Below are positions 1-64,000 of a stretch of 64,000 nt of DNA, one piece after another. Position 1 is the stretch's first letter. Each line of letters begins with the position of its first letter. The DNA comes from Candidatus Sericytochromatia bacterium. GTDB taxonomy: Bacteria; Cyanobacteriota; Sericytochromatia; S15B-MN24; JAQBPE01. The stretch lies in the NCBI GenBank assembly GCA_036675505.1, contig JAKFEW010000041.1, positions 8,580 through 72,579 of the forward strand, in the 5' to 3' direction. Below the pieces are notes generated by a model. That model had not been told where the DNA came from and searched no databases. It saw only the letters and a program-made list of their open reading frames with translations. A program made the position numbers and the translations under genes.

Positions 1-1825
1 CGCCGCGCCGGCGCCATGCGTTTCGCGGCCACTCGCAATCTACGCGCGCAGTGCTTCCACCCAGGTGGTGTTCGCCGGCTCGCGACACACGGTGAACGGC
101 GACGTGTACACCAACGACGGGATCAAGCTCGCCGGCACGACCCATCGGATCCTGGGCCAGGCCGCCACGATGGACGGCGTGGTCTACGCCGGCAACGGCA
201 GCACCGTGCGCGGCACCAGGGCGGCCGCAGCGCTCGCCGTGCCCGTCACCACCACCATCGCGAGCCGCGCGGCGACGTTCAACTTCCCCGGCAACGTGAA
301 CCTCGACACGGTGCCTGGCGTCTGGCTGAACAAGACGACGCTCAAGCCGGGGCTGTACCGCGCCGGCGGGGTCCTCTCGGTCTCGAAGGCCGGGCTCACG
401 GGCACCGTGACTTTCCAGGCCCGCGAGGTGCGTATCCATTCGGTGAACGCCCAGCTCAAGGCCTTCACCGACCGCATCCTGGTGCTCGCGGGCGCGGGGG
501 GCACCAAGCTCACCGGCTCGGGCGGGCGCTTCGACGGGACGATCCTCGCCCCGGACGGACCGGTGGCGATCGCCGGGTCGCGGCATGGCTTCCGGGGCAT
601 GATCGTGGGCGACTCGGTGGCCGTCGACGGCACGACGCATACGTTCACCGGCACCGGGCCGCGCGACTGCCCCGCGGTGACGCCGCCCCCCAGCCGGCCA
701 GCGGTTCCCACGCGGACGCCGACCCCCCGGCCGACCCCGACCGCCACGCCGACGCCGGCCCCCACGCCCGCGGCCGTCAGGACCTTACGCAACGTCATCG
801 CCTGGACCTGCTCGGCCGGCAAGGGGCTGAACTTCGCCCCCGACGGCCGCCTGTACATCGGGCACACGGGCGAGCGGCGGGTCTTCCGGCTAACGGCGGA
901 CGAGCGGTACGAGTGGGTCGCCGGCCAGGGGTACCAGGGCCAGCAGGAGGGCCCGATCGCCACGACCGCGATCCACGACCCGGCCGACGTCGCGATCGAC
1001 GCCCGAAACGTGGTCTACGCCGCGGATCCGGTCGTGAACACGATCCGCAAGATCGATCCCAACACAGGGAGAATCACCATCCACGGCCGACAGCAGGTGC
1101 TGAAGGCCCTGCCGATCACCTCGTCCTGGAACCCGCGCGCGGTCGAGCTCGACCCAACCGGCAAGTGGCTCTACATCCTCTCGTCCAACTCGTCGGACCT
1201 CCGGCGCCTGGACACCGCGACCGGGGTCGTTCACCACCTGGCGGGCGGCTACGGCTTCGAGTCCGAGCACGACGCGAAGACCCGCCCGTTGCTTGAGCGG
1301 CCGTCGCTGGTCGCCCCGGATGGTCCGTGGTACCGCGCGAAGTTCAACAGCCCGCACGGCATGGCGATCGACAAGGCCGGAAACCTGTACATCGCGGACA
1401 CCTGGCACCACCTGGTCCGGAAGGTGGACATGCGCGACCCCCAGAACCCGATCGTCTCGACGATCGCAGGTGACAAGACGAAGTTCGTCTTCGCGGATGG
1501 CCGCTGGTGGAAGGACATCGAGGGGGGCCACCAGGACGGCGACGGGGCCACCGCCCGGTTCAACCAGCCCATGGACATCGCGATCGACGAGAAGGGCGAC
1601 CTGTTCGTGGCCGACAAGAAGAACCACTGCATCCGGAAGATCGACATGCGCGACCCGGCCCGTCCGATGGTCTCGACCGTGGCGGGCAATAGGACGGCCG
1701 GCCACGTCGACGGCAAGCCGCTGGAGTCGCAGTTCAACTGCCCCTTCGGCATCGCCGCGAAGGGCACCAACATCTACGTGACCGAGGCGTGCAACGAGTA
1801 CATGCGGGTGGTGCCGAAGCCCTGA
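1..1825 (+). CDS. Secreted NHL-repeat beta-propeller protein with an N-terminal beta-helix-like repeat region and a Pro/Thr-rich linker. 5' partial: the reading frame is open to the window start.
   Basis: The frame is open from position 2. There is a PT-rich linker (PTRTPTPRPTPTATPTPAPTP). The C-terminus has NHL-type repeats (NSPHGMAIDKAGNLYIADTWHH, FNQPMDIAIDEKGDLFVADKKNH, FNCPFGIAAKGTNIYVTE). Confidence 0.6.
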   Translation, partial: AAPAPCVSRPLAIYARSASTQVVFAGSRHTVNGDVYTNDGIKLAGTTHRILGQAATMDGVVYAGNGSTVRGTRAAAALAVPVTTTIASRAATFNFPGNVNLDTVPGVWLNKTTLKPGLYRAGGVLSVSKAGLTGTVTFQAREVRIHSVNAQLKAFTDRILVLAGAGGTKLTGSGGRFDGTILAPDGPVAIAGSRHGFRGMIVGDSVAVDGTTHTFTGTGPRDCPAVTPPPSRPAVPTRTPTPRPTPTATPTPAPTPAAVRTLRNVIAWTCSAGKGLNFAPDGRLYIGHTGERRVFRLTADERYEWVAGQGYQGQQEGPIATTAIHDPADVAIDARNVVYAADPVVNTIRKIDPNTGRITIHGRQQVLKALPITSSWNPRAVELDPTGKWLYILSSNSSDLRRLDTATGVVHHLAGGYGFESEHDAKTRPLLERPSLVAPDGPWYRAKFNSPHGMAIDKAGNLYIADTWHHLVRKVDMRDPQNPIVSTIAGDKTKFVFADGRWWKDIEGGHQDGDGATARFNQPMDIAIDEKGDLFVADKKNHCIRKIDMRDPARPMVSTVAGNRTAGHVDGKPLESQFNCPFGIAAKGTNIYVTEACNEYMRVVPKP

Positions 1826-1849
1826 CGGCTCGGCCAACGTTGCCCCACG

Positions 1850-3094
1850 CTACGGCGCGTCGGCCTCGTCGGCCGAGCCGCTCAGCGTGTCGCAGAGCTG
1901 TTCGACCGCCCACATGAGATCCTCGTCCGACACCACCAGCGGCGGCGCGAAGCGGATCGTCTTGTGGTGCGTCTCCTTGCACAACACGCCGCGGGCCCAG
2001 AGCGCCTCGCAGAAGGGCCGCGCGGCTGTATTCAGCTCGATGCCCACCATCAGGCCCTTGCCGCGGACGTCCGCGACGTGCGGGCTGTCCAGCTTGGCGA
2101 GGCGCGCGAAGACCATCTCGCCGAGGCGCGCGGCGCGCTCGGCCAGGTTCTCGCTTTCGATCACCTCGAGGGCCGCGATCGCCACCGCGCAGCCCAGCGG
2201 GTTGCCGCCAAAGGTCGAGCCGTGGTCGCCGGGCTTGAAGACCGCCATCACGTCCTCGCGGGCGATCATCGCCGAAACGGGATAGAAGCCGCCGGAGAGC
2301 GCCTTGCCGAGCACGAGCACGTCGGGCAGGATGCCCTCATGCAGGTAGGCGAAGAGCTTGCCGGTGCGGCCGAGGCCGGTCTGGATCTCGTCGAGCATCA
2401 GCAGCACGTTGTTCTCGCGGCAGATCGCCGAAGCCTCGCGCAGGAAGCCTTCGGGCGGCACGATGATGCCGGCCTCGCCCTGGATCGGCTCGAAGAGCAC
2501 CGCGGCCGTGTTCGGCGTGATGGCCGCCCGCAGGGCCGCCGCGTCGCCGTACGGGATGACCTTGAAGCCGGGCGTGAAGGGCCCGAAGCCGTCGCGGTAC
2601 TGGTGCTCGGTGGAGAAGCTGACCACGGCGATCGTGCGGCCGTGGAAGTTGTTCTCGCAGACGATGATCTCGGCCTGGTTGAGCGGCACGCCTTTCACCT
2701 GGTAGGCCCACTTGCGCGCGGCCTTGAGCGCGGTCTCGACGGCCTCGGCGCCCGTGTTCATGGGCAACACGCGCGGCAGGCCGGTCATCTGCGTGAGCTT
2801 CTGGTAGAACAGGCCGAGCTGGTCGTTGTGGAACGCGCGCGAGGTCAGCGTGACGCGCTGGGCCTGACGCATCATGGCGGCCAGGATGTGCGGGTGCGCA
2901 TGCCCCTGGTTGACCGCAGAGTAGGCCGACAGGCAGTCGAGGTAGCGCCGGCCGTCGCTGTCGGTCACCCACGCGCCCTTGGCCTCGCTGATGACGAGGC
3001 CCAGCGGGTGATAGTTGTGGGCGCCGTGGCGTTCTTCGAGGGCGATCAGGTCGCTGGCGGTGGGGGCCTGGTTCATGGCGTTCGTGGCGGTCAT
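1850..3094 (-). CDS. rocD: Ornithine aminotransferase (class III PLP-dependent aminotransferase).
   Basis: An internal ATG at 3094 gives MTATNAMNQ. The motifs HNYHPLGLV, a TFGGNP-like stretch, and [15 protein letters not shown] (PLP lysine region) are typical of ornithine-oxo-acid transaminase. The protein is about 414 aa. Confidence 0.8.
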
Positions 3095-3137
3095 GTCCCT
3101 ATGAAACCACAGCTCCCCTGCTCCGCGTAACCCCCTG

Positions 3138-3305
3138 TTTAGAGCGGTTTTCCTGTGGGTGAGCGAGTGCAGCGCGCCGGGCTGCGGCCCGGCTGCTAGG
3201 AGCGAGGAGGGCGCGTGCCCGAAGGCACGTAACCGACGAGCGACGACGCAGACGGGTCGCAGACCAAGCGATGCGCCGCGACACCCACAGGAAAACCGCT
3301 CTAAA
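3138..3305. repeat. 24-bp perfect inverted repeat (3138-3161 and 3282-3305) bracketing a 120-nt segment with nested hairpins. Candidate structured leader, terminator or small mobile repeat.
   Basis: Left arm tttagagcggttttcctgtgggtg. The right arm is its exact reverse complement. Inner hairpins are gccgggctgcggcccggc and cgtgcccgaaggcacg. The right arm overlaps the stop codon of the upstream AAA gene (3301-3303). The left arm lies about 45 nt upstream of the rocD start. Confidence 0.5.
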
Positions 3306-4680
3306 GGAGTTTGTGCTTTTTCATGTATGCTTCGAGGTCGTCGTATCGCCCGCCCTCGTTCGCGTACCGCACGTGGTTGCGCGCGGTCGCGAACCACTCG
3401 CCGGCGCTCGCGCGGCTCTCGGCGAGCGCCTTCGTGAAATCGTCCATCGCGACCGGCTGCACCTTGCCGGTCTTGAGCGAGCGCGCCAGCGCGCCCTCGG
3501 CGGCGCGCTCGCAGAGCGCCTTGAGGTCCGCGCCGGACCAGTTCGCGGTCCTGGCGGCGAGCTTCGCCACGTCGATCGTCTCGCCGCCCGGCAGCGAGGC
3601 TGCGTGGGTGGTGAGGATCGCCCGGCGCGCGGCCTCGTCCGGCGGCGGTACGAAGACCACCCGGTCGAAGCGGCCCGGCCGCCGGAAGGCCGGGTCGACG
3701 CTCCAGGGCAGGTTGGTCGCGGCCATCACGAGCACGCCCTCGTTGGGCCCGCCGATGCCGTCCATCTCGGCCAAAAGCTGGGTCACGAGCGCGCGCCAGA
3801 ACTGCGACTCGGTGCCGCCGCGCGAGGCGCCCAGGGCGTCGAACTCGTCGAAGAAGAGCACGGTGGGCGTGTGGCGGCGGGCGTCGGCGAAGAGCTCGCG
3901 GATCGCCTTCTCGCTCTCGCCCCAGAAGGCGTCGACGATGTCCGCCACGCCGAGGGCGACGAAGCGCGCGCCCACCTCGCCCGCGGTGGCCCGCGCGATG
4001 AAGGTCTTGCCGCAGCCCGGCGGCCCGTAGAGCAGCACGCCGCCGCCGGCCTTGCGGCCGAAGGCGGCGAAGATCTCGGGCGTCTTGTAGGGCGCGACGA
4101 TGCGCAGCTCGATCTGCTCCTTCACCTCGGCGAGGCCGGCCACGTCGGCGAACTTCACGCGCGGCGTTTCGGCTTCGAAGCGCTCGAGCAGCTCGGCGGG
4201 TGCGGCGGCCTCACCGGCCACGCCGGCCCGGACCGGGGCGGGCACGGGGGCCGGGGCAGAGGGCGCGGCCTCCGGGATGCCGGCGACCCAGGCGTCCCAG
4301 TCGGCGTCCGCGAGCGCCGGATCGGCGGCCCGCGCGGCGCGGTAGGCGTGGGCCGCGGCCTGGTCTTCGCCTTTCTCGCGCAAGACGATCGCGAGCTCCC
4401 GGCGCACGAACGGATCGTCGTGCCGCTCGAGGCATTGCTCGGCGCGGATCAGGGCCTCGGCGCCGAAGCCCGCCTCGCGCAGCAGCGGCAAGAGCTGCCG
4501 CAGCACGAGCGGCGGCTCGACGCGGAGGTCGGCGGCCTTGCGCAGGGCGGCGATCGCGTCCGCCGCCCGCGGCGTGCGCGCCAGCTGCTCGCCGTAATGC
4601 AGCCAGAGCGGGCCATTGGCCGGATCGCGCTCGCAGGCGGCGCGCAGCGCGTCGAGGATGGCGGCGTGGGGGTCGGTCAT
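3301..4680 (-). CDS. AAA+ ATPase with an N-terminal TPR-like helical domain.
   Basis: Start [12 protein letters not shown] at 4680. Walker A GPPGCGKT and Walker [11 protein letters not shown] are present. [24 protein letters not shown] is classical for the AAA family. The start overlaps the stop of the upstream TPR gene. Confidence 0.75.
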
Positions 4681-5591
4681 CGTGCGGGCCTCAGCCTGAT
4701 CCAGAGGTTGGCGAGCGGGGTCGCGATCCAGGTGTAGACCGCGAAGAGCAGCCAGGCGATCGCGAACGGGCCGGTGACCTCGCGCGGCACGCCGGCGAAG
4801 CGCAGCCCGTAAAGCAGCACGAGGAAGATGCCCCAGACCAGGAACTGCTGCCCCGGCAGGCGGCTCGTGGCAAGCGTCCAGTAGTAAAAGGGCAGGAAGA
4901 CCCACCGGCAGGCGCGGTCCATGTCGTGATAGAGCTCGATGAACGCGTCGTTGCCGGGATCGAGCCGCACGGCGTCGCGCAGCGCCCGGCGCGCCGCGAA
5001 GGGCCGGCCGGCCAGGTAGAGCGATCGCCCGAGCATCGCATGCCCGGTCGCGTCCTCCGGGTCGAGCCCGACGCCGACGTGGCCGATCGCCGCGGCCTCG
5101 TCCACCTTGCGTGCGTCCGCGAGCACTGCGCCCAGGTACGCATGGGCGCCCGGGAACTCCGGGTCGATGGCGAGGCAGCGCCGGAACAGCTTCTCGGCCT
5201 TTTCGAGCCGCTTCGTCTTGAACATGAGGATGCCGTAGACGAGATACCCCGCCGCGTAATCGGGCGCGAGGCGCAGCGCTTCGAGCAGCAGCTGCTCGGC
5301 TTCCACGTGCAGGCCCCGCTCCATGAGGAGCGAGGCGAGGTGCAGGCGCGCGAGCGGCGACATCGGCTCGAGCCGGATCACCTCGCGCGCCTCGGCCTCG
5401 GCTTCCTCGCCGCGCGCCTGGTAGGCCAACGCGAGGCTGAGCCGGTAGTGCAGCTCCGGGTCATCCGGCGCGAGCGCGAGGGCCCGGCGCAACTCCGCCT
5501 CGGCGCGGTCGTGCCGCCCGGCTTCGGCGTAATAGCCGGCCTTCTGGGCGAAGACGTCGATCAGGCGGGGAACGTCGGGCTGGTCGCTCAC
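4677..5591 (-). CDS. TPR-repeat protein with C-terminal transmembrane helices.
   Basis: Several TPR-like repeats (AEAELRRALALAPDDPELHYRLSLALAYQARGE and others). The C-terminus is hydrophobic (FLPFYYWTLATS, FLVWGIFLVLLYGL). The start is probably GTG. It is translationally coupled to the downstream AAA gene. Confidence 0.65.
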   Translation of the reverse strand: MSDQPDVPRLIDVFAQKAGYYAEAGRHDRAEAELRRALALAPDDPELHYRLSLALAYQARGEEAEAEAREVIRLEPMSPLARLHLASLLMERGLHVEAEQLLLEALRLAPDYAAGYLVYGILMFKTKRLEKAEKLFRRCLAIDPEFPGAHAYLGAVLADARKVDEAAAIGHVGVGLDPEDATGHAMLGRSLYLAGRPFAARRALRDAVRLDPGNDAFIELYHDMDRACRWVFLPFYYWTLATSRLPGQQFLVWGIFLVLLYGLRFAGVPREVTGPFAIAWLLFAVYTWIATPLANLWIRLRPAR

Positions 5592-6123
5592 GGCGGAGAG
5601 CCTGCCGGCGAGGCGCCACCGGACGCCGAGATGGCGAACGGGAGCGCGACCATCAGCTGGACCGCCACGCCGGCCACGATCGCCCCGAGCGCATGCTTGA
5701 GCAACGGTGCGCTGCCGCCGCCGTGGCCCGTGTGGATCTCCCAGCGCCGGCGTTGCCGGTGCGCGATCGCGAGGCCCACCCCGACCGCGAGGAGCATATT
5801 GGCGGTCCGGAGGCCGCGCCGGTGGTCCACGCTGCCCGCGACATAGAGCCCCGGGATGCCGTAGGCGTGGGCGTAGCCAGCCAACGCGGCCAGCGCGACG
5901 CCGGCCACGAACGCGAAGGTCAACAGCGGCGCGTACGCCTGGGGCCGGCCGAGGCGCTTGAAGTTCTCGGCGAGCAGGATGCCCATCGGGATGACGCCGA
6001 AGAATGCGCCGACCAACACGAGGTAGTTCGGGTTCCAGGGGCGATCGAAGCCCACCGCGTCGTCGTGCGCGGTCAGCGAGGGCGTCAAGATGTCATCGTC
6101 GTCGACCTGACGATTCGCGTCCA
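5588..6123 (-). CDS. Small integral membrane protein of unknown function.
   Basis: An internal start MDANRQV sits at 6123. Multiple hydrophobic segments are present. There is a 4-nt overlap with the downstream TPR gene. Confidence 0.5.
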
Positions 6124-6149
6124 TGCGGCCTCCTTGGCGGGGGCCGGCA

Positions 6150-8534
6150 TTATACCGTGTGTTCGCGCCCGCCGTCGTCCCGGACCAGCTCCGACCCGCC
6201 GTCGGGCCGCGCCGGCAACGAAACGGTGGCCTCGGTCCCGCCGCCGGCGGGGCAGCTGAGCGAGACTCGGCCGCCGTGCAGCTCGGCGATGCCCTTGACC
6301 AGCGCCAGCCCGAGACCCAGCCCGCCAGGGCGGAGCGCGTCCGACGTCCGGAGCTGGTTGAAGGCCTCCCAGACCTGGTCCAGCTGCCGCGGCTCGATGC
6401 CGGGGCCATTGTCCCAGACCGTGAACACGACGTTTCCGGCCACCGAGCCCACCTTCAAGCCGACGGTCCCGCCGGCCGGCGTGAAGCGCCGCGCGTTGTC
6501 GACCAGCTCCGCGAGCATCTGGGCGAGGCGGTGCGGGTCGCCCTCGAAGCTCGGCAAGCCGGGTGCGATCTCGCCGACCCACCGCACCCGAGCGGCGGCC
6601 AGCTCTGGCCCGATCAGCCGGTGGGTGGCTTCGACGAGCTCGACGGGGTCCACCTCGCTGCGGTAGAGCGGCATGGCACCGCTGAGCAGGGCGCCGAGGT
6701 CGATGATGCGATTCATGTGGGTGGCGAGCCGGTGCGCGCCTTCGAGCAGCCCCTTCACGATGGCTTCATCGGGATACGTGTCTTCCAGCATCTCCGCGTA
6801 GCCTACGATCAGCGACACGGGCGTCTTCATCTCGTGGGAGATCGTCGAGAGCAGATAGTCCTTCACCCGGGCCAGCTCGCGCGCCTGCTCAGTTTCGATG
6901 GTCCGCCGCGCGGCCTCGGCCAACATGCGCTGGCGTTCGCTGATGTCGCGGACGCTGACGATGATGAACGGCCCACCGGGCGTTTCGACCGGGCTGAGGC
7001 GCACTTCGGCCGGGAACTCCCCGCCGTCTTGTCTGACGCCATGGACCTCGCGGTCTTTGGCCATTGTCCAGGCGCCGGTGCCGAGGGAATGGCCATCGCG
7101 CCTGGTCCGGTGAGCCTCCCGAATCGCTTCGGGGACGAGCTTCTCGACCGACAGGCCGATCATTGTGGCTGGCGCATACCCGTAGAGCTCCGCTGCGAAG
7201 GCGTTGGCGTAGCTCACCCGGCCGCCGGCGTCGATCAGCAACAACGCATCGGGGGACGCCTCGAGCACCGAGCGGACGCGCGCCTCGCTGCGCCGATGTG
7301 CGTCCTCCAGGCGCCGATGTTCGGTCATGTCGAAGAGCGTCGATCGGCTCATCATGAACGCACCCGCCTCGTCGCGCAGCGCGGTCGCGGTCACCAACAC
7401 CGGGAAGGCGCTCCCGTCCTTGCGGCGCAGGTCGAGCTGCAGATCCTTGACCCAACCGCGGGCGACGAAACCGGGGAAGGTGGCCCGGAACCGCTCTCGT
7501 CCGTCCTCGTGGAGGAGCGTCTCGTCCCAGCGTTCGCCGACGATTTCCTCGCGCGAGTAGCCGAGCCAGGCGAGCTCCGTGTCGTTGATCCGGACGACGC
7601 GGCCCTCGCGGTCCAGCGAGTGGTAGCCGCACGGCGCGTTCTCGTACAGGTCGATGAGCTCGTCCTCGGCGACGGCGAACCGCGCCGTGCTCCACCACAG
7701 GAAGCCGAAGCCGCCGAGGGCCAGGGTCAGCACCATCAGCTCGAGGCCGACGATGCGCGGGATCAGGCCCGTGTGTTCGGCCTCGAGCCGCAGCCAGCCC
7801 AGTACGATCGGCCCCAGTAAGGTTGGCGCCACGAGGCGGCGCATCGTCTGCCCGGCCGTGCCCCGCGAGGTCAGCAACGCCGGCAACGAGGCCCCGGGGG
7901 TGCCCGCGATCAGCGCCACAGCCATGGACAGCAGGGTGGCGGCGGTGAGGAGCGCCATCGGCGCGCTGTGCATCCAGCTGTAGAGGGCCGATACGTCGTA
8001 CACGTAGCCCAGCGCCGTCAGGTAAATCGGGACCACGGTGGCGAGGGCCAGGCCCTGGATCGCCTGGCCGACGGCCCGGCGCTCCAGGGCCCAGGGCAGC
8101 CCCAGGAGCCCGACGCCCAGCAGCGTCACGCAGATCGACGTGTCTATCGCGGGCCGCCCCGGCCAGGCCTGCCAGGCTTCCGCGACGGCGCGAGGAAACA
8201 GCAGGTGGTCGATACCCAGATCGCGGGCGAGGAGGTGCTCCGCGAGCGTCACGACGCCGATCGTGGCCCCAGCGAGCGCCGCGGCCCGGCCGGCCGCCAA
8301 TCGCCAACCTACGGCCCGGCCGCCGGCGAGCGCCGCGAGGGAGGCGCTCAGGCACAGGAGCGCGAGCGCCGTGAGCGGCATCATCGGGATGTAGCCTGGA
8401 ATGATGGAGCGGAGCGCAGGAAGGTCGGCTGCCCAGCTGACGGTCACCGCGCAGGCGACGAGGGCGACGGCCCCGGCCAGCCCGTACGCCAGCCGGATTC
8501 CGGGCGTTTCGCTCGTCGGGGACGCAGCTCGCAT
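6150..8534 (-). CDS. Membrane-bound sensor histidine kinase (N-terminal multi-TM sensor region, two PAS domains, HisKA, HATPase_c).
   Basis: There are about eight N-terminal hydrophobic helices. PAS-like segments are present (YENAPCGYHSLDREGRVVRINDTELAWLGY and others). The H-box is ISHEMKTPV. The HATPase region includes the G boxes DNGPGIEP and GGLGLGLALV. Confidence 0.8.
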   Translation of the reverse strand: MRAASPTSETPGIRLAYGLAGAVALVACAVTVSWAADLPALRSIIPGYIPMMPLTALALLCLSASLAALAGGRAVGWRLAAGRAAALAGATIGVVTLAEHLLARDLGIDHLLFPRAVAEAWQAWPGRPAIDTSICVTLLGVGLLGLPWALERRAVGQAIQGLALATVVPIYLTALGYVYDVSALYSWMHSAPMALLTAATLLSMAVALIAGTPGASLPALLTSRGTAGQTMRRLVAPTLLGPIVLGWLRLEAEHTGLIPRIVGLELMVLTLALGGFGFLWWSTARFAVAEDELIDLYENAPCGYHSLDREGRVVRINDTELAWLGYSREEIVGERWDETLLHEDGRERFRATFPGFVARGWVKDLQLDLRRKDGSAFPVLVTATALRDEAGAFMMSRSTLFDMTEHRRLEDAHRRSEARVRSVLEASPDALLLIDAGGRVSYANAFAAELYGYAPATMIGLSVEKLVPEAIREAHRTRRDGHSLGTGAWTMAKDREVHGVRQDGGEFPAEVRLSPVETPGGPFIIVSVRDISERQRMLAEAARRTIETEQARELARVKDYLLSTISHEMKTPVSLIVGYAEMLEDTYPDEAIVKGLLEGAHRLATHMNRIIDLGALLSGAMPLYRSEVDPVELVEATHRLIGPELAAARVRWVGEIAPGLPSFEGDPHRLAQMLAELVDNARRFTPAGGTVGLKVGSVAGNVVFTVWDNGPGIEPRQLDQVWEAFNQLRTSDALRPGGLGLGLALVKGIAELHGGRVSLSCPAGGGTEATVSLPARPDGGSELVRDDGGREHTV

Positions 8535-8743
8535 CGCTGGAGACCTCCACGGGGCATGCGCCAGCTGAATCTCGACCGAGCGCCCGCGATTCGATGTTAA
8601 ACCGATCGGATCAGAATCACATCAAGGAGTCGTGCAAAGGCTCACTATGCGGGCAGCTCCGCCAACGGCGCCGTTCGGCCGGCTCTTGGCCGGGGTGGGG
8701 CGGCGTGCTACCATCGACCCCCCCATCGGAAGGAGGTCCGGCC

Positions 8744-9034
8744 ATGATTATCGGCGTCGCGCGGGTGGAGTTGGAGCTGACCGACATCGGCTCGCTCAAG
8801 GACAAGCGCTCGATCGTGAAGCCGATCGTGCTCAAGCTGATGAACAAGTTCAGCGTGCACGCCGCCGAGGTCGATCAGCTCGACGACCACGACGCCGCGA
8901 CCATCGGCATCGTGATGTGCGCCAACGAGCAGAAGCACGCGAACGAGGTGATCTCGAAGGCTGTCGACTGGCTCGAGAACCACCAGTTCGAGGCCCACGT
9001 CGCGGACGTCGAGACCCAGTTCATCGACGTCTGA
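8744..9034 (+). CDS. DUF503 (YlxP-like) family protein.
   Basis: MIIGVARVELELTDIGSLKDKRSIVKPIVLKLMNKF matches the DUF503 consensus. An RBS (ggaaggagg) precedes the ATG at 8744. Confidence 0.6.
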   Translation: MIIGVARVELELTDIGSLKDKRSIVKPIVLKLMNKFSVHAAEVDQLDDHDAATIGIVMCANEQKHANEVISKAVDWLENHQFEAHVADVETQFIDV

Positions 9035-9059
9035 GCGGAGCGCGGGTACACATGCCGCT

Positions 9060-11885
9060 GTGTCCGCTCTGCGCATCTGGCTCCTGATTGCCGGCCCCGG
9101 CTGGGGCAAGACGACCGCAGCCCGCCGCCTCGCCGCCGAGGCCGGCGGCGAGGTGGTCTGGCTCACGCCCGCAGACCGTGCCGTCGGGACCGTGCCTTCG
9201 TCCGGTGCGGCCGCCGTGGTGCTCGAGGACCTTGCGGGCGAGGCCGATCGCGCCTACGTCCTTCGCTTGCTCGCCACGGTGGAGCACGCGCGCCTGGTCT
9301 TGACGGCGCGCCAGCCGCTCGACCTGCCGCTCGCGCGCCGGATCACGTTCGGCGAGGCCTGCGTGCTCGGCCCGCGAGACCTCGCCATCGGGCCCTCCGC
9401 TGCCGGGTCCGCGTCCTCCGTCCGCCGGTCGGACCCGGCAGCGGGCTGGCCGTTGGGCGTGGCCGCGCTGGTCGGGGGCGCGCCGCCGGCCCTGCTCGAC
9501 GCGCTGGTCGACGAGGAGTGGCTGGCGCCGCTGGCCCCCGCCGCCCGCACGGCGGCCGCGCTCCTGGCCGCGGTCGACACGGTGGGCGAGGCCGCGGCCG
9601 CCGCCGCCGGATGGGACCGCGCAGCGGCGATCGCCTGGGGCCTGCTTGACCCCGCGGGCGCGTGGCACCCGCTGGCCCGCGCCCGGCTCGCCATGAGCCC
9701 GCCGCCGCCTGGCGCCCGCGCTCGCCTGGCCGGGGCCCTGCGGGACGCCGACCCCGAGGCCGCGCTGGCGCTCTACCGAGCAGACAGCCGCGTCGAAGAG
9801 GCCGCGGCCTTGCTTCGGCAGGTCGGCAAGCGCTGGCTGCTCGCCGGCGAGACCGAGCGTCTCGCCACGGCCCTGGCCGGCTTCCCGCCCGGCAGCGAGC
9901 AGGTCGCCCCGGTGCTCGACCTGCTCACCGGTGCCGTCCAGCAGGCCCGCGGCGCCTACCCCGAGGCCGAGGCGTACTACCGGCGCGCGCTCGCGGCTTT
10001 CGACGCCAGCGGCGCGCGGGCGCTCGCCTTCGAGGCCGCAGGCGACCTCGTGCACCTCTTCTGGACCACCGAGGACCTCGCGCGCCTGGAGGCCGCGGCC
10101 CGCGACGCCCGCGCCCGCGAAGCCGACGCCACCCCGGCCGAGCGCACCGAGCTCGAGAACAACCTGGCCTGCCACCACTTCGCGCGCGGCGACGAGTCCG
10201 CGGCCGCGCGCGGCTGGCGGAAGGCGCTCGACCTGCCGCACCTCGACGATCCCCAGACCGCGTCCGTGCAGCAATTCGCGGCGCTCAACCTCGGCATCCT
10301 CGCCAAGGAGCGCGGCGAGTTCGCGGAGGCCATGCGGCTCTTCGCCGTCGTGATCGAGCGGGCCGAGCGCTTCCCGCTGCATCCGGGCGTCCCGCGCGGC
10401 GCCCGGCTGTATATGGCGGCGGTCGCGCTGCGCCAGGGCGATCGCCGCAACGCCGAGGCCTGCTTCGCTGCGCTGGGCGATGCCCTGCCCGAAGACCGGT
10501 ACCGCCGCGCGGAGTTCCGCCAGGTCGAAGGCGAGTACCACCTGTTCACGGGGGCCTTCGAGCCAGCCGAGGTCTGCCTCGGTGAGGCGCTCACGCTCTT
10601 CGCCGCGCTGCCGATGGACACCAACGCGGACGCGGGCCTCGCGCGGAACCAGCTGGGCGTGCTGCACCGCCACCGCGGCGAGCTCGCGGCGGCCCGGCGC
10701 ATGCATGAGGCGGCGCTGGCGCTGGTCGCGCCCTGGCCGCGCTACCACGCCCAGGTCCTGCTCGACGCCGCGGTCACGGCGCTGGCGGCCGGGGAGCCCG
10801 GCGCGGCCGAGCCGGCCCTCGCCGCCGCTGCGGACCTCCTGCGCGCCGCGCCCGCGGCCCACCTGGCGGCGGCGATCGCGCTGGCACGTGGCGTCACGCA
10901 TGCCCGGCGGGGCGACGCGGCCGCCACCGCGGCCCACCTGGCCGAAGGCCTGGCGCTCGTGCGCGAGGGGCCCCTGTACTACGTGCCGATCGCCCAGCGC
11001 GCGATCGCGCCCGAGCTGTGGTCGCTGATGGCGGCCCACGGTCACGCCGACTTGCTCGCGGCGATCGAGGCGCGTTTTCCGGAGGCCGCCCGGGCGATCC
11101 GCGCGGGGCTCGCCGCGCGGGCGACGCCCGCGGCGTCGCCGCCCGTCACTCTGCCACCTGTCGCGCCGAGCCGGGTGGCCATCCGCTGCTTCGGCGAGCT
11201 CCTGGTCGAGGTCGCGGGCGAGGGGCCCGCGCAGTGGCCGCGCAAGAAGGCCAAGGCCCTGCTCGCCATGCTCGTGCTCCGGCCGACCGGCGTGGCGCGC
11301 GAGGAGGCCGCCGACCAGCTCTTCCCCGAGCTCGGCGCCGAGGAGGGCCAGCACCAGCTCGACAACCTGCTGTCGTCGCTGCGAAAGATCCTCGATCCGG
11401 CCTTGCCGCCGCGCGTGAAGTCGGCGCGGCTCGAGGTGCGCGACCGCCGCATCCGCCTCGTCCGCGCAGGCATGGCGATCGACTGGGACGACTTCCAGGC
11501 CGCCCACGACGCCGGGCCCGCGCGCTGGAAGGAGGCGACGGCCCTGTACGGGGGCGATCTCTTCGCCGAGCCCGTGCTGCAGGACCACTTCGAGGCCGAG
11601 CGCCACCAGGCCCGCTCCCGGGCGGTCGTGATGCTGGCCCAGGTGGCCGAGGCGGCCTGGCAGGCCGAGCGCTGGGAGGCGGCGCGGGCGGGCTTCGAGC
11701 GGCTGCTCGCGATCGAGCCCGCCCACGAGGAGGCCCACTGCGGCCTGATGCGGCTTTACGCCTGCCTGGGCGAGGCCGCCCTCGTGCGGCGGCAGTACGA
11801 GGCGCTCGCCGCCGCGCTCCGCCGGGAGATGGACGAGGCGCCCTCGGCGTCGGCCCGCCGGTTGCTCGCCGAATTGCTCCCTTGA
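9060..11885 (+). CDS. STAND-type P-loop NTPase with TPR repeats and a C-terminal OmpR-type winged helix plus BTAD domain. Putative transcriptional regulator.
   Basis: An N-terminal Walker A (GPGWGKTT) is present. The central region is TPR-rich. The C-terminus has IRCFGELLVEVAG...KKAKALLAMLVLRP (wHTH) followed by a BTAD-like helical region (YGGDLFAEPVL...RLYACLGEAALVRRQYEAL). Confidence 0.7.
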   Translation: MSALRIWLLIAGPGWGKTTAARRLAAEAGGEVVWLTPADRAVGTVPSSGAAAVVLEDLAGEADRAYVLRLLATVEHARLVLTARQPLDLPLARRITFGEACVLGPRDLAIGPSAAGSASSVRRSDPAAGWPLGVAALVGGAPPALLDALVDEEWLAPLAPAARTAAALLAAVDTVGEAAAAAAGWDRAAAIAWGLLDPAGAWHPLARARLAMSPPPPGARARLAGALRDADPEAALALYRADSRVEEAAALLRQVGKRWLLAGETERLATALAGFPPGSEQVAPVLDLLTGAVQQARGAYPEAEAYYRRALAAFDASGARALAFEAAGDLVHLFWTTEDLARLEAAARDARAREADATPAERTELENNLACHHFARGDESAAARGWRKALDLPHLDDPQTASVQQFAALNLGILAKERGEFAEAMRLFAVVIERAERFPLHPGVPRGARLYMAAVALRQGDRRNAEACFAALGDALPEDRYRRAEFRQVEGEYHLFTGAFEPAEVCLGEALTLFAALPMDTNADAGLARNQLGVLHRHRGELAAARRMHEAALALVAPWPRYHAQVLLDAAVTALAAGEPGAAEPALAAAADLLRAAPAAHLAAAIALARGVTHARRGDAAATAAHLAEGLALVREGPLYYVPIAQRAIAPELWSLMAAHGHADLLAAIEARFPEAARAIRAGLAARATPAASPPVTLPPVAPSRVAIRCFGELLVEVAGEGPAQWPRKKAKALLAMLVLRPTGVAREEAADQLFPELGAEEGQHQLDNLLSSLRKILDPALPPRVKSARLEVRDRRIRLVRAGMAIDWDDFQAAHDAGPARWKEATALYGGDLFAEPVLQDHFEAERHQARSRAVVMLAQVAEAAWQAERWEAARAGFERLLAIEPAHEEAHCGLMRLYACLGEAALVRRQYEALAAALRREMDEAPSASARRLLAELLP

Positions 11886-11970
11886 GGGACGGCTGGGAGG
11901 ATTTTGGGAGAAGCGAAGGTTAACTTGGGTTTATCGACCAAACCCGCCGCCGCTCTCGAAAGGACCCCCC

Positions 11971-12369
11971 ATGACCCGCCTCGCCACCGCCGCCCTCCTC
12001 CTCGCCGCCGTCGCCCTCGGCGGGTGCGGCGTCGACCGCCCCAACGCACCCACGCGCCTTCCCCGCGCCGCCGCCGCCCAGGCCGCCAAGCTGGCCCCCG
12101 CGGGCCGCAAGCCGACCACCGGCGCCCCCGATCCCACGACGATCTGGTCGTTCATCGATCTCGACCATGATGGCGAGCTGAGCTTCGCCGAGGCGATGCA
12201 GGCGCCCTTCGGCCAGCCCGTGGCCGGCTGGCAGCCCGGCGAGCAGGAGGCGCAGGTGCGCCAGGCGCTCGCGCGGATGGACCGCAACCAGGACGGCGTA
12301 GTGACCCGCGCAGAGTTCCTGGCCGCGTGGTCGGGCCAGTCGGGCGCCGCCGTCCCGGTCGGCCGGTAG
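11971..12369 (+). CDS. EF-hand lipoprotein.
   Basis: There is a signal peptide with a lipobox (LGGCG). Two EF-hand loops are present: DLDHDGELSFAE and DRNQDGVVTRAEF. Confidence 0.65.
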   Translation: MTRLATAALLLAAVALGGCGVDRPNAPTRLPRAAAAQAAKLAPAGRKPTTGAPDPTTIWSFIDLDHDGELSFAEAMQAPFGQPVAGWQPGEQEAQVRQALARMDRNQDGVVTRAEFLAAWSGQSGAAVPVGR

Positions 12370-12375
12370 ACCGCG

Positions 12376-12753
12376 ATGATGCGCATGATCCTCGCCATGG
12401 CCCTCCTCCTCGCCGGCTGCGGGCAGCCGGCACCTCTCACGCCGGACGCCGGCTGGCGGCCCACCGACGGCGCCGCCGTCCAATTCCGCGCAAGCCGCCG
12501 GGGCGACGGCCTGGTCCTCGAGGGCGTGGCCCAGGGCGTCCCCACGCTCGAAGCGCGGCACCTGCGCGACGGCGAGGTGATCCGCACGGTGCCCGTTGCG
12601 CTGCGCGGGGCGCGCTTCACAGTGACGATCGCGCCAGTCGCAGGCGGCGATGAGGTCGAGATCGTCGGCGAGGGCTACCGCAAGAGCCTGCGAATGGAGC
12701 CGTTCGGCCGGGTGGGCACCGGCACGCAAGCCGAGGAAGAGGACACGCTATAA
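12376..12753 (+). CDS. Small lipoprotein of unknown function.
   Basis: A signal peptide with lipobox LLAGCG is present. No other recognisable domain was found. Confidence 0.5.
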   Translation: MMRMILAMALLLAGCGQPAPLTPDAGWRPTDGAAVQFRASRRGDGLVLEGVAQGVPTLEARHLRDGEVIRTVPVALRGARFTVTIAPVAGGDEVEIVGEGYRKSLRMEPFGRVGTGTQAEEEDTL

Positions 12754-12761
12754 GGACCGGA

Positions 12762-13973
12762 ATGAATCGCTCCTTCGCCGTTCTTTCCCGCGCCTGCGTC
12801 GTCGCCCTGCTGGGGGCCGCGACGCTAGCGGCGTGCAGCGCCCCGCCAGGCCTGGTTCCCTCGGCCGCGTCGCGCGAGGGCGTGCTCCAGGCTCGGCAGG
12901 TCGGCCTCGGCGCGCGTCCTGGGCTCGACGAAGCCTACCTCGCCGCGCGCGCCCAGGTGGGCCCGCGGCCGTCGCTGGCATCGATCGGCGGCTGGGGCAT
13001 CGGCCCGGACGGCCGCTTGATGGACGCGGAAGCCCTCCGGCCCTTGCGCCCCAGCGGCGATCTGTCGGCCCGCTGGAGCTTCATGTTCCTGCTGCCCGGC
13101 GGCCGGCCGAACCAGGGCGAGACGCGGTTCCTGGACGTCTCGGTCGACGCGGAAGGCCGCATGCACCTCCAGAAGCAGACCATGCCCCTGCGGGCCGCCC
13201 CGATCCCCTACGACCCGGCGCGCTGCGTCTCGCTCGCCCGCGCGATCCAGCTCGCCGCCGCCGACGGCCTGCGCGATCGCGATCTGCACCTCCACGTCGC
13301 GCCGACGGACGGCCTCTTCACCGGCGGTTCGGACGTCCCCTACCAGGGCGCCCTGACCTACCTCCTGGGCGAAGATTCGCGCTACGGCCGGGCGCGCCGC
13401 GTGCTGGCCAACGAGGGCACGCTGGTCCGCGAGCCCGCCGAGGCGGAGCAGGCTCAGATCCTGCGCCTCGCGCGCCCGCTGGTCGAGCGCTGGCGCAAGG
13501 TCCTGACCGGGGGCGAGGATCGGCCCGCCACGCGTGACGACCTGCTGCGCGCGGGCTTCCAGCCGGCCGGCGTCGACGGCTATATCCGGCAGTTCGACGT
13601 GGACGCGGACGGCCGCATCTCGGCGAAGGAGTTCCATGCGCGCTTCGAAGCGCCGGAATGGCTCCGGCTCTGGCGGGTCATCGCGATCGAGATGCAGCAC
13701 CACCGGGCCGACGCCAACGCCGACGGCCGCCTGACCGCCGCCGAAGCGGCGGCGGTCCAGTTCCGGTTCATCAGCTTGAAGGGCGAGGAGCAGCGCCTCC
13801 CGCTCGCGGTCTCGCCCGCCGAGCTCGCCGGCGCCGACCGCGACGGCGACGGCGCCCTCGATCTCAACGAGTTCGTGCCGCTCGGCCTGCGCAAGACGCT
13901 CGCGCTGCTCGAGCTGAACCCGGCGGCGATCGACTCGTTCGTCCAGATCCAGACCAAGCCCTGGTCCCACTAG
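12762..13973 (+). CDS. Lipoprotein with C-terminal EF-hand calcium-binding motifs.
   Basis: Lipobox LAACS. EF-hand loops are [25 protein letters not shown] and [13 protein letters not shown]. Confidence 0.65.
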
Positions 13974-15586
13974 ACCTTCGCGGGATCCTTCCGGGGCGCC
14001 GATTCGGTCTTCGACTCGTGGTACTCCTCCTCGGTGTTGATCTCCCAGATCGCCGCCTTGTCGATCGCCCCCGCGAGGATCTGATCGACCGCGGTCATGG
14101 CGGTCAGCATCGAGTGGTCCTGGTTGTTGTAGCGGTGCATGCCGTTCCGGCCCACCAGGAAGAGGTTCTCGAAGGCGTCGGCGTGGTCGCGCAGGCGGCC
14201 GAACTGCAGGTAGGCTTCGCCGAAGTAGCCCGGGTATGCCTTGGGCATGCGGATCACGCAGGCGTCGCGCACGTCGCCTGCCTCGATGATGCCGATCTTC
14301 GCGAGCTCCGCGACGCCGAGCTGCTTCATCTCCTCCTCCGGCATCGTCCAGAGCCGGTCGCCCTCGTTCACGAAGTACTCCATCCCGACCCAGACCTTGC
14401 CCGGGTCCGCGACCATGAACGGGCTCCAGTTGTTGAAGATTTGCAGGCGGCCCACCTGGACGTCAGGCTCCTGGATGTAGATCCAGTTGTCCTTGATCAG
14501 CTGGCGGCCCTCGGGCGTCTCGTCGTGGACCTTGAGCTTGTCGAGCAGCAGGCCCACGGTCATGAAGTCGCGATACTGCAAGCCGTCGCTGATCGCGAGC
14601 AGCTCGGCCGGCGGGGCGGGCTCGAAAGCGCGCATGAGCTCGCGGATGGGCATCGTCGAGAAGAAATACTCGCCCTCGAAGGTGCGCTCCGCGCCGGTGT
14701 CCTTGTGGCGGGCGACCACGGCGCGCACCCGGCCGCCCTCGTGGCGGAGGTGCAGGACCTCCCAGCCCATCAGCACCTCGCCGCCGAGGGCTTCGACCTT
14801 CTTCGAGGCCTCATCCCACATCTGGCCGGGGCCGAACTTGGGGTACATGAACTGCTCGATGAGCGAGGTCTCGACGCCCTTCTGGCCGATGTCGCGGCCG
14901 CTCGGCTTCACGAGCTGCTGGAGGAAGTGGGCGATCGCCTTCGTGATCGACAGGCCCTTCACGCGCTGGGCGCCCCACTCCGCGCTGATGTTGCGGCACG
15001 CGGTGCCCCAGACCTTGGCCGTGTAGTCCTTGAAGAAGGTGTTGTAGAGCTCACGCCCGAACCGGTTGATGTAGAAATCCTCGAGGTTCTGCTCCGGCTT
15101 GATCGGAAAGGCCATGGCGCGCAGGTAGCTCAGCCCGACGCGGACGGTGCGCACCAGCCCCATCTTCATGAGCGTCTCGGGCGTCAGCTGGATCGGGTAG
15201 TCGAAGAACTTCCGGAACGAGTAGATGCGGCTCTTGCGCTCGCGCACGAGCATGACGGCGTCCGTGGTCGCGGGGTCGAGGCCGCCCGGCGCCACGTCGA
15301 GCGGCCGGCTGCGGTTCTGGTAGGTGATCGTGTGCGAGCCGGCCGGCAGGTCCTGCAGCGGCATCATGTCGAGCCACCACTGCATCACGCGATCGTCCTT
15401 CGAGAAGAACCGGTGGCCGCCGATGTCGATGCGGTTGCCCTTGTAGTTGACCGTGCGCGAGATGCCGCCCAGGATGTCGCTCTTCTCGAGCACGATCGGG
15501 TGAATGTCGCTGCGGGTGGCGAGCTCGTACGCGGCCGTCAGGCCGGCGGGCCCGCCGCCGATGATGATGGCTTGGCGTGGCGGCAA
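13970..15586 (-). CDS. FAD/NAD(P)-binding oxidoreductase (amine-oxidase-like fold).
   Basis: An N-terminal Rossmann dinucleotide motif is present ([15 protein letters not shown]...LEKSDILGG). The protein is 538 aa. Confidence 0.7.
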
Positions 15587-15673
15587 AGGTCTATCCCCGG
15601 GTCAGTGGCTGCGGCCCGTGCCGCCGCGTCGCAGGATCGTACCGCGCCGCGCCCGGAGCGGCAAGCGCCGCCG

Positions 15674-17185
15674 TCACTGCGGCGTGGGGGCGAGCCGGTA
15701 GACCCAGAAGTCCTCGTCGCCGACGAGCGCGCCCACCTCGGCGTGCAGCAGCGTGGCGGTGCCGCCGAACCGCTCCCGCTCGGCCTCTTCGAGCTCATGG
15801 TTCAGGAGCAGCACCACCGCGCGGCGCGCGGCGAGCGCCGCGCGCACGGGCTCCACCAGCTGGTCGGGCGAGACGAAGCGGCTCCGCGTCCACTTCACGA
15901 AGCGGCGCGGCTCGCGCGCGGCGAGCAGGTAGAGCGGCTGGTCGAGCCAGGTGCCGACGCCACACGTCGCGTAGTCCGGGGCGGCCATGATCGTCGCCGG
16001 ATCGACGTGGTGGGCCTGCAGCCACGCGGCGGTCGCCCGGGCGTTCGAGAAGGGCGCCCGCAGGTCGGCCACGGCCAGCCAGGCGGTCGCGACCACCGAC
16101 GGCGCGAGCAGCGCCGCGACGAGCCAGCGCGCGGCGCCCTCGCGGTAGCTCGCGCCCTCGTGGGCCGCGAGCCAGAGCGCGGCGACGGCGACGAGCTGGT
16201 AGTGCAGCACGTGGCGCACCACGCCCGGGTAAATCGCGAACGCGAAGGCGAAGAGCGCCGCCGTGCCGGACCAGAAGAACGCCGCCGCGAGCGGGCGCCC
16301 GCGCAGGGCGACCTGGTGCACGATCGCGAGGGCGAGCACACCGACGACCAGCGCCCCCACCCCCGACATCGCCGTGCTGTTCCAGGGGTGCACCCAGTTC
16401 GAGGGGATCGGCGCGAAGGCCCAGCCCAGTCGCATCATGGCGCCGAGCAGCGCGGTCGGCGTGCGGACGTCGGGCGTGCCGGCGCCGGGGAAGAAGTCGT
16501 CGGGCGGGCGCATGGCGGCGATCGCCCCCAGCACCCCGGCCGCCGCCAGCGCGGCGCCTGCGCCCGTGGCATCGGGCATGGCCGCGAACGTCGTGCGCCA
16601 GGCGCCGGTGCGTTGCTGCTCCCAGGCGATCGCCGCGGCGAAGGCACCCGCCACGAGCACGCCGTAGACGCTCGTGAAGGCGAGCAGCCCGAGCGCCAGC
16701 CCGAGCGCCCAGGGGCGCCGGTGGCGTTCCGGCCAGAGCGCGCAGGCCGCCAGCGTCGCGAGCGCGCCGAGCCCGTAGCCGCGGGCGACCACGCTGTACT
16801 CGTACGCCAGCACGTAGCCGAACACCACGAGCGCCCTGGCGAGCCGGTCGAACGGCGCCCAGCGCAGCACCACGTAGGCGGCCGCGGCGCCGATCGATGC
16901 GGCGAGGGCCTGCATCGCCGCGGGCTCGGGCGTGAAGCGCGAGAGGATCCAGAGCGGCAGGTGCCAGAGCGGCGGGTGGGCTTCGTAGCGGAGGTTCGCG
17001 ATCAGCTCGCCGAGCCCCCCGCTCGCCCGCACGATGCCCCAGGCCTGCAGCTCGTCGCGCCAGGGCTCGTGGTGCCACGCCAGCACCGCCACGAGCGCGA
17101 CGTAGCCCAGCCAGAGCGCCCATTCGGCGGGACCGAGCCCGAGGGGCCCGGGGCGGGATGGAGAGGGGGTCGGCTCGCTGCTCAC
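15674..17185 (-). CDS. Polytopic membrane protein, possibly a GT-C type glycosyltransferase.
   Basis: More than ten predicted TM helices. No confident family motif, so the functional call is tentative. Confidence 0.5.
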   Translation of the reverse strand: MSSEPTPSPSRPGPLGLGPAEWALWLGYVALVAVLAWHHEPWRDELQAWGIVRASGGLGELIANLRYEAHPPLWHLPLWILSRFTPEPAAMQALAASIGAAAAYVVLRWAPFDRLARALVVFGYVLAYEYSVVARGYGLGALATLAACALWPERHRRPWALGLALGLLAFTSVYGVLVAGAFAAAIAWEQQRTGAWRTTFAAMPDATGAGAALAAAGVLGAIAAMRPPDDFFPGAGTPDVRTPTALLGAMMRLGWAFAPIPSNWVHPWNSTAMSGVGALVVGVLALAIVHQVALRGRPLAAAFFWSGTAALFAFAFAIYPGVVRHVLHYQLVAVAALWLAAHEGASYREGAARWLVAALLAPSVVATAWLAVADLRAPFSNARATAAWLQAHHVDPATIMAAPDYATCGVGTWLDQPLYLLAAREPRRFVKWTRSRFVSPDQLVEPVRAALAARRAVVLLLNHELEEAERERFGGTATLLHAEVGALVGDEDFWVYRLAPTPQ

Positions 17186-17259
17186 GCGGGCCCTTGTACC
17201 CGATGGCGACGTCCGCCCGTCCGTCGGACCTGATGCGACGGCGCTATACGATCCCGAAG

Positions 17260-18543
17260 ATGGGCGCCCACGTGCTCCAAGCGTTTTACGATCCTTACCG
17301 GGCCGCGTTGGCGATCCTGATCGCGGCGACGGCGGCGTTCCTGCTGTTGGCGCTCGCGGCGCGCGTCGGCAGGGGGCGCGGACGCGATCGGGCGCTCGAT
17401 GAAGCGCGCCAGTGGCTCGCGGCGATCGTGGAGTCGTCGACCGACGCGATCCTGTCGATCGACCGCACGGGCCGGATCACGAGCTGGAACGCGGCGGCCG
17501 ATCGGATGTTCGGCTACCGCGCGGGCGAGATGCTCGGCACCGAAGGCGCGGCGATCGTGCCGCCGGAGTGCATCCCCGAGCGCGCCGCGCAGCTCGCGCG
17601 CGTGCTGGAGGGCCAGGTCGTCGAGGCCCACGAGACCGAACGGGTGCGCCGCGACGGGCAACGGCTCGCCGTTTCGCTCACCATGCACCCGGTGCGCGCG
17701 GCCGACGGCCGGATCGTCGGCGGCGCGGTGATCGCCCGCGACATCACGGCGCGCAAACGAGCCGAGGCCGAGCTCGCCCATCGCAGCGGCGAGCTCGAGC
17801 GCCTGAACGAGGAGCTGCGGCGGGCCGACCGCCACAAGGACGATTTCCTGAGCGTGATCAGCCACGAGCTGCGCACGCCGCTCAACTTCATCACGGGCTT
17901 CGCTTCGATCCTCGCGGATGAGGTGGCGGGCCCGCTCAACGTCACCCAACACGCCTACCTCGGCAAGATCCTCGACGGCTCGGACATGATGCTCCGGCTC
18001 GTGAACGACCTGCTCGATGCGGCGAAGATGCAGGCCGGCAAGCTGCACGTCGCGCCGACGGAGACGGACGTGGCCGCGATCGTGGAGCAGGTGGTGGCCC
18101 GCCTCCACCCGCTCGCCGCCCGCAAGGCGATCAAGCTCGCCGCCACGGTGGACGTGCCCATCAAGCCGGTCATCGACGACCTGCGCATCCTCCAGGTGCT
18201 CACGAATCTGGTGGGCAACGCCCTCAAGTTCACGCCTTCCGGCGGCGAGGTCGCGATCCGCGTGTGGACGCGCCGGGAGGCCGATGGCGACGACGTGGTC
18301 TTCCAGGTGCGCGACAACGGCGTGGGCATCTCGCAGGCGGACCTCGGCCGGCTGTTCACGCCCTTTCAGCAGGCCGACATGAGCCCCACGCGCCAGGTGG
18401 GCGGCACCGGCCTGGGGCTCTCGATCAGCAAGGCGATCGTGGAGGCCCATGGCGGCGAGATCGGCGTGATGAGCGAGCCCGGCGTCGGCAGCACGTTCTG
18501 GTTCGCGTTACCGGCGAAGGTGCCGGCGGTGAAGCCGGTCTAG
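17260..18543 (+). CDS. PAS-domain sensor histidine kinase.
   Basis: A TM segment is followed by a PAS domain (AIVESSTDAILSIDRTGRITSWNAAADRMFGY). The H-box is ISHELRTPLN. The HATPase region has DNGVGI and GGTGLGLSISK. Confidence 0.75.
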   Translation: MGAHVLQAFYDPYRAALAILIAATAAFLLLALAARVGRGRGRDRALDEARQWLAAIVESSTDAILSIDRTGRITSWNAAADRMFGYRAGEMLGTEGAAIVPPECIPERAAQLARVLEGQVVEAHETERVRRDGQRLAVSLTMHPVRAADGRIVGGAVIARDITARKRAEAELAHRSGELERLNEELRRADRHKDDFLSVISHELRTPLNFITGFASILADEVAGPLNVTQHAYLGKILDGSDMMLRLVNDLLDAAKMQAGKLHVAPTETDVAAIVEQVVARLHPLAARKAIKLAATVDVPIKPVIDDLRILQVLTNLVGNALKFTPSGGEVAIRVWTRREADGDDVVFQVRDNGVGISQADLGRLFTPFQQADMSPTRQVGGTGLGLSISKAIVEAHGGEIGVMSEPGVGSTFWFALPAKVPAVKPV

Positions 18544-18953
18544 TGACCGCCGCAGCCCCGGCCGTCCTTGCGCACGCTCACGGTCGGGCGCGGGCCGGTC
18601 GCCTGGCCGAAGGCGGGCGCCGTGAGCAGGGCGTAGAGCTCGCCGGCCTCGGCGGCGAGCGGCTGGTCGGAGGCCGCATAGGCCTTGAGCGCGCCCTCGC
18701 GGCCGCCGTGCGTGGCCGCGTCGACGGTGATCACGAAGAGGTAGCAGAGCGTGGCGCCGAGAGGATCCGCGGGGCGGAACCCGGCGAGGTCGTCGCGCAG
18801 CGACCGGCCGAGGCGCGCGCCGTCGCGCAGGAACTCGCGCAGGGCGTCGAGCACGGCGGGCGCGTCGTCCGCGCCCAGCTTGCCGCCGGCGGCGGCCATC
18901 CGGGCGCGCAGCGCGGCGAGGGCGGGGTAGTCGGTCGAAACGTCGGGGCTCAT
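18540..18953 (-). CDS. Hypothetical protein.
   Basis: An internal start MSPDVSTDY is at 18953. There is a tail-to-tail 4-nt overlap with the histidine kinase stop. No recognisable domain. Confidence 0.4.
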   Translation of the reverse strand: MSPDVSTDYPALAALRARMAAAGGKLGADDAPAVLDALREFLRDGARLGRSLRDDLAGFRPADPLGATLCYLFVITVDAATHGGREGALKAYAASDQPLAAEAGELYALLTAPAFGQATGPRPTVSVRKDGRGCGGH

Positions 18954-19095
18954 GGGGCTTCCTCCAGCCCCCATCTTAACAAAATTGCGTCGCCGCGCCG
19001 GTCCGGGGCGCGATTCGCCGAACCATAACGTAAGTTTTACGTCAGTTTGAGGCTGGGCGCTGGATACATACACCGTCCCCCCCCGCGACCCCTTC

Positions 19096-20052
19096 GTGCC
19101 CATGCTTCAACGCTACTTCCAAGTTCTAATGAACGGCGGCAAGATCGTCGAACAGGCGCGCCCCCTCGAAGACGGCCTGGCCGCCTTCGCTGCGGGCGAC
19201 TATGCGACGGCCGAAGGGCTTCTGCTGGCGGCGATCGCCACCCAGCCCGACGAAGTCCGCGCGCTGACGGCGCTGGGGCTGATCGCCCTGGCCGACGGCC
19301 GCGCCGAAGACGCCGCCGAGCACCTCGCCAAGGCGCGCCGGCGCCTGCCCTCAGACGTGCGGATCGCCGTCGCGCTCGCGGATTGCTACCGCCTGGCCGG
19401 CCTGCCGGACCGCGCCATCGACGGCTACAAGGCCGTGCTTCGCCTCGAGGCCACCCACGCCGAGGCCCAGCGCAAGCTCGGCGAGACGCTCCTCGAGGCC
19501 GGCCGCTCGGCCGAGGCCCTGAACGCGCTGAACCAGGCCGTCTACCGCGATCGCAAGGACGTCGGCGCGCGCCTGCTGATCGCCCGCATCTGCCTCGACG
19601 CCCGCGACGAGCAGCGCGCCCTCGCGCAGCTCCACATGGTCGAGAAGCTCGAGCCGGGCCGTCTGGACACCCAGCGCCTCTTCGCCGAAGCCTTCGACCG
19701 CGTCGGCGATTTCCGCCAGATGGCCGTCCACCTCGGCGCGGTCGTGGCGCTCGGCGTCGCGTCGCTCGAGGAGCTGTGGCGCCTCGCCAACACCTACCTG
19801 TTCATCGGCCGCCGCGAGGAGGCCCTGACGATGTTTCAGAAAGCCGCGACCTGCGAGCCCTCGCCGGGCCCGGCCCACGAAGCCGTCGCGCAGGTCGCCG
19901 AAGAGCTCGGCCGCTACGGCCTGGCGATGGAGACCTGGCGCCTGCTCGCGGGCGTGAAGGAGTACCAGGGCGTGGCCAACGCCGCGGTCGAGCGCGTGCG
20001 CGCGCTGCGCGGCACGGGGCGCATGGGCACGGGCCGGCTGGCCGCCGCATAA
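19096..20052 (+). CDS. TPR-repeat protein.
   Basis: Multiple 34-residue TPR-like repeats (for example ALTALGLIALADGRAEDAAEHLAKA). Confidence 0.65.
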   Translation: MPMLQRYFQVLMNGGKIVEQARPLEDGLAAFAAGDYATAEGLLLAAIATQPDEVRALTALGLIALADGRAEDAAEHLAKARRRLPSDVRIAVALADCYRLAGLPDRAIDGYKAVLRLEATHAEAQRKLGETLLEAGRSAEALNALNQAVYRDRKDVGARLLIARICLDARDEQRALAQLHMVEKLEPGRLDTQRLFAEAFDRVGDFRQMAVHLGAVVALGVASLEELWRLANTYLFIGRREEALTMFQKAATCEPSPGPAHEAVAQVAEELGRYGLAMETWRLLAGVKEYQGVANAAVERVRALRGTGRMGTGRLAAA

Positions 20053-20053
20053 C

Positions 20054-20254
20054 TCAGATCTTCGTCCACTTGCTTTCCGGCCCGCAGGTCCCGCAGACCG
20101 GGAGCATCTGGTCCTTCACCAAGTTCACCATCGGCGGCGGGTTCACGCCGCAGTTGATGCATGCGAAAGCGCCCTCCTCGACGACGCGCTCGCCGGTCTT
20201 GTAGGTCCGCACGGCGGTCTCCGGCTCCTGGCCGGTGAATTCGTATTCTTTCAT
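20054..20254 (-). CDS. Small zinc-ribbon protein.
   Basis: An internal start MKEYEFTG is at 20254. There are two CxxC pairs (CINCG and CGTCG). Confidence 0.45.
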   Translation of the reverse strand: MKEYEFTGQEPETAVRTYKTGERVVEEGAFACINCGVNPPPMVNLVKDQMLPVCGTCGPESKWTKI

Positions 20255-20406
20255 GGCGCGATCCTCCTGCCGGGGCCCATGATGGCGCCGATCGCCCCTC
20301 TGAATCAACGAACGACCGGCCTCCCGCGCCTTCGGCGACCGCCCGGGTGCCGGCATGTGGGGTTCCACGGATGGACGCCAGCCCGCGCCGGGCCGATGAT
20401 CGGACC

Positions 20407-21891
20407 ATGGTGCGATCAGCTTGCGGCAAGGCGCTCGGCGTCGGGATGATCGGCGTGGCCCTCGCGGCTTGCGTCGGCGGGCCGCCGGCCGGCGCCCCGG
20501 TCGGGACGCCCGGCAGCCAGGTGGCTGGCCCTTCACAGGCCCTGGCGAGCGGCCCGCGCGACCCGCTCGAGGTCACCATCACGGCGAGCGAGTTCGGCTT
20601 CACGCCGCGCCGCCTGCAGGTGCCCGTCGGGCGGCGGATCGACTTCCGCTTCGTGAACCGGGGCGCCATCGACCACGACTGGCTGATCCGGTCGGTCGGC
20701 CTCCACCTGCACGCGACGCCGGGCACCGAGGCGCGGGCCTCGCTCACCTTCAGCGCCCCCGCCACCTACGCGGCGGCCTGCAGCTACCCCACCCACGGCG
20801 ACTACGGCATGGTCGGCGAGCTCGTGGTGGCCGCGGACCCGAACGCCGCGGGCGGCGGCCTCGCCGAGCCGGCCCAGGCGCCTGCGGTGCCTGGCGACGC
20901 GGTGCGGCTGCCGGCGCCTCGCCCGGCGCCGCCCGTGGGCCGGACGGATCCCCGCGTGGTCTACGTCCGCCTCGAGCCGACGGAGTCGGTGGGCCTCGTG
21001 GGTGATGGGGTCGCGACGACGTTCTGGACCTTCAACGGCTCGGTGCCCGGGCCGATGGTGCGGGCCCTCGCGGGAGACACGGTGAAGATCCGCCTCGACA
21101 ACCCGATCCGCAACCGCGAATCCCACAGCGTGGACTTCCATGCGGCGACCGGCCCGCATGGCGGCGCCGCCGCGACCCAGGTCGCGCCGGGCGGCCATGG
21201 CGAGTTCACCTTCAAGGCCGTCCATCCCGGCGTCTACGTCTACCACTGCGGCACGCCGCGCGTCGCCCACCACGTCGCCCACGGCCTGTACGGCCTGATC
21301 GTGATCGAGCCGGCCGGCGGGCTCCCGGCGGTCGATCATGAGCTCTACGTGATGCAAGGGGAGCTCTACCTGGCGGGCGGCGCGGAGGCGCGCGGGTTGC
21401 AGCCGATGCTCTGGAACGACGTCGCCGCCGAGCGGCCGAGCCACGTGGTGTTCAACGGCGCCGTGGATGCCCTCGTGGGCGAGCGGGCGCCGCGGATGAA
21501 CGCCGGCGAGACGCTGCGGATCTTCTTCGGCAACGGCGGCCCCAACCTCGCCTCGAGCTTCCACCTGATCGGCGAGGTCTTCGATCGCGTGTACGTCGAC
21601 GGCAGCAGCCGCGCGCTCGAGCGCGCGTCGGTCGTGTCGGTGCCGCCCGGCGGCGCGGCGATCGCCGAGCTGGTGCTCGAAGTGCCAGGCACCTACCACC
21701 TGGTCGACCACGCGCTCTCGCGGGTCGGCAAGGGGGCGCTCGGCGAGCTGGTCGTGGCGGGCGAGCCCCGCGCGGACCTGTTTTCGCCGGGGACGCTGGT
21801 GCCGATCGGCCACGATCACCCGGCGGGCGACCACAAAGACCACGGCCACGGCGCGGGCACGCACGACCACGGTGCGCCGGCCGCCGAATGA
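20407..21891 (+). CDS. nirK: Copper-containing nitrite reductase (NirK family) with a fused N-terminal cupredoxin domain and a His-rich C-terminal tail.
   Basis: The cupredoxin ligands are HDW, C-SYPTHGDYGM. NirK-type motifs are VDFHAATGPHGG and VYHCGTPRVAHHVAHGLYG. The C-terminus reads HDHPAGDHKDHGHGAGTHDHG. Confidence 0.7.
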   Translation: MVRSACGKALGVGMIGVALAACVGGPPAGAPVGTPGSQVAGPSQALASGPRDPLEVTITASEFGFTPRRLQVPVGRRIDFRFVNRGAIDHDWLIRSVGLHLHATPGTEARASLTFSAPATYAAACSYPTHGDYGMVGELVVAADPNAAGGGLAEPAQAPAVPGDAVRLPAPRPAPPVGRTDPRVVYVRLEPTESVGLVGDGVATTFWTFNGSVPGPMVRALAGDTVKIRLDNPIRNRESHSVDFHAATGPHGGAAATQVAPGGHGEFTFKAVHPGVYVYHCGTPRVAHHVAHGLYGLIVIEPAGGLPAVDHELYVMQGELYLAGGAEARGLQPMLWNDVAAERPSHVVFNGAVDALVGERAPRMNAGETLRIFFGNGGPNLASSFHLIGEVFDRVYVDGSSRALERASVVSVPPGGAAIAELVLEVPGTYHLVDHALSRVGKGALGELVVAGEPRADLFSPGTLVPIGHDHPAGDHKDHGHGAGTHDHGAPAAE

Positions 21892-21895
21892 ACTG

Positions 21896-21921
21896 CCGGC
21901 CTCCCGGTGACGGGAGGCCGG
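21896..21921. terminator. GC hairpin (ccggcctcccg gtga cgggaggccgg) immediately after the nirK stop.
   Basis: An 11-bp perfect stem with a 4-nt loop sits 5 nt after the stop codon. No T-tract follows, as is common in high-GC genomes. Confidence 0.4.
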
Positions 21922-21930
21922 CCTCGAGGC

Positions 21931-22020
21931 GAGCGCTGAGGGATTCGAACCCTCGGAGGCTTTTGAGACCTCATTCGTTTTCAAGTCGGTCCAGGCGCCG
22001 TTTCGGGGAGTTCCGCCGAG
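21931..22020 (-). pseudogene. Degenerate tRNA-Ser-like remnant (copy A). It has an intact T-arm and anticodon-loop-like segments but no foldable acceptor or D arm.
   Basis: The reverse complement contains GAGGGTTCGAATCCCTC (T-arm), CTTGAAAAC (Ser-UGA anticodon-loop signature) and AAGCCTCCG (variable arm). It aligns at about 70% to the intact tRNA-Ser at 33283-33367. No cloverleaf of normal length can be made. Confidence 0.5.
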
Positions 22021-22108
22021 GCGGTCCGGGGCCGCTCTTCCTCGCCGCAGTTCGATCCTACCACGGCGGCGACTTCGTCCACGGTCCGCGTAGGCGGGGG
22101 CGCGGCGG

Positions 22109-22137
22109 GGAGGTGGCGCCCAAAATCGGCGCCCAAC
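22109..22137. repeat. Conserved direct-repeat motif, copy A: ggaggtggcgcccaaaatcggcgcccaac, containing two GGCGCCC half-sites.
   Basis: The same motif occurs at 24623-24651 and 33453-33480. Each copy lies about 80 nt upstream, in the minus-strand sense, of a tRNA-Ser or tRNA-Ser remnant. Confidence 0.6.
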
Positions 22138-22250
22138 CCAACCTAGGTCGCGCCAGCCGCCAGGTCCAGGCTGTCGCTGGGTAGAGAGATCACGCACCCT
22201 TCTTGATTGGGTCGCCACCAAGCAAGGACAAGTGGGAGAAGTAGAACTAA

Positions 22251-24002
22251 ATGGCAGAGAATCCCTTGCTTCGATTGCTTTCCGCGGGCCTCGCCTCGAT
22301 CCGTGCGGTTGGCGCGGGCAAAGCAAGTGCGCCATCCAATCCCGGCATTTCGCAGGTGCAGTTGGAGGCTGTCGAGAAGTACCGTAAGGCTGCTGAGCGA
22401 GGCGACGCGGCAGCCCAGTATATGCTGGGGGATGCGCACGCCAAGGGCCAGGGAGTGGCACGGGACCACGCTAAAGCGGTGGAGTGGTGGCGCAAGGCTG
22501 CCGAACAGGGCAACGCGGATGCGCAGTGGAGTCTCGGGGTTGCGTACGACAACGGCTGGGAGGAAGTGGCGCAGGACCACGCCAAGGCTGTGGCGCTCTA
22601 CCGCATGGCCGCCGAGCAGGGCAACGTGAGGGCGCAGTGGAGCCTCGGCTATATGTACCGTGAGGGCCGTGGCGTGGCGCAGGACCACGCTAGGGCGGTG
22701 GAGTGGTGGCGCAAGGCTGCTGACCAGGGCGACGCAGCGGCGCAGTACGGCCTTGGCGTCGCGTACGTCAACGGCCAGGGCGTAGCAATGGACGAGATCG
22801 AGGCGGTGGAGTGGTGGCGCAAGGCCGCCGAACAGGGCAACGCGAGCGCGCAGCGCGACCTCGGGTCTGCGTACGCCTACGGTAGGGGAGTGCCAGTGAA
22901 CCGCAAAAAAGCGATGTTGCTGTGGTTCGATGCTGCTGAAGGGGGCGACGAGGCGGCCCAGTGTATACTTGGGGTTGCGTTCGATACTGGCGTAGGAGCG
23001 CCATTGGACCACTCCAAGGCCGTGATGTTTTATCGCATGGCCGCCGAACGTGGCAACGCGGAGGCACAGTACAACCTAGGGTTTTCGTACCATAGCGGCC
23101 GTGGTGCGGTGCAGGACGACGCAATGGCGGTGGAGTGGTGGCGAAGGGCCGCCGAACAGGGCGACGCGAAGGCGAGAGAGGCTTTACAGCATCCTCGCCT
23201 TGTCAACCAGGCGAGGCACCGCGAGACCAACGCCGGTGAGCGAGAGAAAGCCATGGTCAATGTCGGCACCTCTCAATATCCAAGTTACTCTGGCGCCGAA
23301 CTCCACAACATGAAGCGAGCCCTCGATCAGATGCTTGCTGAAAGGTTGCGAGCTGGCCTTTTGGAGGAAGCCAAAGAGATTCATACCAGGCGAGGTGAAC
23401 TCATTGCTTGGATAGAGTCGAAGAACCCCGCCTACAAGCATGCGCGTGAAACGTATATACTTCAGACTGAAGTCATTGACCGGATGATGATTGGCCAATG
23501 CTTTGAAGGGCCGTTCCAGGATCCGCCAATGTATGACCGCTTTGGTGCTCGGGATTCCAGCCCGTTCTTGGATGCAATAAGGGTAATGAAGGGTGAGTTG
23601 TACATTCGCACTGGATCACCATTCGGCTCCGAGCTTGCGGAGTTCATGACGACCAAGGACTTCAGTGTTCTGGAGGATGTTCGGCGAGGTCTAGCAAGTG
23701 AAATCAGGGAAATGGAACAGACGTCGTTGTCGCTTGGACGCGAGGCTGACGGACTTGCTTACCTGAAAATGCAACTTGAAGATTTTGAGACAATCCTAAC
23801 TGAGTCTTGGCTGTTTGCATATGAAATGCGAAATTGGCTGGTTCCCGAGGGGGACTCTGAATCTAACCCGGGCCATGGCCCCATTGACTTTAACGAATGG
23901 CAGGTGTGGAAGCGAATGGAATTCGAGCGGGCAAGTAGTATCTGGACCAACCACCAAGATGGTCCGCCGGCGGCGCTGCGAGTAAATGAAGCAGCAAGCT
24001 GA
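22251..24002 (+). CDS. Sel1-repeat protein (about eight Sel1/TPR-like repeats) with a C-terminal domain of unknown function about 290 aa long.
   Basis: There are repeated units of the form AAEQGNAxAQxxLGxAYxxGxGVxxDxxKAVEWWRKA. The gene is low GC. The C-terminal half has no recognisable motif. Confidence 0.7.
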   Translation: MAENPLLRLLSAGLASIRAVGAGKASAPSNPGISQVQLEAVEKYRKAAERGDAAAQYMLGDAHAKGQGVARDHAKAVEWWRKAAEQGNADAQWSLGVAYDNGWEEVAQDHAKAVALYRMAAEQGNVRAQWSLGYMYREGRGVAQDHARAVEWWRKAADQGDAAAQYGLGVAYVNGQGVAMDEIEAVEWWRKAAEQGNASAQRDLGSAYAYGRGVPVNRKKAMLLWFDAAEGGDEAAQCILGVAFDTGVGAPLDHSKAVMFYRMAAERGNAEAQYNLGFSYHSGRGAVQDDAMAVEWWRRAAEQGDAKAREALQHPRLVNQARHRETNAGEREKAMVNVGTSQYPSYSGAELHNMKRALDQMLAERLRAGLLEEAKEIHTRRGELIAWIESKNPAYKHARETYILQTEVIDRMMIGQCFEGPFQDPPMYDRFGARDSSPFLDAIRVMKGELYIRTGSPFGSELAEFMTTKDFSVLEDVRRGLASEIREMEQTSLSLGREADGLAYLKMQLEDFETILTESWLFAYEMRNWLVPEGDSESNPGHGPIDFNEWQVWKRMEFERASSIWTNHQDGPPAALRVNEAAS

Positions 24003-24021
24003 TTGGGCCAAGCGGGTGATG

Positions 24022-24492
24022 TCATCCGATGAAGCCGCATTTGAGGCAACCTTCTCCACCGAAATTCTCGTTGTATCGTAGCCCCCCACCCCAACCGCAT
24101 TTCGGACAGAACTTCCCAGGCTCGACGTCGTCCCACTGCCACGCACCAACATACTCCGGGATGCCGTCGCGATCAATGCTAGTTACTTCAAATACGTCCG
24201 GCTCAACTGATATCCAGGCATTTCCGTAGTGACAACGCAACTCCTCGTAGACTTCCCCGGCAGAAAAGTTGAACCATTCAGAATGGGCGCGCTTCGCGCG
24301 GTACTTTTGGTGCAACCTCGCTTCTAGGTCACGGTCATCGCTGGATGTGAGGTAGCCCATCAACTTTAGCTGCTGCGGGCTGCCGGTTTGAAGCTCTCTC
24401 ACTCTTCGAGGAACATCGCCACTGTACCCGATCTTTACGCGGATGCAGTTGTAGTCAGGGTTCTCGTTATCTGCAATGAAGTAAACGGCCAA
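24022..24492 (-). CDS. T5orf172 (GIY-YIG-like, MUG113) domain protein with a C-terminal zinc ribbon.
   Basis: CIRVKIGYSGDVPRRVRELQTGSPQQLKLMGYL...LEARLHQKYRAKRAHSEWFNF matches the T5orf172 consensus. The C-terminus has CPKCG...CLKCG. The gene is low GC. Confidence 0.65.
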   Translation of the reverse strand: MAVYFIADNENPDYNCIRVKIGYSGDVPRRVRELQTGSPQQLKLMGYLTSSDDRDLEARLHQKYRAKRAHSEWFNFSAGEVYEELRCHYGNAWISVEPDVFEVTSIDRDGIPEYVGAWQWDDVEPGKFCPKCGWGGGLRYNENFGGEGCLKCGFIG

Positions 24493-24495
24493 GAG

Positions 24496-24651
24496 TTGAG
24501 ACCTCGTTGTTCAGTCGCCCCAGGCGCCGGTTCGAGAAGTTCCGGCGAGATCGACTCGGGCCACGCTGGGTAGCCCCTGCTCGAGACTTCGTTCACGGTG
24601 GGCGGAGGCGGCTCCGCCGTGTGGAGGTGGCACCCAATTTGGCACCCAGAC
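24496..24651 (-). pseudogene. Truncated tRNA-Ser-region remnant (copy B). It lacks the T-arm but keeps the 5' half and the upstream direct-repeat motif (24623-24651).
   Basis: ttgagacctcgttgttcagtcgccccaggcgccggttcgagaagttccggcgag aligns to copy A (21965-22020). The repeat here is ggaggtggcacccaatttggcacccagac: both half-sites changed to GGCACCC. Confidence 0.45.
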
Positions 24652-24706
24652 TGAAGCTGTCATACCTCCAGAGGCCGTCGGTGTTGTGCAGCGAAGCTAG
24701 AAAGTT

Positions 24707-25516
24707 TCAGTGACTACCCTGGAGCAAGGGGAGGCGCAGTTCGCGTTCAGGCCCACGTTTAAGGTACTCACTCACTAGACGAATCCAGCATCGCAGTTCG
24801 GGACCCGGCACACGGACGAAGCCGTAGTGCTTTCGCTGGACCTGCTCCAACTCGTCATCAGGAATGCCAGGACCGACTTCGGCGATGTACTGAGCCAACC
24901 GGATCCCGATTCGGAAACCTAGGTCCTGGGTCATTACCAGAGAGCGCACTACGCAGAGGCTCGGAAACGGATTTTCGACACGATTTATCTCAACCACCTG
25001 GTCGAGAATAGCATTGAAGAACTGGTCATCGCCGGAATAGACTGCTCGCTCTTGGCCGGGCTCTGGCCATAGCTCAACGGCAACGGCCTCCACGTTCAGG
25101 AAGGTCGTGCGTGGGAGATCGGAAAAGCTTGGTTCGCTTACGCCGTCTTCTACGATGGCCCAAGTCCGCTCTAGAGGCCAAACATCAAAGAGCCACTCTG
25201 ACTTTCGTAACTGGAGCCCTCCGAACCGGGTTTCGCGGGTGATCAAGTCCTCGAAAAGATCGCGCAGGCTTTCCAAAGGCTGGCCCTGGGTAACGATGTC
25301 CACATCACGTGGACGGCCCACACTCCGGTGAACGAGTCGCGAAATGAGCAGAGAACGTAATGTGCCTCCAAAGAGGACCGCCTGCCAGTTGTGCTGGCGA
25401 ATGGACCCCGTAACATCCGACAAAGCTTCCCAGACGCCTTCCTGACGACGGCAGAACGAATCTACCTCCGTCCTTAGCATCATCTTAAGATCGTCGATTG
25501 TTGTAGCATTAGCCAT
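24707..25516 (-). CDS. Hypothetical protein with a nucleotidyltransferase (Pol-beta-like) fold signature. Translationally coupled to the upstream dGTPase.
   Basis: There is an 8-nt overlap with the dGTPase stop. The motif LFGGTLRS...RPRDVDIV (G[GS]...DxD) is present, with a later acidic residue at FDVW. The gene is low GC. The functional call is tentative. Confidence 0.45.
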   Translation of the reverse strand: MANATTIDDLKMMLRTEVDSFCRRQEGVWEALSDVTGSIRQHNWQAVLFGGTLRSLLISRLVHRSVGRPRDVDIVTQGQPLESLRDLFEDLITRETRFGGLQLRKSEWLFDVWPLERTWAIVEDGVSEPSFSDLPRTTFLNVEAVAVELWPEPGQERAVYSGDDQFFNAILDQVVEINRVENPFPSLCVVRSLVMTQDLGFRIGIRLAQYIAEVGPGIPDDELEQVQRKHYGFVRVPGPELRCWIRLVSEYLKRGPERELRLPLLQGSH

Positions 25517-26960
25517 TGGTCAACTCCGAGTGAAGACGCTTGGCAAACGAATCGGTCATGCCACAAACATAGTCTGTCACCAATTGAAGGCGATGATAAT
25601 CAACAGGCAAGTCTTTTTCCTGCACAGCAGAGTGTGCAAACACTTTGCGATAGGCATCAGAAAGCAGTGACTGCGATTTGCCAGCAAAGGACTTCGGCTT
25701 CGGGGCTTTGCCGGGTTCAAGCACGCTAGCACCCTCCCAAAAGAGGGTGAGCAGATCACTTATGACTTTCCGGCCCTGCAGTTCTAGCTTTAGATTGGAG
25801 TGTGTGCAGTAAATCTTGGTGCGTCCAATGAACTTCAATAGTTCCACAAATGGGGCTTGCTCACCTGTTCCCACCAACTCGCCCTCACCTTTGCCGTTGA
25901 ATCGCCCCTCCATGATTGCGTCGTAGTTCTGTTCGAACTCCCTGGCTGCCGCCTCTACTAGAACACCGATTGCAGCAGTGCGGAATGCGGCCGCATGGAC
26001 ATCGTCGGGCAAATCTGCTGGATTCTCGCTTGGCTTGAGAACACGTGCTTTACCTTCCAATACCCTTTCAACGGTATCTGATGCCGCTTTCAGTTTGGCG
26101 TCTTTGGTCGCAGGATCCTTATCGTCCCATATTGCTGCGAGTTCCAACAATGCCGCATCTTTCAAGAGGAACTGCAATTCGGGCCAAGACAAAATACGTT
26201 TCTTTACTCCGTCCTCGATGTCCGCAACAGAGTAGACAATATCGTCTGCAGCTTCAATAAGAAACGCAATGGGGTTACGCGCGTCGCCTGTCCCGGTCTT
26301 TTGCCGGATTCCTTCGATGAGGCTTTTTTCCGAAGTAAAGTAGCCTGGCTTCGATTTTGCGTGGTCAACGACTGTGCCCACCTCCATCGACGACGCCGTG
26401 TATTTGCATAGTGCAGACAACGTGCCAAAGGTTAGGTTCAACCCGTTATAGTCGGCCAGTACATGAAGCTTCGCCACGATTCGCATTGTCTGGGCGTTGC
26501 CCTCGAATCGCAAGAAGTCATCAACCAATTCTTGCCTGCCTCCAAGGAGGGCCAACAGTTCGCCCTTATTGAAGAACTTTCTGAACCATTCCTGGATGGC
26601 ATCTTCTCCAGAATGACCAAACGGAGGATTTCCAAGGTCATGAATCAACCCACAAGTCCCAGCAATCGCTTCGATCTGACGATCTTGCCCGTCTTTGATG
26701 TGCCCTTTCGGCAAGAGAAAGTCTTTGCTTACCTTCCTCGCAAGCCCACGGGCAACTGATGATACCTCCATGGAGTGGGTCAAACGCGTACGCACAGAGT
26801 CATGAGGCTCCAACGGAAAGACCTGGGCCTTGTCCTGAAGCCTCTTTACGGGTGACGAAAACACGACGCGATCGTAGTCACGTTCGAACTCTTCGCGGTG
26901 ATCACCACCGCTGGAAGACTTGCGAGGGCGTTCGGAGTTCAGAAGCGTATCCCAGTTCAC
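25509..26960 (-). CDS. dGTPase-family (Dgt, HD-domain) deoxynucleoside triphosphate triphosphohydrolase. Putative nucleotide-depletion defence effector.
   Basis: RLTHSMEVSSVARGLA and HDLGNPPFGHSGE are the HD metal-binding motifs. The C-terminus has YVCGMTDSFA. The protein is 483 aa. The gene is low GC, lies in an accessory island, and has an AT-rich promoter region at 26961-27023. Confidence 0.8.
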   Translation of the reverse strand: MNWDTLLNSERPRKSSSGGDHREEFERDYDRVVFSSPVKRLQDKAQVFPLEPHDSVRTRLTHSMEVSSVARGLARKVSKDFLLPKGHIKDGQDRQIEAIAGTCGLIHDLGNPPFGHSGEDAIQEWFRKFFNKGELLALLGGRQELVDDFLRFEGNAQTMRIVAKLHVLADYNGLNLTFGTLSALCKYTASSMEVGTVVDHAKSKPGYFTSEKSLIEGIRQKTGTGDARNPIAFLIEAADDIVYSVADIEDGVKKRILSWPELQFLLKDAALLELAAIWDDKDPATKDAKLKAASDTVERVLEGKARVLKPSENPADLPDDVHAAAFRTAAIGVLVEAAAREFEQNYDAIMEGRFNGKGEGELVGTGEQAPFVELLKFIGRTKIYCTHSNLKLELQGRKVISDLLTLFWEGASVLEPGKAPKPKSFAGKSQSLLSDAYRKVFAHSAVQEKDLPVDYHRLQLVTDYVCGMTDSFAKRLHSELTNG

Positions 26961-27023
26961 TCGCGGTTCTCCTCATTAAATGACGGTCTCAAAATGTAGA
27001 TACCGGTTAAACGTGACGAGATA

Positions 27024-28142
27024 CTATTTTTCAAAATCGAATTTCCCAGGCAAAAGCTGTAAATTGGGGCGAATACCTGAAATTGGAGGAGTCGAACTCT
27101 GACGTCCTCCATCAACGGCCGACATCAAAACGCCAAACGTCAAGGCCTCAAGTTCAGGAAGCGGAATACACAACTCCCGCGCTATCTCAACCTTTCGGCG
27201 ACCCTCTTCAAGCAACATTCCAAACACATTCCTGAAAATCTCTGACGTCTCGCGCGAGATCGAATCTGGTTCGTGAGTCCGAAAGCCGCGCTGTGAGACC
27301 TCAATCGCCATCGTTCGATACTGCCACTCAGTGAGTAACTCCAGATGGTGTAGTCGATAAGCAAGCGCGGCCACAGAAACGCCCCATCCGCGCTTAAGCC
27401 GAATTAGCCCATCAACAGACGGGGTACGGCGAATGGCTGCAAGAACAGATTCCGCAGGCATCAAGAAGGCAGAGGCGAACGCGTTTGCGTCGCGCTCCGG
27501 ATCCCGATCAGCGGGCATCCCAAAACGGTGCATCACCAAATGACCCAACTCGTGGGCTGCATCGAGCCTACTCCGCTCGCTCGACTTCTTTGTATTCAGA
27601 AACACGTAAGGCCGAAAGTCGCGCCAAAGTGAAAAAGCATCGACCTCTGCACAGTCCTCCGCAAGGGAGAAGACTATTACACCCTTTTCCTCAAGAAGAT
27701 GAACCATGCTTGGAATCGGTCCACTTCCAAGATTCCAATAGGCCCTAAGGACGACGGCAGCTTCTTCTGGAGAGTGATTGCTAAGATCGGGAAGATCCGC
27801 ATGGTCAAGTGAAAACTCTTGCTCAATCCAATCGGCCACGACAATACCCAATGCGCCAGCACCAAGCGCTGCGTCCCGCTGGCTCGCCGTCATTCGTTTA
27901 AGCGACCTAAAGCTAGCGCTCTCCGGCTTAGGTTCAAACAAAGTCGGTCCAGCGAAGAACTCAATCGGAAAGCAGAGTGAACGAGAAAGCTTGTTGAGAG
28001 TCTCACCGCAAGGGGGGCGACTACCGTCCTCGAACATCTGAAGAGCCCGTGTTGAGACCCCAACGTTCTCAGCCAACTTTACCTTGCTCAAGCCCCTACG
28101 CTTGCGCGCCAAGGAAAGCCTAGTTGGGTTGAACTCCGCCAT
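27024..28142 (-). CDS. Fused XRE-family HTH plus ImmA/IrrE-type zinc metallopeptidase (HEXXH) regulator.
   Basis: The start MAEFNPTRLSLARKRRGLSKVKLAENVGVSTRALQMFEDG (HTH_XRE) was verified at 28142. The peptidase motif is HELGHLVMH. There is a 23-nt overlap with the upstream gene. Confidence 0.8.
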   Translation of the reverse strand: MAEFNPTRLSLARKRRGLSKVKLAENVGVSTRALQMFEDGSRPPCGETLNKLSRSLCFPIEFFAGPTLFEPKPESASFRSLKRMTASQRDAALGAGALGIVVADWIEQEFSLDHADLPDLSNHSPEEAAVVLRAYWNLGSGPIPSMVHLLEEKGVIVFSLAEDCAEVDAFSLWRDFRPYVFLNTKKSSERSRLDAAHELGHLVMHRFGMPADRDPERDANAFASAFLMPAESVLAAIRRTPSVDGLIRLKRGWGVSVAALAYRLHHLELLTEWQYRTMAIEVSQRGFRTHEPDSISRETSEIFRNVFGMLLEEGRRKVEIARELCIPLPELEALTFGVLMSAVDGGRQSSTPPISGIRPNLQLLPGKFDFEK

Positions 28143-28845
28143 CCCTGGCCTCCATTTTGCGACGAACAACCTTGACCTTGGCCGAAGGCACCGAATCGAA
28201 GGACGGCACATCGTTGATCTCATCGAAGACGGGATCAAGGAAAATACGATCCGTCCAGCCAGTTACCTGACCACCGACGATTCCATTCGGCAGCGACAAC
28301 TCGCAATTCGCACCGGTTTCCGTCGGATTGATCAAAAGCCAATACGTTGCGCGCCTCTGAGGAGCGTCGCGCCGCTCGATGTCAAGTCCTAGCGCAAGCT
28401 GGTACTCACGAGCGTAGTTACTCTCGATGGCGCGCTCAGACGCAGACCCTCGGGGGTTCTTGATCTTCGCAACGCCATCTCGTTGCCCGGTGGCCGCATT
28501 TCCTTGCGCCGCAGTGATTGCGATATCCATCCCCCGGTGGTAAACGGTCTGGAGGCCGCAGTCGCGCATTGCCACCCAACCCGCCTCTTCAAGCAGGTCA
28601 CGAAGTTTGCGAATCGGCTTGCCCCAGAGAAGTGTTCCCTTCATGGAGTCTACTTCGTTCGGACCACACTCACGGTAAAACCCGAGTGCGTACAAAATTG
28701 CCTGGTGCAAGATTTCCTGTCGCAGTCCAAGGGTTCCCAGCTTCGCACTGGTCTCGTCGTCGCGCCAACCTAGCTCGTCCAAAAGCAAGTCCTCCTGAAC
28801 AGTTCGCCAGACCTTGACTGGCAGCTTCCGGATTTTATACCTCAT
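28120..28845 (-). CDS. Hypothetical protein (241 aa). It is the first gene of the operon that contains HTH-ImmA.
   Basis: Low-GC ORF that overlaps the downstream regulator gene. No recognisable motif. Confidence 0.55.
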   Translation of the reverse strand: MRYKIRKLPVKVWRTVQEDLLLDELGWRDDETSAKLGTLGLRQEILHQAILYALGFYRECGPNEVDSMKGTLLWGKPIRKLRDLLEEAGWVAMRDCGLQTVYHRGMDIAITAAQGNAATGQRDGVAKIKNPRGSASERAIESNYAREYQLALGLDIERRDAPQRRATYWLLINPTETGANCELSLPNGIVGGQVTGWTDRIFLDPVFDEINDVPSFDSVPSAKVKVVRRKMEARDGGVQPN

Positions 28846-28911
28846 TTGATGGGGGAAATCAAGAAGCAGTGTTCAACGGCCCGAGGTCCGGAGGCCAGTC
28901 TAGATTGTAGC

Positions 28912-29241
28912 ATCGAACAAGGGTTCGATCGTGTTCGGGAATTTGCATCCGGAGCGCCCAGACAAGGACCTCCTCCCGCGCCTGGACTTGAATGCGCCTA
29001 GGTCGTCTTTGGGCGCCAGAGATTGATCTGGCGCTCGAGTCGCCGGGCGCGACACCTCATGAACGCTCGTTGATCGCCCTGCGCACTGTTGGTCTTGAAC
29101 GACCGTTCATGACTTCTCGCGAACTCCTCGTCGGCATGCCCAGCCTCCCATACCCGCGCTGACCTTGGGTTCAATCACGTACCATCCCCCTGGCTTGGAA
29201 ACCCCGTCACTTGTCCGTCTCACTCCTTGAACGAACGTTTA
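28912..29241. promoter_or_regulatory. Promoter region with four GAAC-N4-GTTC-type palindromes (28912-28929, 29060-29073, 29096-29109, 29228-29241) and one GCGCCAGA-N6-TCTGGCGC palindrome (29013-29034). Candidate HTH operators.
   Basis: The sequences are atcgaacaagggttcgat, tgaacgctcgttga, tgaacgaccgttca and tgaacgaacgttta. They lie 70-400 nt upstream of the 28845 start of the hypothetical/HTH-ImmA operon. Confidence 0.45.
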
Positions 29242-29391
29242 TGAAGGTGAACACGATTCCGCAGGAGGTCTAGCCCTATGGCAAATCGGCGCTTCGTCGC
29301 CTACTGGCCTCAAGCGGCGGGAGTGCCACCCAGACGTGCACCTCCACCAACCGGCAGCTTCATGAGCCAGGGTCACGTGATACTGCCGCAC

Positions 29392-30009
29392 CTACTCACC
29401 GCACGTATGCAGGAGTCGGTAGTCCTGCGCCGTCTGCCACGCCGTCGCGAACGAACACGAGGCCTTCCGTGCGACTTCTGCAATCGACAGGTCGGGCGCG
29501 CTCTCGAGCGCGGTCCACACGTCGGCGCGAAACGACGGGCCCATAAGCACACGGTTTCGGTAGCCCGCGTGGCGTCGAACCAGAACTTCAGGCGAGAGCA
29601 CGTCCTCGTGGCGATCTCGGAGCGTGCCCATGGGCACGCGTAGCAATGACCCCCTGAAGCGCCCATCTTCGCCCCGCCACTTGACCTGGAACTCGGTGCC
29701 CGTCGGCAATAGATCAATCGGCGAGCCCTTGTAAGCGCTTGAGAGGCGGGCGAGTCGACGATCTCCTTTGAGCCACGAGGCGATGGCCGCCCAGTAGGCG
29801 CGGACCCTTTCGGACGGATACACACTCACGAGGCGCACGAGCCGATCGGCGTTGACGTGGTTGTGATGCACGCCGAGCCAAACGGTCAGGACGCCGAGCA
29901 CGCGGAAGTCACCATCGTCCATGCCGAGGGCAGAGGCGTGCAGGAGCGTACCCTCGATGTCCGCGTCGGCCTCGGCTTCAACGGCGAAGTTCATCCCGAT
30001 GCCCGCCAT
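29392..30009 (-). CDS. Hypothetical protein downstream of the MNT-type nucleotidyltransferase. Possible toxin-like partner. The start is uncertain (30009 or 30072).
   Basis: The ORF has protein-like composition and no canonical HEPN Rx4-6H motif. It abuts the stop of the MNT gene. Confidence 0.4.
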   Translation of the reverse strand: MAGIGMNFAVEAEADADIEGTLLHASALGMDDGDFRVLGVLTVWLGVHHNHVNADRLVRLVSVYPSERVRAYWAAIASWLKGDRRLARLSSAYKGSPIDLLPTGTEFQVKWRGEDGRFRGSLLRVPMGTLRDRHEDVLSPEVLVRRHAGYRNRVLMGPSFRADVWTALESAPDLSIAEVARKASCSFATAWQTAQDYRLLHTCGE

Positions 30010-30061
30010 GCGCGCCGCTAGCTCGTTGGGCGCAGGCGCAGGCCTTGGCGAGGTATCACGC

Positions 30062-30352
30062 CTAAACGGCATAACCGAGCCTCCGCGCGAGGCCAGCGAC
30101 CGTCGCCCCAACATGGGCGGGCCACAGCTCATTCAGGTCGATACCGGCCTCGCGCTGCGCCTTTGAGAACTCGCGAGCAGCCGCAGCGATGGCTGGTGGA
30201 AGTTCGGGCACGAGGATGTCGAAGTCGCGCGTCGGACGCTCGATGACGCCCATGAGACCTAGCGCCGAGCCGCCGATGACGACGCCCTCGAACCGCAGGC
30301 CGAGCCCGAGCATGTGGCGATCAAATGCTTCGATGGTCGGGCGGGGGAGCAT
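30062..30352 (-). CDS. Minimal nucleotidyltransferase (MNT-type, Pol-beta superfamily).
   Basis: VIGGSALGLMGVIERPTRDFDILV matches the hG[GS]x9-13DxD motif. The protein is 96 aa, typical of MNT antitoxin-like proteins. Confidence 0.6.
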   Translation of the reverse strand: MLPRPTIEAFDRHMLGLGLRFEGVVIGGSALGLMGVIERPTRDFDILVPELPPAIAAAAREFSKAQREAGIDLNELWPAHVGATVAGLARRLGYAV

Positions 30353-30531
30353 CGAACACCCTCGTATCGGTTAGTCCGATACCGATTTTCGCACTTTGCT
30401 GCATGCCTCGTCAAGCGGCGTTCACACTTACCCCCCCACGGCGCCGGTTCGAACGGCGAAGGAACCGTTATAGTGCGCCGTGCATCTCGGCCCCATCTTG
30501 GTTAAGGTTGGTTCAAGAAGGGATCCCACCG

Positions 30532-31269
30532 ATGACCAAGATCGCGCTCCTCCTGCTCCTCGCCGTGCTCCCGGGCTGCGCCCGCGCGCCGCTTCCCGCG
30601 ACCACGGCCCCGGCCAGGGCCCTCGTCGCCCAGCAGGCGACCAGCGGCCCGGCCACGCCCACCGGCATCGCCATGGACACGCCTTGGAAGCGCGAGGCAT
30701 ACGCCTACGCCGTTGCGAACGTGAAGCACCCGGCCTGGGGCCTGGCGCATGCCGAGCGCGACCTGCGCCTCGCGCTCGACCTCGCCGCCCAGGATCGGCT
30801 GGCGGTCGATCCCGACGTCCTGTTCGCGGCGGCCTACCTGCATGACCTGGGCGGCCTGCCGGGCTTCGAGCAGGAAGGCGTGGACCATGCCGTGCGCTCC
30901 GCCCAGCTGGCGGAGCCGCTGTTGAAGGGTTGGGGCTTCCCCATGGCGAAGTTCCCGCTGGTCAAGGCGACGATCCTCGGCCATGTCTACTACGGCAAGG
31001 ATGCGCCGACGGCCGCCGAGGCACGGGTCTTCCACGACGCCGACCTGCTCGACTTCCTGGGCGCCATGGGCGTCGCCCGCCTGCTGGCCGCCACCGGCGA
31101 GGCCCCGACCATGGCGCAGAACCTGGCGGTGGCGCGGAAGTTCGCCGTCGAGCTGCCCGGCAAGCTGCTGACCGATGCGGCCCGCGCCCAGGCGCCCGCG
31201 CGGGTCGCGGAGATGAAGGCGTTCTTCAAGGCCTTCGACGCCGAGAGCTATGAGGGTAAGGCGATCTGA
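30532..31269 (+). CDS. HD-domain phosphohydrolase lipoprotein.
   Basis: Start MTKIALLLLLAVLPGCA (lipobox). The HD motif is AAYLHDLGG, followed by conserved H and D residues (HVYYG, FHDADLLD). Confidence 0.65.
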   Translation: MTKIALLLLLAVLPGCARAPLPATTAPARALVAQQATSGPATPTGIAMDTPWKREAYAYAVANVKHPAWGLAHAERDLRLALDLAAQDRLAVDPDVLFAAAYLHDLGGLPGFEQEGVDHAVRSAQLAEPLLKGWGFPMAKFPLVKATILGHVYYGKDAPTAAEARVFHDADLLDFLGAMGVARLLAATGEAPTMAQNLAVARKFAVELPGKLLTDAARAQAPARVAEMKAFFKAFDAESYEGKAI

Positions 31270-31391
31270 GCGCGATCGACACGCGCCCGTCAGGCACCAC
31301 CGCGTCCGACGACTGGATCGCCTGACCACGCTTCGAGCCTCCTAGCGGGCGTTGGCCGGGCCTGTCCCAGCGGACATGGTAACCTTGCCCC

Positions 31392-31715
31392 ATGCCTGCT
31401 GCAACGCCCCCTCCACCCTACTACGCCGCGATCTTCACCTCACGCATGGCCAACACGGCCGGCTACGGCGAGATGTCCGAGGAGATGGTCGCGCTCGCCC
31501 GCACCCAGGACGGCTTCCTGGGGATCGAGAGCGCCCGCGACGCGAATGGCCTCGGCATCACGGTCTCCTACTGGACCTCGCTGCAGGCGATCGCCGCCTG
31601 GAAGGCAAACGCCGACCACCTGGATGCCCAGCGTGAGGGCCGCGACCGCTGGTACGCCCGTTTCCAGGTGCGCATCGCGCGGGTCGAACGGGCGTACGGG
31701 TTCGAAGCCCCCTGA
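31392..31715 (+). CDS. Antibiotic biosynthesis monooxygenase (ABM) family protein.
   Basis: 107 aa with an ABM-like pattern (FLGIESARDANGLGITVSYWTSLQAIAAWKAN). Confidence 0.6.
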   Translation: MPAATPPPPYYAAIFTSRMANTAGYGEMSEEMVALARTQDGFLGIESARDANGLGITVSYWTSLQAIAAWKANADHLDAQREGRDRWYARFQVRIARVERAYGFEAP

Positions 31716-32049
31716 CGGTAGAGGCCTCCCCCCTCCCGCCCCCCGCGAAGCCGCTGACCGGCTACCCCCTCTGTCCCGCTCGCGGAAGTTCGGGCACGAG
31801 GACGTCGACTTCGCGCGTCGGCTGCTCGATGATGCCCATGAGCCCCAACGCTCCCGGACTTACACCACCTTACGGGACATGACCTCGGCGCGCTTACGTA
31901 GGTCCACTTCTTCTGCGCACAATTGAGGTCGCCGGCCTTGCAGAGGTCAACGACGTCATAGACCTCAACGACGGAGTCAGCGAACCTCGCACGAGATCTG
32001 CCTCGCTTGCCTCCGAGCAGGGTACATCTCTCGCTAGGAGGCGGCCCTC

Positions 32050-33234
32050 ATGCACACAGTTCGCAAAGCGGCATCTCGACTTGCGATCCAACCGCCACTC
32101 CGATCCCTCGCGTCGATCGCTCTCGCCGCAGAACTCGGTGCGATGCTCGGTTGCAACCTGACGCCTGCAGGACGCTCGACCGTCACCGCCGCCCCGTCGA
32201 TTGCCGCCACGGTGGCGCCTTCGCCCGCCACGGCCGCGCCGTCGCCAGCCCCCGCCTCTCCCTCCCCGTCCGCAGGGCGTTCCACGCGTCCGGCGGACGG
32301 TCGCGCCTCCGCCCGCCCCGAGGCCCCCGACAACGCCGGACCGGCCTCGGAGGTGGCGCTCGCGGAGCCCGTTGGCCTCACCTTCGATCGAGCCGGCTCG
32401 CTGCTCGTCGGCGAGGCCGCCGTCGGCCGCGTCCGCGCCATCGCGCCGGATGGCGCCGTCACCACCCTCGTCGACGCCGCCAAGGGGACCATCAAGGCAA
32501 ACTTCCCCGGGCTGACGGACCTGGCCTGTGGCGCCGACGGCTCGCTCTACGCCGTATCCGCGACCTCGGGCATCCACCGTGTGCGGCCCGACGGCAGTAT
32601 CGCCGCCATCCCCGGGGACGCCGCGACCCCAGGCGGCGAACCGATTCGACCGAGGTCGATCGCCGTGGGACCGGACGGCATGGTCTACGTCGGCGAGTTC
32701 GCGAACGACGTCGAGGGGCCTGGACCACGCCTGCTCGCCTGGAAGCCCGACGGGACGCCCCGGATCCTTCCCACGACCATCACCCTTCCGCCTGGCAGCA
32801 TCGTGGGCATTGCGCCTTCGGCCGACGGTTCGATGCAGTTCGCGTTCGTGGACGTCGCGGAGAACGTGACGCTCTACCGGCGAGCCGCCAAGGGCGTAAC
32901 CTCGGTCATCGCCGCCTACGCCGACGGCCAGGGTGCCAGCGACCTCGCGACCTCGACCTTGGGTGGCGTCTACCTGGCACGGCCGAAGCTGGGCAAGGTC
33001 ATGTACATGTATCCGCAGGGTCTCGGCTCCGCCGTCGTCGACCCAGAGACGCCTGCAGCATCTGCAGGCTTCCCCGTTCCACGATCGGTAGCTACCGGCC
33101 CAGACGGCACCTTGTTCATGGCGGATACCGCCACGGCCCTTGTCTACGCGATCCGCTCCTACCGCACCTGGGAAGTCGTCGGACCTGGGGCCGCGCCCTT
33201 CACGCCCTTGAGCCGGGAGGAAAACGGCGGGTGA
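32050..33234 (+). CDS. Lipoprotein with NHL/SMP-30-like beta-propeller repeats.
   Basis: A signal peptide with LGCN is followed by an Ala/Pro/Ser-rich linker. Repeated LYAV/VYVG...DG beta-propeller blades are present. Confidence 0.6.
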   Translation: MHTVRKAASRLAIQPPLRSLASIALAAELGAMLGCNLTPAGRSTVTAAPSIAATVAPSPATAAPSPAPASPSPSAGRSTRPADGRASARPEAPDNAGPASEVALAEPVGLTFDRAGSLLVGEAAVGRVRAIAPDGAVTTLVDAAKGTIKANFPGLTDLACGADGSLYAVSATSGIHRVRPDGSIAAIPGDAATPGGEPIRPRSIAVGPDGMVYVGEFANDVEGPGPRLLAWKPDGTPRILPTTITLPPGSIVGIAPSADGSMQFAFVDVAENVTLYRRAAKGVTSVIAAYADGQGASDLATSTLGGVYLARPKLGKVMYMYPQGLGSAVVDPETPAASAGFPVPRSVATGPDGTLFMADTATALVYAIRSYRTWEVVGPGAAPFTPLSREENGG

Positions 33235-33243
33235 CAAGTGGAA

Positions 33244-33274
33244 CCGGCTTCCGGGATGGTTAACCCGGAAGCCG
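33244..33274. terminator. Bidirectional GC hairpin (ccggcttccggg atggttaa cccggaagccg) between the NHL lipoprotein gene and the tRNA-Ser 3' end.
   Basis: A perfect 11-12 bp stem sits 10 nt after the CDS stop and 9 nt beyond the tRNA 3' end. Confidence 0.5.
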
Positions 33275-33282
33275 CAGTTAAG

Positions 33283-33367
33283 CGGGGAGTGTCGGATTCG
33301 AACCGACGGAGGCTTGCACCTCGGCTGTTTTCAAGACAGCTGCGATAGACCACTCCGCCAACTCCCC
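33283..33367 (-). tRNA. tRNA-Ser (anticodon UGA), 85 nt with a long variable arm.
   Basis: The reverse complement is GGGGAGTTGGCGGAGTGGTCTATCGCAGCTGTCTTGAAAACAGCCGAGGTGCAAGCCTCCGTCGGTTCGAATCCGACACTCCCCG. The acceptor pairs 7/7. The anticodon loop CTTGAAA gives anticodon TGA. The T-loop is TTCGAAT. The variable arm is 17 nt. Confidence 0.85.
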
Positions 33368-33379
33368 AAGGTCTACCTG

Positions 33380-33390
33380 ATTTTATCACG
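33380..33390 (-). promoter_or_regulatory. Putative extended -10 promoter element (TGaTAAAAT) for tRNA-Ser.
   Basis: The reverse complement of attttatca lies 12 nt upstream of the tRNA 5' end. No good -35 at 17-bp spacing was seen. Confidence 0.35.
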
Positions 33391-33452
33391 CTACCGGCTC
33401 CGTGTGTCCCCGGGTCAACCGCCGCTCTTCGGCCTGGGGCGACCTTGTTCGG

Positions 33453-33480
33453 CGGAGGTGGCGCCCAAAGTGGCGCCCGA
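33453..33480. repeat. Conserved direct-repeat motif, copy C (ggaggtggcgcccaaagtggcgcccgat), upstream of the intact tRNA-Ser.
   Basis: This is the third copy of the GGAGGTGGCRCCC-N-GGCRCCC motif. It lies 86 nt upstream of the tRNA 5' end. Confidence 0.6.
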
Positions 33481-33519
33481 TTCGCCCCGGGGAAGTCGGT
33501 CCGGCGGACCCATGATAAC

Positions 33520-34893
33520 ATGTCGCACCCTGCCCGCCGTAGGCGGCCCGATCCCGGAGGTGCGCCCTTGAAGCCCGTTCCCGCCCGCATTCCGCAATTC
33601 CTGCTGGGACTCGCCCTCGCCGCGGGCTTCGCGCCGCCGGCCGCCGCCGCCACGCATCAGTATGCGCCCGGCGTGCCGTTGCACCACCACACGCTGCCGA
33701 ACGGCCTGCAGGTGCTGCTGCTGCCCCTGCCCACCAGCCCGGTCACCACGATGCACACCTGGGTGCGCGCGGGCAGCCGCGACGAGCGGCCGGGCATCAC
33801 GGGCATCGCCCACCTCTTCGAGCATATGATGTTCCGGCCGGTGCGTCCTGGCGCGAAGAGCTACTTCGACAAGGCGTCCGAGCTCGGCCTGGATTACAAC
33901 GCCAGCACGCGCTTCAACGCGACGGACTACCACGAGACCTTCAAGCCGTCGGCGCTCGCGCGCGTGGTGGCGATGGACGCCGAGCGTTTCAAGCACCTGC
34001 GCGTGACCGACGAGCTGTTGAAGATCGAGCGCGAGGCCGTGCGCAGCGAGTACTCCACGAAGCTCGACGCGAGCCCGGTCGTCGACCTGTGGTTCCAGAT
34101 CTACCGCAAGGCCTTCCCCGGCCACCCGTACGGCTGGCACATCGTGGGCGAGCGCGAAGACCTCGACCGCATCGGCGCCGCGGACTGCAACCGCTTCTTC
34201 GCGACCAACTACACGCCGAACAACACGATGATCGTGATCGCGGGCCCGATCGAGCCCCGGGCGACGCTGGCGCTGATCAACCGCGAGTGGGGCGATTGGA
34301 AGCGCGGCCCGGCCAAGGCGCCCTGGACCAACGAGCCGCGGCCAGGCACCGCGCCGGTGTTCGCCAAGGGCAAGCTTGCGGCGCCCACCAAGTACGTGCT
34401 GATGGGCTGGCGCATCCCGGAGCGCACGCGTGCGGATCGGCTCGTGCACGACCTCACGGATTTCATCCTGTTCAACGAGCGCACCAGCCTCGCGGCGAAG
34501 CGCCTGCTCGACGAGAAGCACCTCGCGAGCGAGGCCGACTCCTTCAATACGGATTACGACATCGGGCTCTCCAAGCTCTTCGTCGTGCCCAACGCGAACG
34601 TGGCGCCCGCGACGATCGTGGACGAGGCCCAGGCGGCGATCGACGGCTTCGACAAGCTGCCCGACGCGGACTTCCAGGCCTACCGCGAGTACTTCGGCGT
34701 GTTCCAGCGCGAGCGCCAGCTCAAGACCCAGGAGGTCACCAAGGCGCTCGGCCGCGCCTGGGCCTACGACGGGGACTTCCGCAACGCGATCGTCGACCCG
34801 CGGGCCGTGCTGAACGTCTCGCGGGCGGCGGTCTCGAAGGTCGTGAAGACCACCTACCGCCCCACCAACCGTGTCACGCTAGTGACCCCGTAG
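33520..34893 (+). CDS. M16-family zinc peptidase (pitrilysin-like, catalytic subunit).
   Basis: The inverted zinc-binding motif HLFEHMMF (HxxEH) is present. A signal peptide is predicted. ATG verified at 33520. Confidence 0.75.
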   Translation: MSHPARRRRPDPGGAPLKPVPARIPQFLLGLALAAGFAPPAAAATHQYAPGVPLHHHTLPNGLQVLLLPLPTSPVTTMHTWVRAGSRDERPGITGIAHLFEHMMFRPVRPGAKSYFDKASELGLDYNASTRFNATDYHETFKPSALARVVAMDAERFKHLRVTDELLKIEREAVRSEYSTKLDASPVVDLWFQIYRKAFPGHPYGWHIVGEREDLDRIGAADCNRFFATNYTPNNTMIVIAGPIEPRATLALINREWGDWKRGPAKAPWTNEPRPGTAPVFAKGKLAAPTKYVLMGWRIPERTRADRLVHDLTDFILFNERTSLAAKRLLDEKHLASEADSFNTDYDIGLSKLFVVPNANVAPATIVDEAQAAIDGFDKLPDADFQAYREYFGVFQRERQLKTQEVTKALGRAWAYDGDFRNAIVDPRAVLNVSRAAVSKVVKTTYRPTNRVTLVTP

Positions 34894-34902
34894 GAGCCGG
34901 AT

Positions 34903-36366
34903 ATGAAGCGCATCGCCCTGTCTCTGATCGCCCTGCTCCTCGTCCCAGCCCCTGCGGTGGCCCACCCTCCCGCCGGCAAGCGGATGGCAGATGCTGCCCC
35001 GCCGAAGATGAACGTGCCCGTGGCGCGAATCGCGCTGCCCGGATCCGGCGCGCCGCTCTACGCCCTGCGGGACGGGCGGCTGCCGCGGGTCTGGTGGCAC
35101 CTCTACCTCGAGGCCGGCGAGCGGTTCGTGCCGACGAAGTACGCGGGCATGTCCACCGTGGCGGCCGACGTGCTCGATCAGGGGCCCGCGAGCATGAAGC
35201 TCGCGGACTACCGCCAGCACCTCTTCCGCCAGGGGGCCGCGATCGGCTGGGAGGCCACCAACCGCTTCTTGATCGCCCACGTGAAGTGCCGGCCGGACCA
35301 GCTCGCGGCGATGGCCGCCCTGGTGCGCCGCACGGCGCGCGAGCCCCGGCTCGCGGGCGGTGAGCTCGAGCGGGCGCGCGATCGCGTGCTGACGCTGCGC
35401 CGGGCGCTCGATGACGACATGCGCCAGGCCACCTTCATGTACGGCAAGCAGAAGCTGTATGAGTTCCGGCCGGAGGCGCGCATGCCGGAAGGCTGGCCGT
35501 CGAGCATCGCGGCGATCGGCCGCCGGGACCTCGAGAGCTGGCTCAGCGCCCACCTCGCGCGTCCGGCGGCGTTCCTGGCCGCGGCGGGTCCTGTCGCGCC
35601 GGCCCGCCTCGCGCAAGCCGCGGGCCCGGCGCTCGCCGGCTGGCTCACGCCCTACCGTGGTGCGCGCGCGGCGATGCCGCCCGCGCCGACCGGGCGGCGG
35701 GTGGTGCTGATCGACAAGCCCGGCGCGACCGACAACCAGATCTATATGCTCACGCCGATGGCGGTGGACCTCGCGGGCCCGGCGGCTCCGGCGGCCGAGG
35801 TGTTCTTCGCCGGCATGGGCCGCGACCTCGGCAGCCGCCTCGGCGCCTTGCGGGTGAAACGCGGGCTGACGTACGGCGCGAACAGCGGCTTCCGGCCGCA
35901 GGAGTGGCCGAGCTGGTACTTCTACTCCTTCGGCGGGATCCCCCAGACGCCGCAGATCGTGGCGGGCGCCTTCGAGCTCTTCGCCGCCGCGCGCACGGGC
36001 CTTTCGGCCGACGAGGTGGCGCGGGCCAAGGATCAGCTGATCCAGGATCGCGCCGGCGACCTCGAGACGCCGCCCGAGCAGATCGAGGCCGTGGCCGGCG
36101 CCGTGGCGCTCGGCCTGCCGCCGGACCTGCCTTTCCGCGCGCCCGGCCGCCTCGCGGCGGTGACGACCGAAGCGGCGGCCCGCCCGGCAGCGGCCGCGGC
36201 GAGCCTCGATCACGCGTTGCTCGTGGTGATGGGCGACGCGAGCAAGATCCAGGCCCCGCTCACCGAGGCGCTACCGAAGGGCACGACGATTTCGGTGAAG
36301 TCGTTCGCGGAGATCGAGAAAGAGGCGCTGGGCGGCCTTGCATCAAGATCAACGACGATTGAATAA
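34903..36366 (+). CDS. M16-family peptidase-like protein, probably a non-catalytic partner subunit.
   Basis: A signal peptide is present and no HxxEH motif. It sits immediately downstream of the catalytic M16 gene. Confidence 0.65.
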   Translation: MKRIALSLIALLLVPAPAVAHPPAGKRMADAAPPKMNVPVARIALPGSGAPLYALRDGRLPRVWWHLYLEAGERFVPTKYAGMSTVAADVLDQGPASMKLADYRQHLFRQGAAIGWEATNRFLIAHVKCRPDQLAAMAALVRRTAREPRLAGGELERARDRVLTLRRALDDDMRQATFMYGKQKLYEFRPEARMPEGWPSSIAAIGRRDLESWLSAHLARPAAFLAAAGPVAPARLAQAAGPALAGWLTPYRGARAAMPPAPTGRRVVLIDKPGATDNQIYMLTPMAVDLAGPAAPAAEVFFAGMGRDLGSRLGALRVKRGLTYGANSGFRPQEWPSWYFYSFGGIPQTPQIVAGAFELFAAARTGLSADEVARAKDQLIQDRAGDLETPPEQIEAVAGAVALGLPPDLPFRAPGRLAAVTTEAAARPAAAAASLDHALLVVMGDASKIQAPLTEALPKGTTISVKSFAEIEKEALGGLASRSTTIE

Positions 36367-36371
36367 GTGTT

Positions 36372-36490
36372 AGTTTTGAGATTTGAGTTTTGAGATTTGA
36401 GTTGGGTCGGTGTTCGTGCCCCAACCTAAGTAGCGTGGCTCCAAGTTTTCCGTCGCCCAACACAAATCTCAAAACTCAAATCTCAAAACT
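36372..36490. repeat. AT-rich long hairpin. The 28-bp near-perfect stems are at 36372-36399 and 36463-36490. Each arm contains a 14-nt tandem duplication (ttttgagatttgag x2). The loop is about 63 nt.
   Basis: agttttgagatttgagttttgagatttg is matched by the reverse complement caaatctcaaaactcaaatctcaaaact. It lies in a 130-nt gap between convergent genes. Composition is strikingly AT-rich for this genome. Confidence 0.6.
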
Positions 36491-36498
36491 TGATTCGT

Positions 36499-37044
36499 TT
36501 ACCGTGGGGCGAGCCGGAAGTCGGCCAGCACCTTCTCGAACAGACAGCGCACGACCAGCCCGGCCCTGTAGCCCATGATGCCGTCCGCCGTGGACTGCAG
36601 CAACGCGCTCGGCACGAGCCGGAGCACGCCCGGCACCGGCACCTCGACCGTGACGGAGAACCCGAACTCGGCGGCCGTCGCGTCCGGCCGCGGTTCCGCG
36701 AGCCGCAGCTCGCCCTCGATGAAGCCCTTCACGACAGGATGGGGGCTCACGACCTTTTCGCGATCGAAATCGAGCGGCGCGAGCCGCATGTGATCGCCCT
36801 GCCAGGTCGCCTCGAGGCAGGCGGCCATCACCACCTCGTAGCCGAAGCCGCCCATCGGGTGGTGGGTCAGGAGGTACGTGCCCGGCCGCGCGAGCGGGCG
36901 GATGCCGTCGACGCTCTCGATCTTGCGCAAGAATGCGGGGACATCCCCGAAGTAAGTCTTCGCCGCGGCCGACCCGATCGGCAGCTCGGCGGCGGTGGCT
37001 CCCTGGCCCCGGACGATGATCACGTCGTGATGTCCTTCTGTCAT
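36499..37044 (-). CDS. Hypothetical protein (181 aa).
   Basis: Protein-like composition (MTEGHHDVIIVRGQG...). No confident family assignment. Confidence 0.4.
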   Translation of the reverse strand: MTEGHHDVIIVRGQGATAAELPIGSAAAKTYFGDVPAFLRKIESVDGIRPLARPGTYLLTHHPMGGFGYEVVMAACLEATWQGDHMRLAPLDFDREKVVSPHPVVKGFIEGELRLAEPRPDATAAEFGFSVTVEVPVPGVLRLVPSALLQSTADGIMGYRAGLVVRCLFEKVLADFRLAPR

Positions 37045-37176
37045 GGGCGCGCGGCGCGCCTTCCAGCCATATTGTTCCCGCCGACGCGCATTTCCAGCGG
37101 GTTACCCTCGCCTCGTCGTTGGAAGCCACGCCGGCCCGGGCTACGATCGCCCCATCGGACCACCGAGGAGGGCGCC

Positions 37177-37716
37177 ATGACACGGTTTTGGCTCAGCATG
37201 GCCGTGATGGCCATCGCCACCGGTTGCGCCCATGCGGCACCCAGCGCGCCACGGCTCGCGGCCCAGATCGCGAAGAACGCCGACATGCTCTTCGTGGTCT
37301 ACGATCGCAACCAGGATCACCGCCTCGATCCCGGCGAGGCGCTCCGCCTCGCGTTGATCGGCGAGGCGTTCGCGGTCGTCGACAAGGATGCCGACGGGGC
37401 GATCAGCCGCGCCGAGTTCCTCGCGCCGGCCCGCCTCACCGAGCTCGAGGACGCGTTCCGCGACTTCACCATCCGCTGGGTGGGGCTCTCGGACGCAGAC
37501 GGCGACGGGCGGCTCTCGCGGGCGGAGTACAACCAGGCGACGCTCGGGCCTGCGCCCGGGCTCGGCGCGATCCCGTTCCTCGACCCGGCCGGCGCGGCCT
37601 TCGCCGCGGCCGACGCGGACGCGGACGGCACGCTCGGGGCCGACGAGGCGCTCGTCCTTGTCGGCTGGCTGATCGAGAACGGCTGGCGCCTCGCGCCGCG
37701 CGGCGCCACCCCGTGA
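37177..37716 (+). CDS. EF-hand lipoprotein.
   Basis: Lipobox IATGCA. EF-hand loops are DRNQDHRLDPGE, DKDADGAISRAEF, DADGDGRLSRAEY and DADADGTLGADE. Confidence 0.65.
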   Translation: MTRFWLSMAVMAIATGCAHAAPSAPRLAAQIAKNADMLFVVYDRNQDHRLDPGEALRLALIGEAFAVVDKDADGAISRAEFLAPARLTELEDAFRDFTIRWVGLSDADGDGRLSRAEYNQATLGPAPGLGAIPFLDPAGAAFAAADADADGTLGADEALVLVGWLIENGWRLAPRGATP

Positions 37717-38008
37717 GCCGATCCCCCGCGCTGGGGATAAAACCGCCATGCCGACGAAGCGACTGCTCGCAACCACCTGCCTCCTCGCCGCTGGCCCGGT
37801 CTGTTAAGGCTTGTAATGTTACGCGGCCTTAACTTCGCCCGAATGCCGCGTCTTCATTCACGTCGAATGCCGGGAGGGTGTTTGTAACGGAAAATGAAGT
37901 GCCCGGGCTTCGTCCAGGCTGCCCAACTCGCCTCCTTGCGAGCGCGCCTATAGTGAGGGTGTGAGCAGCGCAGGCGCCCCCCCGCCCAGCGACGAGGAGA
38001 AGCCCCCG

Positions 38009-38185
38009 ATGAACCGCAAGATCATCCAATTCCCGACGGCCCCGAAGGCCCCCACCGCTTCCAGCGCCGCACGCGGCTCGAGCGCCGAGTTGGAGCGCGC
38101 GCTGTTCCTCGCCGAGGCCGAGTTCGCCTGGGAGACGGCCACGGTGCCGCAGGCCACCCAGGTCTCCGCGCGCACCCTGTATTGA
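38009..38185 (+). CDS. Small hypothetical protein (58 aa).
   Basis: Strong GC3 codon bias. An RBS (gaggaga) precedes the ATG. A terminator hairpin follows. Confidence 0.45.
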   Translation: MNRKIIQFPTAPKAPTASSAARGSSAELERALFLAEAEFAWETATVPQATQVSARTLY

Positions 38186-38224
38186 CGAGTTTTCCGGCCT
38201 CCTACCAATCTCCGATCTCCTGTC

Positions 38225-38264
38225 TGCCGCCGCCCCGGTTCCCGTAAGGGGGCCGGGGCGGCGG
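38225..38264. terminator. Bidirectional GC hairpin (gccgccgccccgg ... ccggggcggcggc).
   Basis: A 13-bp perfect stem lies between the convergent small ORF and the 38291-38998 gene. Confidence 0.5.
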
Positions 38265-38290
38265 CATGAAAATCAGGGAGAAGGTGATGG

Positions 38291-38998
38291 CTACTCGCGG
38301 TGCTTGGCGGCCGGCAGCACCCGGTCGAGCAGGCCGAGCTGGATGCCCAGGGCGCCGGCGGTGCCGATCGCCATCGTGCCGACCTCGCGGCCCACGGCCT
38401 TGGCCGCGAACGGGAACCGGCAGGCGGCGAGGCCGACCATCACGCCGGTCAGGACCTTGTGCTTCATCACGAAGCCCGACACGGGCTTCCAGACCCAGTC
38501 GTGCAGCGGGTTGGCGACGAACTTCGTGAAGCCGTCGGCGATCGGCTTGGCGGCCGCCTCGGGCAGCATTTCCTTGGTGACCTCCACGATCGCCGAGCCG
38601 AAGGTGCGGTCCCAGATGTCGTTCGCGACCATGCCGGCGGCGAAGCCCGCGGCGCCCACCAGGAAGGCGGGCAGGCCGACCGGGGCCAGGGCGGCCGCGG
38701 CGAGCGCGCCGCCGACCGTCCACATGCCGAAGCCCAGGGAGTTCGCGACCACGCGGCCGACGTACTCGTTGGCCTTGATTTCGCCCTTGCGGTACTTCTG
38801 GCTCTCGAAGATGCCTTCGATCGGCGCCGAGACCAACACGCCGGCCTTCACCTCGCGCACGAGCTCGTCACGCGAGATCTTCGCGCCGTGCGTGCCGACC
38901 ATGCGGCGGGCGCGATCGCCCACGGACGCCACAGGAGCGGCGGCGGGTGCGGTGCGAACGGTCGTCGTCGGGGTGATCGCCACGGGTGAAGCCTCCAA
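38291..38998 (-). CDS. Hypothetical protein with hydrophobic segments.
   Basis: The ORF has coding-like composition (GGALAAAALAPVGLPAFLVGAAGFAAGMV). The start is uncertain. Confidence 0.4.
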   Translation of the reverse strand: MEASPVAITPTTTVRTAPAAAPVASVGDRARRMVGTHGAKISRDELVREVKAGVLVSAPIEGIFESQKYRKGEIKANEYVGRVVANSLGFGMWTVGGALAAAALAPVGLPAFLVGAAGFAAGMVANDIWDRTFGSAIVEVTKEMLPEAAAKPIADGFTKFVANPLHDWVWKPVSGFVMKHKVLTGVMVGLAACRFPFAAKAVGREVGTMAIGTAGALGIQLGLLDRVLPAAKHRE

Positions 38999-39081
38999 AG
39001 GGGGACACCAAGGCTATCGCCCCCGGCCGCGGCCAGGTTGCGTTAACGCACCGTAATTTAACTAGGACTTCACCGCTGGGA

Positions 39082-40146
39082 TCAGGCCGGCGGCTTCATC
39101 ACCGTCTTGCCGGTGTTCAAGAAGTTCACGAGCAGCTCGGTCAGCTGGTCGACGGCGCCGGGCGCCTTGTTCTGGCGGCGGTCGATCATCGCATGCGGCA
39201 CGCCGGCTTCCTTCTCGAAGTGGAACCAGCCGTTCTCCTTCGCGCCGCCCGTGCGGTTGAAGTACTTGCGCACGAAGCCCTCGCCGGCGAGGCTGTCGCC
39301 CTCGGTGGTGATGAACTGGACCGGCGCCTTGATGTCGTGGATCTTCACGCCCACGTCGCGCATCGCGAGCGCCGCGCCGTAGGACGGCTGGTTGTGCGGC
39401 ATCGCGTTGGTCGCGACCGCCAGGCCGTTCTTGCCCTTCGGGACCCGGTCGAGCAGCTTGCCGAACGCGCCGAAGGTGGCCTTGTCGAGGCCCGCGAGGA
39501 TCTTGAACACCCAGCCCAGGGCGCCATCCGCGCCGAGGAACGGGGCCATGTCGAAGACGCCCTTCACCTGCGGGTACATCTCGGCGGTGCGCAGCGCGAG
39601 GTTCGCGCCGCCCGAGAGGCCGGCCACCCAGACCGGCTGGCCGAGGGCTTCGGCTTCGGCGAAGCGGGCTTTCACGAACTCGTCGTACTTGTGGCGCTTC
39701 GCGGCAGAGATGAAGTGCTCGCCCGTGATCTGACCATCCGGCCGTGCGAAGCCGTGGCCGGGCATCCGCGGGGCGTAGACGTTGTAACCTTCCTTTTGGA
39801 GCCGCTTGGCGAGCTCCTCGTACTGCCAGGGACCGGCCGTGAAGCCGTGGAACAGCATCACCGTGCCCTTCGCGTCGGGGCGGTGCAGGAACAGCGACTC
39901 GGCGTGGGCCTGGAGCCGCACCTTGCCCTTGGCGTTGGCCGACTGCAGCAGCTTCTCCGTGGCGATGCGCTTCTCGATGCGCGTCGCGGCTGCCACGTAA
40001 CCGTCCTTCGCCGCGACCTTCGCGACGTCGCGCGTGACGATCGCGGTGGCATCCTTCACGGCAGCCTTCGCGACGACCTCGCGGCCCTCGGCGACGAAGG
40101 TCTTGCGGGCCTGGGCGGTGGCGCGGCGGGTGAGGGTTTCCAGCAT
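39082..40146 (-). CDS. Alpha/beta-hydrolase fold protein.
   Basis: A nucleophile elbow is present (GLSGG) with an HGF region upstream. The N-terminal region has a PHA-granule/phasin-like Ala/Lys-rich extension. Confidence 0.65.
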   Translation of the reverse strand: MLETLTRRATAQARKTFVAEGREVVAKAAVKDATAIVTRDVAKVAAKDGYVAAATRIEKRIATEKLLQSANAKGKVRLQAHAESLFLHRPDAKGTVMLFHGFTAGPWQYEELAKRLQKEGYNVYAPRMPGHGFARPDGQITGEHFISAAKRHKYDEFVKARFAEAEALGQPVWVAGLSGGANLALRTAEMYPQVKGVFDMAPFLGADGALGWVFKILAGLDKATFGAFGKLLDRVPKGKNGLAVATNAMPHNQPSYGAALAMRDVGVKIHDIKAPVQFITTEGDSLAGEGFVRKYFNRTGGAKENGWFHFEKEAGVPHAMIDRRQNKAPGAVDQLTELLVNFLNTGKTVMKPPA

Positions 40147-40249
40147 GGGGCGACTCCGAGTTGACGGTGCATTGACACCGCTCTTGTCGCCGTCCGCGCG
40201 ATCGCCCTTGCGGATTCCGTCAATTCTTACCCCGGCCTTTACCGGGATT

Positions 40250-42190
40250 TCAGGTTTCCGCGCGCTGGCGCATCTCGTGGATGAAGCGCGAGGGCGTCAC
40301 GTCCTTGGCGCTGCCGAAGCGCTGGCGCTCGCGGCCGTAGCTCAGGTGCAGGTACTTGCGCGCGCGCGTGATCGCGACGTAGCAAAGCCTACGCTCTTCG
40401 GCGAGGTCGCCGTCGTCGAGCGCGGTCTGGTAAGGCAGGATGCCCTCTTCCAGGCCGACGACGAAGACCGCGTCCCACTCGAGGCCCTTGCTCGCGTGGA
40501 TCGTCATGATCTCGACGGCGCCCGTGCGCTTGTTGGCCTTGGGCGGCTTGGTGGCCGCATCGATGCGCGCGAAGAGGTCGCGCACGTCCTTGGGCTCCCA
40601 ACGCTTGATCTGCGCGTGCATGGCGGCCAGGCAATCCAGCTTCTGGGCCGACTCTTTTCCCTTGCCCTTCTCGAGCTTCGTCTTGTACTGGGTCTGGCTG
40701 ATGATCTGGTAGTAGAGGTCCGCCACGGGCCCCTGGAACCGTTGCCAGCCGTGGATCATGGCGAGCACGTGCTTCACGAGGCCCTTCTGCGCGAGCGTCG
40801 GCAGCGGGATGTCGTCGACCTGGTGGGCCACCGAGACGAAGTCCGTCTGCTGGCGCTCGCTCTCGACCTTGAGCATCGCGAGCGCTTCGCGCGCGAGGCC
40901 GAGCTTGGCGAGCAGCTTCTCGAGCGCGAGGTCCGCGAGCGCGTGGCGGCCCCGGATCGAGAGGCGCATGTACGAGAGCGTCTCGGCGATTTCGGCCTGC
41001 TCGTAGAAGCTGCCGCTCTTCTTCACGGTGAACGGGATCTCGCGCTGGGTGAGCGCGTCGAGCAGCGGCATGCCCTGCGCGTGCGTGCGGATGAGGATCG
41101 CGATCTCATCCGGGATCGTGCCGTTCTTGATCAGCTCCTTGATGCGATCGCCCACCTCCTCGGCCTCGACGAAGTTGTCCTGGAACTGGCACGAATGCAC
41201 GCTCTTCGGATCGCCGCGGCGCGAGGCCTTGATCGTCTTGTCGATCCGGCCGGCGTTGTGGGTGATCAGCGCGTTCGCCAGGTCCACGATCTGCGGCGTG
41301 GAGCGGTAATTCGTCTCGAGGAAGAGCTCCGTGGTGCCCGGGTAGTCCTTCTTGAAGTTCAGGATGTTGTTGAGGTCCGCGGCGCGGAAGCCGTAGATGC
41401 CTTGCGCGTCGTCGCCGACCGCGAAGATGTTGTTGCGCGGGCGCGCGAGCAGCCGCAGCAGCTCGTACTGCGCGCGGTTGGTGTCCTGGTACTCGTCGAC
41501 CAACACGTGGGTGTAGCGGTCTTGCACGGCCCGGGCGATCGCCGGCTGCTCCTCCAGCAGCCGCACCGCGAGGCCGATCTGATCGTCGAAGTCCATCAGG
41601 TTCTGGCGCACCAGGCGCTTCTGGTAGGCGCCGTAGAGGTGGGCGTAGCGCACCTCTTCTTCGTCCGACGAGTGCCGCTTGATCGCGTCCGCGCTCACGA
41701 GCATGCACTTCGCGCGCGAGATGAACATCGCGAGCTGGTCCCACTTGATGTCGGCCATGCTGTTCTCGCGCGCGAGCAGCTCGAACAGCGTGCGCTGGAC
41801 CGGCGGCGTGACGAGCGCGGGGGCCTTGGGCGTCTGGAAGCCGAGCTTGTCGTAGTGGCCGTCGAGCAGGCGCAGGCAGATCGAGTGGAACGTGCCGATC
41901 GTGATCTGGTCCGCCGTCGACTTGGCGCCCACGGCCTTCGTGACCCGCTCGGCCATCTCGGTCGCGGCCTTCTTGGTGAAGGTCACGGCCATGACCGCGT
42001 CGGGCCGGACGCCCTGCTGGAGCATGTAGCCGATGCGGTTGGTCAGCACCGTGGTCTTGCCCGAGCCGGGCGCCGCGACGACCAGCACCGGGCCGTCGAG
42101 CTGCATCACGGCGCGCTTCTGCTCGGGGTTGAGGCCCATGAGCAGGGGATTCGCCCCGGCGGAGCCGGCGAGCAGGGACAGCTGGGACAT
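40250..42190 (-). CDS. UvrD/Rep/PcrA-family superfamily-1 DNA helicase.
   Basis: Start MSQLSLL at 42190. Motif I is AAPGSGKTTVLTNR and motif II is VLVDEYQDTN. Further 3'-5' helicase motifs are present. Confidence 0.8.
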   Translation of the reverse strand: MSQLSLLAGSAGANPLLMGLNPEQKRAVMQLDGPVLVVAAPGSGKTTVLTNRIGYMLQQGVRPDAVMAVTFTKKAATEMAERVTKAVGAKSTADQITIGTFHSICLRLLDGHYDKLGFQTPKAPALVTPPVQRTLFELLARENSMADIKWDQLAMFISRAKCMLVSADAIKRHSSDEEEVRYAHLYGAYQKRLVRQNLMDFDDQIGLAVRLLEEQPAIARAVQDRYTHVLVDEYQDTNRAQYELLRLLARPRNNIFAVGDDAQGIYGFRAADLNNILNFKKDYPGTTELFLETNYRSTPQIVDLANALITHNAGRIDKTIKASRRGDPKSVHSCQFQDNFVEAEEVGDRIKELIKNGTIPDEIAILIRTHAQGMPLLDALTQREIPFTVKKSGSFYEQAEIAETLSYMRLSIRGRHALADLALEKLLAKLGLAREALAMLKVESERQQTDFVSVAHQVDDIPLPTLAQKGLVKHVLAMIHGWQRFQGPVADLYYQIISQTQYKTKLEKGKGKESAQKLDCLAAMHAQIKRWEPKDVRDLFARIDAATKPPKANKRTGAVEIMTIHASKGLEWDAVFVVGLEEGILPYQTALDDGDLAEERRLCYVAITRARKYLHLSYGRERQRFGSAKDVTPSRFIHEMRQRAET

Positions 42191-42377
42191 GCGGACGGAC
42201 CTTCCGGCGGGGAAGCGGGCTGAGAACCTCATTATAACAGGCTCTCGGCCATTTCGTCGATCCGCTGGCGGGCCGCGGCCTGCGGGCCGCCGAGCGGTGG
42301 TTCGCACGTCAAGCGCTCATTGAGCGAACTTTTCATCGCGCGCAAGATGGCCTCAGACGAAGTGAGGAGAAATCGCC

Positions 42378-44003
42378 ATGAAATCCGCCACAAGCCTTCG
42401 CTTGCGCCTCGGATTGGGGCTGGGCATCGTGTTGCCGCTCGCGATCACCAACTGCGGGCGACCGGTCCCGACCGCCAGCGAGGGGAGCGGCCCGGTCGAA
42501 GCCCCGGTCGCGGCCACGGCCGCGGCCGCCAGCGCCCTCTGGACGCGGGCCTTCGACGTCGATCCGTTCCACGGCGCGGCGTTCCCGAGCGTCGAGGAGC
42601 TGACGACGATGGACGCCGTGCCCTTCGTGGCCGACATCACGGCCGTGTCGCACGACCTCGCGTCAGGCCAGACGCGGGTCACGCTTCGGCTCGGCGCGAA
42701 GGGCGTCGACGTGGCGGATTTCCGGTTCGAGGCCGGCACGGCGCTCTCGCCCCAGGTCGAGGACGTCGTTCTGGGCGAATTTGCGGCCGCGGGGCCGGAC
42801 CGGACGGTCGAGCTGACCTTCCCGAACCCGGCCGGGGCGTCGTTCACCCTGAACCTCGCGTTCACCGGCGCTGCCGCGTCCCGCTCGCCCCGTTACCGGC
42901 TGGCGGCGACGCCGATCGGCGCGACGGCCAGCAGCAGCCTGTCGGGCTTCGGGCCCGCCCGCGCGGTGGATGCGAACCTCGCCACCGAGTGGGCCAGCGG
43001 CGGCTACCGCGAGGCGCAGGCGACCCTGACGCTCGATCTGGGAGCGCGCCAGGCGATCGCCCAGCTGAGAACCAAGCAGGCGCCTTTGAGCGGCAGCGGC
43101 GCTTACTACCAGCTGGAGGTCTCCGACGACGGCACCTCCTTCACGGTGGTGTCGGGCCAGCTCCGCAACGCCACCTGGGGCATGGAGACCCGCACGCTGC
43201 CGGCGGGGACGGCCGGCCGCTACCTGCGGCTCCACTTCTTCAACGCCGCCGTGAACCCGGCCGCGCGGTTCAGCGTCTTCGAGAACGACGTCACCGGCGG
43301 CGGCGCCGCGCCGTCGCCGGCCCCGTCGACGACGCCCACGCCCGCGCCGAGTGCCTCACCGACCCCCACGGGCGGTGGCCTGGTCGAGAGCTTCGAGTCC
43401 TACGGCGTGGGCACCCACCCCGGCAGCTTCGTCGATCCGATCGACGAGGGCTACAGCTACAGCTGGATGCCGCGCGTGAGCTGGCGCATCACGTCCTTGA
43501 ACGGCTCGAAGCAGTTCCTGCATGACGGCCTGAACACCCGTGCCGTGTTGAGCTTCCGGCGCTACCGCGGCGGGGCGCTCGGCAGCAACGGCCAGCTCCC
43601 CAACCGGTACTTCGCGGAGGTGCGGGTCACGCCGATCCGTAGCTACACCTACAGCCCGGTGGGCGACCAGGGCACCCAGGTCTTTTACTTGAACCCCACG
43701 AACTACGTGGAGGTGCTGATCAAGCAAAACGTCTTCGAGGTGTGGCAGGCCACCAACGCCCAGCCCTTCTCGTCGGCCGGCTGGCAGCGGCTTTTCGTCC
43801 TGAACACCTCGACCGCCGCGAACCAGGCCCGCTGGCTCGGCGCCGAGATCGACCTCGGCGCGGGCACGCTGGTCGCCTACCTGGACCGCGTGCGCCGCAC
43901 GTCCGTCCGCGCATCGCAGCTGACGCCGCGCACGCACTTCCTGGCGCTGCGCGGCACGGGCAACGTCGTGGCGCACGACGACCTGCGCATCGCGCCGCGG
44001 TGA
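42378..44003 (+). CDS. Lipoprotein with an F5/8 type C (discoidin) domain and a C-terminal domain of unknown function.
   Basis: Lipobox ITNCG. The discoidin-like segment is AVDANLATEWASGGYREAQATLTLDLG...RYLRLHF, followed by a PT linker. Confidence 0.6.
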   Translation: MKSATSLRLRLGLGLGIVLPLAITNCGRPVPTASEGSGPVEAPVAATAAAASALWTRAFDVDPFHGAAFPSVEELTTMDAVPFVADITAVSHDLASGQTRVTLRLGAKGVDVADFRFEAGTALSPQVEDVVLGEFAAAGPDRTVELTFPNPAGASFTLNLAFTGAAASRSPRYRLAATPIGATASSSLSGFGPARAVDANLATEWASGGYREAQATLTLDLGARQAIAQLRTKQAPLSGSGAYYQLEVSDDGTSFTVVSGQLRNATWGMETRTLPAGTAGRYLRLHFFNAAVNPAARFSVFENDVTGGGAAPSPAPSTTPTPAPSASPTPTGGGLVESFESYGVGTHPGSFVDPIDEGYSYSWMPRVSWRITSLNGSKQFLHDGLNTRAVLSFRRYRGGALGSNGQLPNRYFAEVRVTPIRSYTYSPVGDQGTQVFYLNPTNYVEVLIKQNVFEVWQATNAQPFSSAGWQRLFVLNTSTAANQARWLGAEIDLGAGTLVAYLDRVRRTSVRASQLTPRTHFLALRGTGNVVAHDDLRIAPR

Positions 44004-44073
44004 AGCGGGCGGCGCGCCCGACGCCGCCGCCTGGCCCGCGCGGGCCAGGCGGCGGTGAGCTGCCATGGTGTTG

Positions 44074-45462
44074 CTACGGCGTCGCCGCGACGGTCAGGTC
44101 GTATGTCACGTCCAGCGTGAACGTGCCACGCGTGCCGGTGAATCGGATGACGTGCTCGCCTGCTGGAAGCGGCGGCACGAAGACGTAGTAGCCGGAGGCC
44201 TGACCTTGGAGCTGGCTGGTGTCGTCGCGCCAGCAGTTGTTGACCAGCCCCGCGCCCGGGATCAGCTCGGTGGGATCGTCGACCGCGCAGCCCACCGCCA
44301 GCTGCGTGCCGGGCAGCAGCGGCGACTCGAAGATCGGCGAGATCGAGTAGAAGCGCAGCACCTCGTCCTGGCCGATGGTCTGGCCGTCGATCGTCAGGCC
44401 GAGGCCCGAGGCAGTGGTGGCGCCCGTGTCGTCGAGGTAGGTCGTGAGGCCCTCGAACGTAGCTTGCGTGAGCGGATATGTCAGCGGGTCGCCCGGAAAC
44501 GGGCTGATCAACTCGCCGGTCGCCACGCGGCGATCTTCGGCATAGGCGCGGTTCAGGATCGGGAAGAACAGCGCCGTGCCCACAGGCACCGTGCCGGATC
44601 GCGTGTAGGTTCCGCCGGCGAAGGCGCCGCCGAGGAACCAGACGTCGCCCGTCTGCCCGCTGGCGAGATCGACGGCGCCGGTCTGGCTCAATGGGTGCGT
44701 GGCGTCCGGTTGGGCCCAGGCCCACTGCCACCAGGACGCGTTCCATTCGGCGTAGGTCCGGCCGTTAGGCGCCGAGTCCGGCGCCGCGATCGGTAGCGCT
44801 GGCGCCGTGGACGGCGAGGCGCTCGGCGAGGGCGTTGCGGACGGCGGAGCCGTCGGGCTCGTGCTGGGCGTCGGCGTGGGGGCGACGGTCGGCGATGGCG
44901 AAGGCGCCGGGCCTTCGAAGACATGGGCTTCACAGACGAGCAAGCCGTCCGCGCCGCCCGAGTCGAAGGTGAACACGAGCGTGCCGGTGCTCGTCGCCGG
45001 GACCGGCACGCTGACGGGCGTCGTTTCGGGCGGCGACCAGTCCGTGAGGATCGTCGTCGACGTGCCGTCCGCGGCGATCGCCGCGACGCTGACCTTCACG
45101 CGGGCGTTGTCGGGCGACGACGTACCGCCCAGGCTCAGCTTGACCCCGACGCCCACGACGCTCGCCGCGCGTCCGAGATTGAGGGTCAGGGTTTGGGCGT
45201 CATCATCCGCCGCGGGCCCCCAGGCCGAGGTGAGGACCCCGTCGATCGCGTTGCCTGCTGCGAACCAGGTCGCGTTCCGCGTGGAGCTGGCCGTGACGCC
45301 CGCGACGTCGACGAGCGACGCGCCGGGCACGTCCATCAAGGCGTAAACCGCTTCGCCGCGCCCCGCCGCGGGCGGGTCGCCGGGGCCGGTCGTGGGTCGC
45401 GTGGCGCAACCGACGAGCACGAGGCCTGCGATCAGAGCGATGAATCGCCGTTCACGTAGCAT
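44074..45462 (-). CDS. Lipoprotein with a discoidin-like domain, a PT-rich linker and a C-terminal beta-rich domain.
   Basis: Lipobox LVGCA. GNAIDGVLTSAWGPAADDDAQTLTLNLG is discoidin-like. The linker is PSPSPTVAPTPTPSTSPT. Confidence 0.6.
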   Translation of the reverse strand: MLRERRFIALIAGLVLVGCATRPTTGPGDPPAAGRGEAVYALMDVPGASLVDVAGVTASSTRNATWFAAGNAIDGVLTSAWGPAADDDAQTLTLNLGRAASVVGVGVKLSLGGTSSPDNARVKVSVAAIAADGTSTTILTDWSPPETTPVSVPVPATSTGTLVFTFDSGGADGLLVCEAHVFEGPAPSPSPTVAPTPTPSTSPTAPPSATPSPSASPSTAPALPIAAPDSAPNGRTYAEWNASWWQWAWAQPDATHPLSQTGAVDLASGQTGDVWFLGGAFAGGTYTRSGTVPVGTALFFPILNRAYAEDRRVATGELISPFPGDPLTYPLTQATFEGLTTYLDDTGATTASGLGLTIDGQTIGQDEVLRFYSISPIFESPLLPGTQLAVGCAVDDPTELIPGAGLVNNCWRDDTSQLQGQASGYYVFVPPLPAGEHVIRFTGTRGTFTLDVTYDLTVAATP

Positions 45463-45627
45463 ACGAACCTCCCTTCCGGTTCGGACACCGTCTTGCGGTC
45501 CGAACTTTCGAGGAAATCGTATAAGTAATTCGTTGACTATGTTGACATGATTTCAAGTCAGCATTGTTGGATCAATACTGACGGCGCTCAGGGGCTCGCG
45601 TCGGGCCCTGCAGATTCGTCCGGATCG

Positions 45628-47295
45628 TCACGGTCCGTAGGCCCTAGCCGCGGCCTCCGCCCACAGCCGCTGGATCGAGCGTTGGCCCGCCGCCGTCGGG
45701 TGGACCTTGTCGTACTGGAGCTCCTCGGGGTGGTTCTTGAACCACGTGTAGAGGTCAGGGCCCGGCAGTAGGTGGTTGGCGGCGGTCAACTCGTCGATGG
45801 CCGTGACGTAGGCGAAGAGGTTCCAGTTGAGGTTCCAGGGCACGCGGGCGAGCACGGGCGTGCGGCCAGACGACCGGATCGCGTCGATCATCGCCTGCAC
45901 CTGGGCCTTGAACGTGGCGACCGGCACCACCTTCCATGCGTCATTGGTGCCGAAGGCCAGCCCCACGAAGCTCCCCGCCGGCGTGAGCGGCAAGCCCACG
46001 GCGAGCTTCTGCTGCCCGTCGGACGCCTTGTCGCCGCCCGTGCCGGCGCCGACCACGATCGGCGAACGGCCGGGCACGAGGCTCGCCACCGTCGGGGAGA
46101 ACACGTTGGCCGCGCCCGGGTGGAACGCCAGGGCCGTGATGCTGTCGCCCAGGATCAGCCAGCTGTCCATGCGGGCGGCGCTGGTCGAGCGGTGGACCTC
46201 CAGCTCGCGGAGCTGCGGCTTGTATTGCCACTGGCCGCTGATCGCCAGGCGGATCCAGCGGGCGCCGGGCGCCGTCGCGGTGTCGACGCGCGAACGCACT
46301 GGGTTGTCGCGGATCGCGGCGACGGTGGTCCAGGTGCCGTTGCGGCCGTCGCTCGAGTCGGCGGACGCCTCCACCGTGTAGTGGCGCGGGACGTTGGTGC
46401 GCTCCAGGTAATAGTTGCTGCTGGCATGCCAGAGCACCGCCAGGGTGCCGCTGGCCGGCTCGGCGAGCGGCACCGCCACCCACTGGGGCAGGCCGCCCCA
46501 GGGCTCCCAGAAGGTCCCGGGCAGCCCGTCGGCGGCCGCCGTGGCGTTGCCGCTGCTCGCGCGGGCGCTGCCGGCCAGAGACAGGCGTTCCAGGGGCGGG
46601 GGCGGTGATGAGCCGGGCGGCGTCGGCGGGGCGGAGGGCATGGGCGTCGGCGTGGCCCCTGGCGTGGGCGTGGGGCCCACCGGCGACGCGGTGGTAGATG
46701 GCAGGGGCGCCGGGGAGCCCGCGGCCGTGCCGGTGACTGTCAGCTCGAAGACCGCGAAGTGGGCGGCCGGGGTGGTCGGGCTGTTGCGCCAGAACACACG
46801 CACGAGGCGCCCGGTCGTCCCGGCGGGGAGCGTCTTGGTCTCCATCCCCCAGGTGGTGTTGCGCTGGTTGGCGAGCGCCGTGGTCCAGCTGGCACCGGTG
46901 CTGGACACTTGCACGTCGTACGAGGCACCGGCGGGCGTCGGCCCGGTCTTGAGCGCCACACCGGCGAGGGTGGCCGCCAGGCCCAGGTCCACGGCAGCCC
47001 AGCTCGTCGCTGGCTTGTAGGGCCCGTTGATCCACTCGGTGGCCTGGTTGCCGTCTGCCAGGCGAGCGGGCGGGTAGCCCGCCGTGGCGCTGTCGGTGTT
47101 CACGGCCAGGATCGGCAGGGGCCCGGCGGCCAACAGGCGGAAGCGCCCGCCACCCGCCTGGCCGCCGGGCTGAGGTAGGCTGACCCGCGCCTCGCCGGCG
47201 TGAACCGCTTCCACCGGCACGGTCGGTGGCTCGACCTCGCCACAGGCTGCCAGCGTCACCATGGCGAGCGGCCACCAACGCCCGCGGCGTATCAT
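45628..47295 (-). CDS. Lipoprotein with two discoidin-like domains and a C-terminal SGNH/GDSL hydrolase domain.
   Basis: LADGNQATEWINGPY...FAVFELTV is discoidin-like. The SGNH block I is LILGDSITA and block V is GTNDAW. Confidence 0.65.
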   Translation of the reverse strand: MIRRGRWWPLAMVTLAACGEVEPPTVPVEAVHAGEARVSLPQPGGQAGGGRFRLLAAGPLPILAVNTDSATAGYPPARLADGNQATEWINGPYKPATSWAAVDLGLAATLAGVALKTGPTPAGASYDVQVSSTGASWTTALANQRNTTWGMETKTLPAGTTGRLVRVFWRNSPTTPAAHFAVFELTVTGTAAGSPAPLPSTTASPVGPTPTPGATPTPMPSAPPTPPGSSPPPPLERLSLAGSARASSGNATAAADGLPGTFWEPWGGLPQWVAVPLAEPASGTLAVLWHASSNYYLERTNVPRHYTVEASADSSDGRNGTWTTVAAIRDNPVRSRVDTATAPGARWIRLAISGQWQYKPQLRELEVHRSTSAARMDSWLILGDSITALAFHPGAANVFSPTVASLVPGRSPIVVGAGTGGDKASDGQQKLAVGLPLTPAGSFVGLAFGTNDAWKVVPVATFKAQVQAMIDAIRSSGRTPVLARVPWNLNWNLFAYVTAIDELTAANHLLPGPDLYTWFKNHPEELQYDKVHPTAAGQRSIQRLWAEAAARAYGP

Positions 47296-49337
47296 GGGCG
47301 GACCTCGAAGATCGTGACGGAGGCCCGTTTGAAGCGGTACGCGCCCAGGTTGGGGCTGGTGGAGACGATTTCGTCAGCGTTGGCGGCATCCCACCCCGCC
47401 GCGGCCGAGAGCTCGTAGGCCGTCGCCGAGCTCGGCTGGAAGCCCACGTCCACGCGCGCGGTCACGTCGAGGTCGTTCAGGCGGTTGATCACCATCACGA
47501 AGACCCGGTCGCCGCTCTTGGCGGCGGCGAAGCCCAGGCGCGGCAGCGTGACGTTCGTCGCCACGCCGGCCACCTGGATCGCCGGTATGCCCGAGCCGCT
47601 GCTCGCGACGGCCAGGTCGCCCCAGTGCCGGGCGATCATGCGTTCCAGCTTGAAGATGGCGGTGGGGCGGGCCGGATCGTCCCCGAAGAACAGGGCGTCG
47701 TCCGCCGCTTCCTCGTGGTCCAGGCCCAGGACCGGGCAGAGGCGGATGTCCTGGTTGAAGGCGAGCGCGATCGAGTCAGCCGTGTAGAGGGCGCCGAACA
47801 TGCCGCGCGCCCGCGTGGCGTCGCCGTAGAAGCCGACCATGAACTCGGTGTTGGCGATCCAGACCGATCGCCCGCCCGCGTACTGCCGGATGGCCGGCTT
47901 GATCTCGTTCTCGATTTTCTGCCGGTTCCACTCGTTCTGGGCCATGATCTGTTTCAGGTTCACCGAGCTGTAGTTCGCCACTGGCCAGGACGGATAGCCG
48001 TGGAACGTCAGGAAGTCCACCTGGTCGCCCATCGTGGTCAGGATGTTCTTGACGGTCGTCGCGCCGCCGCTCCAGCCGTTGCCGGTCCAGCTCGAGTTGG
48101 TCGTGGCGACCGCCCCGATCTGGATCGGCACGTCCGAGGCCGCGCGCATCTGCTGGGCGAAGGTCCTGGCGCGCTGGGCGTAGACCGTCTCGTTGGGCGC
48201 ATAGTTGGGGTGGCCGCGCTGCCCGATCCAGCTGATCTCGTTGCCCAGCTCGAACAGGCGCGTGGGCTGCGTGTTGGCGTTGGGGTAGCGCAGCCGATTC
48301 GCGTCGCCGGCATGGTTCAGGTAGCTCACATAGCGCGCCGCTTCCTCGGCCGTGCCGGTGCCGAAGTTGATCACATGGAAGGGATCCGCGCCCATGGCCT
48401 GGGCTTCATCCAGGTAATGGCGGATATCGTCGTAGGGATAGGGCCCGGTCAAGCCCCAGCTGGACGCGAAGTGGAAGCCCACCATGTTCGCGTAGTCGTA
48501 GCGCCCGTCGGTCGGGCCGTGGCCCATGCGATAGACGAAGCTGTCCGAGCCCCAGGTGGGGCGCAGCTCACGCAGCTTGGCGAGCTGCGCCGCCGCGTTG
48601 CCGAAGCTCGACTTCACGTGGTTGCGGACGGTGCCCAGCACGTGGCCCGTCGTGGCGTGCAGGACCCGGTCGGGACGCACCAGGATGGTCGCGCCGACCG
48701 GCGCGGTGCCGCTCGGCGTGGGCGCCGGCGTGGGGGCGGCCGACGGAAAGGCGGTGGGCGAGCCCTGGGGCGCCGGCGTGGCCGTCGGCAGCGGGGTGGG
48801 GGCCGGGGAGCCCGAGGCCGTGCCGTTGACCACCAGCTCGAAAATCGAGAAGTGGGCGGCGGGCGCGGCGGGGTTGTTGCGCCAGAACACGCGCAGGCGC
48901 CGGCCGGCGGTGCCTGCGGGGAGCGTCTTGGTCTCCATGCCCCAGGTCGTGTTGCGCTGGCCTGCGAGCACCGTGGTCCAGGCGCTGCCGTCGTTCGAAG
49001 CTTGCAAATCGTACGCCGCGCCGGCCGCCGTCGGCCCGGTCTTGATCGCCACGCTGGCGAGGGTCGCGGCCCGGCCGAGGTCTACCGCCGCCCAGCTGGT
49101 CGCCGCCTTGTAGGGGCCGTTGGTCCACTCGGTGGCCTGGTTGCCGTCCGCTAGGCGGGCGGGTGGAAGCCCCGCGACGGCGCTGTCCGCGCTCACGGCG
49201 ACGATCGCCAGCGGCGCCACCGCCTGGAGCTGGAAGCGACGTGCCTCGGATGCGCCTGGGCTCGTCGCCGGCGGTACTGGCCCGCAAGAGAGCAAGATCA
49301 GCAACGGGGCGGGCCACCAGCGCGATCGAATTTTCAT
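47292..49337 (-). CDS. Lipoprotein with an N-terminal discoidin-like domain and a glycoside hydrolase domain (clan GH-A like).
   Basis: The N-terminal domain is about 75% identical to that of the upstream gene (LADGNQATEWTNGPY...). The catalytic region has LFELGNEISW (an NE/GNE acid/base-type motif). There is a 4-nt overlap with the upstream gene. Confidence 0.6.
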   Translation of the reverse strand: MKIRSRWWPAPLLILLSCGPVPPATSPGASEARRFQLQAVAPLAIVAVSADSAVAGLPPARLADGNQATEWTNGPYKAATSWAAVDLGRAATLASVAIKTGPTAAGAAYDLQASNDGSAWTTVLAGQRNTTWGMETKTLPAGTAGRRLRVFWRNNPAAPAAHFSIFELVVNGTASGSPAPTPLPTATPAPQGSPTAFPSAAPTPAPTPSGTAPVGATILVRPDRVLHATTGHVLGTVRNHVKSSFGNAAAQLAKLRELRPTWGSDSFVYRMGHGPTDGRYDYANMVGFHFASSWGLTGPYPYDDIRHYLDEAQAMGADPFHVINFGTGTAEEAARYVSYLNHAGDANRLRYPNANTQPTRLFELGNEISWIGQRGHPNYAPNETVYAQRARTFAQQMRAASDVPIQIGAVATTNSSWTGNGWSGGATTVKNILTTMGDQVDFLTFHGYPSWPVANYSSVNLKQIMAQNEWNRQKIENEIKPAIRQYAGGRSVWIANTEFMVGFYGDATRARGMFGALYTADSIALAFNQDIRLCPVLGLDHEEAADDALFFGDDPARPTAIFKLERMIARHWGDLAVASSGSGIPAIQVAGVATNVTLPRLGFAAAKSGDRVFVMVINRLNDLDVTARVDVGFQPSSATAYELSAAAGWDAANADEIVSTSPNLGAYRFKRASVTIFEVRP

Positions 49338-49470
49338 GGGTCGAGCGTAGCATCGACCTTACCCGACCTGAACATCCATTGTGAACACCCATTTTCGATG
49401 ATGAGAGGCCGGGGCTTTCGCCGCGGCCTCTCATCATGAGGTGTGTCGAAATGATGGAAGAATCAGGTGG

Positions 49471-51117
49471 TCACGGGAAAACTTGGCCACGGAGCTCGCC
49501 ACTCGCGAAGTCGCCGGGGCCCGTGTCGATCGGCGCGACGCCGTCGTCCGTATGGACGTTCACGTAGACCGTGCCGGCCTGGAGCTGCGCGACCAGGTCC
49601 GCGAGGGTGCTGCCGGCCAGCGCGCCCGTCAGGTCGGCGGCCGTCAGGGCGTCGCCCTCCACGCCGCCCTCGATGAGGTTCGCCACGATGTCGCCGTTCA
49701 CGCCCGGCGCGCCCAGGTGGATGTGCGCGCTGTCCAAGTTCTGAAGGGACGAGAACGTGAAATCGAAATCCAGCGAGAGGCCGTCCGCGCTCAGGCTGAA
49801 CGCGACGGTGCCGGTCGCGTCGGTGATGCGCGGTGGCACTTCGTTCGCGCCGCTGAGCGGGATGGCGGTCGCGTAGGGCGACGGCGTCGGGGTCGGCGTC
49901 GGTTCCACTGTCGGGGTGGCCGATGGCGTCGGCTCGGCCGTGGGGGTGGCTGACGGGGTCGGCTCGACTGTCGGGGGCGCCGATGGCGTCGGCTCGGCCG
50001 TCGGCGTCGGTTCCGCCGTCGGCGTCGGTTCCGCGGTCGGCGAGGCCGACGGGGTCGGGCCGGTGACGACGCCCGCGTCGCAGACCAGCAGGCCACCCAC
50101 GCCGCCGGTGTCGAAGGCGAACACGATCCGGCTCGCGGCCGTGTCCGGCACGTCGAGCGTGGCGAGCGAGCCTTCGGTCGGCGTCCAGCTCTCGGCGAGC
50201 GTCGTCGTCGTGCCGTCTGCCGCGACGGCGGAGACGTTCACCGACACCCGCGCGGCCGCCGCGGTGGCGCCCTGCGAGTCGCCCAGGCTGAGCTTCAGCT
50301 GCACGGCCGTGACGGTCGGCGTGCCTGCGAGGTCGACGGTCAACGTCGGGCTGGCGTCGTCTGGCGCCGGCGCCCAGGCCGAGCTGAGGTTCTCGTCGAT
50401 CGCGTTGCTCGCCACGAACCACACGCCGCTGCGCGCGGAGCTCACGGCCACGCCTTCGATCGGCGGGGTCGTGGTGGGCACCGGCGTCGGCCCGCCTGAA
50501 GGCGTCGTGGTCGGCGACGGCTGGGTCGACGGCGATGCTGTCGGGCCGGGACCTGTGAGCGCGATCGCTTCGCACACCAGCAGGCCATCCAGGCCACCGG
50601 TGTCAAACGTGAATCGGAGCTTGCTCGCGGTCGTTGCGGGCACGGCGAACGTTTCGATGATCGTCTCGGCCGGCGTCCAGCCCGAGGCGATGGTCGTGGC
50701 GGTGCCGTCTTCGGCCACGGCCGCGACGGTGACCTTCACGCGTGCGTTGGCGGGAGACGAGGTCTGGCCGATGCTGAGCTTCACCTTCACGCCCGTGATG
50801 GTGAAGACACCTCCCAGGTCCAGGGTCAGCGACGGATTGTCGTCGCCCGCCGCGGGCGCCCAGGCGGTATTGTAGCGCTTGTCGAGCGTGTTCGTGGGGC
50901 TGAAGAACGACGTGTTGCGGGTCGAGCTCGCCGTCACGCCGACGACATCCACCTCGGTCGTGACGGGCTCGTCCTGCAGCGCGTAGCCGGTGGTGCGGTC
51001 GGCGCCTGGCCCGCCGCCCGGCGTTGGCGCGCCGGCGGGGCCGGTGGGGGGCTGTGTGGCGCAGCCGAAGACCAACAGGCCGGTGATGAGGGCTGCAATC
51101 CGACGTTCACGATTCAT
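49471..51117 (-). CDS. Lipoprotein with two discoidin-like domains, a (TAEPTP)n linker and a C-terminal CHRD domain.
   Basis: Lipobox LVFGCA. The two discoidin-like domains are related to 44074-45462. The CHRD signature is GANEVPP...AHIHLGAPGVNGDIV. Confidence 0.65.
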   Translation of the reverse strand: MNRERRIAALITGLLVFGCATQPPTGPAGAPTPGGGPGADRTTGYALQDEPVTTEVDVVGVTASSTRNTSFFSPTNTLDKRYNTAWAPAAGDDNPSLTLDLGGVFTITGVKVKLSIGQTSSPANARVKVTVAAVAEDGTATTIASGWTPAETIIETFAVPATTASKLRFTFDTGGLDGLLVCEAIALTGPGPTASPSTQPSPTTTPSGGPTPVPTTTPPIEGVAVSSARSGVWFVASNAIDENLSSAWAPAPDDASPTLTVDLAGTPTVTAVQLKLSLGDSQGATAAAARVSVNVSAVAADGTTTTLAESWTPTEGSLATLDVPDTAASRIVFAFDTGGVGGLLVCDAGVVTGPTPSASPTAEPTPTAEPTPTAEPTPSAPPTVEPTPSATPTAEPTPSATPTVEPTPTPTPSPYATAIPLSGANEVPPRITDATGTVAFSLSADGLSLDFDFTFSSLQNLDSAHIHLGAPGVNGDIVANLIEGGVEGDALTAADLTGALAGSTLADLVAQLQAGTVYVNVHTDDGVAPIDTGPGDFASGELRGQVFP

Positions 51118-51414
51118 GCGTTCCTCCCTTCCCGGTCCGGATGCCGTCTTCGGCCCGGACTTCCTGGGTCATCCTAACCACTCCTGCCGAGCGGTGTTCA
51201 CAATAAACAGGGGGTCTCTTGCAAAATCGACACAGGATCCACGCCGACGCCGGTTGGGCAACGGGCGAGCACCGGGCAACAACTTTTACTTAAATTAACC
51301 TTAATCGATGATTAACCAATTAACACGTCAGGCAAATCCTTAAGGCGGAGATAACCTGCCTATAAGACTTTGTTGATCCATGGCTCCCCGCCCCCGAGAG
51401 GAACCGAACCCCAT

Positions 51415-52095
51415 ATGAAGAAGCTGATCCCCGCCGCCCTGGCCCTGGTCGTTTTGTCCGGCTGCGGCACCGCCGTAGGCCCCTTCGCGCCGAAGAGCCG
51501 CATGGGCGCGATGCAGGCCCAGTCCGCCGCCGGCGCCGCCAAGGGCGTGCGCGCCATCTACAAGGCCGCGTTCAAGGCCGCCGACAAGAACGCCAATGGC
51601 TACCTGATCCTCGCCGAGATGCCGGCCGTGATGCCGGGCGTCGGCCCGGCCGGCGAGGCGCCCGCGGATCCCGCCGTGGCCGCCAAGGCGCTCTTCGACC
51701 AGCTCGACGCGAACAAGGACAAGAAGGTCCGCTGGCGCGAATTCCTCTCCAAGGCCACGTTCGAGACCGCCGTCGCCACGTTCCGCTTCGAGGCGGGCAA
51801 GGCGTTCGCGACACTCGACAAGAACGGCGACCACCAGCTGACCGACGGCGAGTTCGAAGGCTCTCCGGTCACCGGCGAGCAGGCCGACAAGAACAAGAAC
51901 GGCAAGGTCACCCTGTCGGAGTTCGAGGACGCGTTCGCCGCGACCCTCGCCGCCGGCCCCGAGCCGATCGACCCGCCCGCGCCCCCCGCCCCGCCGGCGC
52001 CGCCCGCGCCGGCCCCGGGCGAGAACCCCGCGCCGCCGGCCCCCCCCGCCCCGGAACCGGCACCCCCGGCGCCTCCGGCCCCGACCGAGAACTAG
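51415..52095 (+). CDS. EF-hand lipoprotein with a proline-rich C-terminal tail.
   Basis: Lipobox LSGCG. EF-hand loops are DKNANGYLILAE, DANKDKKVRWREF, DKNGDHQLTDGEF and DKNKNGKVTLSEF. The tail is PPAPPAPPAPPAP. Confidence 0.65.
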   Translation: MKKLIPAALALVVLSGCGTAVGPFAPKSRMGAMQAQSAAGAAKGVRAIYKAAFKAADKNANGYLILAEMPAVMPGVGPAGEAPADPAVAAKALFDQLDANKDKKVRWREFLSKATFETAVATFRFEAGKAFATLDKNGDHQLTDGEFEGSPVTGEQADKNKNGKVTLSEFEDAFAATLAAGPEPIDPPAPPAPPAPPAPAPGENPAPPAPPAPEPAPPAPPAPTEN

Positions 52096-52166
52096 GAAGC
52101 CGGCTGAACAGCCGCATCGCCCCCGGCCAACGGCGTCCGGGGGCGATGCTCATGGTCGTAGACAGG

Positions 52167-52928
52167 TCAGTCGGGAATCGTCGACGGGATCCCGGTCGGC
52201 GTCGGTGTCGGCACCGGCGTGGCCGTGGGCGACGGCGTCGGCGTCGGCTTGATCGTCGGCGTCACGGTCGGTGCGGGGGTCGGGCAGGCCACGGTCCGGC
52301 AGCCCTTGAACGCGACCTCGCAGACCAGCACGTCGGAGATGTTGCCTGATGCCCCCGGTCGGATGCGGAAGAAAAGCTTGGCCTTGCTCGCGATGGTGTC
52401 GGGGATGTCGAGCGTGTAGAGCACGGTCTCCTTGGGTCTGAGGCCGGCGCCGACGAGCTTCAGGGTCGTGTCGGACTCCTTTTCGGCCATGTAGACGTCG
52501 ACGAGCACGCGCTCGTTCCACGGGCCCGACGTCCCACGGAGGCTCAGCTTGATGTCGAGCGTCTTGACGAACCACGCGCAGTCGAAGACGTAGCGCAGCC
52601 ACGGCTTCTTGTCGTCCCAGTTCGCCCCCCAAGCGGTGTTCGTGATGCCGTCGATCGTATTCTGGGGCTGGAAGTAGGGCGTCGAAGGGCTGCGGACCGA
52701 GCTCGCCGTGACCGATTTGATCGCCACGCGGGTCGGGCTGCTGCACTGCGGCGTCGGGATCGGGGTCGGGGAAGCCACCACCTGGACCTGGTAGCGCCGG
52801 GCCGTGTCACGCGCCTCGCCGCCCCCGGCACCCGTGATTTGGGTGGGCGTGCCGCCGACGCAGGCGACCCCGACCAACCCCGTGCCCAATCCCAACAGAC
52901 CCACTGCCTTGGGCCATTTGGACCTCAT
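52167..52928 (-). CDS. Lipoprotein with a discoidin-like domain and a PT-rich tail.
   Basis: Start MRSKWPKAV verified at 52928. NTIDGITNTAWGANWDDKKPWLRYVFD is discoidin-like. The tail is PTPAPTVTPTIKPTPTPSPT. Confidence 0.55.
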   Translation of the reverse strand: MRSKWPKAVGLLGLGTGLVGVACVGGTPTQITGAGGGEARDTARRYQVQVVASPTPIPTPQCSSPTRVAIKSVTASSVRSPSTPYFQPQNTIDGITNTAWGANWDDKKPWLRYVFDCAWFVKTLDIKLSLRGTSGPWNERVLVDVYMAEKESDTTLKLVGAGLRPKETVLYTLDIPDTIASKAKLFFRIRPGASGNISDVLVCEVAFKGCRTVACPTPAPTVTPTIKPTPTPSPTATPVPTPTPTGIPSTIPD

Positions 52929-53256
52929 ATCATTCCTCCTTGTCGATCGGCGCGCGCGTATGCGCGCGCGACCGGAAATTCGGCTACGGAGCCCCGGTCG
53001 GCCGCACAATGGTCGCCTGCCTGAGGCTCTCTGTTGGTCGCCATTTGGGCGGCCAGGTGTACACCTGATTCACCGGGTCTTGCTATGAAAATGACATATC
53101 GAAATCATGACGACTACGCACCTGTTGTCCAAATTTGCCAGCAATTTTTGTCACGAGTGCAAGCCGCCTTCGCCAACCCCTGACGCGCCACATAGCGCTC
53201 GCCCCCAAGACTCCGTGGTCCGGGGGCGAGGCGCAAGGTGTATGAGCGGACGGCGC

Positions 53257-54591
53257 TCAGGGCTCGGTGAATGCCCGCCCCATGTCGATGCGGCCGTATT
53301 GCCAGTAGGATGTCCCAACTGGGTCGACCTTGCCCTGGATGCGTGCCTTGACCGCCTCCGCGTTGCCGTACCTCGGCCAGAGCAACGCGGCCAGTCCGGC
53401 GACGAAGGGGGTGGCCATCGACGTGCCGGACTTGTTGCCGTAGTTCTTGAAAAGCCCCGAGTTGAAGTGGTTCGGCAGCGTCGACATGATCGACTCGCCC
53501 GGCGCGCCGACGTCCACCCAGGTGCCGAAGTTCGAGAACGAGGCCTTGGCGTCTGCCTTCGTGGTGGCACCGACCGCGATCACGTCGAGGCCGCCCCACT
53601 CCGCCTCGCCGTCGTAGGCGGCCGGGAAGAACTTGTCTTGCTTGTTGTCGTTGCCCGCCGCCGCCACGAGCAGCAACCCGGCGGCCTGCGCGCGCGTGAG
53701 CGCGTCGAAGATCGGCACGGAGTGCGCGTACATGCCGAAGCTCATGCTGATGACGTTCGCTGGCGGCACGACGACGCCGTCGGCGCGGGTTTCGCCGGTG
53801 GTGGCGTAGTCGATCGCCTGGGCGGTGCGCCACTCTTCAGTCGTGCCTGAGTCGTTGAAGATCTTCAAGTTGTACAGCCGCGCATGACGGTGCGTGCCCG
53901 CGACGCCCTTGGCGTTGTTGGTTACGGCGCCGACGATGCCGGCGACGTGCGTGCCGTGGCTGATCTTGTCGTCGACCGTGGTCGAGCTCGAGAAGTTCTT
54001 GTCGATCAGGATCTTGCCGACCATCGGCGCCGCCGCGGAATTGGTCGGGTCGATGTCCTCGTGGTTCTGGTCGATGCCACAGTCGACCACCGCCACGATC
54101 GCGCCAGGCGTGGCCGCACCGTAGGCGACCTCGTAGGCGTCCCAGGCCTTCACGGCATCCAGCTTGGTGGTGCCGTACGCCCACTGGCTGGTGAACTTGG
54201 GATCGTTGGGGCTCCCTTGCAGGAATAGGCGGCGGTTCGGCCCGGCGTACAGCACGCCGGCGCTCGCCTGTAGCCGGCGCGCAGCGCCAGGTACATCATT
54301 GGTCGGCACCCGCAGCAGCCAGAGGTCGAGGTCCGGGATGCGGTCGAGCACGCGCGCCTGGAGCGCCTCGAGGGCCTGCGGCGGCAGCGTCGGGCCAGCG
54401 GTCTTCACGATGACCTGGCCGGGCGCCTGGTCGGCGGCGCCTTGGAGTGTCCGAATCGGGGAGGTTGGGGCGCCGGCGGATGCATCCGCGGGGGAACCGG
54501 CAGCCGGACCGGGCGGGATCGGCGTGGCGCAGCCGGCGCCCAAAAGGGCCAGCGCCAGCGTGGCGCTCAGGTGGATGTTCTTCACACGCAT
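53257..54591 (-). CDS. Secreted subtilisin-like serine protease (peptidase S8).
   Basis: The catalytic triad motifs are DCGID (Asp), HGTHVAGIVG (His) and GTSMATPFVAG (Ser). A signal peptide with LGAGCA is present. Confidence 0.8.
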   Translation of the reverse strand: MRVKNIHLSATLALALLGAGCATPIPPGPAAGSPADASAGAPTSPIRTLQGAADQAPGQVIVKTAGPTLPPQALEALQARVLDRIPDLDLWLLRVPTNDVPGAARRLQASAGVLYAGPNRRLFLQGSPNDPKFTSQWAYGTTKLDAVKAWDAYEVAYGAATPGAIVAVVDCGIDQNHEDIDPTNSAAAPMVGKILIDKNFSSSTTVDDKISHGTHVAGIVGAVTNNAKGVAGTHRHARLYNLKIFNDSGTTEEWRTAQAIDYATTGETRADGVVVPPANVISMSFGMYAHSVPIFDALTRAQAAGLLLVAAAGNDNKQDKFFPAAYDGEAEWGGLDVIAVGATTKADAKASFSNFGTWVDVGAPGESIMSTLPNHFNSGLFKNYGNKSGTSMATPFVAGLAALLWPRYGNAEAVKARIQGKVDPVGTSYWQYGRIDMGRAFTEP

Positions 54592-54714
54592 TCTCCTAAG
54601 AGTGGAAGTGGGCCTTGGGGCCTGATCACTCTAGGCCGACAGGCGGATGTTCCGCGTGTGAGATTTAGCTAAGGAGTTTGTGTCTCCAGGGAAAAAGGAA
54701 TGCCGGGCGGCGCT

Positions 54715-55248
54715 CTACAGCCGCTGCCCGGCGGCCTTCTCGATGTCGCGGACGTCCTTCATGAAGTCGCGGATCTGCTGGCGCATGAGGCTCATGACCT
54801 CGGGCTTCTTCTTCATCGACTGCAGCGTCTGGTTGAGCTGCTCGTGGATCTTCTCCGAGCGCTCGAGCAGCTCGGGGATGCGGAAGTGCTCCACGCCGTT
54901 GGCCTGCATCATCTCGAGGCGCGTCTTGTGCTCGACGAACCGGTCGAGCGCCTCGGAATACATCTGCATGATTTCTTTGTTGACGGCGTTCCGCGCATCG
55001 GTGACGACGCGCTGGGCCTCGCCCGTCAGGCCCTTCTTGAGGGCGTTCTGTAGCTCGTCGAGCGTCAGCTTGCCGTCGCCGTTGCGATCGATCTCGCGCA
55101 GCTTCGCGCGCAGCTCCTTGCTCACATCGAGCTCGTCGAGCGTGATGTAGCCGTCGACCGTCTTGCTCTCGACCTTGTTCTCGAGCAGCCCGACGGTCCG
55201 TTTCAGCTCATCGAGGAGCTTGCCGAGACCTTGCTTTTCCTTGGCCAT
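54715..55248 (-). CDS. EF-hand domain coiled-coil protein.
   Basis: The EF-hand loop is DRNGDGKLTLDEL. The protein is charged and helical, with no signal peptide. Confidence 0.5.
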   Translation of the reverse strand: MAKEKQGLGKLLDELKRTVGLLENKVESKTVDGYITLDELDVSKELRAKLREIDRNGDGKLTLDELQNALKKGLTGEAQRVVTDARNAVNKEIMQMYSEALDRFVEHKTRLEMMQANGVEHFRIPELLERSEKIHEQLNQTLQSMKKKPEVMSLMRQQIRDFMKDVRDIEKAAGQRL

Positions 55249-55329
55249 GGGCGCCTCCGGTCGCGCGTGTACGGGCTTCTCATACCCACGCTTGTCTCGC
55301 CTGCAACCGCAATCAATGGCCCCCTGGCC

Positions 55330-56943
55330 TCACAGGCGGTGGAGGTTGCTGCCCGACAGGGCCCGGATGGCGCCGCTGGCGGTGACGGCGACACGGTCGA
55401 CGGCGTCCGGCGCCGCCAGTTGCTTCACCACCCCGCCATCGAAGGCGAACAGGCCGCCGGTCTTCTGGCGCGTCGCGATCAGCAGGCCGCCCTCGCCGGT
55501 CGTCGCCAGGTCCCGGATCGGTGCCGGCACGGTGAACCGTTTGCCGGTCGGCTGGGGGCGGTCGGGGATGTTGGCGATCTCGAAGCGGAACAGGTTGTCC
55601 TGGGCCTCGCCCGTGCCGACCCAGAACCAGCCGCCGCCGTCCGCGACGGCCGCCTTCAGGCCGCCCACCAGGCCGGTGAAGCTCAGCTTGTTCGGCGCCA
55701 CGAGCTGCGCCACGGGCTCGCCCTGCGAGACGGGGATGAGCAGGGTGGCGGCGGTGGCGGCCGCCAGGATGTTCCCTGTCGCGTCGACCGCCCCGGCCGT
55801 CAGCGCGGGCGCTGGCAGGATGCCGAAGTCGCGGGCGTCGGCCTCGACGCAGGTCGGCGCCTCGGCCGTGCCGCCGAGCTGGAAGCGATGGAACTTGCCG
55901 GCCGCGCGATCGAAGACGAAGAGGCTGGCGCCCTGGGCCATGGTGAGCGAGGGCGTGAAGGCCAGCTTGGCGACCTCGGGCATGGCGGGCGTGGTGTCGA
56001 CCCGGATGGACTTCTCACTGGTCAACACCACGAACGTCCGCTCGCCATGGGCCGCGAGCCCGACGGGGATCTCGGGCAGCACCGCCCAGGGCGTAGCGGC
56101 GCCTGGCGCAGGGGGGGCGCTCGGCGCGGGCGACGGGCTCGCGCCGGGCGGCGCGGGGGTGCCAGCCGGCTTCGCGGAGGCGGAAGGCTGCGGCCTGGCG
56201 CCAGCCGGCGGTGTCGCGGAGGCTGACGGCCTGGCGGGCGTGGTCGGGGCCTCCAGTGCGGCCGCCGCCGTCTCCACCGCGGGACGCAGGGCGGCCGCGC
56301 GCGTGAAGGTCGCGAGGGGCGCCGCCAGATCGAGCAGCGTCTCGTCGGCCAGCAACACGGGCGCGAGCGCCGCCGCCAGGCGGCCGACGGCCGCGGCATC
56401 GGCCGTCGCCACGTCGGGCACGCGCGCCCGCGCCACGGCCAGCGCCACCGTCGAGGCCGGCGTGACCTCCGCGGCGGTGCCCGTGCGGGCGAGCGCCTCG
56501 AGGGTCCGCCCGACGCCGAGCTCGGCGCGCACGACCCAGGTCTTGTCGGCCTCCACGCCCGGGAAGCGGAAGGCGCCCGCGGCATCGGTGGTGACGGGGC
56601 CGGCGACGGTCTTCCCCTTCGCGTCGGTCAGCACGACCGGCCGGCGCGCCACCGGCACCCACGCGGTCGCAGCGAGCCGGTAGCCGCCGGTGTTGTTGCC
56701 GATCACCAGAGCCCCCTGGTTCGAGACCACGCCCGCCCCGTTGTTCGAGACGACCCCGGCACCGTGGTCGCTGATGAGCGTGGCGGGCGCCTTGACCTTG
56801 CCGGTCAGCTCCGCGAGCTGCGGCGTGCGCTTCACCGACACCGCGCCTATCGTGGCGCCGCCCGGGGTCTGCGCGGGCGGCGCTGCCGTGCAGGCGACGA
56901 GCGTCCCCGCGAGCGCGATCGACACCCCTCGACGCATCGGCAA
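55330..56943 (-). CDS. Lipoprotein with NGAG(V/L)(V/I)xN repeats and a carboxypeptidase-regulatory-like region. Paralogous to the N-terminal region of 61668-64000.
   Basis: Lipobox LVACT. The repeats are DHGAGVVSNNGAGVVSNQGALVIGNN. The beta-sandwich-like segment is VVLTDAKGKTVAGPVTTDAAGAFRFPGV. Confidence 0.55.
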   Translation of the reverse strand: MPMRRGVSIALAGTLVACTAAPPAQTPGGATIGAVSVKRTPQLAELTGKVKAPATLISDHGAGVVSNNGAGVVSNQGALVIGNNTGGYRLAATAWVPVARRPVVLTDAKGKTVAGPVTTDAAGAFRFPGVEADKTWVVRAELGVGRTLEALARTGTAAEVTPASTVALAVARARVPDVATADAAAVGRLAAALAPVLLADETLLDLAAPLATFTRAAALRPAVETAAAALEAPTTPARPSASATPPAGARPQPSASAKPAGTPAPPGASPSPAPSAPPAPGAATPWAVLPEIPVGLAAHGERTFVVLTSEKSIRVDTTPAMPEVAKLAFTPSLTMAQGASLFVFDRAAGKFHRFQLGGTAEAPTCVEADARDFGILPAPALTAGAVDATGNILAAATAATLLIPVSQGEPVAQLVAPNKLSFTGLVGGLKAAVADGGGWFWVGTGEAQDNLFRFEIANIPDRPQPTGKRFTVPAPIRDLATTGEGGLLIATRQKTGGLFAFDGGVVKQLAAPDAVDRVAVTASGAIRALSGSNLHRL

Positions 56944-56964
56944 TTTGCTCCCCTCCCTTGCGGC

Positions 56965-57237
56965 CTACAACGCGTGAATGTCGAGGTCGCAACGGGCCGG
57001 CAACGACGGCGGGATGATCGCGATCAACGACTGGCGCTCGGCCTCGGTGAGCGTGGCCGACGTGCCGAACTTGTCGTGCTTGAACGGCACGCCGAGCGAC
57101 TCGAGCGCGCCCTCGATGCGGCGCACGTCCTTCTTGCGCTCGTGCACCTTCATGGTGGCGGTCTTCTCCGGGACGCCCTCGCCGAGCAGGTCTTCGAGGA
57201 AGAGAACGGGAACGAAAAGCGAGTGTTGAACGGTCAT
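56965..57237 (-). CDS. Small conserved hypothetical protein (90 aa). Translationally coupled to the SWIM gene by an ATGA overlap.
   Basis: Strong GC3 codon bias. The start ATG overlaps the SWIM stop codon. Confidence 0.55.
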   Translation of the reverse strand: MTVQHSLFVPVLFLEDLLGEGVPEKTATMKVHERKKDVRRIEGALESLGVPFKHDKFGTSATLTEAERQSLIAIIPPSLPARCDLDIHAL

Positions 57238-58469
57238 GACTTCACCCCCCGGCCGACCACCAGGGATTCGTTGAGCGCGATCTCGCGGGCGCGCCGGGCG
57301 ATCGCCTCGTACACCTCCGAGAGCCGCGTGATGGGATCCGCCGGGGAGCGCCAGAACGGCGGCCGGCCGAGCCGCTTGGCGGTTGCCCCCGGGAAGGGCG
57401 GCTCGGCGATCTGCACGTGCACGCCCTCCAGTTCTTCACCTGCCTGCCAGAACCTGAAGGGCTCGAGGGAGCCCGCGTCCAGCGTTTCGACGGACATCGG
57501 GCCGGCCTGCGCCTCGGCGGCGCGTGCGGCCCGCAACATGCCGATCAGCTGGTCGCGGCCGCGGCCGCGCAGGTGGAAGATCATGAAAGGGTCTTTGTCG
57601 AAGGCGTCGGCCATGACGTAGTACACGGCCGCGATGTGCTTGCATGGATTCGCGTAATCCGGACAGGTGCAGTGCGCCTTGATGTCGTCCTTCGAGCGCG
57701 GGAACAGCGGGGCATAGGCGGCCTCGAAGACCTCCTCGATGTCCTGCGGCATGTCGCCCGCGAGCAGCTGCGCCGTGAAGAGCGCCTGGCAGCTCAGGAT
57801 GTCGACGACCAGGTCCCAGTCGTTGTCGGCCAGCGGGCGGATCTGAATGGTCACGTCGTAGGGCTGCGTGCGCGTGCCCTGGACCTTCGCGACGATGCGC
57901 CCGGTCTCGACGTTGAACGTGACCACGCGCCCCTCGTCGGCGTACATCCGGCCGTTGGCGAGCCGGCCCTTCCAGCCGAAGCGGTGCAGCACGTTCAGCC
58001 AGCGGTCGGCCCACCAGGTCTCGGCGGCACGCTTGTAGCTCGCATCGGCGCGCGCGGGCAGGTCCTCGTCCTCGCGGCCCATGGGGCGCACGCGGCGGCT
58101 GCGGCGGTCCATCTTCTTGGCGGCCTGGCCGTGGCCGGGCCGGGCCGGGCCGTGGCCGCCGTGGCCGCCGTGGCCGCCGTGGCCGACCGGGTGGCCGCCA
58201 TGACCGACGGGCCCGGCCGGGCCCGGCTGCTTGGGCTTCGGCTTGTTGCGGTTCTTGTCGCGGCGCTTGTTGGCGCCGAAAGGCGGCTGGCCGCCGCCGG
58301 CCGGGGCCGGCCGGCCATGCGCGGTATCCGCCAGCACGGCTTCGAGCGAGGGCTCGCCCGGGCCGTGCGGCTTGCGCGGGCGCCGCCGCCGGCGCCGGGC
58401 GTCGTTGCCGCCGTCGAGGCCGGGACCGCCCGGTGGGCGGGGTCCGTCGGATCCGTAGTGGTCGCTCAT
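57234..58469 (-). CDS. SWIM zinc-finger protein with an N-terminal Arg/Gly/His-rich low-complexity region.
   Basis: The SWIM motif is CTCPDYANPCKHIAAVYY (CxCxnCxH). The N-terminus has (HGG)n and an RRRR stretch. Start MSDHYGS at 58469. Confidence 0.7.
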   Translation of the reverse strand: MSDHYGSDGPRPPGGPGLDGGNDARRRRRRPRKPHGPGEPSLEAVLADTAHGRPAPAGGGQPPFGANKRRDKNRNKPKPKQPGPAGPVGHGGHPVGHGGHGGHGGHGPARPGHGQAAKKMDRRSRRVRPMGREDEDLPARADASYKRAAETWWADRWLNVLHRFGWKGRLANGRMYADEGRVVTFNVETGRIVAKVQGTRTQPYDVTIQIRPLADNDWDLVVDILSCQALFTAQLLAGDMPQDIEEVFEAAYAPLFPRSKDDIKAHCTCPDYANPCKHIAAVYYVMADAFDKDPFMIFHLRGRGRDQLIGMLRAARAAEAQAGPMSVETLDAGSLEPFRFWQAGEELEGVHVQIAEPPFPGATAKRLGRPPFWRSPADPITRLSEVYEAIARRAREIALNESLVVGRGVKS

Positions 58470-58512
58470 GCCAGGGGGCTCCTGCCGCTCGCCGCCATGG
58501 CGAGCCGGGGGG

Positions 58513-61500
58513 TCAGTCGACCGCGATCGCCTCGTCGCGGAGCGCAAGGATGTCGCGCAGCTGGTCCGTCGACAGCTCGGTCAGCCAGCCTTCGCCCTCG
58601 CCCACGACGAGCGAGCTCAAGGCCTTCTTCTCCTCGAGCATCTGGTCGATCTTCTCTTCCAGCGTGCCGAGGCAAACGAACTTGTGCACCATCACGTTCC
58701 GCGTCTGGCCGATGCGGAAGGCGCGGTCGGTGGCCTGGTTCTCCACCGCCGGGTTCCACCAGCGGTCGAAGTGGAAGACGTGGTTGGCCCGGGTCAAGTT
58801 GAGGCCCACGCCGCCCGCCTTGAGCGAGAGGATGAGCACGGGCGCCGCGTCCGGGCGGTCCTGGAAGTCGCGCACCATCTTCTCGCGCGCCGAGGCCGAG
58901 ACGCCGCCATGAAGGAAGGGGATCTCGCGGTCGAAGGTCTTCGAGAGGTGGGTGACGAGCAGGTGCCCCATCTCCGCGTATTGGGTGAAGACCAGCGCGC
59001 GATCGCCCACCTCGAAGCACTCCTCGAGCATCTCGGTGAGGCGCGTAAGCTTGCCCGAGCGCCCCGTCAGCTCGCCCTTCTTGTCGCCGAGGAAGAGCGC
59101 GGGGTGGTCGACCACCTGCTTGAGCTTCGTGAGGCTCGCGAGCACCAGGCCCTTGCGGGCGATGCCGGCGCTCGCGTCGACCTTGCCGACCATCTCGCCG
59201 ACCACGGCCTGGTAAAGCGAGGCCTGCTCCTTGGTGAGCGGGCAGTAGACCTTCTGCTCGTTCTTCTCCGGCAGATCCTGGATGATCGTGGGGTCGGTCT
59301 TGAGGCGGCGCAAGATGAACGGCTTCACCACCATGCGCAGCGTGTTGCCGGCGTTCTCGTCCTTGAAGCGCTCGATCGGCACGGCGAACTGCGTGCGGAA
59401 AGTGCTCTGGGTGCCGAGGTAGCCCGGGTTCAGCGTTTCGAGGATGCTCCAGAGGTCGGCCAGGTGGTTCTCGACCGGCGTGCCCGTGAGCGCGACCCGC
59501 CAGTCGGCGGGCACGCGCCGCGCGGCCTGGGCCTGCTTGGAGCCCGCATTTTTGATGTTCTGGGCCTCATCGAAGATGGAGCCGGTCCACTTCACGCCCG
59601 AGAGGTGGACCTCATCGCGGAAGAGCAGCGTATAGGTGGTGATGACGAGGTCGTAGCCCATCACGGCGTTCGCGAAGGTCTCGCCCTTGGTGCGGCCGGC
59701 GCCATGGTGGATCAACACCTTGAGGTTCGGCGCGAACTTCTCGGCCTCGCGGCGCCAGTTGCCCACCAGCGAGGTCGGGCAAATCAGCAGCCACGGCGGA
59801 GGCTGGCCCTTGGCGTTCGAGCGCGACCGCACGCCATGTGTCTCCTCGGCTTCGGCCTTGGATTTGAGCAGCAGCGCGAGCACCTGGATGGTCTTGCCCA
59901 GGCCCATATCGTCGGCCAGGCAGGCGCCGAGGCCCCACTGCTTCATCGAGGCGAGCCAGGCGTAGCCGCGTTCCTGGTAGGGCCGCAGCTTACCTTCGAA
60001 GGTGACGGGGGCGGTCTGGCCGGCGAGCCAGTCGCCCGGGCCGAAGTTGCCCAGGAACTCGCCCATCTTGCCTTCGGCCTGGACCGCCACGATCGGCAGG
60101 CCGCCGGCGCTGCCGGTCGGGTTGCTCGCGAGCTTCACCGCCTCGAGCATGTTCATCGAGCCGGTGCGCTGCTGCTCGAAGAACTTGAGCGCGTCCTCGA
60201 TCGAGTCCGGATCGAGCTCGACCCACTTGCCGCGCAGCTTGAGCAGCGGCATCTTCATCTTCACCAGGCGCTCGAAGTCTTCCCGCGTGAGCGTCTCGTC
60301 GCCAAGCGCGAGGTGCCAGTCGTAGTCGATCAGCGCCTGCTGGCCCATCTTGCCGGGCTGCCAGCCTTCGGCCTCCTTCATGGTGACCTTCACGCCGAGG
60401 CGCGTGTGGCCCTTGCGCCACCACGGCGGGATCATGACGCCATAGCCCGCTTCCTCGAGCAGCGGCATCGCCTCGCGCAGGAACTTGTAGGCTTCGGGCG
60501 TCGCGAGCTCGACGGCCTCGGGGGCCGCGCTCATCAGGCCGCGCTGGATCGGCGGGAAGATCTTACCGGCGCGCCCGAGGTCCTCGAGCAGGCGCTCCTG
60601 TGGCCGCTCGAAACGACGGGCCAGGAAGCCGACTTCGGCGCCCGAGCCGCGCCAGACCTGCTGGGCCGGGATGATCAACGACGGGTCGTCGCTCGCCTGT
60701 AGGGTGAACTCCAGCCGCCAGGGCGTGTTCTCCGGTGCGCCTTCGGGTGGCGCCTCGAGCCGGAAGCACGTGCGGAAGGGCGCCTCGGGCGGCGGCATGA
60801 GCGGCTTGGTCCAGGTGCTCAGGCCCTGGGCGAGCTGCACGACCTCGATCGGCTCGGCCGGGAAGACGTTGTCCTGCTGCTCGAGCAGGGCACCGAACCA
60901 GCGCTGACCGGCCGAGGAATTGCCGTTCATGTTGTGCGGTCCCACGTCGGGTGCCCACATGCGCGCGGCGGCATCCACCATCGCGTCGATCGCGCCGAGC
61001 AGCAGCGCCCGCGACTCGGGTGGTGGGTTGGCGAGCGCCCGGCAGGCGGGCGGCATGGCCAGCGCCAGCGCGCCGAGGCGCTCGGCGTCATGCCGCTCGC
61101 TCGTGATGATGCGCCAGTAGGCGCGTGGCGCATCGCCCGTGATCGAGAGCGCGGGCATGAACCGCTCGCGGCCCAACAGCTCGAGCGCGAGCTGGGCGGC
61201 GCGCGACCAATAGCGCCAATCGTCGCCCAGGCGGATGTCGTGGCTCTCCGTCAGGCCGGCGAGCGTGAGCAGCGCGTCCAGCGGCGCGAGCTCCAGGCCC
61301 CGCAGCTTCCAGGGCGTCGACTCCAGCCGGCCGGAGCTCGGATCGGGGCCGAAACCGACGTTCGGCGGCGCCAGCGGCTCCCCGACGACGCAAGGCAGGT
61401 TGGCCGACGCCGCGGATGCAGCCCCCACCAACCCGGCTTCCTGGAGCCGGGTGATTGGAATCAGTCTGGGATGAAGCGGCGACGAACCATCCGGAGGACA

Positions 61501-61593
61501 AGCCTCGGGCGTACCTTCTGCCGGGGGGACATGGCCCTCACCCCAAGCGAAGAAGCGGTTCGTCGGCAGCCAGGTGCCGTGCAGGACGAACAT
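58513..61593 (-). CDS. SNF2/RAD54-family helicase (superfamily 2, DEAD-like helicase N and helicase C domains).
   Basis: Motif I is LADDMGLGKTIQ and motif II is FDEAQNIKN. The helicase C region is LILSLKAGGVGLNLTRANHVFHFDRWWNPAVENQATDRAFRIGQ. Confidence 0.85.
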   Translation of the reverse strand: MFVLHGTWLPTNRFFAWGEGHVPPAEGTPEACPPDGSSPLHPRLIPITRLQEAGLVGAASAASANLPCVVGEPLAPPNVGFGPDPSSGRLESTPWKLRGLELAPLDALLTLAGLTESHDIRLGDDWRYWSRAAQLALELLGRERFMPALSITGDAPRAYWRIITSERHDAERLGALALAMPPACRALANPPPESRALLLGAIDAMVDAAARMWAPDVGPHNMNGNSSAGQRWFGALLEQQDNVFPAEPIEVVQLAQGLSTWTKPLMPPPEAPFRTCFRLEAPPEGAPENTPWRLEFTLQASDDPSLIIPAQQVWRGSGAEVGFLARRFERPQERLLEDLGRAGKIFPPIQRGLMSAAPEAVELATPEAYKFLREAMPLLEEAGYGVMIPPWWRKGHTRLGVKVTMKEAEGWQPGKMGQQALIDYDWHLALGDETLTREDFERLVKMKMPLLKLRGKWVELDPDSIEDALKFFEQQRTGSMNMLEAVKLASNPTGSAGGLPIVAVQAEGKMGEFLGNFGPGDWLAGQTAPVTFEGKLRPYQERGYAWLASMKQWGLGACLADDMGLGKTIQVLALLLKSKAEAEETHGVRSRSNAKGQPPPWLLICPTSLVGNWRREAEKFAPNLKVLIHHGAGRTKGETFANAVMGYDLVITTYTLLFRDEVHLSGVKWTGSIFDEAQNIKNAGSKQAQAARRVPADWRVALTGTPVENHLADLWSILETLNPGYLGTQSTFRTQFAVPIERFKDENAGNTLRMVVKPFILRRLKTDPTIIQDLPEKNEQKVYCPLTKEQASLYQAVVGEMVGKVDASAGIARKGLVLASLTKLKQVVDHPALFLGDKKGELTGRSGKLTRLTEMLEECFEVGDRALVFTQYAEMGHLLVTHLSKTFDREIPFLHGGVSASAREKMVRDFQDRPDAAPVLILSLKAGGVGLNLTRANHVFHFDRWWNPAVENQATDRAFRIGQTRNVMVHKFVCLGTLEEKIDQMLEEKKALSSLVVGEGEGWLTELSTDQLRDILALRDEAIAVD

Positions 61594-61667
61594 AGATGAC
61601 CTTAGCGTAGCATCAACGCGTCGCCGTGGCTACGGCGAAGTCGAAAATCGCCAGACCGACCGACGAC

Positions 61668-64000
61668 CTAGAAGGCCTCGTCGTCCGGAACGTCCTGTTC
61701 ATCGCCATCTTCGCCGGGATCGCCGGCGATCGGCTCGGCGGTGTAAGGGATCGAGCCGATCTCGCCGTGCACGATCGTGGTGACCGGGTTGGCGGCGTCG
61801 CCGAGCGAAATCTGGCGAACCGCGCCGGTTTCCACCACGATCAGGGCATCGCGCGCGGCGTCGAAGGCGAGCCCGCGGATGGCCATGAAGCGCGCGTCGG
61901 TGGCCGGGCCGTCGACCTGGCCCTCGGCGGCCGAGCCGGCCAGCCGCGTCACCGCGCCGTCGGCCGCGGCGAGGCGCACCACGCCGGTCGCGTAGGCCAC
62001 GTAGAGGTTGCCCGCGGCGTCGCGCGCGAGCCCCCGCGCGCTGCCGCTGCTGAGGCCAGGCCAGCTCGCGGGCGCGGTCTGGGGCGTGATCGCGGTCGCG
62101 ACGCCGGCCGCGTCGAGGCGGTAGACCGTCTTGGTGCCTGCCGCGTAAATCTCGCCCGCAGGCCCGGCGCCGAGGGCTGTGAGGGTCGGCGCGCCGGCGA
62201 TCGTCGTGACGGCGCCGCTCGCCGCGAGCCGACGCAGCTTGTCGCGATCCAGGAAGAAGGCCCCGCCGTCCTGCGCGGGCGCGATGCTCTCCACGCGATC
62301 GAGCAGCGCAGCCGTGCCCTGGCCATCCAACTGTTCGCCTTCTTCGGCCACTGGGTCTTCTTCTTCGACGAAGAAGCCGAGCTCGAGGGAGCCGGCGAGC
62401 GTCTTGACCGCCCCGTCCAGCGGCATCACCTCGCGGATGCGGCCGCTGTCGCCCACGAGCAGGCGGCCGGCGGGCTCGCAGGCGAGCGCGCTGATCCGTT
62501 CGAAGCGAGCGAACTTGCCCGTCGCATCTTTCACCTCCTCGCCGGCCACGCCGCCGGCGAGCGTGTCGAGCTTGCCGTCCGCGCTCAGCGTGAACACGCG
62601 GCCGCCCGAGGTCACGTACAAGCGGCCGTCGCCGCCGATGCCCACGCCGCTGAGGCGCGAGGCGGCGCGTGCCGTGGCGCCGCCCAGGCTGCCGGCCGAG
62701 GCCCCGGTCGCGCTGACCGTCACCTCGATCTCGGCGCGGTAGCCGCCGAAGACCGCCTCGACCATGGCCACGCCTTGCTTGACCGCGGAGATCTTGCCGG
62801 TCTGGTCGACGGTCACGGCGTCGCCGCTCGCCACCTTCCAGGTGATCGGCAGGACCACGTCCTTGACCGGCTCGTAGTCGAAATCCAGCGGGGTGACGGT
62901 GCTCTGGAATGCCGTGCCCACGCCGATATCGCTGTCAGGGCCGGTGACGTCGAAGCCGTTGAGCGCCGGATACGCCCTCGACGCGCTCTGCTGGCCATTG
63001 ACCTCGATCACGAGGTCGCCGCCGGGGCTGCCCTTCGGCACGGTGAAGGTGGCGGTGGTGTCGCTGAGGACCGTCGCGTTCTCGATCGTGAGGCCGCCGA
63101 GGCGCAGCTTGAAGATTGCGCCCGACGACTTGCCGAAGCGCGTGCCCGTGACGGTGACCTGGGTGCCCGGCAGCGCGAACGGGGGATCGACCGCCGTGAT
63201 CGTGACAGGCTCGATCGCGAGCATCAGCTCCGCGACCTGGGCGGCCTCGCGCGACTTCACGGCGACGGCCGACGAGACGCCCGAGCCGAGGCCGACTTTC
63301 TCGGCGAAGAGCTTGTATTCGCCCACGGGCACGTTGTCGATCTGGAAGTTGCCTGCGATGTCCGCCTTCGCGAGGTACGACGTGCCGGGGATGTAGATGT
63401 CCACGCCCTGGTAGTTGGTGATCTGGCGATCCGGCGGCGTGGTGACCTTGCCCTTGATCGCGCCGGTGGGCGCGAGCTTGAGGTCGAAGCCGCCGCCGGC
63501 GCTCGTGACGGCGCCGCGGATCGCCTTCACGTCGGTCGCCTGGATCGCCTCGACGTTGGCCTGTTTGCCGGCCGGGATTGCGAGCGTGAACGTGCCATCG
63601 GCGCCGGAGAGCGCGGTGAGCAGCTCGTCGGCGGCGGCCAGGCCGTATGAGCTGCTGTTGTTGGCGACCAGGCTGCCGCCGTGGTTGGCGATGAGGCCCG
63701 CGCCGTTGTCGGTGATCAGGCTGCCGCCGTGGTTTGCGACGATGCGCGCCTCGATCCGCACGCCGGCCGCGGGGTTGCCGTCGAGGCCGAGCACGCGGCC
63801 GAAGTAGCCCTTGTTCGGGTCGGGCGACGTGCCGGCGGGCACCACGCCCGGTGAGGCCGCCGGGCTCGCGGGCTTCGTGCCCGTGGGGTCGGCCGAGCTC
63901 GATTTCACGGCGGCCGGGCCGGCGCTGCGCCTGGGCCTGGGCTCACCGCCCGAGGTCGCCGTGGGCGCGCCCACGGCGCAGCCCGCCGCCACCAGGCAGA
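61668..64000 (-). CDS. Large surface lipoprotein, 5' partial at the window end. It has carboxypeptidase-regulatory-like, IPT/TIG, Big_2 and NHL-like modules plus NGAGLIANHGGSLVANN repeats.
   Basis: The segment AAGCAVGAP at the start of the ORF suggests a lipobox, so the true start is beyond the window. IPT is PVTITAVDPPFALPGTQVTVTGTRFG. Big_2-like is KISAVKQGVAMVEAVFGGYRAEIEVTV. Confidence 0.55.
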   Translation of the reverse strand, partial: CLVAAGCAVGAPTATSGGEPRPRRSAGPAAVKSSSADPTGTKPASPAASPGVVPAGTSPDPNKGYFGRVLGLDGNPAAGVRIEARIVANHGGSLITDNGAGLIANHGGSLVANNSSSYGLAAADELLTALSGADGTFTLAIPAGKQANVEAIQATDVKAIRGAVTSAGGGFDLKLAPTGAIKGKVTTPPDRQITNYQGVDIYIPGTSYLAKADIAGNFQIDNVPVGEYKLFAEKVGLGSGVSSAVAVKSREAAQVAELMLAIEPVTITAVDPPFALPGTQVTVTGTRFGKSSGAIFKLRLGGLTIENATVLSDTTATFTVPKGSPGGDLVIEVNGQQSASRAYPALNGFDVTGPDSDIGVGTAFQSTVTPLDFDYEPVKDVVLPITWKVASGDAVTVDQTGKISAVKQGVAMVEAVFGGYRAEIEVTVSATGASAGSLGGATARAASRLSGVGIGGDGRLYVTSGGRVFTLSADGKLDTLAGGVAGEEVKDATGKFARFERISALACEPAGRLLVGDSGRIREVMPLDGAVKTLAGSLELGFFVEEEDPVAEEGEQLDGQGTAALLDRVESIAPAQDGGAFFLDRDKLRRLAASGAVTTIAGAPTLTALGAGPAGEIYAAGTKTVYRLDAAGVATAITPQTAPASWPGLSSGSARGLARDAAGNLYVAYATGVVRLAAADGAVTRLAGSAAEGQVDGPATDARFMAIRGLAFDAARDALIVVETGAVRQISLGDAANPVTTIVHGEIGSIPYTAEPIAGDPGEDGDEQDVPDDEAF

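Follow-up and report, generated by a model that had tools for sequence, protein, structure and literature searches.

Two Tandem Genomic Islands in the Anticodon Loop of a tRNA-Ser(UGA) Gene, an Imported Replacement tRNA, and a Repeat Motif That May Mark Recombinase Arm Sites

Introduction

How does a genome come to hold one intact tRNA-Ser(UGA) gene and, up to 11 kb away, two damaged pieces of tRNA-Ser, each accompanied at a similar distance by the same short motif? This question is raised by a 64-kb stretch of a Sericytochromatia-like genome, the whole of which is called the window in this article. The motif, M, occurs three times in it, exactly as the earlier note had quoted it, with the consensus GGAGGTGGC[G/A]CCCAA..GGC[G/A]CCC, and a tRNA-Ser(UGA) anticodon-loop sequence lies about 110–125 nt from every one of these copies (n = 3). 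The note had described the two pieces, i.e., copies A and B, as a decayed full-length copy and a 5'-half remnant, and had named as one possible explanation the serial integration of elements that carried tRNA sequence together with its promoter-proximal region. As described below, the serial scars are borne out by related contigs (those with an L number), and the direction of the history has to be reversed: what came in from outside is the intact tRNA, and the 3' half in copy A belongs to the native gene.

Results

The Native tRNA Gene, Its Empty Site, and Copy A

The left part of the locus consists of the following features:

20347..21891, + strand: nirK, copper-containing nitrite reductase (NirK-type multicopper oxidase), host left flank; Pfam Cu-oxidase and cupredoxin domains
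21894..21922, no strand: G+C-rich hairpin with a perfect 11-bp stem, between nirK and the tRNA fragment
21929..21985, − strand: displaced 3' half of the native tRNA-Ser (T0), the tRNA part of copy A
21986..22138, no strand: island 1 attachment arm, a unit of the “tau” or A type that reaches from crossover to motif; 83–88% identity to the arms of L133, L136, and L181
22109-22138, + strand: M_A, GGAGGTGGCGCCCAAAATCGGCGCCCAAC, starting 123 nt past the anticodon-loop core

The decisive comparison is with L125, a related metagenome contig that represents the empty site. There, the nitrite reductase gene, a hairpin equivalent to that at 21894..21922, an intact T0, and the M16 peptidase gene follow one another, all within about 210 bp. 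The homologues of nirK carry the name nitrite reductase, and the hairpin is probably the common terminator of two convergent genes. By alignment, the window matches L125 up to CGTTTTCAAG (21985), and then again from about 33479, so that about 11.5 kb (21986-33482) are seated in the T0 anticodon loop, TTTCAAG. More distant M16 relatives, at 62–64% identity, have no tRNA-Ser at this locus and are thus uninformative. That the structure of the locus is no assembly artefact is shown by two independent Logan assemblies, each from a different sequencing run, which match window positions 18437-34002 and 20922-24927 with 100% identity.

Copy A was taken at first for a decayed full-length tRNA; instead, it proves to be a native 3' half joined to island DNA. 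It includes the 3' strand of the acceptor, the T arm, the variable arm, and the anticodon stem, through the loop TTTTCAAG (21978-21985), with 91.7% identity over 60 nt to T0 of L001. Its T stem still pairs, with a compensatory A-T/T-A difference from L125, and the collinearity with L125 runs through CGTTTTCAAG, beyond which the similarity collapses. Past TTTTCAAG the sequence is that of the island and has only a faint tRNA likeness (17.9 bits with the tRNA-Sec model, against a threshold of 47 bits); the hybrid fails the tRNA models that the intact gene passes, and we reject a functional tRNA-like RNA on this sub-threshold match. Along the island 1 arm lie GGCGCC, at +9, a −10-like box (atcctacc), and M_A, which closes the arm distally.

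Copy B and the Second Island

Copy B, 2.5 kb further on, consists of these parts:

24496..24514, − strand: T0-like tRNA-Ser 3'-half remnant, ttgagacctcgttgttcag, the tRNA part of copy B
24515..24651, no strand: island 2 attachment arm, diverged but of the A type, with M_B at its end, by alignment to other arms
24623-24651, + strand: M_B, GGAGGTGGCACCCAATTTGGCACCCAGAC, starting 108 nt past the core

The description of copy B as a 5'-half remnant does not hold, since only about 19 nt belong to a tRNA, namely to its 3' half, and the rest is an island arm. The remnant, which the start of the T5orf172 gene cuts short, spans the variable arm, the anticodon stem, and a decayed loop, TGTTCAG, and its TTGAGACCTC is identical to that of copy A and T0. 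Copies A and B can be aligned over about 160–170 nt (21963-22135 against 24496-24648) at about 67–70% identity, and with copy B as another junction of the type seen in copy A, the insert consists of two islands in tandem. The island 2 arm has lost 15 nt, those with the −10-like box of the other arms, and no consensus promoter was found in it; the suggestion that copy B is a captured promoter of the T5orf172 gene is therefore not supported.

The Intact tRNA and the Right Junction

At the right end, the inserted DNA and the host flank are arranged as follows:

33282..33367, − strand: T1, intact island-borne tRNA-Ser(UGA); ARAGORN, and Rfam tRNA at 57.7 bits
33368..33453, − strand: U1, putative promoter region of T1, assigned from its sequence
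33454-33482, + strand: M_T, GGAGGTGGCGCCCAAAGTGGCGCCCGAT, right-hand end of the inserted DNA
33479..33488, − strand: 5'-end remnant of T0, GATTCGCCCC (in L125, AAGCGCCC), by L125 alignment; boundary approximate
33512..33520, − strand: putative orphaned −10 region of the native T0 promoter, reverse complement TGTTATCAT, by conservation
33565..34893, + strand: M16 peptidase, host right flank (Pfam); start set by 442-aa homologues

T1 is the sole tRNA that ARAGORN and Rfam found in the window (Ser(UGA), 33282/3-33367), with its anticodon loop TTTTCAAG at 33328-33335. It is only 76% identical to T0 and sits within DNA that is absent from the empty site L125. M_T lies 86 nt beyond its 5' end, as had been stated, with 33368-33453 in between. 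This intervening U1 offers an extended −10 sequence, gTGaTAAAAT (reverse complement of 33380-33389), 13–18 nt upstream of the T1 5' end, and a consensus promoter scan of U1 found none; U1 is 90% identical to the unit that follows a T1 5' half in L002 (870-1018).

Of the native gene, the 5'-end remnant is left at this side, the other ~30 nt of the T0 5' half being deleted in the window, and L002 keeps the complete half at the same place, beside the M16 gene. In the window and in L001, L002, L003, L124, and L125, the sequence ATGATA(A/G)CATG is conserved a short way upstream of the T0 5' end or its remnant, the distance being similar in each. Two readings of sequences near the peptidase gene were rejected: ATGATAACA is not its start, being conserved as the reverse complement of the T0 −10 box, and GGAGG in M is not its ribosome-binding site, as the real start is at 33565 and the other M copies have no start codon.

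Cargo of the Islands and the Search for a Recombinase

The cargo of island 1 extends over 22251..24492 and that of island 2 over 24707..33234, the latter called with Pfam, PHROGs, PADLOC, and NCBIfam scans:

22251-24002, + strand: Sel1-repeat protein, island 1 (Pfam)
24022-24492, − strand: T5orf172/MUG113 GIY-YIG-like protein, island 1 (Pfam)
24707-25516, − strand: nucleotidyltransferase-like 269-aa protein, island 2 (translation, motif by eye)
25509-26960, − strand: dGTPase, island 2
27024-28238, − strand: RosmerTA antitoxin RmrA, island 2
28120-28845, − strand: RosmerTA toxin RmrT, island 2
29392-30352, − strand: 246-aa protein without assigned function and a DUF6036/AbiEii-like fragment, island 2
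30325-31269, + strand: HD protein, island 2
31392-31715, + strand: ABM protein, island 2
32050-33234, + strand: NHL/SGL propeller protein, island 2

The islands are of foreign composition, with a GC3 of 0.62–0.66 in the cargo of island 1 against more than 0.88 in host genes and a GC of 51–57% across 23–29 kb, and they carry defence genes (RosmerTA and the dGTPase). No integrase, excisionase, or other recombinase was found among the coding-looking ORFs of 21986-33482 with Pfam, PHROGs, PADLOC, and NCBIfam, nor any integrase, with Pfam, among selected ORFs of the short contigs L001, L002, L125, L133, L136, L181, and L228; the search returned only IS transposases (IS66, DDE_Tnp_1, UPF0236) and toxin-antitoxin genes. 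We asked whether the 269-aa neighbor of M_B could be a hidden recombinase and rejected this, as its GG..D.D motif, judged by eye, looks nucleotidyltransferase-like. No free attP, i.e., a circular form, was seen. The only PHROGs matches within the islands were to regulators, to families without a known function, and to one metallo-protease domain; no phage structural or lysis genes were among them, and scans of viral contigs gave no match and then three unrelated ones in coding regions. Because no integrase was found, the islands are probably fossils, i.e., immobile remnants with anti-phage genes.

Related Junctions

Other contigs show what the same arm does elsewhere. In L002, L228, L133, L136, and L181, it is found on other tRNA-Ser alleles, and there are nested piles of 5' halves (L002 and L228); the A-type arm (83–88% identity) is fused at TTTTCAAG to T0 in the window and to a T1-like allele in L133 and L136. 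These fusions represent independent insertions, all by one end of an element. In all five aligned arm copies, which have four different right-hand contexts, the similarity ends directly after M, and between T-type and tau-type units conservation in the alignment is limited to the core and M. What all junctions have in common is only TTTCAAG, i.e., the anticodon loop, with a core identity of 7–8 bp, (T)TTTCAAG, and an unrelated island side.

In L002, the T0 5' half is preceded on its left by M, U1, a T1 5' half, about 86 nt, M, U2, and a complete T2; from one of the M copies, the sequence continues through a T-run and TTTCAAG into the T0 5' half. The T2 arrangement is repeated in L228, and in both contigs the cognate tRNA is likewise part of the inserted DNA. 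One observation that counts against the scar history is that beside nirK in the L001/L250 genome no displaced T0 fragment was seen.

A 14-nt sequence, AAGTCGGTCC, is shared by the copy A junction and the stretch that follows M_T; this match was dismissed as being at chance level, since a third copy lies inside rmrA.

Motif M: Distribution, Layout, and Fold

In the window, GGAGGTGGCGCCCAA with up to two mismatches has three matches where 0.31 are expected, a number that none of 100 shuffles attained, and the two-half-site pattern has two against 0.09 expected. M consists of two GTGGCGCCC-like repeats, 12–13 bp apart, at the outer edge of each conserved arm, of which it is the best conserved block. 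The 12 copies collected have a single orientation and fixed distances: about 108–123 nt from the core on the 5'-half side and, in related contigs, about 78–96 nt on the other side. The copies on that other side are M-like motifs 3' of the tRNA in L001 and L133, and a promoter role is impossible for them because of this position.

GGCGCC being self-complementary, all normal copies are hairpins as well, with −12 to −18 kcal/mol for 10 of the 11 copies folded, and that of M_B is weaker (−7.2 kcal/mol). In M_B, both half-sites read GGCACCC. To the earlier note, this concerted G-to-A change suggested a dimeric protein-binding site, or gene conversion, rather than an RNA stem. The change itself is real, and it is a lone case among the 12 copies; L001 M' and L002b have a change in one half-site only, and copy B alone separates the two readings, the normal copies being hairpins as well. 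A protein-binding direct repeat is a plausible but weakly founded reading of the motif.

T-runs of 5–8 T follow M in L002 (both copies, scored as terminator-like in the scan) and in L228 (read from the sequence, outside the scan); none follows the three window copies or the arm copies of L133, L136, and L181. At one place, the T1-type junction of L002, hardly any spacer separates M from the core, so that M is too close to be an arm site, unless about 86 nt were deleted.

Discussion

Proposed History

T0 at first stood between nirK and the M16 peptidase gene, and two genomic islands entered the 7-nt anticodon loop (TTTCAAG, + strand), one after the other. As the attachment site of the islands has only this loop in common with the target, T0 was not rebuilt: its 3' half was stranded beside nirK, fused to the island 1 arm as copy A, and its 5' half was almost wholly deleted later. 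Copy B joins a tRNA 3' piece brought by island 1 to the arm of island 2, at whose far end came T1, a complete replacement gene together with its putative promoter. The comparisons with L125, L133, L136, L002, and L228 show that DNA was inserted, where it went in, in what nested order, and that the tRNA was imported. The enzyme would have been of the tyrosine integrase type, and M most likely represents paired arm-type sites, still putative, for that integrase or its directionality factor. As a whole, serial insertion by site-specific recombination with M as arm-type sites is the account that we favor, with some reservation.

What Else Could M and the Scars Be?

A different role for M would leave the scar history as it is. 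As a companion of the tRNA-Ser cassette, it could act as an intrinsic terminator or as an insulator hairpin and stop + strand read-through at the cassette edge, the arm copies being inherited relics. The self-complementary GGCGCC, a stem that stays constant while the loop sequence varies, the fold energies, and the T-runs in L002 and L228 speak for this, as do a G+C-rich stem of 6–9 bp and a 6-nt loop, as in Rho-independent terminators. These terminators, unlike M in the window, have a U-run downstream of a co-oriented gene: here the T-run is missing, in the window as in the arm copies of L133, L136, and L181, and the end of a co-oriented gene is not found just upstream (nirK and the NHL gene each have a separate hairpin). 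Moreover, the conserved 5' GAGGT is left without a complementary partner, copy B retains the direct repeat and breaks two stem pairs, and M is kept in arms with a decayed tRNA-like part; we regard the terminator as unlikely. An operator or upstream activating site, for a factor that controls the island tRNA-Ser promoter, would fit the fixed distance of M upstream of T1 (86 nt from its 5' end) and T2 and the tandem repeats one helical turn apart, which are typical of dimeric regulators, with decayed arms retaining M. It is harder to reconcile with the M-like motifs 3' of the tRNA in L001 and L133, with M being better conserved than the −10 boxes supposedly under its control, and with native T0 promoters (L125, L003, L001) that work without M, and it seems improbable.

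Cutting by a homing-type nuclease (T5orf172/GIY-YIG) and repair from an island-bearing allele would dispense with an integrase and make the repeats co-conversion tracts; the T5orf172 gene does start within the copy B tRNA remnant (24492-24514), and an integrase is absent. Against it, the junctions of one arm with different tRNA alleles fall exactly at the 7-nt loop, a signature of conservative site-specific recombination, the related junction contigs, all short or partial, carry no T5orf172 gene, and homing needs long flank homology and would not leave both target halves, all of which makes it very unlikely. Lastly, M could be a generic dispersed REP-like repeat that is near tRNA fragments by chance. 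Short forms of the pattern are indeed common in unrelated G+C-rich genomes: a scan of genome contigs with GGTGGCRCCCAAN{2,5}GGCRCC gave at least 120 chance matches in unrelated taxa, with none near a tRNA-Ser among the matches listed, and a metagenome scan with GAGGTGGCRCCCAAN{2,5}GGCRCC gave at least 120, mostly by chance, 27 of those listed being one unrelated recurrent sequence. Filtering of the metagenome matches listed with blastn left four true relatives, L133, L136, L181, and L228. In the window and the related contigs, where this idea was checked, M occurs only at the three tRNA-Ser units of the former, and every full-length copy of the latter is tied to such a unit, in one orientation and at a fixed distance; chance proximity is hardly credible.

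Comparison with Known Systems

Under the favored account, that of serial site-specific insertion, this style of integration is rare and already described. Guerrero-Bustamante and Hatfull reported in 2024 the tRNA-dependent lysogeny of actinobacteriophages, with cores of 8–17 bp, a host tRNA that is not reconstructed, a phage-borne cognate tRNA, and paired arm-type sites (PMC10865867). The present locus is similar in its very short common core (7–8 bp), in the host tRNA that is not rebuilt, in an element-borne cognate tRNA of the same isotype and anticodon (T1), in pairs of putative arm-type sites that flank the core (candidates, with no integrase found, are the pairs of M near −78 to −96 and near +108 to +123), and in the coexistence of close relatives that rebuild the tRNA, here possibly L001. 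It differs in that these are integrase-less defence islands of a Sericytochromatia-like genome, known from sequence alone, and not phages; the islands lack structural and lysis genes, and the viral-contig scans revealed no relatives. In addition, the replacement tRNA stands directly beside the attachment arm, with M common to both, and the replacement tRNAs are themselves targeted again, which results in the nested piles of 5' halves.

Classical tDNA islands (Williams 2002; Islander, PMC4383910) resemble this locus in the tRNA target, the anticodon-loop crossover, the displaced fragment at the far end, the tandem arrays, and the cargo of foreign composition; in Islander, crossovers centred on the anticodon loop account for 2083 of 3919 islands, and tandem arrays for 125 cases (PMC4383910). 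They restore the gene with the 3' part of the island and keep the host 5' half and promoter, whereas here both T0 halves are orphaned and a whole new gene is supplied. In the terms of Islander, the locus has a split target tRNA, a displaced and correctly oriented fragment (21929-21985), and the anticodon-loop crossover; it shows no regenerated tRNA, the copy A junction scoring below the tRNA threshold and the T0 5' half at the right junction having no partner in L002 and being deleted in the window, and the integrase gene that Islander requires was not found in 21986-33482.

M recalls the attP arm sites of the lambda and L5 type, as tandem direct repeats of about 9–10 bp, about one helical turn apart, about 80–125 bp from the core on both sides and at the outer limit of the conserved att region; tandem repeats in att arms, tens to about 150 bp from the core and conserved among relatives, are what is found here. 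Unlike these sites, M has a palindromic GGCGCC core, and can thus also form a hairpin or dyad, and it abuts the core in one junction (L002).

Implications

At this locus, a manner of integration reported in 2024 from actinobacteriophages, in which a tRNA gene is broken and a replacement brought along, is seen to have shaped integrase-less defence islands in a deep-branching uncultured cyanobacterial relative as well, and an imported tRNA can become the next integration target. For annotation this carries a warning, as the intact tRNA at an island border can be foreign and the fragment native. The core TTTCAAG together with the arm motif offers a search handle for active elements and their integrase.

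A further-reaching reading, which we put forward tentatively, is that of a tRNA-dependent integration outside phages, in which every incoming island would destroy the tRNA-Ser(UGA) in place and bring the sole functional copy, at which the next island would then aim. If so, the host could not lose the island, because it would hold the only working tRNA-Ser(UGA), and the nested succession would be one of defence islands competing for one essential tRNA gene that is held hostage, with M as the recognition site that defines the family. PIN (VapC-type) toxins, which lie beside the site in two relatives, might then add a tRNA-directed addiction.

An Insertion in the Anticodon Loop of the Native tRNA-Ser Gene

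The window contains a single tRNA gene, the tRNA-Ser(UGA) on the minus strand at 33282/3–33367 (ARAGORN; Rfam 57.7 bits), termed T1. A second, native allele, T0, was recognized by comparison with related contigs, and the features flanking the locus are as follows:

20347–21891, NirK-type copper nitrite reductase, left flank
21894–21922, hairpin, left flank
from 33565 (start of the first), two M16 peptidases, right flank

The contig L125, whose M16 is 89% identical, has the empty site, with the nirK end, the hairpin, an intact T0, a conserved ATGATAACATG box and M16 within ∼210 bp. The window is collinear with it as far as CGTTTTCAAG (21985) and resumes at ∼33479, and therefore ∼11.5 kb sits inside the anticodon loop of T0, the TTTCAAG of which will be called the core. 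Regarding base composition, the host DNA has ∼70% G+C and a GC3 above 0.88, while GC3 is 0.54–0.85 from 22.2 to 33.2 kb, and G+C is 51–57% from 23 to 29 kb. The arrangement is not an assembly artefact, because window positions 18437–34002 and 20922–24927 are matched with 100% identity by two Logan assemblies built from separate sequencing runs.

The tRNA part of the first scar, copy A (21929–21985), is the 3′ half of T0, with 91.7% identity to the T0 of L001 and a compensatory T-stem difference from that of L125. The three tRNA-Ser-related units described in the earlier note are real, but their labels are partly wrong, because copy A, taken there as a decayed full-length copy, has a native tRNA part, and copy B is not a 5′ half. 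Copies A and B can be aligned over ∼170 nt; copy A and the intact tRNA have in common only the motif described below and tRNA 3′-half features. A tRNA-Ser directly adjoins M16 in L003 (77% identical) as well, and none was found directly beside M16 in relatives at 62–64% identity. Judged by its M16 homologues, the organism belongs with Sericytochromatia-like bacteria.

On the other side of the insertion, the −10 box of T0 is still present as an orphan at 33512–33520 (reverse complement TGTTATCAT), and by its sequence it is a putative promoter directed into the island. The same box, ATGATAACA, an extended −10, precedes the native T0 in all relatives, and in the window it is kept upstream of M16 though its tRNA is gone. 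The very first nucleotides of contig L124 (1–7) are the TTTCAAG of a tRNA-Ser 5′ half, and strain heterogeneity at the insertion point would produce just such a break in the assembly.

A Motif Shared by the Integration Arms

Each of the three units is accompanied by a motif, M, in the form quoted in the earlier note:

22109–22138, + strand, M_A, at copy A
24623–24651, + strand, M_B, at copy B
33454–33482, + strand, M_T, at T1

When the window was searched for the 15-mer form of M with up to 2 mismatches, exactly these three matches were returned, with 0.31 expected. Both scans of large collections for the motif pattern were swamped by chance matches; of the at least 120 matches in the metagenomes, 27 were copies of a single unrelated sequence, GAGGTGGCGCCCAAGGACGGCACC, which presumably belongs to a conserved coding part of some common gene.

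The other side of the event is retained in L002 (85% identical), where the T0 5′ half, from TTTCAAG, adjoins M16. Reading leftward from there, the contig has a T-run, a copy of M, a putative promoter region and T1 5′-half sequence (90% identity over 149 nt); ∼86 nt further on, a second M and putative promoter region are followed by a third allele, T2, which is complete. L228 has this T2 arrangement as well. Arms with 83–88% identity to that of copy A, which extends from TTTTCAAG to M, are present in L133, L136 and L181; in the first two of these the junction is again at TTTTCAAG, but the attached 3′ half is another one, resembling T1. Together with the empty site of L125, these nested halves and this shared arm bear out the proposal of the earlier note that the copies are serial integration scars. 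In five of five aligned A-type arms similarity ends directly after M, with four different neighbors, and in the alignment of the arms with the promoter units of T1 and T2 conservation is limited to the core and M.

The A-type arm of L136 is interrupted by an IS of ∼2 kb (191–2215), which encodes a DDE_Tnp_1 transposase, has the inverted repeats CTTCGACAGTTGC / GCGACTGTCGAAG and is bordered on both sides by an apparent CCGTTTCG target duplication.

L001 may represent a classical variant of the integration, judging from an M-like motif 28 nt past the 3′ end of its working T0, adjoining an HTH_17/PIN pair. In two relatives, L001 (693–1734) and L133 (355–1028), the M-like motif located 3′ of tRNA-Ser is directly adjoined by a PIN-domain toxin–antitoxin pair, which consists of HTH_17 + PIN_3 and DUF2281 + PIN_3, respectively. 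Positions 3711–3738 of L250 overlap 1–28 of L001 end to end, both contigs coming from one sample, and the joined order is nirK, a C1-peptidase-like gene, a low-G+C spacer, the HTH_17/PIN pair, the M-like motif, T0 and M16; the sequence next to nirK in L250 showed no displaced fragment of a tRNA.

Possible Function of the Motif

The layout of M is GAGGT-GGCGCC-C-(5–6 nt)-GGCGCC-C, and T-type copies contain two GTGGCGCCC repeats with a spacing of 12 bp. The 12 copies collected (L002b included) all have a single orientation relative to the core, from which they lie 108–123 nt away on the 5′-half side and 78–96 nt away on the 3′-half side (L001, L133, L002, L228). No other block of the arms is as well conserved as M, which persists where the tRNA-like and −10-like parts are degenerate; as it is also found 3′ of a tRNA, M is not just a promoter element.

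In its position, as a pair of direct repeats that closes off each att arm on the outside, M resembles arm-type integrase or Xis sites, and we consider such a candidate site the most likely function of M, at slightly under even chances. The main rival is a terminator: M also folds as a hairpin of −12 to −18 kcal/mol, because GGCGCC is self-complementary, and a T-run follows it in L002 and L228. However, T-runs are missing from all three window copies, M does not lie downstream of the end of a co-oriented gene, and its conserved GAGGT is unpaired. M_B, with GGCACCC in both half-sites, keeps the direct repeat and breaks two stem pairs, so that its co-variation, seen in this one copy, points the same way, against a terminator and for a protein site. 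The preference of the earlier note for a protein site over an RNA stem is plausible but weakly supported: the co-variation is that of one copy, two others changed in one half-site only, and G-to-A at CpG is a mutational hot spot.

Proposed Integration History and Known Systems

In the history proposed here, the attachment site of each element would be identical to its target only over the 7-nt anticodon loop, and M would form the outer end of the arm on either side. In some elements at least, a complete tRNA-Ser gene, promoter included, would lie right beside one arm. For a minus-strand tRNA, the order after integration would be resident 3′ half, core, arm up to M, cargo, imported tRNA with its promoter and M, ∼86 nt, core, and resident 5′ half with its promoter; this order reproduces the window, L002 and L228. 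Copy A would then be the T0 3′ half fused to the arm of island 1 (21986 to ∼24514), and copy B a truncated T0-like 3′ piece borne by island 1 and fused to the arm of island 2 (24515–33482), the far end of which would consist of T1, its putative promoter region U1 and M_T. A later deletion would have removed ∼30 nt of the T0 5′ half plus any spacer that island 2 had.

In standard tDNA islands, too, the tRNA gene is split at its anticodon loop, fragments are displaced and arrays occur in tandem; of the 3919 islands of Islander, 2083 are anticodon-centered and 125 form tandems, and 5′ fragments are listed for only 159 (PMC4383910). Here, by contrast, the target stays broken and the element brings an entire cognate tRNA, the pair of features by which tRNA-dependent lysogeny is defined, a process demonstrated experimentally only in actinobacteriophages (PMC10865867). 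The locus shares with it the short core and the cognate tRNA, but not the phage, and is therefore classed with tRNA-dependent integration, as defense islands; it adds that the imported tRNAs were themselves re-targeted. No recombinase was detectable among the island genes with Pfam, PHROGs, PADLOC or NCBIfam, and neither the window nor the related contigs yielded an intact element, an attP circle or an integrase. On this comparative reading, we call the locus a set of probably fossil, integrase-less defense islands in a Sericytochromatia-like genome, integrated in a tRNA-dependent manner, with re-targeting of the imported tRNAs.

Cargo of the Islands

The genes carried are listed here by position:

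between copies A and B, Sel1-repeat protein and T5orf172 protein
between copy B and the tRNA, nucleotidyltransferase-like protein, dGTPase, RosmerTA pair RmrA/RmrT, AbiE-like remnants, HD, ABM and NHL propeller
25509–26960, dGTPase (NCBIfam dGTP triphosphohydrolase, 317–366 bits)
27024–28238, RmrA (PADLOC, 474 bits)
28120–28845, RmrT, the RosmerTA partner of RmrA

Positions 24707–28845 of island 2 are an anti-phage cluster, in which the 269-aa protein beside the dGTPase has a nucleotidyltransferase-like GG..D.D motif and matched no family. The suggestion that copy B serves as a captured promoter for the T5orf172 gene found no support, as copy B lacks the −10-like box of the other arms and no promoter was predicted.

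In the segment 24480–24514, this T5orf172/GIY-YIG-like gene begins with TTG at 24492, 4 nt away from what is left of the truncated tRNA, and its likely ribosome-binding site, GAGG (∼24503–24506), is variable-arm sequence of the tRNA fragment. A 74-nt direct repeat (85% identity) lies at 30192–30265 and 31778–31851, one copy within a DUF6036/AbiEii-like fragment and the second in the interval that separates ABM from NHL, which suggests duplicated pseudogene debris within island 2. Periodic direct repeats of 108 nt (63–72% identity) at 22344–23103, within the Sel1 gene, are the DNA counterpart of the Sel1 repeat units.

Follow-up and report, generated by a model that had tools for sequence, protein, structure and literature searches.

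A dGTPase and nucleotidyltransferase gene pair of a Sericytochromatia bacterium is very probably a divergent member of the Clover defence system

The window analysed here, a 64,000-nt stretch of contig JAKFEW010000041.1 of a Candidatus Sericytochromatia bacterium, contains two overlapping genes for a dGTPase-like and a nucleotidyltransferase-like protein that very probably form a divergent member of the Clover defence system and not an undescribed kind of defence. Clover consists of the dGTPase CloA and the nucleotidyltransferase CloB and was described by Yamaguchi et al. (bioRxiv 10.1101/2025.07.09.663793; PMC12265719); PMC13434031 gives the paper as published in Nature in 2026. In the systems characterised from Salmonella enterica SA20044414 and E. 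coli H5, CloA is a dTTP-activated dGTPase that assembles into an octamer, the 'four-leaf clover', and CloB produces the inhibitory dinucleotide p3diT (pppdTpdT); the toxic partner is the dGTPase and not the nucleotidyltransferase, and toxicity ensues when CloB activity is lost (PMC12265719). The original prediction, made from the letters of this DNA alone, had presented the combination of a dGTPase and an obligate nucleotidyltransferase-like partner as undescribed, a claim that is overtaken by the published CloA/CloB pair (PMC12265719). Among its proposals for the role of the partner, provision of immunity fits the published restraint of the dGTPase by CloB, while modification of the released nucleoside or triphosphate and a function as sensor or activator do not.

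Inspection of the sequence bore out the two minus-strand ORFs, their coordinates, their 8-nt overlap and all of the quoted motifs (Table 1). The latter lie at residues 59–66 (RLTHSMEV), 107–116 (HDLGNPPFGH) and 468–473 (MTDSFA) of the dGTPase and at residues 48–55 (LFGGTLRS) and 68–75 (RPRDVDIV) of the 269-aa protein. The junction reads ATGGCTAA, so that the last 8 nt of the dGTPase ORF begin with the ATG of the cloB-like gene. The GTG start of the cloA-like gene is backed by an alignment of the N-termini of the window protein (MNWDTLLNSER) and Salmonella CloA (SeCloA; MHWNDLLNSNR). Neither ORF is a chance ORF, because 672 homologues of the 269-aa protein were found at a threshold of E ≤ 1e-3 and the dGTPase matches solved structures with an E value of 1e-75. 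The GGAG preceding the cloB-like ATG doubles as coding sequence for the conserved ...SEL... end of CloA.

Table 1. Position of the cloA-like and cloB-like genes and associated features in the window; the last line refers to the Salmonella reference locus
Feature	Position	Strand	Description
cloA-like gene	25509..26960	minus	483-aa Dgt/HD-family dNTP triphosphohydrolase, predicted dGTPase effector; GTG start, TAA stop
cloB-like gene	24707..25516	minus	269-aa predicted class-II-type Pol-beta nucleotidyltransferase, head and neck only; ATG start
Overlap junction ATGGCTAA	25509..25516	minus	cloB-like ATG opens the last 8 nt of the cloA-like ORF
GGAG	25524..25527	minus	7 nt upstream of the cloB-like ATG
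Shine-Dalgarno-like GAGGAG	26969..26974	minus	8 nt upstream of the cloA-like GTG
RosmerTA	rmrT 28120..28845; rmrA 27024..28142	minus	Directly upstream neighbour, outside the module
Salmonella reference locus (L054)	cloA 6001-7416; cloB 7370-8203	same strand	

The 483-aa protein matches the Pfam families HD and HD_assoc, the PADLOC dGTPase model (2e-71) and the general Dgt subfamily TIGR01353 (317 bits). In a phmmer search of the PDB, its best solved relative was Salmonella CloA (9p8s-v) with an E value of 1e-75 and 259 bits over residues 1–480, compared to 168 bits for E. coli Dgt and 87 bits for the stand-alone anti-phage dGTPase of Shewanella (9p8w). The SeCloA sequence was rebuilt from the PDB alignment and matched to protein P0121, whose locus also supplied the Salmonella CloB; BLASTP aligned the window protein to P0121 with 34% identity and an E value of 6e-89. 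The margin in identity is small, at about 34–36% to SeCloA against 32% to E. coli Dgt. The pattern of NCBIfam scores of the window protein resembles that of SeCloA and is unlike that of E. coli Dgt: it reaches 292.8 bits with the housekeeping Dgt model NF003429 (cut-off 405; E. coli Dgt 895), 365.7 bits with the housekeeping equivalog NF002205 (cut-off 439) and 187.5 bits with the stand-alone anti-phage dGTPase model NF041026 (cut-off 400). The metal ligands of the window protein are H62, H107, D108 and D239, and its catalytic dyad is formed by H116 and E119. The whole catalytic set of SeCloA (H69, H117, D118, D242, H126 and E129) is kept in the window and in 33–34 of the 34 cloB-linked relatives of its clade.

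The second protein was less accessible to family searches. No family of Pfam, PADLOC or NCBIfam matched the 269-aa protein above threshold, with PolyA_pol (PF01743) reaching an E value of 0.28 and 12 bits (cut-off 23); a match to CCA transferases was weak (E 0.0019), and sequence searches of the PDB returned only noise. Since the family libraries and the PDB sequence search were uninformative, the fold was taken from AlphaFold and Foldseek. The AF2 model has a pLDDT of 94.4 and a pTM of 0.90, and its top Foldseek matches are CCA- and A-adding enzymes and poly(A) polymerase I (PAP I) with E values of 1e-8 to 1e-5, TM scores of 0.5–0.59 (query) and 0.29–0.44 (target) and 13–18% identity. The model thus identifies the protein as a class-II (CCA/poly-A-polymerase-like) Pol-beta nucleotidyltransferase consisting of head and neck, in agreement with the fold proposed originally. 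Its conserved active-site residues are G50, G51, S55, D71, D73 and D111. Across 102 homologues D71-V-D73 and F-D111-V are invariant, which fits the motif [D/E]h[D/E]...h[D/E]h of Clover CloB, and in the model both lie on adjacent strands of the nucleotidyltransferase fold. BLASTP detects Salmonella CloB with an E value of 8e-9 and aligns D71/D73 to the published catalytic D71/D73. Profile comparison with hhalign gave 95.8% for the 269-aa family against the single SeCloB sequence and 99.6% (E 1.6e-24, 253 columns) against the Salmonella CloB family, at an identity to the characterised SeCloB of about 20–23%. A search of phage genomes found no homologue of the 269-aa protein.

We compared the window pair with Clover on the level of gene organization and sequence. 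Gene order, strand and overlapping ORFs match, both window proteins share homology with Salmonella CloA and CloB from end to end, and the HD motif, the HE dyad, the metal ligands and the CloB-type D-x-D...D signature at D71/D73 are all present, as is a location in a defence island. The differences are those of a separate clade, with 34–36% identity for CloA and about 20–23% for CloB. The overlap also differs, being a conserved 8-nt ATGGNTRA in the window clade and 47 nt in the Salmonella gene calls.

The two genes are linked in many genomes. A dGTPase homologue lies directly upstream on the same strand in 48 of the 52 loci with a homologue of the 269-aa protein, spread over at least eight phyla, and the ATGGNTRA junction with its 8-nt overlap recurs across phyla in 30 or more of the 48 loci with a dGTPase ORF called upstream. 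This conserved junction suggests that the pair may be translationally coupled, in line with the obligate, coupled two-gene module that had been proposed. The dGTPases linked to a nucleotidyltransferase score 230–455 bits among themselves and 164–230 bits to E. coli Dgt, and co-evolution of CloA and CloB is indicated because their similarity matrices are congruent. Members of the clade of the window pair occur in Planctomycetota, Verrucomicrobiota, Acidobacteriota, Spirochaetota, Armatimonadota, Nitrospirota and Myxococcota. Apart from the pair itself the flanks are unrelated; some pairs stand beside a transposase or recombinase and some on plasmids. When all flanking ORFs of the 52 loci were clustered, no conserved third gene emerged, and neighbours were shared only among closely related Spirochaetia MAGs.

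In the window the region of the pair has a GC content of 51–57%, compared to about 70% elsewhere. Directly upstream lie two genes assigned to RosmerTA by PADLOC (RmrT 3.5e-35, RmrA 7e-143), with matches to the Pfam families HTH_3 and Peptidase_M78. All four genes share one strand, rmrA and cloA are separated by 63 nt, and the terminator scan found no terminator-like site in this gap. The promoter scan gave no sigma-70-like sites, and terminator-like sites occurred at chance level. A search for island boundaries revealed a partial copy of a tRNA-Ser and no integrase. An intergenic repeat 3′ of cloB folds no better than shuffled sequence and has no match in Rfam. We consider it highly probable that the pair is a Clover-type module within a horizontally acquired, low-GC defence block.

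For SeCloA the residues that contact p3diT and dTTP are known, and we compared these positions by sequence alignment between the window protein, SeCloA, E. coli Dgt and the 34 cloB-linked relatives of the window clade. Judged by this alignment, the window protein appears to keep the arginine-rich pocket for the inhibitor and the greater part of that for dTTP. In the p3diT pocket, R29, R34, R38, R314, N181, D37 and F41 of SeCloA correspond to R22, R27, R31, R327, N175, D30 and F34 of the window protein, and in the dTTP pocket R47, D61, K256, S418 and T449 correspond to R40, D54, K253, S434 and T469. R29, R34, D37, F41, D61 and K256 (SeCloA numbering) are common to SeCloA and the window protein and absent from E. 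coli Dgt, whose α8–α9 loop lacks the residues that the two share. R38, R47, R314, T449 and S418 do not discriminate between the families, because E. coli Dgt has them as well. Conservation of R29/R34, R38, R314, D37, F41, D61 and K256 extends to 32–34 of the 34 relatives.

Other positions of the two pockets are substituted. In the p3diT pocket N75, Q311 and T25 of SeCloA are replaced by S68, A324 and G18. N75 and Q311 are the residues that, besides D37, read the thymines of p3diT by their side chains in SeCloA. Among the 34 clade relatives the position of Q311 is occupied by S (19), Q (7), T (4) or A (2) and that of N75 by S (20), T (9) or A (5); Q311 is invariant among 20 SeCloA-like proteins, and N75 is variable even within this group. 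Residues N175, Q127 and A444 of SeCloA also differ across the whole clade, and the stacking residue H263 is conserved in neither clade. In the dTTP pocket Y452, Q172, N420 and A444 are changed to F472, H166, A436 and Y464. Replacement of Y452 by alanine abolishes the activation of CloA by dTTP (PMC12265719). Two contacts to the γ-phosphate of dTTP are altered in the window copy itself (Q172H and N420A); the clade keeps these residues in 34/34 and 32/34 proteins, respectively.

By analogy with published Clover, from which we carry over the enzymatic activities, the identity of both ligands and the protection against phages, the pair might function as follows. In the uninfected cell the CloB-like nucleotidyltransferase would make a small 5′-triphosphorylated nucleotide signal (p3diT in the characterised systems), which would occupy an arginine-lined pocket between the subunits of the CloA dimer and hold the dGTPase off. 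A rise in dTTP driven by the phage would fill the adjacent allosteric pocket, displace the inhibitor and switch the dGTPase on. The active CloA-like dGTP triphosphohydrolase would then drain the dGTP pool, so that phage DNA replication would be halted. Protection against phages by the window pair finds indirect support in its place beside RosmerTA within a low-GC block and in the plasmid homologues that adjoin Hachiman. Only in the systems of Salmonella, E. coli and Xanthomonas are inhibition by CloB and p3diT and activation by dTTP established.

It is conceivable, though unlikely, that the window clade is a form of Clover with different chemistry, in which the CloB signal is not p3diT (for instance another inhibitory dinucleotide) and/or CloA responds to another activator, such as a different dNTP, or at another threshold; what the partner enzyme makes would in this case too gate the dGTPase. 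The replacement of the thymine-reading Q311 and N75 in the clade, the clade-wide differences at N175, Q127 and A444, the additional Q172H and N420A of the window copy and the low identity of its CloB to SeCloB speak for this reading. Against it stand the conserved phosphate-binding arginines, D37 (the contact to thymine T2) and F41, the conserved Watson–Crick readers of dTTP, D61 and T449, the variation of N75 within the SeCloA-like proteins themselves and the finding that a distantly related CloB from Xanthomonas also yields p3diT (PMC12265719). A subordinate role of the pair in a four-gene system with RmrT and RmrA, in which regulation of the dGTPase would fall, for instance, to the HTH-peptidase RmrA, could be read from the common strand and the short rmrA–cloA gap without a terminator-like site. 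We regard this as highly improbable, given that just one of the 52 loci has an RmrA homologue within 8 kb, at a distance of 7 kb from the pair, and that there is no conserved third gene; linkage of the pair to RmrA, RmrT or T5orf172 was not found in other genomes. RosmerTA (PADLOC models) and Clover (PMC12265719) are moreover both described as self-sufficient two-gene systems.

That the dGTPase is a housekeeping dgt serving dNTP-pool homeostasis beside an unrelated or accessory neighbour would agree with its place in TIGR01353, but it misses the equivalog cut-off of every housekeeping dGTPase model, resides in a low-GC block beside RosmerTA, has homologous pairs in unrelated contexts, next to transposases or recombinases and on plasmids, and is linked to its partner in nearly all loci; hence we hold this to be exceedingly improbable. 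The same evidence upholds the view that this is not the housekeeping gene at a syntenic site. E. coli Dgt (PDB 4x9e/6oiy), which belongs to the same TIGR01353 family and has catalytic residues identical to those of the window protein at 32% identity, is chromosomal and syntenic in enterobacteria and has no partner gene. Nor does it seem credible, save as the faintest of chances, that the nucleotidyltransferase acts on RNA or tRNA, either as a repair enzyme of the CCA/poly(A) type or as a toxin resembling MenT/AbiEii, and that the HD protein is its antagonist, so that the two would form a toxin–antitoxin or tRNA-repair pair. Its nearest solved folds are indeed those of the CCA- and A-adding enzymes and of poly(A) polymerase I, with which it shares the GG...R(S/D) helix-turn and the D-x-D strand, the weak sequence match to CCA transferases points the same way, and bacterial CCA-adding enzymes include pairings of a nucleotidyltransferase with an HD domain. 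These enzymes, however, measure 340–520 aa and extend RNA 3′ ends, whereas the 269-aa protein comprises head and neck without their tRNA-binding body and tail, matches PolyA_pol far below threshold and has a homologue, CloB, whose product is a dinucleotide signal bound by CloA in a system with the dGTPase as toxin. The original prediction had been made to depend on these matters, and what we find is a nucleotidyltransferase fold, a partner conserved beside dGTPases and a non-housekeeping dGTPase.

Stand-alone anti-phage dGTPases are reportedly known from work by Tal et al. in 2022. Such proteins, e.g. SpdGTPase of Shewanella putrefaciens (9p8w), have the HD triphosphohydrolase fold and the catalytic residues in common with the window protein, and dGTP depletion is the outcome also expected for the window pair; they are single-gene systems and constitutively active in vitro, whereas the window dGTPase has an obligate nucleotidyltransferase partner. 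A logic like that of Clover, in which the signal of a constitutive nucleotidyltransferase of the Pol-beta superfamily restrains an effector, is found in Hailong (HalB, oligo-dA) and Panoptes/MISS (2′3′-c-di-AMP), but their effectors and signals differ from those of Clover, and HalB is only remotely similar to the model of the 269-aa protein (Foldseek E about 1e-2, TM about 0.2).

As a probable Clover member, the window pair and its relatives extend the system well past the taxa named in its preprint, which are proteobacteria, Bacillus, Clostridia and Myxococcia; the authors' set numbers about 650 CloB homologues (PMC12265719). The cloAB cassette appears as a mobile unit in environmental phyla, in which hardly any defence systems have been tested. 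The divergent clade may further serve as a natural experiment on ligand specificity, as it appears to retain the arginine pocket and the base readers of dTTP and not the thymine-reading side chains, and its comparison with Salmonella Clover could reveal how far signal and activation threshold can drift. The Bacillus and Phaeobacter plasmid homologues have an architecture identical to that of the window pair and lie beside Hachiman and other defence genes.

The original prediction had placed a dGTPase gene and a partner gene in the window, and both ORFs lie exactly at the predicted positions, on the minus strand, with all of the quoted motifs found in the two proteins. The junction of the cloA-like and the cloB-like gene reads ATGGCTAA on the minus strand and the start codon of the latter is therefore located 8 nt within the end of the former. 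The pair resides within a block of 51-57 % GC (roughly 22.2-30 kb), the rest of the window having about 70 % GC, and an independent public assembly contains the identical arrangement of the locus.

Features of the cloA-like/cloB-like locus and its surroundings
Feature	Position	Strand	Description
cloA-like dGTPase gene	25509..26960	minus	483 aa; GTG start, GAGGAG 8 nt upstream
cloB-like nucleotidyltransferase gene	24707..25516	minus	269 aa; ATG start
rmrA (RosmerTA)	27024..28142	minus	upstream of pair; 7e-143; HTH_3 and Peptidase_M78
rmrT (RosmerTA)	28120..28845	minus	upstream of pair; PADLOC 3.5e-35
RosmerTA, complete	27024..28845	minus	rmrT/rmrA overlap 23 nt; gap to cloA 63 nt
T5orf172/MUG113 gene	24022..24492	minus	downstream of pair; Pfam
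tRNA-Ser(tga)	33282..33367		intact gene
tRNA-Ser(tga), partial copy	21941..21995		3' half; orientation as intact gene
Repeat copy	22000..22135		after tRNA remnant
Repeat copy	24515..24645		between cloB and T5orf172 gene
Repeat end motif	33454..33469		about 90 nt upstream of tRNA-Ser gene
96-aa ORF and overlapping 226-aa ORF	29392..30352	minus	226-aa ORF of no known family
Copy of 96-aa ORF core	31778..31851		74 nt
583-aa Sel1 protein gene	22251..24002	plus	low-GC block edge, convergent with defence genes

With each species represented by one genome, scanning yielded 52 loci (numbered L0xx) that encode a relative of the 269-aa protein; they span Planctomycetota, Verrucomicrobiota, Spirochaetia, Acidobacteriota, Myxococcota, Armatimonadota, Nitrospirales, Rhodothermales and Pseudomonadota. 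The gene directly upstream on the same strand codes for a homologue of the window dGTPase in 48 of them, which bears out the suggested partnership of both proteins across genomes. The exceptions are a locus at a contig edge (L048), a decayed locus with nucleotidyltransferase fragments only (L053), a locus with the two genes 2.6 kb apart (L044) and an apparent orphan nucleotidyltransferase (L034). An ATGGNTRA junction with the identical 8-nt overlap recurs in at least 30 loci, and several further loci carry this junction, but with an earlier ORF start called. No third gene conserved with the pair was found among the 52 loci, and the inspected neighbourhoods are mutually unrelated: Fimbriiglobus ruber has a DDE transposase there, a Phycisphaerales genome a serine recombinase nearby, and other genomes metabolic genes. 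Plasmid relatives in Bacillus cereus and Phaeobacter piscinae keep the order of dGTPase and then 'hypothetical protein', the Bacillus copy adjoining Hachiman and a DUF262-HNH gene. The pair is a self-contained mobile two-gene cassette and not a housekeeping dgt.

Different stages of decay are apparent for the syntenic Clover-like pair of the Spirochaetia MAG loci L020, L023, L024, L028 and L053, with cloA truncated in L024, cloB split in L028 and only cloB fragments in L053. In Gemmata algarum (L052), merely a 36-aa end of cloA and a truncated cloB are left.

The 483-aa protein matches Pfam HD and HD_assoc, the PADLOC dGTPase model (2e-71) and TIGR01353 (317 bits). Its NCBIfam scores lie under all equivalog cut-offs, reaching 293 bits for the E. 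coli-type Dgt model (cut-off 405) and 187.5 for the stand-alone anti-phage dGTPase model (cut-off 400). This pattern is nearly identical to that of SeCloA, the Salmonella enterica CloA, and that of E. coli Dgt is unlike both. A housekeeping dgt as the identity of the window dGTPase is thus excluded by model scores as well as by composition and context.

For the 269-aa protein, family-library searches returned no match above threshold, a weak match to a CCA-transferase (E 0.0019) and one to the PolyA_pol head (E 0.28) being apparent. None of its 672 homologues (E <= 1e-3) carries a Pfam domain, and Planctomycetota make up the majority of those with a named source. Across 102 aligned homologues, G50, G51, R54, D71, D73 and D111 do not vary, the same being true of many more residues, and S55 is almost invariant. 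The AlphaFold2 model obtained from this alignment is confident (pLDDT 94.4, pTM 0.90), and its top 31 Foldseek matches in the PDB are class II CCA-adding/A-adding enzymes and E. coli poly(A) polymerase I (E 1e-8 to 7e-5, query-normalised TM 0.45-0.59), whereas CD-NTases and Hailong HalB reach E around 1e-2 only. Hence, the anticipated nucleotidyltransferase fold is present and is of the class II type.

Clover is a two-gene anti-phage system described by Yamaguchi et al. (bioRxiv 2025, PMC12265719; Nature 2026 per PMC13434031). Its octameric HD-domain dGTPase CloA is inactive alone and activated by dTTP, whose level goes up during infection by T5-like phages; the Pol-beta nucleotidyltransferase CloB produces 5'-triphosphothymidyl-3'5'-thymidine (p3diT), whose binding to a pocket lined with arginines at the interface of the CloA dimer makes the dTTP threshold rise, and the operon is toxic with a CloB D71A/D73A mutant (PMC12265719). 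One figure legend of the preprint names this mutant D61A/D63A, the text and another legend D71A/D73A.

The best solved relatives of the window dGTPase are 9p8s-9p8v (E 1e-75, 259 bits, residues 1-480), four 8-chain entries that represent the Salmonella CloA structures; the preprint codes 8P9S-8P9V (PMC12265719) are apparently a transposed form of these. We rebuilt the SeCloA sequence from the PDB alignment and recovered it in our protein collection (P0121), and its locus gave SeCloB, encoded by a 277-aa gene after cloA and overlapping it. In BLASTP, the window dGTPase shares 34 % identity with SeCloA (E 6e-89) and the 269-aa protein matches SeCloB with E 8e-9, FGGxxR...D71-x-D73 being aligned residue for residue and (K/R)FGG...D-(I/V)-W...(E/R)TWA also matched. 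In hhalign, the profile of the 269-aa family matches SeCloB at 95.8 % and a 43-sequence SeCloB family profile at 99.6 % (E 1.6e-24, 253 columns). A pairwise matrix resolves proteobacterial, Bacillus and window-type subgroups whose relations are congruent between CloA and CloB, and each partner-linked dGTPase is nearer to the others than to E. coli Dgt. The locus is a divergent member of Clover; the functional reading of the original prediction was essentially right, but its claim of an undescribed system has been overtaken by the Clover papers.

We mapped the published SeCloA residues onto SeCloA and 20 SeCloA-like proteins, the window protein, 34 partner-linked dGTPases and E. coli Dgt. The catalytic and metal residues are conserved without exception, and of the substrate contacts only Q127 is not. 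The p3diT pocket retains R29, R34, R38, R314, N181, D37 and F41 (SeCloA numbering), and the conservation of R29, R34, D37 and F41 is informative because E. coli Dgt lacks them. N75 is replaced by S68 in the window protein (S/T/A in its clade of partner-linked dGTPases) and Q311 by A324 (mostly S in the clade). The dTTP pocket retains R47, D61, K256, S418 and T449, of which E. coli Dgt lacks D61 and K256; Y452 is changed to F, Q172H occurs in the window copy alone and N420A only in this copy and its closest relatives. Since the pocket residues are mostly kept, the regulatory architecture looks conserved; sequence does not tell which signal inhibits the enzyme or where the threshold of activation lies. 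Modest additions of the locus to the published system are a taxonomic range wider than the preprint's list, an overlap junction that is conserved, and base-reading residues that have changed.

A Clover-type mechanism at the family level is probable for the window pair, of which the analysis shows the anatomy, homology, intact active sites, pocket conservation and obligate linkage. The enzymatic steps and the phenotype are all carried over from published Clover: the CloB-like enzyme would constantly synthesize a 5'-triphosphorylated dinucleotide that fills the arginine pocket and keeps the CloA-like dGTPase off, a phage-caused rise in dTTP would displace it and complete the active site, and the ensuing dGTP depletion would block phage DNA synthesis. 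That the ligands of window-type Clover differ from the published ones is rather improbable. A tRNA-directed role of the 269-aa protein, to which its structural neighbours might point, is unlikely, as it corresponds only to the head and neck of these enzymes, with the body and tail missing, and CloB, its homologue, produces a dinucleotide. Likewise, a four-gene unit of the pair and the adjacent RosmerTA is unlikely because this association is not conserved in other genomes.

The intact tRNA-Ser(tga) gene and a partial copy 11.3 kb away (T arm to anticodon loop, about 85-91 % identical) bracket the low-GC block. The arrangement resembles an old tRNA-targeted island, although no integrase was found and GC is host-like at 30.3-33.2 kb. 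The T5orf172/MUG113 gene follows cloB downstream at a distance of 215 nt and is a possible additional defence gene of the island; its 156-aa product is GIY-YIG-like with a C-terminal CxxC...CxxC and weakly matches PADLOC PDC-S57. The repeat listed in the table is about 130 nt long with GGAGGTGGCGCCCAAA(n)GGCGCC at its end, has no Rfam match and folds no better than shuffled sequence. The 583-aa protein carries seven Sel1 repeats within the N-terminal ~320 residues, and its C-terminal ~250 residues match no family. The 96-aa ORF shows a weak match to a DUF6036/AbiEii-type nucleotidyltransferase N-terminus (E 1.4e-4), and its core recurs 1.6 kb away as a copy of 85 % identity interrupted by stop codons, with genes for an HD-domain lipoprotein and an ABM monooxygenase in between.

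Follow-up and report, generated by a model that had tools for sequence, protein, structure and literature searches.

In the RosmerTA systems, RmrA acts as the antitoxin, and a diverse set of RmrT proteins are the toxins (PMC10440598). Attempts to obtain a delta-rmrA mutant failed (Millman preprint), Tn-seq shows rmrA to be essential, and the Rosmer systems tested so far give protection against phages (PMC10440598; Millman preprint). RipAB (Spr1630/Spr1629) of Streptococcus pneumoniae is a toxin-antitoxin system of the Rosmer family, the toxin of which targets the sliding clamp DnaN (bioRxiv 10.1101/2025.09.02.673660). Fused forms of CapH and CapP have been described in 15 CBASS systems (Lau et al. 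preprint).

We analyzed two adjoining genes in a 64-kb stretch of DNA (hereafter the window) and found them to be an unremarkable representative of the RosmerTA family, which is already known. We put the probability that these genes, rmrT and rmrA, form a self-contained RosmerTA toxin-antitoxin-type anti-phage module, separate from the adjoining dGTPase cassette, at roughly 0.78. By analogy with the described systems, we infer that RmrT is toxic, that RmrA neutralizes it and that rmrTA defends the cell against phages. The genes and their parts are as follows.

27024 to 28142, minus strand: rmrA, candidate antitoxin/repressor of 372 aa, an XRE-HTH domain fused to an M78 (ImmA/IrrE-type) zinc metallopeptidase
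27954 to 28127, minus strand: HTH DNA-binding domain of RmrA, residues 6-63, from the helices in the AlphaFold2 model
27435 to 27770, minus strand: M78 peptidase core of RmrA, residues 125-236 (Foldseek matches: CapP 7t5t, E = 4e-5, and PprI 8sln)
28120 to 28782, minus strand: rmrT, putative toxin/effector of 220 aa from TTG at 28782 (PADLOC RmrT, PDLC03935)
28791 to 28795, minus strand: Shine-Dalgarno sequence GGAGG, 8 nt before the TTG start of rmrT (direct reading of the sequence)

The 372-aa protein matched the PADLOC RmrA model PDLC03949 (E = 5.2e-143) over profile positions 2-361 of 363. The initial annotation had described it as an XRE-HTH domain and an ImmA-type HEXXH peptidase in one polypeptide, akin to CapH/CapP and ImmR/ImmA, and this description was borne out, with DdrO/IrrE as a further relative. 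Pfam placed HTH_3 at residues 12-56 and Peptidase_M78 at residues 152-265, and the HELGH motif lies at residues 197-201 (27540-27554), with the third ligand motif ERDANAFASAFLMP further on. The active site (HExxH plus a downstream Glu; H197, E198, H201 and E216) is intact, and these residues, together with A219, F222, M228 and P229, were invariant in 25 homologues. In the AlphaFold2 model (pLDDT 84), the HTH domain resembled the N-terminal domain of CapH (7t5u, TM 0.81), P22 c2 and SinR by Foldseek. Past the peptidase core, the model contains just helices (243-334) and a disordered tail, so that the C-terminus is all-alpha, and neither the model nor the Foldseek comparison revealed a beta-rich or GAF domain. 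The NCBIfam model of the spr1629-family repressor/antitoxin matched residues 4-292 (E = 9.7e-36) with 124 bits, below its equivalog cut-off of 335 bits.

The initial annotation regarded the upstream gene product as a 241-aa effector or sensor; the effector reading is favored by a match to the PADLOC RmrT model PDLC03935 that spans positions 10-206 of its 207 (E = 3.5e-35), but the length is likely to be 220 aa. The ATG of the 241-aa ORF (28845) falls within the conserved operator palindrome of the 48-bp element described below, and the start of RmrT is therefore most likely the TTG at 28782, the longer ORF probably being over-extended and its ATG an artefact. In addition, members of the RmrT family, of which the profile found 2416 cluster representatives with a typical length of about 215 aa, align from about residue 22 of the 241-aa ORF, and the identical protein in one public gene call has 220 aa.

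RmrT (AlphaFold2 model, pLDDT 89.7) belongs to a PDLC03935-like family of soluble alpha/beta proteins of about 215 aa without a transmembrane segment. The remote-homology search proposed for this protein succeeded with the RmrT profile only: sequence searches against Pfam, NCBIfam, PHROGs and PDB gave no match, and Foldseek found nothing significant among solved or viral structures. This widespread family (>2400 cluster representatives) has a confidently predicted fold, yet one unlike any solved structure. We considered a PD-(D/E)xK nuclease, for which the topology is suggestive, but the Foldseek matches to Hjc and the SPARDA nuclease were weak (all E > 0.08), and the invariant residues W69, G112, N122, E161, P165 and R179 do not make up a nuclease motif.

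The overlap of rmrA with the gene in front of it, reported in the initial annotation, was confirmed and amounts to 23 nt (rmrA ATG at 28142, upstream stop at 28120), through which rmrT and rmrA are translationally coupled. The pair is co-oriented, tightly linked and kept together: an ORF matching the RmrT profile ended at most 120 nt from the RmrA start in all of the 80 related loci, which come from many phyla, and in 78 of them the two genes overlapped or lay no more than 30 nt apart. The flanks are not conserved (the commonest flanking family was found in 3-4 of the 80 loci, none in more than 4), and a same-strand ORF within 150 nt was present in just 16 of 75 loci. Plasmid copies of the pair carry the labels 'hypothetical protein' and then 'XRE / ImmA-IrrE metallo-endopeptidase', and their neighbors differ. 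The strict coupling is of rmrT and rmrA to each other and not to any neighbor. In genome annotation, fused HTH-ImmA genes that follow a hypothetical gene with a product of about 215 aa should accordingly be labelled RosmerTA, not regulators of downstream genes.

In the window, rmrTA sits in a low-GC defence island of about 6.5 kb (52-57% GC versus 70%). The UvrD/PcrA homologues indicate that the host genome is Sericytochromatia-like. No match to integrase or conjugation families was found among the scanned island ORFs. The sole tRNA is 4 kb away, and a tRNA-linked integration site was rejected: the repeats at 21963-22123 and 24496-24637 resemble one another, but their similarity to tRNA-Ser is not convincing.

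Upstream of rmrT, we found an element with the following parts.

28822 to 28869, minus strand: predicted dyad-symmetric promoter-operator of rmrTA (covariance model R1), conserved across the family
28857 to 28862, minus strand: -35 hexamer TTGATT of the element
28834 to 28839, minus strand: -10 hexamer TATAAA of the element
28840 to 28851, minus strand: inner palindrome CATCA-AA-TGAGG of the element
within 28822 to 28869, minus strand: outer arms GCTTCTTGAT / ATCCGGAAGC of the element

When the covariance model R1 was trained on 54 other loci, leaving the window out, this 48-bp element was its sole hit in the window (50.3 bits, E = 1.7e-9), and in 82 other loci all its hits were just upstream of rmrT, with one site per locus. 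The promoter is sigma-70-like (-35/N17/-10). The dyad arms covary across the loci, being 79.2% complementary versus 67.5% in shuffles (0/500), with an arm covariation of 0.359 versus 0.147 (slid controls, about 0.1). A DNA operator is favored over an RNA hairpin by these sequence comparisons: G·T mismatches are about as frequent as A·C mismatches (55 versus 54 without the -35 column), and the -10 hexamer lies inside the element, so that a full hairpin would not be transcribed. The class of the operator arms tracks the recognition helix of the RmrA HTH domain, a link that is confounded by shared ancestry.

The element is likely to be the control site of rmrTA, and the operon probably controls its own expression by way of palindromic DNA. 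The idea of palindromic autoregulatory operators in the initial annotation is thus probably right, although the palindromes it had in mind are not conserved and the conserved operator is that at 28822-28869. The 48-bp element is portable, and its arms, which covary with the recognition helix of RmrA, provide a directly testable model of autoregulation as well as a correction for rmrT start sites.

In the proposed mechanism, the RmrA HTH domain, as a dimer or tetramer, would bind the 48-bp element and repress the operon, and RmrA would also hold RmrT inactive. RmrT would be freed upon infection or when RmrA is lost, for example if the peptidase of RmrA cut the linker between its HTH and peptidase domains at the invariant S-F-R strand (S77-F78-R79). 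By analogy, free RmrT may then arrest the cell.

The genes of rmrTA overlap and a palindromic operator covers their promoter, a layout typical of type II toxin-antitoxin systems. Homologues are found on plasmids, and rmrA is an essential gene in hosts that have the system. These features would also suit a plain addiction (post-segregational killing) module that stabilizes the island and has neither a role in phage defence nor a link to the dGTPase. We regard this explanation as distinctly unlikely, since the Rosmer systems examined to date confer phage protection, and since defence genes surround the pair both here (dGTPase and T5orf172) and elsewhere (AbiE and a methyltransferase). The conserved, active-looking peptidase also suggests a signal-responsive step, which argues against simple addiction.

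The gene downstream of rmrA starts with GTG at 26960 on the same strand, 63 nt after the end of rmrA as the initial annotation had it, and encodes an HD-domain dGTP triphosphohydrolase (PADLOC dGTPase, E = 2e-71). Its score was 317 bits against NCBIfam TIGR01353, over the cut-off, and 187 bits against the anti-phage dGTPase exception model, under the 400-bit cut-off. From this arrangement, the fused HTH-peptidase could be a CapH/CapP-like derepression switch, inducible by damage or phages, with control of the dGTPase operon as its main job and the upstream protein in a sensory or accessory role. Consistent with such a switch, neither a terminator nor a consensus promoter was detected in the 63-nt gap, the peptidase core and the HTH domain of RmrA have their best structural matches in CapP and CapH, respectively, and CapH-CapP fusions beside immune operons have been reported, such as a vapC-like gene plus a fusion beside DISARM (Lau et al. 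preprint). The dGTPase gene also abuts rmrA in two other loci, on the same strand in L048 but with the cassette convergent in L054.

Nevertheless, we consider the switch quite improbable. The RmrA model outscored capP by 127 orders of magnitude; the PADLOC capP match (E = 7.7e-16) covered the peptidase core only (profile positions 32-153 of 242), and the capH profile gave just E = 0.0038. RmrA has no GAF domain and an all-alpha C-terminus, and the Foldseek columns aligned to it were about 175 for CapP (278 aa) and 157 for PprI. The RmrT partner was present in 80 of 80 loci with variable genes downstream, and dGTPase was within 8 kb of rmrTA in just 3 of 80. Moreover, dGTPase and a 269-aa nucleotidyltransferase-like partner form a unit on Bacillus and Phaeobacter plasmids that lack rmrTA. 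Because the rmrT-rmrA pairing is universal in these loci, the flanks are variable and the dGTPase cassette exists without rmrTA, a dedicated CapH/CapP-like switch for dGTPase is not supported, and the inducible switch for a nucleotide-depletion module proposed in the initial annotation likewise lacks support, given also the matches to the RmrA and RmrT models. The dGTPase gene and its partner are a separate two-gene cassette that merely adjoins rmrTA.

As the gap contains no detected terminator or consensus promoter, local read-through or incidental co-transcription of rmrA and dGTPase within the island is possible, and the RosmerTA module may not be transcriptionally isolated. A bolder version, which we think rather unlikely, is that the cassette has no promoter of its own and is read through from the RmrA-repressed rmrTA promoter, so that loss or cleavage of RmrA on infection would both free RmrT and raise the dNTP-depleting cassette. 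If true, this would be a two-layer, physically coupled defence made of two otherwise independent modules wired in series.

The palindromes emphasized in the initial annotation lie further upstream, in the 609-bp spacer.

28912 to 28929, no strand assigned: perfect palindrome ATCGAAC-N4-GTTCGAT, specific to this window
29013 to 29034, no strand assigned: palindrome GCGCCAGA-N6-TCTGGCGC, the second hairpin in a fold that scored z = -4.0
29058 to 29244, no strand assigned: 19-nt motif CTTGAACGnnCGTTyATGA, three copies at 29058, 29094 and 29226 (repeat family D1)

The GCGCCAGA-N6-TCTGGCGC palindrome was thus located as described, whereas the four GAAC-N4-GTTC palindromes were miscounted: only two exact copies occur in the 64-kb window, at 28915 and 29097, and those at 28863, 29061, 29161 and 29229 carry one mismatch. 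With at most one mismatch, 6 of the 25 hits in the window fall in the spacer versus about 0.24-0.3 expected, so that the GAAC cluster is non-random. The overall palindrome content of the spacer is only marginally higher than in shuffles (for arms of 6 or longer, 5 palindromes against an expected 1.6; p about 0.05), and an 8-nt palindrome arm turned up in 8% of the spacer shuffles. The motif copies at 29058 and 29094 form an inverted repeat (I1) with 24-nt arms. An Rfam search of the spacer found no RNA family. GAAC-N4-GTTC was absent from the other rmrT upstream regions examined and was rejected as the family operator. A TACAAT hexamer (28904-28909) abuts the ATCGAAC palindrome, and the two were rejected as the main promoter because there is no usable -35 and no conservation.

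The least probable of the explanations is that the GAAC-type palindromes at 28912-29244 are sites of host SOS control (LexA, Cheo-box-like) or of another regulator, with a second upstream promoter of the island under DNA-damage control. The cluster is strongly enriched, and the ATCGAAC palindrome, which abuts TACAAT, matches the Gram-positive/actinobacterial LexA consensus TCGAAC-N4-GTTCGA. Against this, the LexA motif of the Sericytochromatia-like host may differ, the cyanobacterial LexA box being GTAC-based and not GAAC-based; no box of this type is present in the uvrD/pcrA promoter of the window, the GC content marks the island as foreign DNA, TACAAT lacks a good -35, and the region folds as a strong hairpin pair and could therefore be a structural or terminator-like element.

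Compared with HipBA and HigBA, classical autoregulated type II operons that have HTH antitoxins, the RosmerTA module shares a palindromic operator over -35 and -10 and translationally coupled genes, but its antitoxin has an active-looking metallopeptidase and the toxin gene comes first. ImmR/ImmA (ICEBs1) and DdrO/IrrE (PprI, Deinococcus) have the same HExxH...E core, and the logic of a peptidase cleaving a repressor is plausible for RmrA too; theirs are, however, two-protein switches over mobile-element or DNA-repair regulons, RmrA lacks the GAF and linker domains of the IrrE type, and no integrase or ICE genes were found among the scanned island ORFs. CapH/CapP, which regulates CBASS and further immune operons (Lau et al. 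2022; Calloji et al. 2026, PMC13228613), is similar in its XRE-HTH domain and M78 peptidase with the same catalytic motif, in its structures (7t5u and 7t5t are the best matches to RmrA) and in its rare fused forms. On the other hand, RmrA lacks the GAF domain, the ssDNA-sensing part of CapP, and is one fused polypeptide with no separate repressor carrying its own C-terminal oligomerization domain. RmrA is also always with a toxin partner and has no consistent adjoining cargo operon; at the family level rmrTA has no recurrent or consistently co-oriented neighbor, although in the window only 63 nt, in which no terminator was detected, separate it from dGTPase. The antitoxin of RipAB has the same architecture as RmrA and is essential, although RmrA, at 124 bits, falls far short of the 335-bit equivalog cut-off, and no evidence turned up that would link the RipAB toxin to the present RmrT. 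The RosmerTA systems themselves (Ernits et al. 2023, PMC10440598; Millman et al. 2022) are also among the closest. The present RmrT, soluble and alpha/beta with no transmembrane segment, is not the membrane-depolarizing RmrT of Gordonia phage Kita, and the host is a Sericytochromatia-like metagenome-assembled genome; the toxin-first two-gene operon, the antitoxin with an N-terminal XRE-HTH domain and an ImmA-type zinc peptidase, the match of both proteins to curated RmrA and RmrT profiles and the location in a defence island are all shared.

Judged from its sequence, the gene pair directly upstream of the dGTPase is a further member of RosmerTA, a toxin-antitoxin anti-phage family, and we refer to its genes as rmrT and rmrA. 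The ORF map of the region is as follows.

30062-30352, minus: 96-aa ORF, overlapping the 246-aa ORF
29392-30132, minus: 246-aa ORF
spacer of about 550-610 nt between the 246-aa ORF and rmrT, depending on the rmrT start chosen
28120-28845, minus: "241-aa" ORF (rmrT)
27024-28142, minus: 372-aa ORF (rmrA)
25509-26960, minus: dGTPase, 483 aa
24707-25516, minus: 269-aa ORF
24022-24492, minus: 156-aa T5orf172/MUG113 protein

Full-length PADLOC matches were obtained for both RmrA (PDLC03949, E 5.2e-143) and RmrT (PDLC03935, E 3.5e-35), whereas the match of RmrA to capP (7.7e-16) is limited to the peptidase core. The initial annotation had described a fused HTH-metallopeptidase with an HExxH motif, whose gene overlaps the upstream gene and ends 63 nt before the dGTPase, and these features were recovered: Pfam HTH_3 covers residues 12-56 and Peptidase_M78 residues 152-265 of the 372-aa protein, HELGH occupies residues 197-201, the overlap is 23 nt (rmrA ATG at 28142, preceded by GGAGG), and 63 nt separate the rmrA stop from the GTG of the dGTPase. 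Residues H197, E198, H201 and E216 are invariant in 25 homologues, and the catalytic site is intact. The suggestion that the upstream protein is an effector is also right. RosmerTA comprises a toxin of unknown function and an antitoxin with a Zn-peptidase (Millman et al. preprint), and the HTH-ImmA antitoxin partners diverse RmrT toxins (Ernits et al., PMC10440598). RipAB of S. pneumoniae, whose toxin acts on DnaN, is a further characterised member (bioRxiv 10.1101/2025.09.02.673660). Tn-seq found rmrA essential wherever a RosmerTA system was present, and ClpX/ClpP dependence has been linked to Rosmer toxins in the literature.

Fused HTH-M78 proteins of this type are abundant (more than 5000 matches at E < 1e-20 among 8000 candidates scored), and we compared 80 loci coding RmrA relatives with 44-55% identity, from Alpha-, Beta- and Gammaproteobacteria, Acidobacteriota, Actinomycetota, Chloroflexota, Planctomycetota, Gemmatimonadota, Cyanobacteriota and others. 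With an RmrT-family profile, an RmrT ORF was found on the same strand, ending no more than 120 nt from the RmrA start, in all 80 loci, and in 78 of them the two genes overlap or are no more than 30 nt apart. The flanks are not conserved; the top downstream family occurs in 3/80 loci and the top upstream family in 4/80. Only 16 of the 75 loci surveyed downstream have a same-strand ORF (150 aa or longer) that starts no further than 150 nt from the rmrA stop, and 17 have a convergent neighbour. Homologous pairs on plasmids are annotated as 'hypothetical protein' and 'XRE / ImmA-IrrE metallo-endopeptidase', with AbiE and a DNA methyltransferase among the neighbouring genes.

The pair had been proposed as an expression switch for the dGTPase operon. 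While the coupling of toxin and antitoxin is strict (80/80), only 3/80 loci have a dGTPase homologue no further than 8 kb from rmrTA, and its placement differs among these (tandem in L048, convergent in L054, far upstream in L041). Three further places have a dGTPase immediately followed by a homologue of the 269-aa protein; the pairs are at these positions.

24707-26960 of the window, minus: dGTPase and 269-aa partner, 8-nt overlap
9129-11100 of comparison locus L054 (Vreelandella utahensis): dGTPase and 269-aa-type partner
2378-4663 of comparison locus L085 and 2424-4654 of L086: dGTPase and 269-aa-type partner

The gap between the two genes is 12 nt on a Bacillus cereus plasmid and 8 nt on a Phaeobacter piscinae plasmid, neither with rmrTA upstream. 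Because the pair recurs elsewhere, including plasmid copies without rmrTA, we regard the 'dGTPase operon' as an independent mobile cassette of two genes that came to lie behind rmrTA by chance. Neither an intrinsic terminator nor a consensus promoter was detected between rmrA and the dGTPase, so that read-through from the rmrTA promoter is possible in this island; a functionally meaningful coupling there is nevertheless unlikely, and dGTPase coupling is not a property of the RosmerTA family. The 269-aa family retains a GG...DxD nucleotidyltransferase motif; each of its four members has a hit to the Pfam PolyA_pol head domain (best E 2e-6), and the family profile shows weak similarity to class II CCA-adding enzymes and poly(A) polymerases. 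The published dGTPase defence consists, to our knowledge, of a single gene, and the nucleotidyltransferase-like partner may be undescribed.

The GC content is 51-57% over about 22.9-29.4 kb and about 70% in the rest of the window, which indicates that the rmrTA-dGTPase genes reside in a foreign low-GC island. The host is probably a Sericytochromatia-like member of the Cyanobacteriota, since homologues under that label are the best named ones of the UvrD/PcrA encoded in the window (80-83% identity). The island (22900-29400) contains all the defence-type genes; no integrase was found in it, and the sole tRNA (Ser-TGA, 33282-33367) is 4 kb past its edge. At the edge of the island, the 156-aa protein is GIY-YIG-like with a Cys-rich C-terminal motif (CPKCG...CLKCG) and weakly matches PDC-S57, a candidate family of PADLOC. 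A Sel1-repeat gene and the gene for T5orf172 are bracketed by a non-coding element of about 160 nt that is present twice (21963-22123 and 24496-24637, 67% identical); the copies showed no convincing likeness to the nearby tRNA-Ser and belong to no Rfam family. The 96-aa ORF weakly matches DUF6036 nucleotidyltransferases. Together with the 246-aa ORF (29392-30352), it had no match in PADLOC, NCBIfam or PHROGs, and the two may be another small TA-like pair.

When the spacer was compared with the other loci by BLASTN, four loci of different phyla unexpectedly gave a match of 42-48 nt, situated immediately upstream of rmrT. The alignment, extended to 55 loci in all, defined a 48-bp element with the consensus aaACTTCTTGTTTTTCnnCCTCAnATGAGGTAnAAAAACnGGAAGnnn, which contains a -35 (TTGTTT), a 17-nt spacer, a -10 (TAnAAA) and an inner palindrome CCTCA-N2-TGAGG. 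The outer arms vary by locus yet are complementary to each other (CTTC..GAAG, GTTC..GAAC, GTTAA..TTAAC, CTTCA..TGAAG, TTCCGAT..ATCGGAA). Dyad complementarity is 79.2% of cells (67.5 ± 0.7% in shuffles, 0/500), changes on both sides are seen in 135 cells (45 in shuffles), and sliding the partner columns lowers pairing to 42-54%. An RNA hairpin was considered and rejected: G·T and A·C mismatches are balanced (55 and 54, leaving out the -35 column) and the -10 is inside the element, and the dyad was therefore read as a DNA operator wrapped around the promoter. A covariance model from which the window's sequence was left out had a single site in the 64 kb (28822-28869, minus, 50.3 bits, E 1.7e-9; a weaker opposite-strand match there reflects the palindromic element), where the copy is CTGCTTCTTGATTTCCCCCATCAAATGAGGTATAAAATCCGGAAGCTG. 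Across other loci totalling 1.19 Mb, the 101 matches at E <= 0.01 all fell on one site per locus just upstream of rmrT, and 14 of these loci were outside the training set. GTTAA arms pair with the recognition helix SP(V/I)TISRLE and CTTC arms with xRSISAYE, which fits RmrA/operator co-evolution, a reading confounded by shared ancestry.

The ATG of the "241-aa" ORF is within the inner palindrome of this operator. Considering also the family length of about 215 aa, the GGAGG 8 nt ahead of TTG 28782 and an identical protein called as 220 aa in one public gene call, we place the rmrT start most probably at TTG 28782, giving 220 aa.

The palindromes in the initial annotation sit 45-380 nt further upstream than the 48-bp element, and the rmrT upstream regions examined in other loci lack them. 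The spacer contains the following.

28912-28929: perfect palindrome ATCGAAC-N4-GTTCGAT
29013-29034: perfect palindrome GCGCCAGA-N6-TCTGGCGC, as previously described
29096-29109: perfect palindrome TGAACG-N2-CGTTCA
29005-29130, minus: long hairpin (24-nt arms, two GAAC-type repeats), then an 8-bp GC hairpin; z = -4.0 versus shuffles

Only two of the four reported GAAC-N4-GTTC palindromes are exact, the sole such copies in 64 kb (28915 and 29097), but their clustering is real: four more sites with one mismatch lie in the spacer, and this 609 bp holds 6 of the 25 window matches with at most one mismatch against about 0.24-0.3 expected. The total palindrome content is just marginally above shuffles. 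Two of three 19-nt copies of CTTGAACGnnCGTTyATGA form an inverted repeat with 24-nt arms, and the hairpin pair has no U-tract and no Rfam match. For these palindromes, possible roles are a further regulatory site, an SOS-type box, or a structural element behind the 246-aa gene.

We infer a scheme in which RmrA would repress its own operon via the 48-bp dyad and hold RmrT inactive, until infection or another trigger inactivates RmrA and the freed RmrT would stop growth. The initial observation was partly confirmed and its interpretation partly supported, with the domains and the effector idea right and the dGTPase-switch role not supported. The analysis also yielded a conserved operator, a corrected rmrT start, an RmrT family whose predicted fold has no significant match in PDB or BFVD, and next door the cassette of dGTPase and partner.

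The RmrT model (220 aa, 73-sequence alignment) was confident (pLDDT 89.7, pTM 0.81) and predicts three helices at the N-terminus ahead of a beta-beta-beta-alpha-beta-beta-beta core; W69, G112, N122, E161, P165 and R179 are invariant. Foldseek against PDB and BFVD gave nothing at E < 0.02, the non-significant matches including PD-(D/E)xK-type proteins, and the PDB sequences yielded no match in a profile search. The RmrA model (pLDDT 84.4) has an HTH (residues 6-63), a short strand (76-78) with family-invariant S-F-R, a long helix (86-110), an M78 core (125-236) and an all-alpha C-terminal region (243-334), then a disordered tail. PDB 9vzy, a 393-aa 'HTH cro/C1-type domain-containing protein', aligns to the HTH and peptidase of the RmrA profile (E 4.9e-9) and is possibly the first fused HTH-M78 protein with a solved structure. 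Cleavage occurs at F↓M in ImmR and at L↓R in DdrO; as a speculation, the S-F-R strand between HTH and peptidase might by analogy be a candidate self-cleavage site. The best structural matches of RmrA are CapP (7t5t, E 4e-5, 175 columns), PprI/IrrE (8sln) and the N-terminal domain of CapH (7t5u, TM 0.81). Whereas the predicted RmrA model has no GAF domain, CapP and IrrE carry one, and it is their ssDNA-sensing part.
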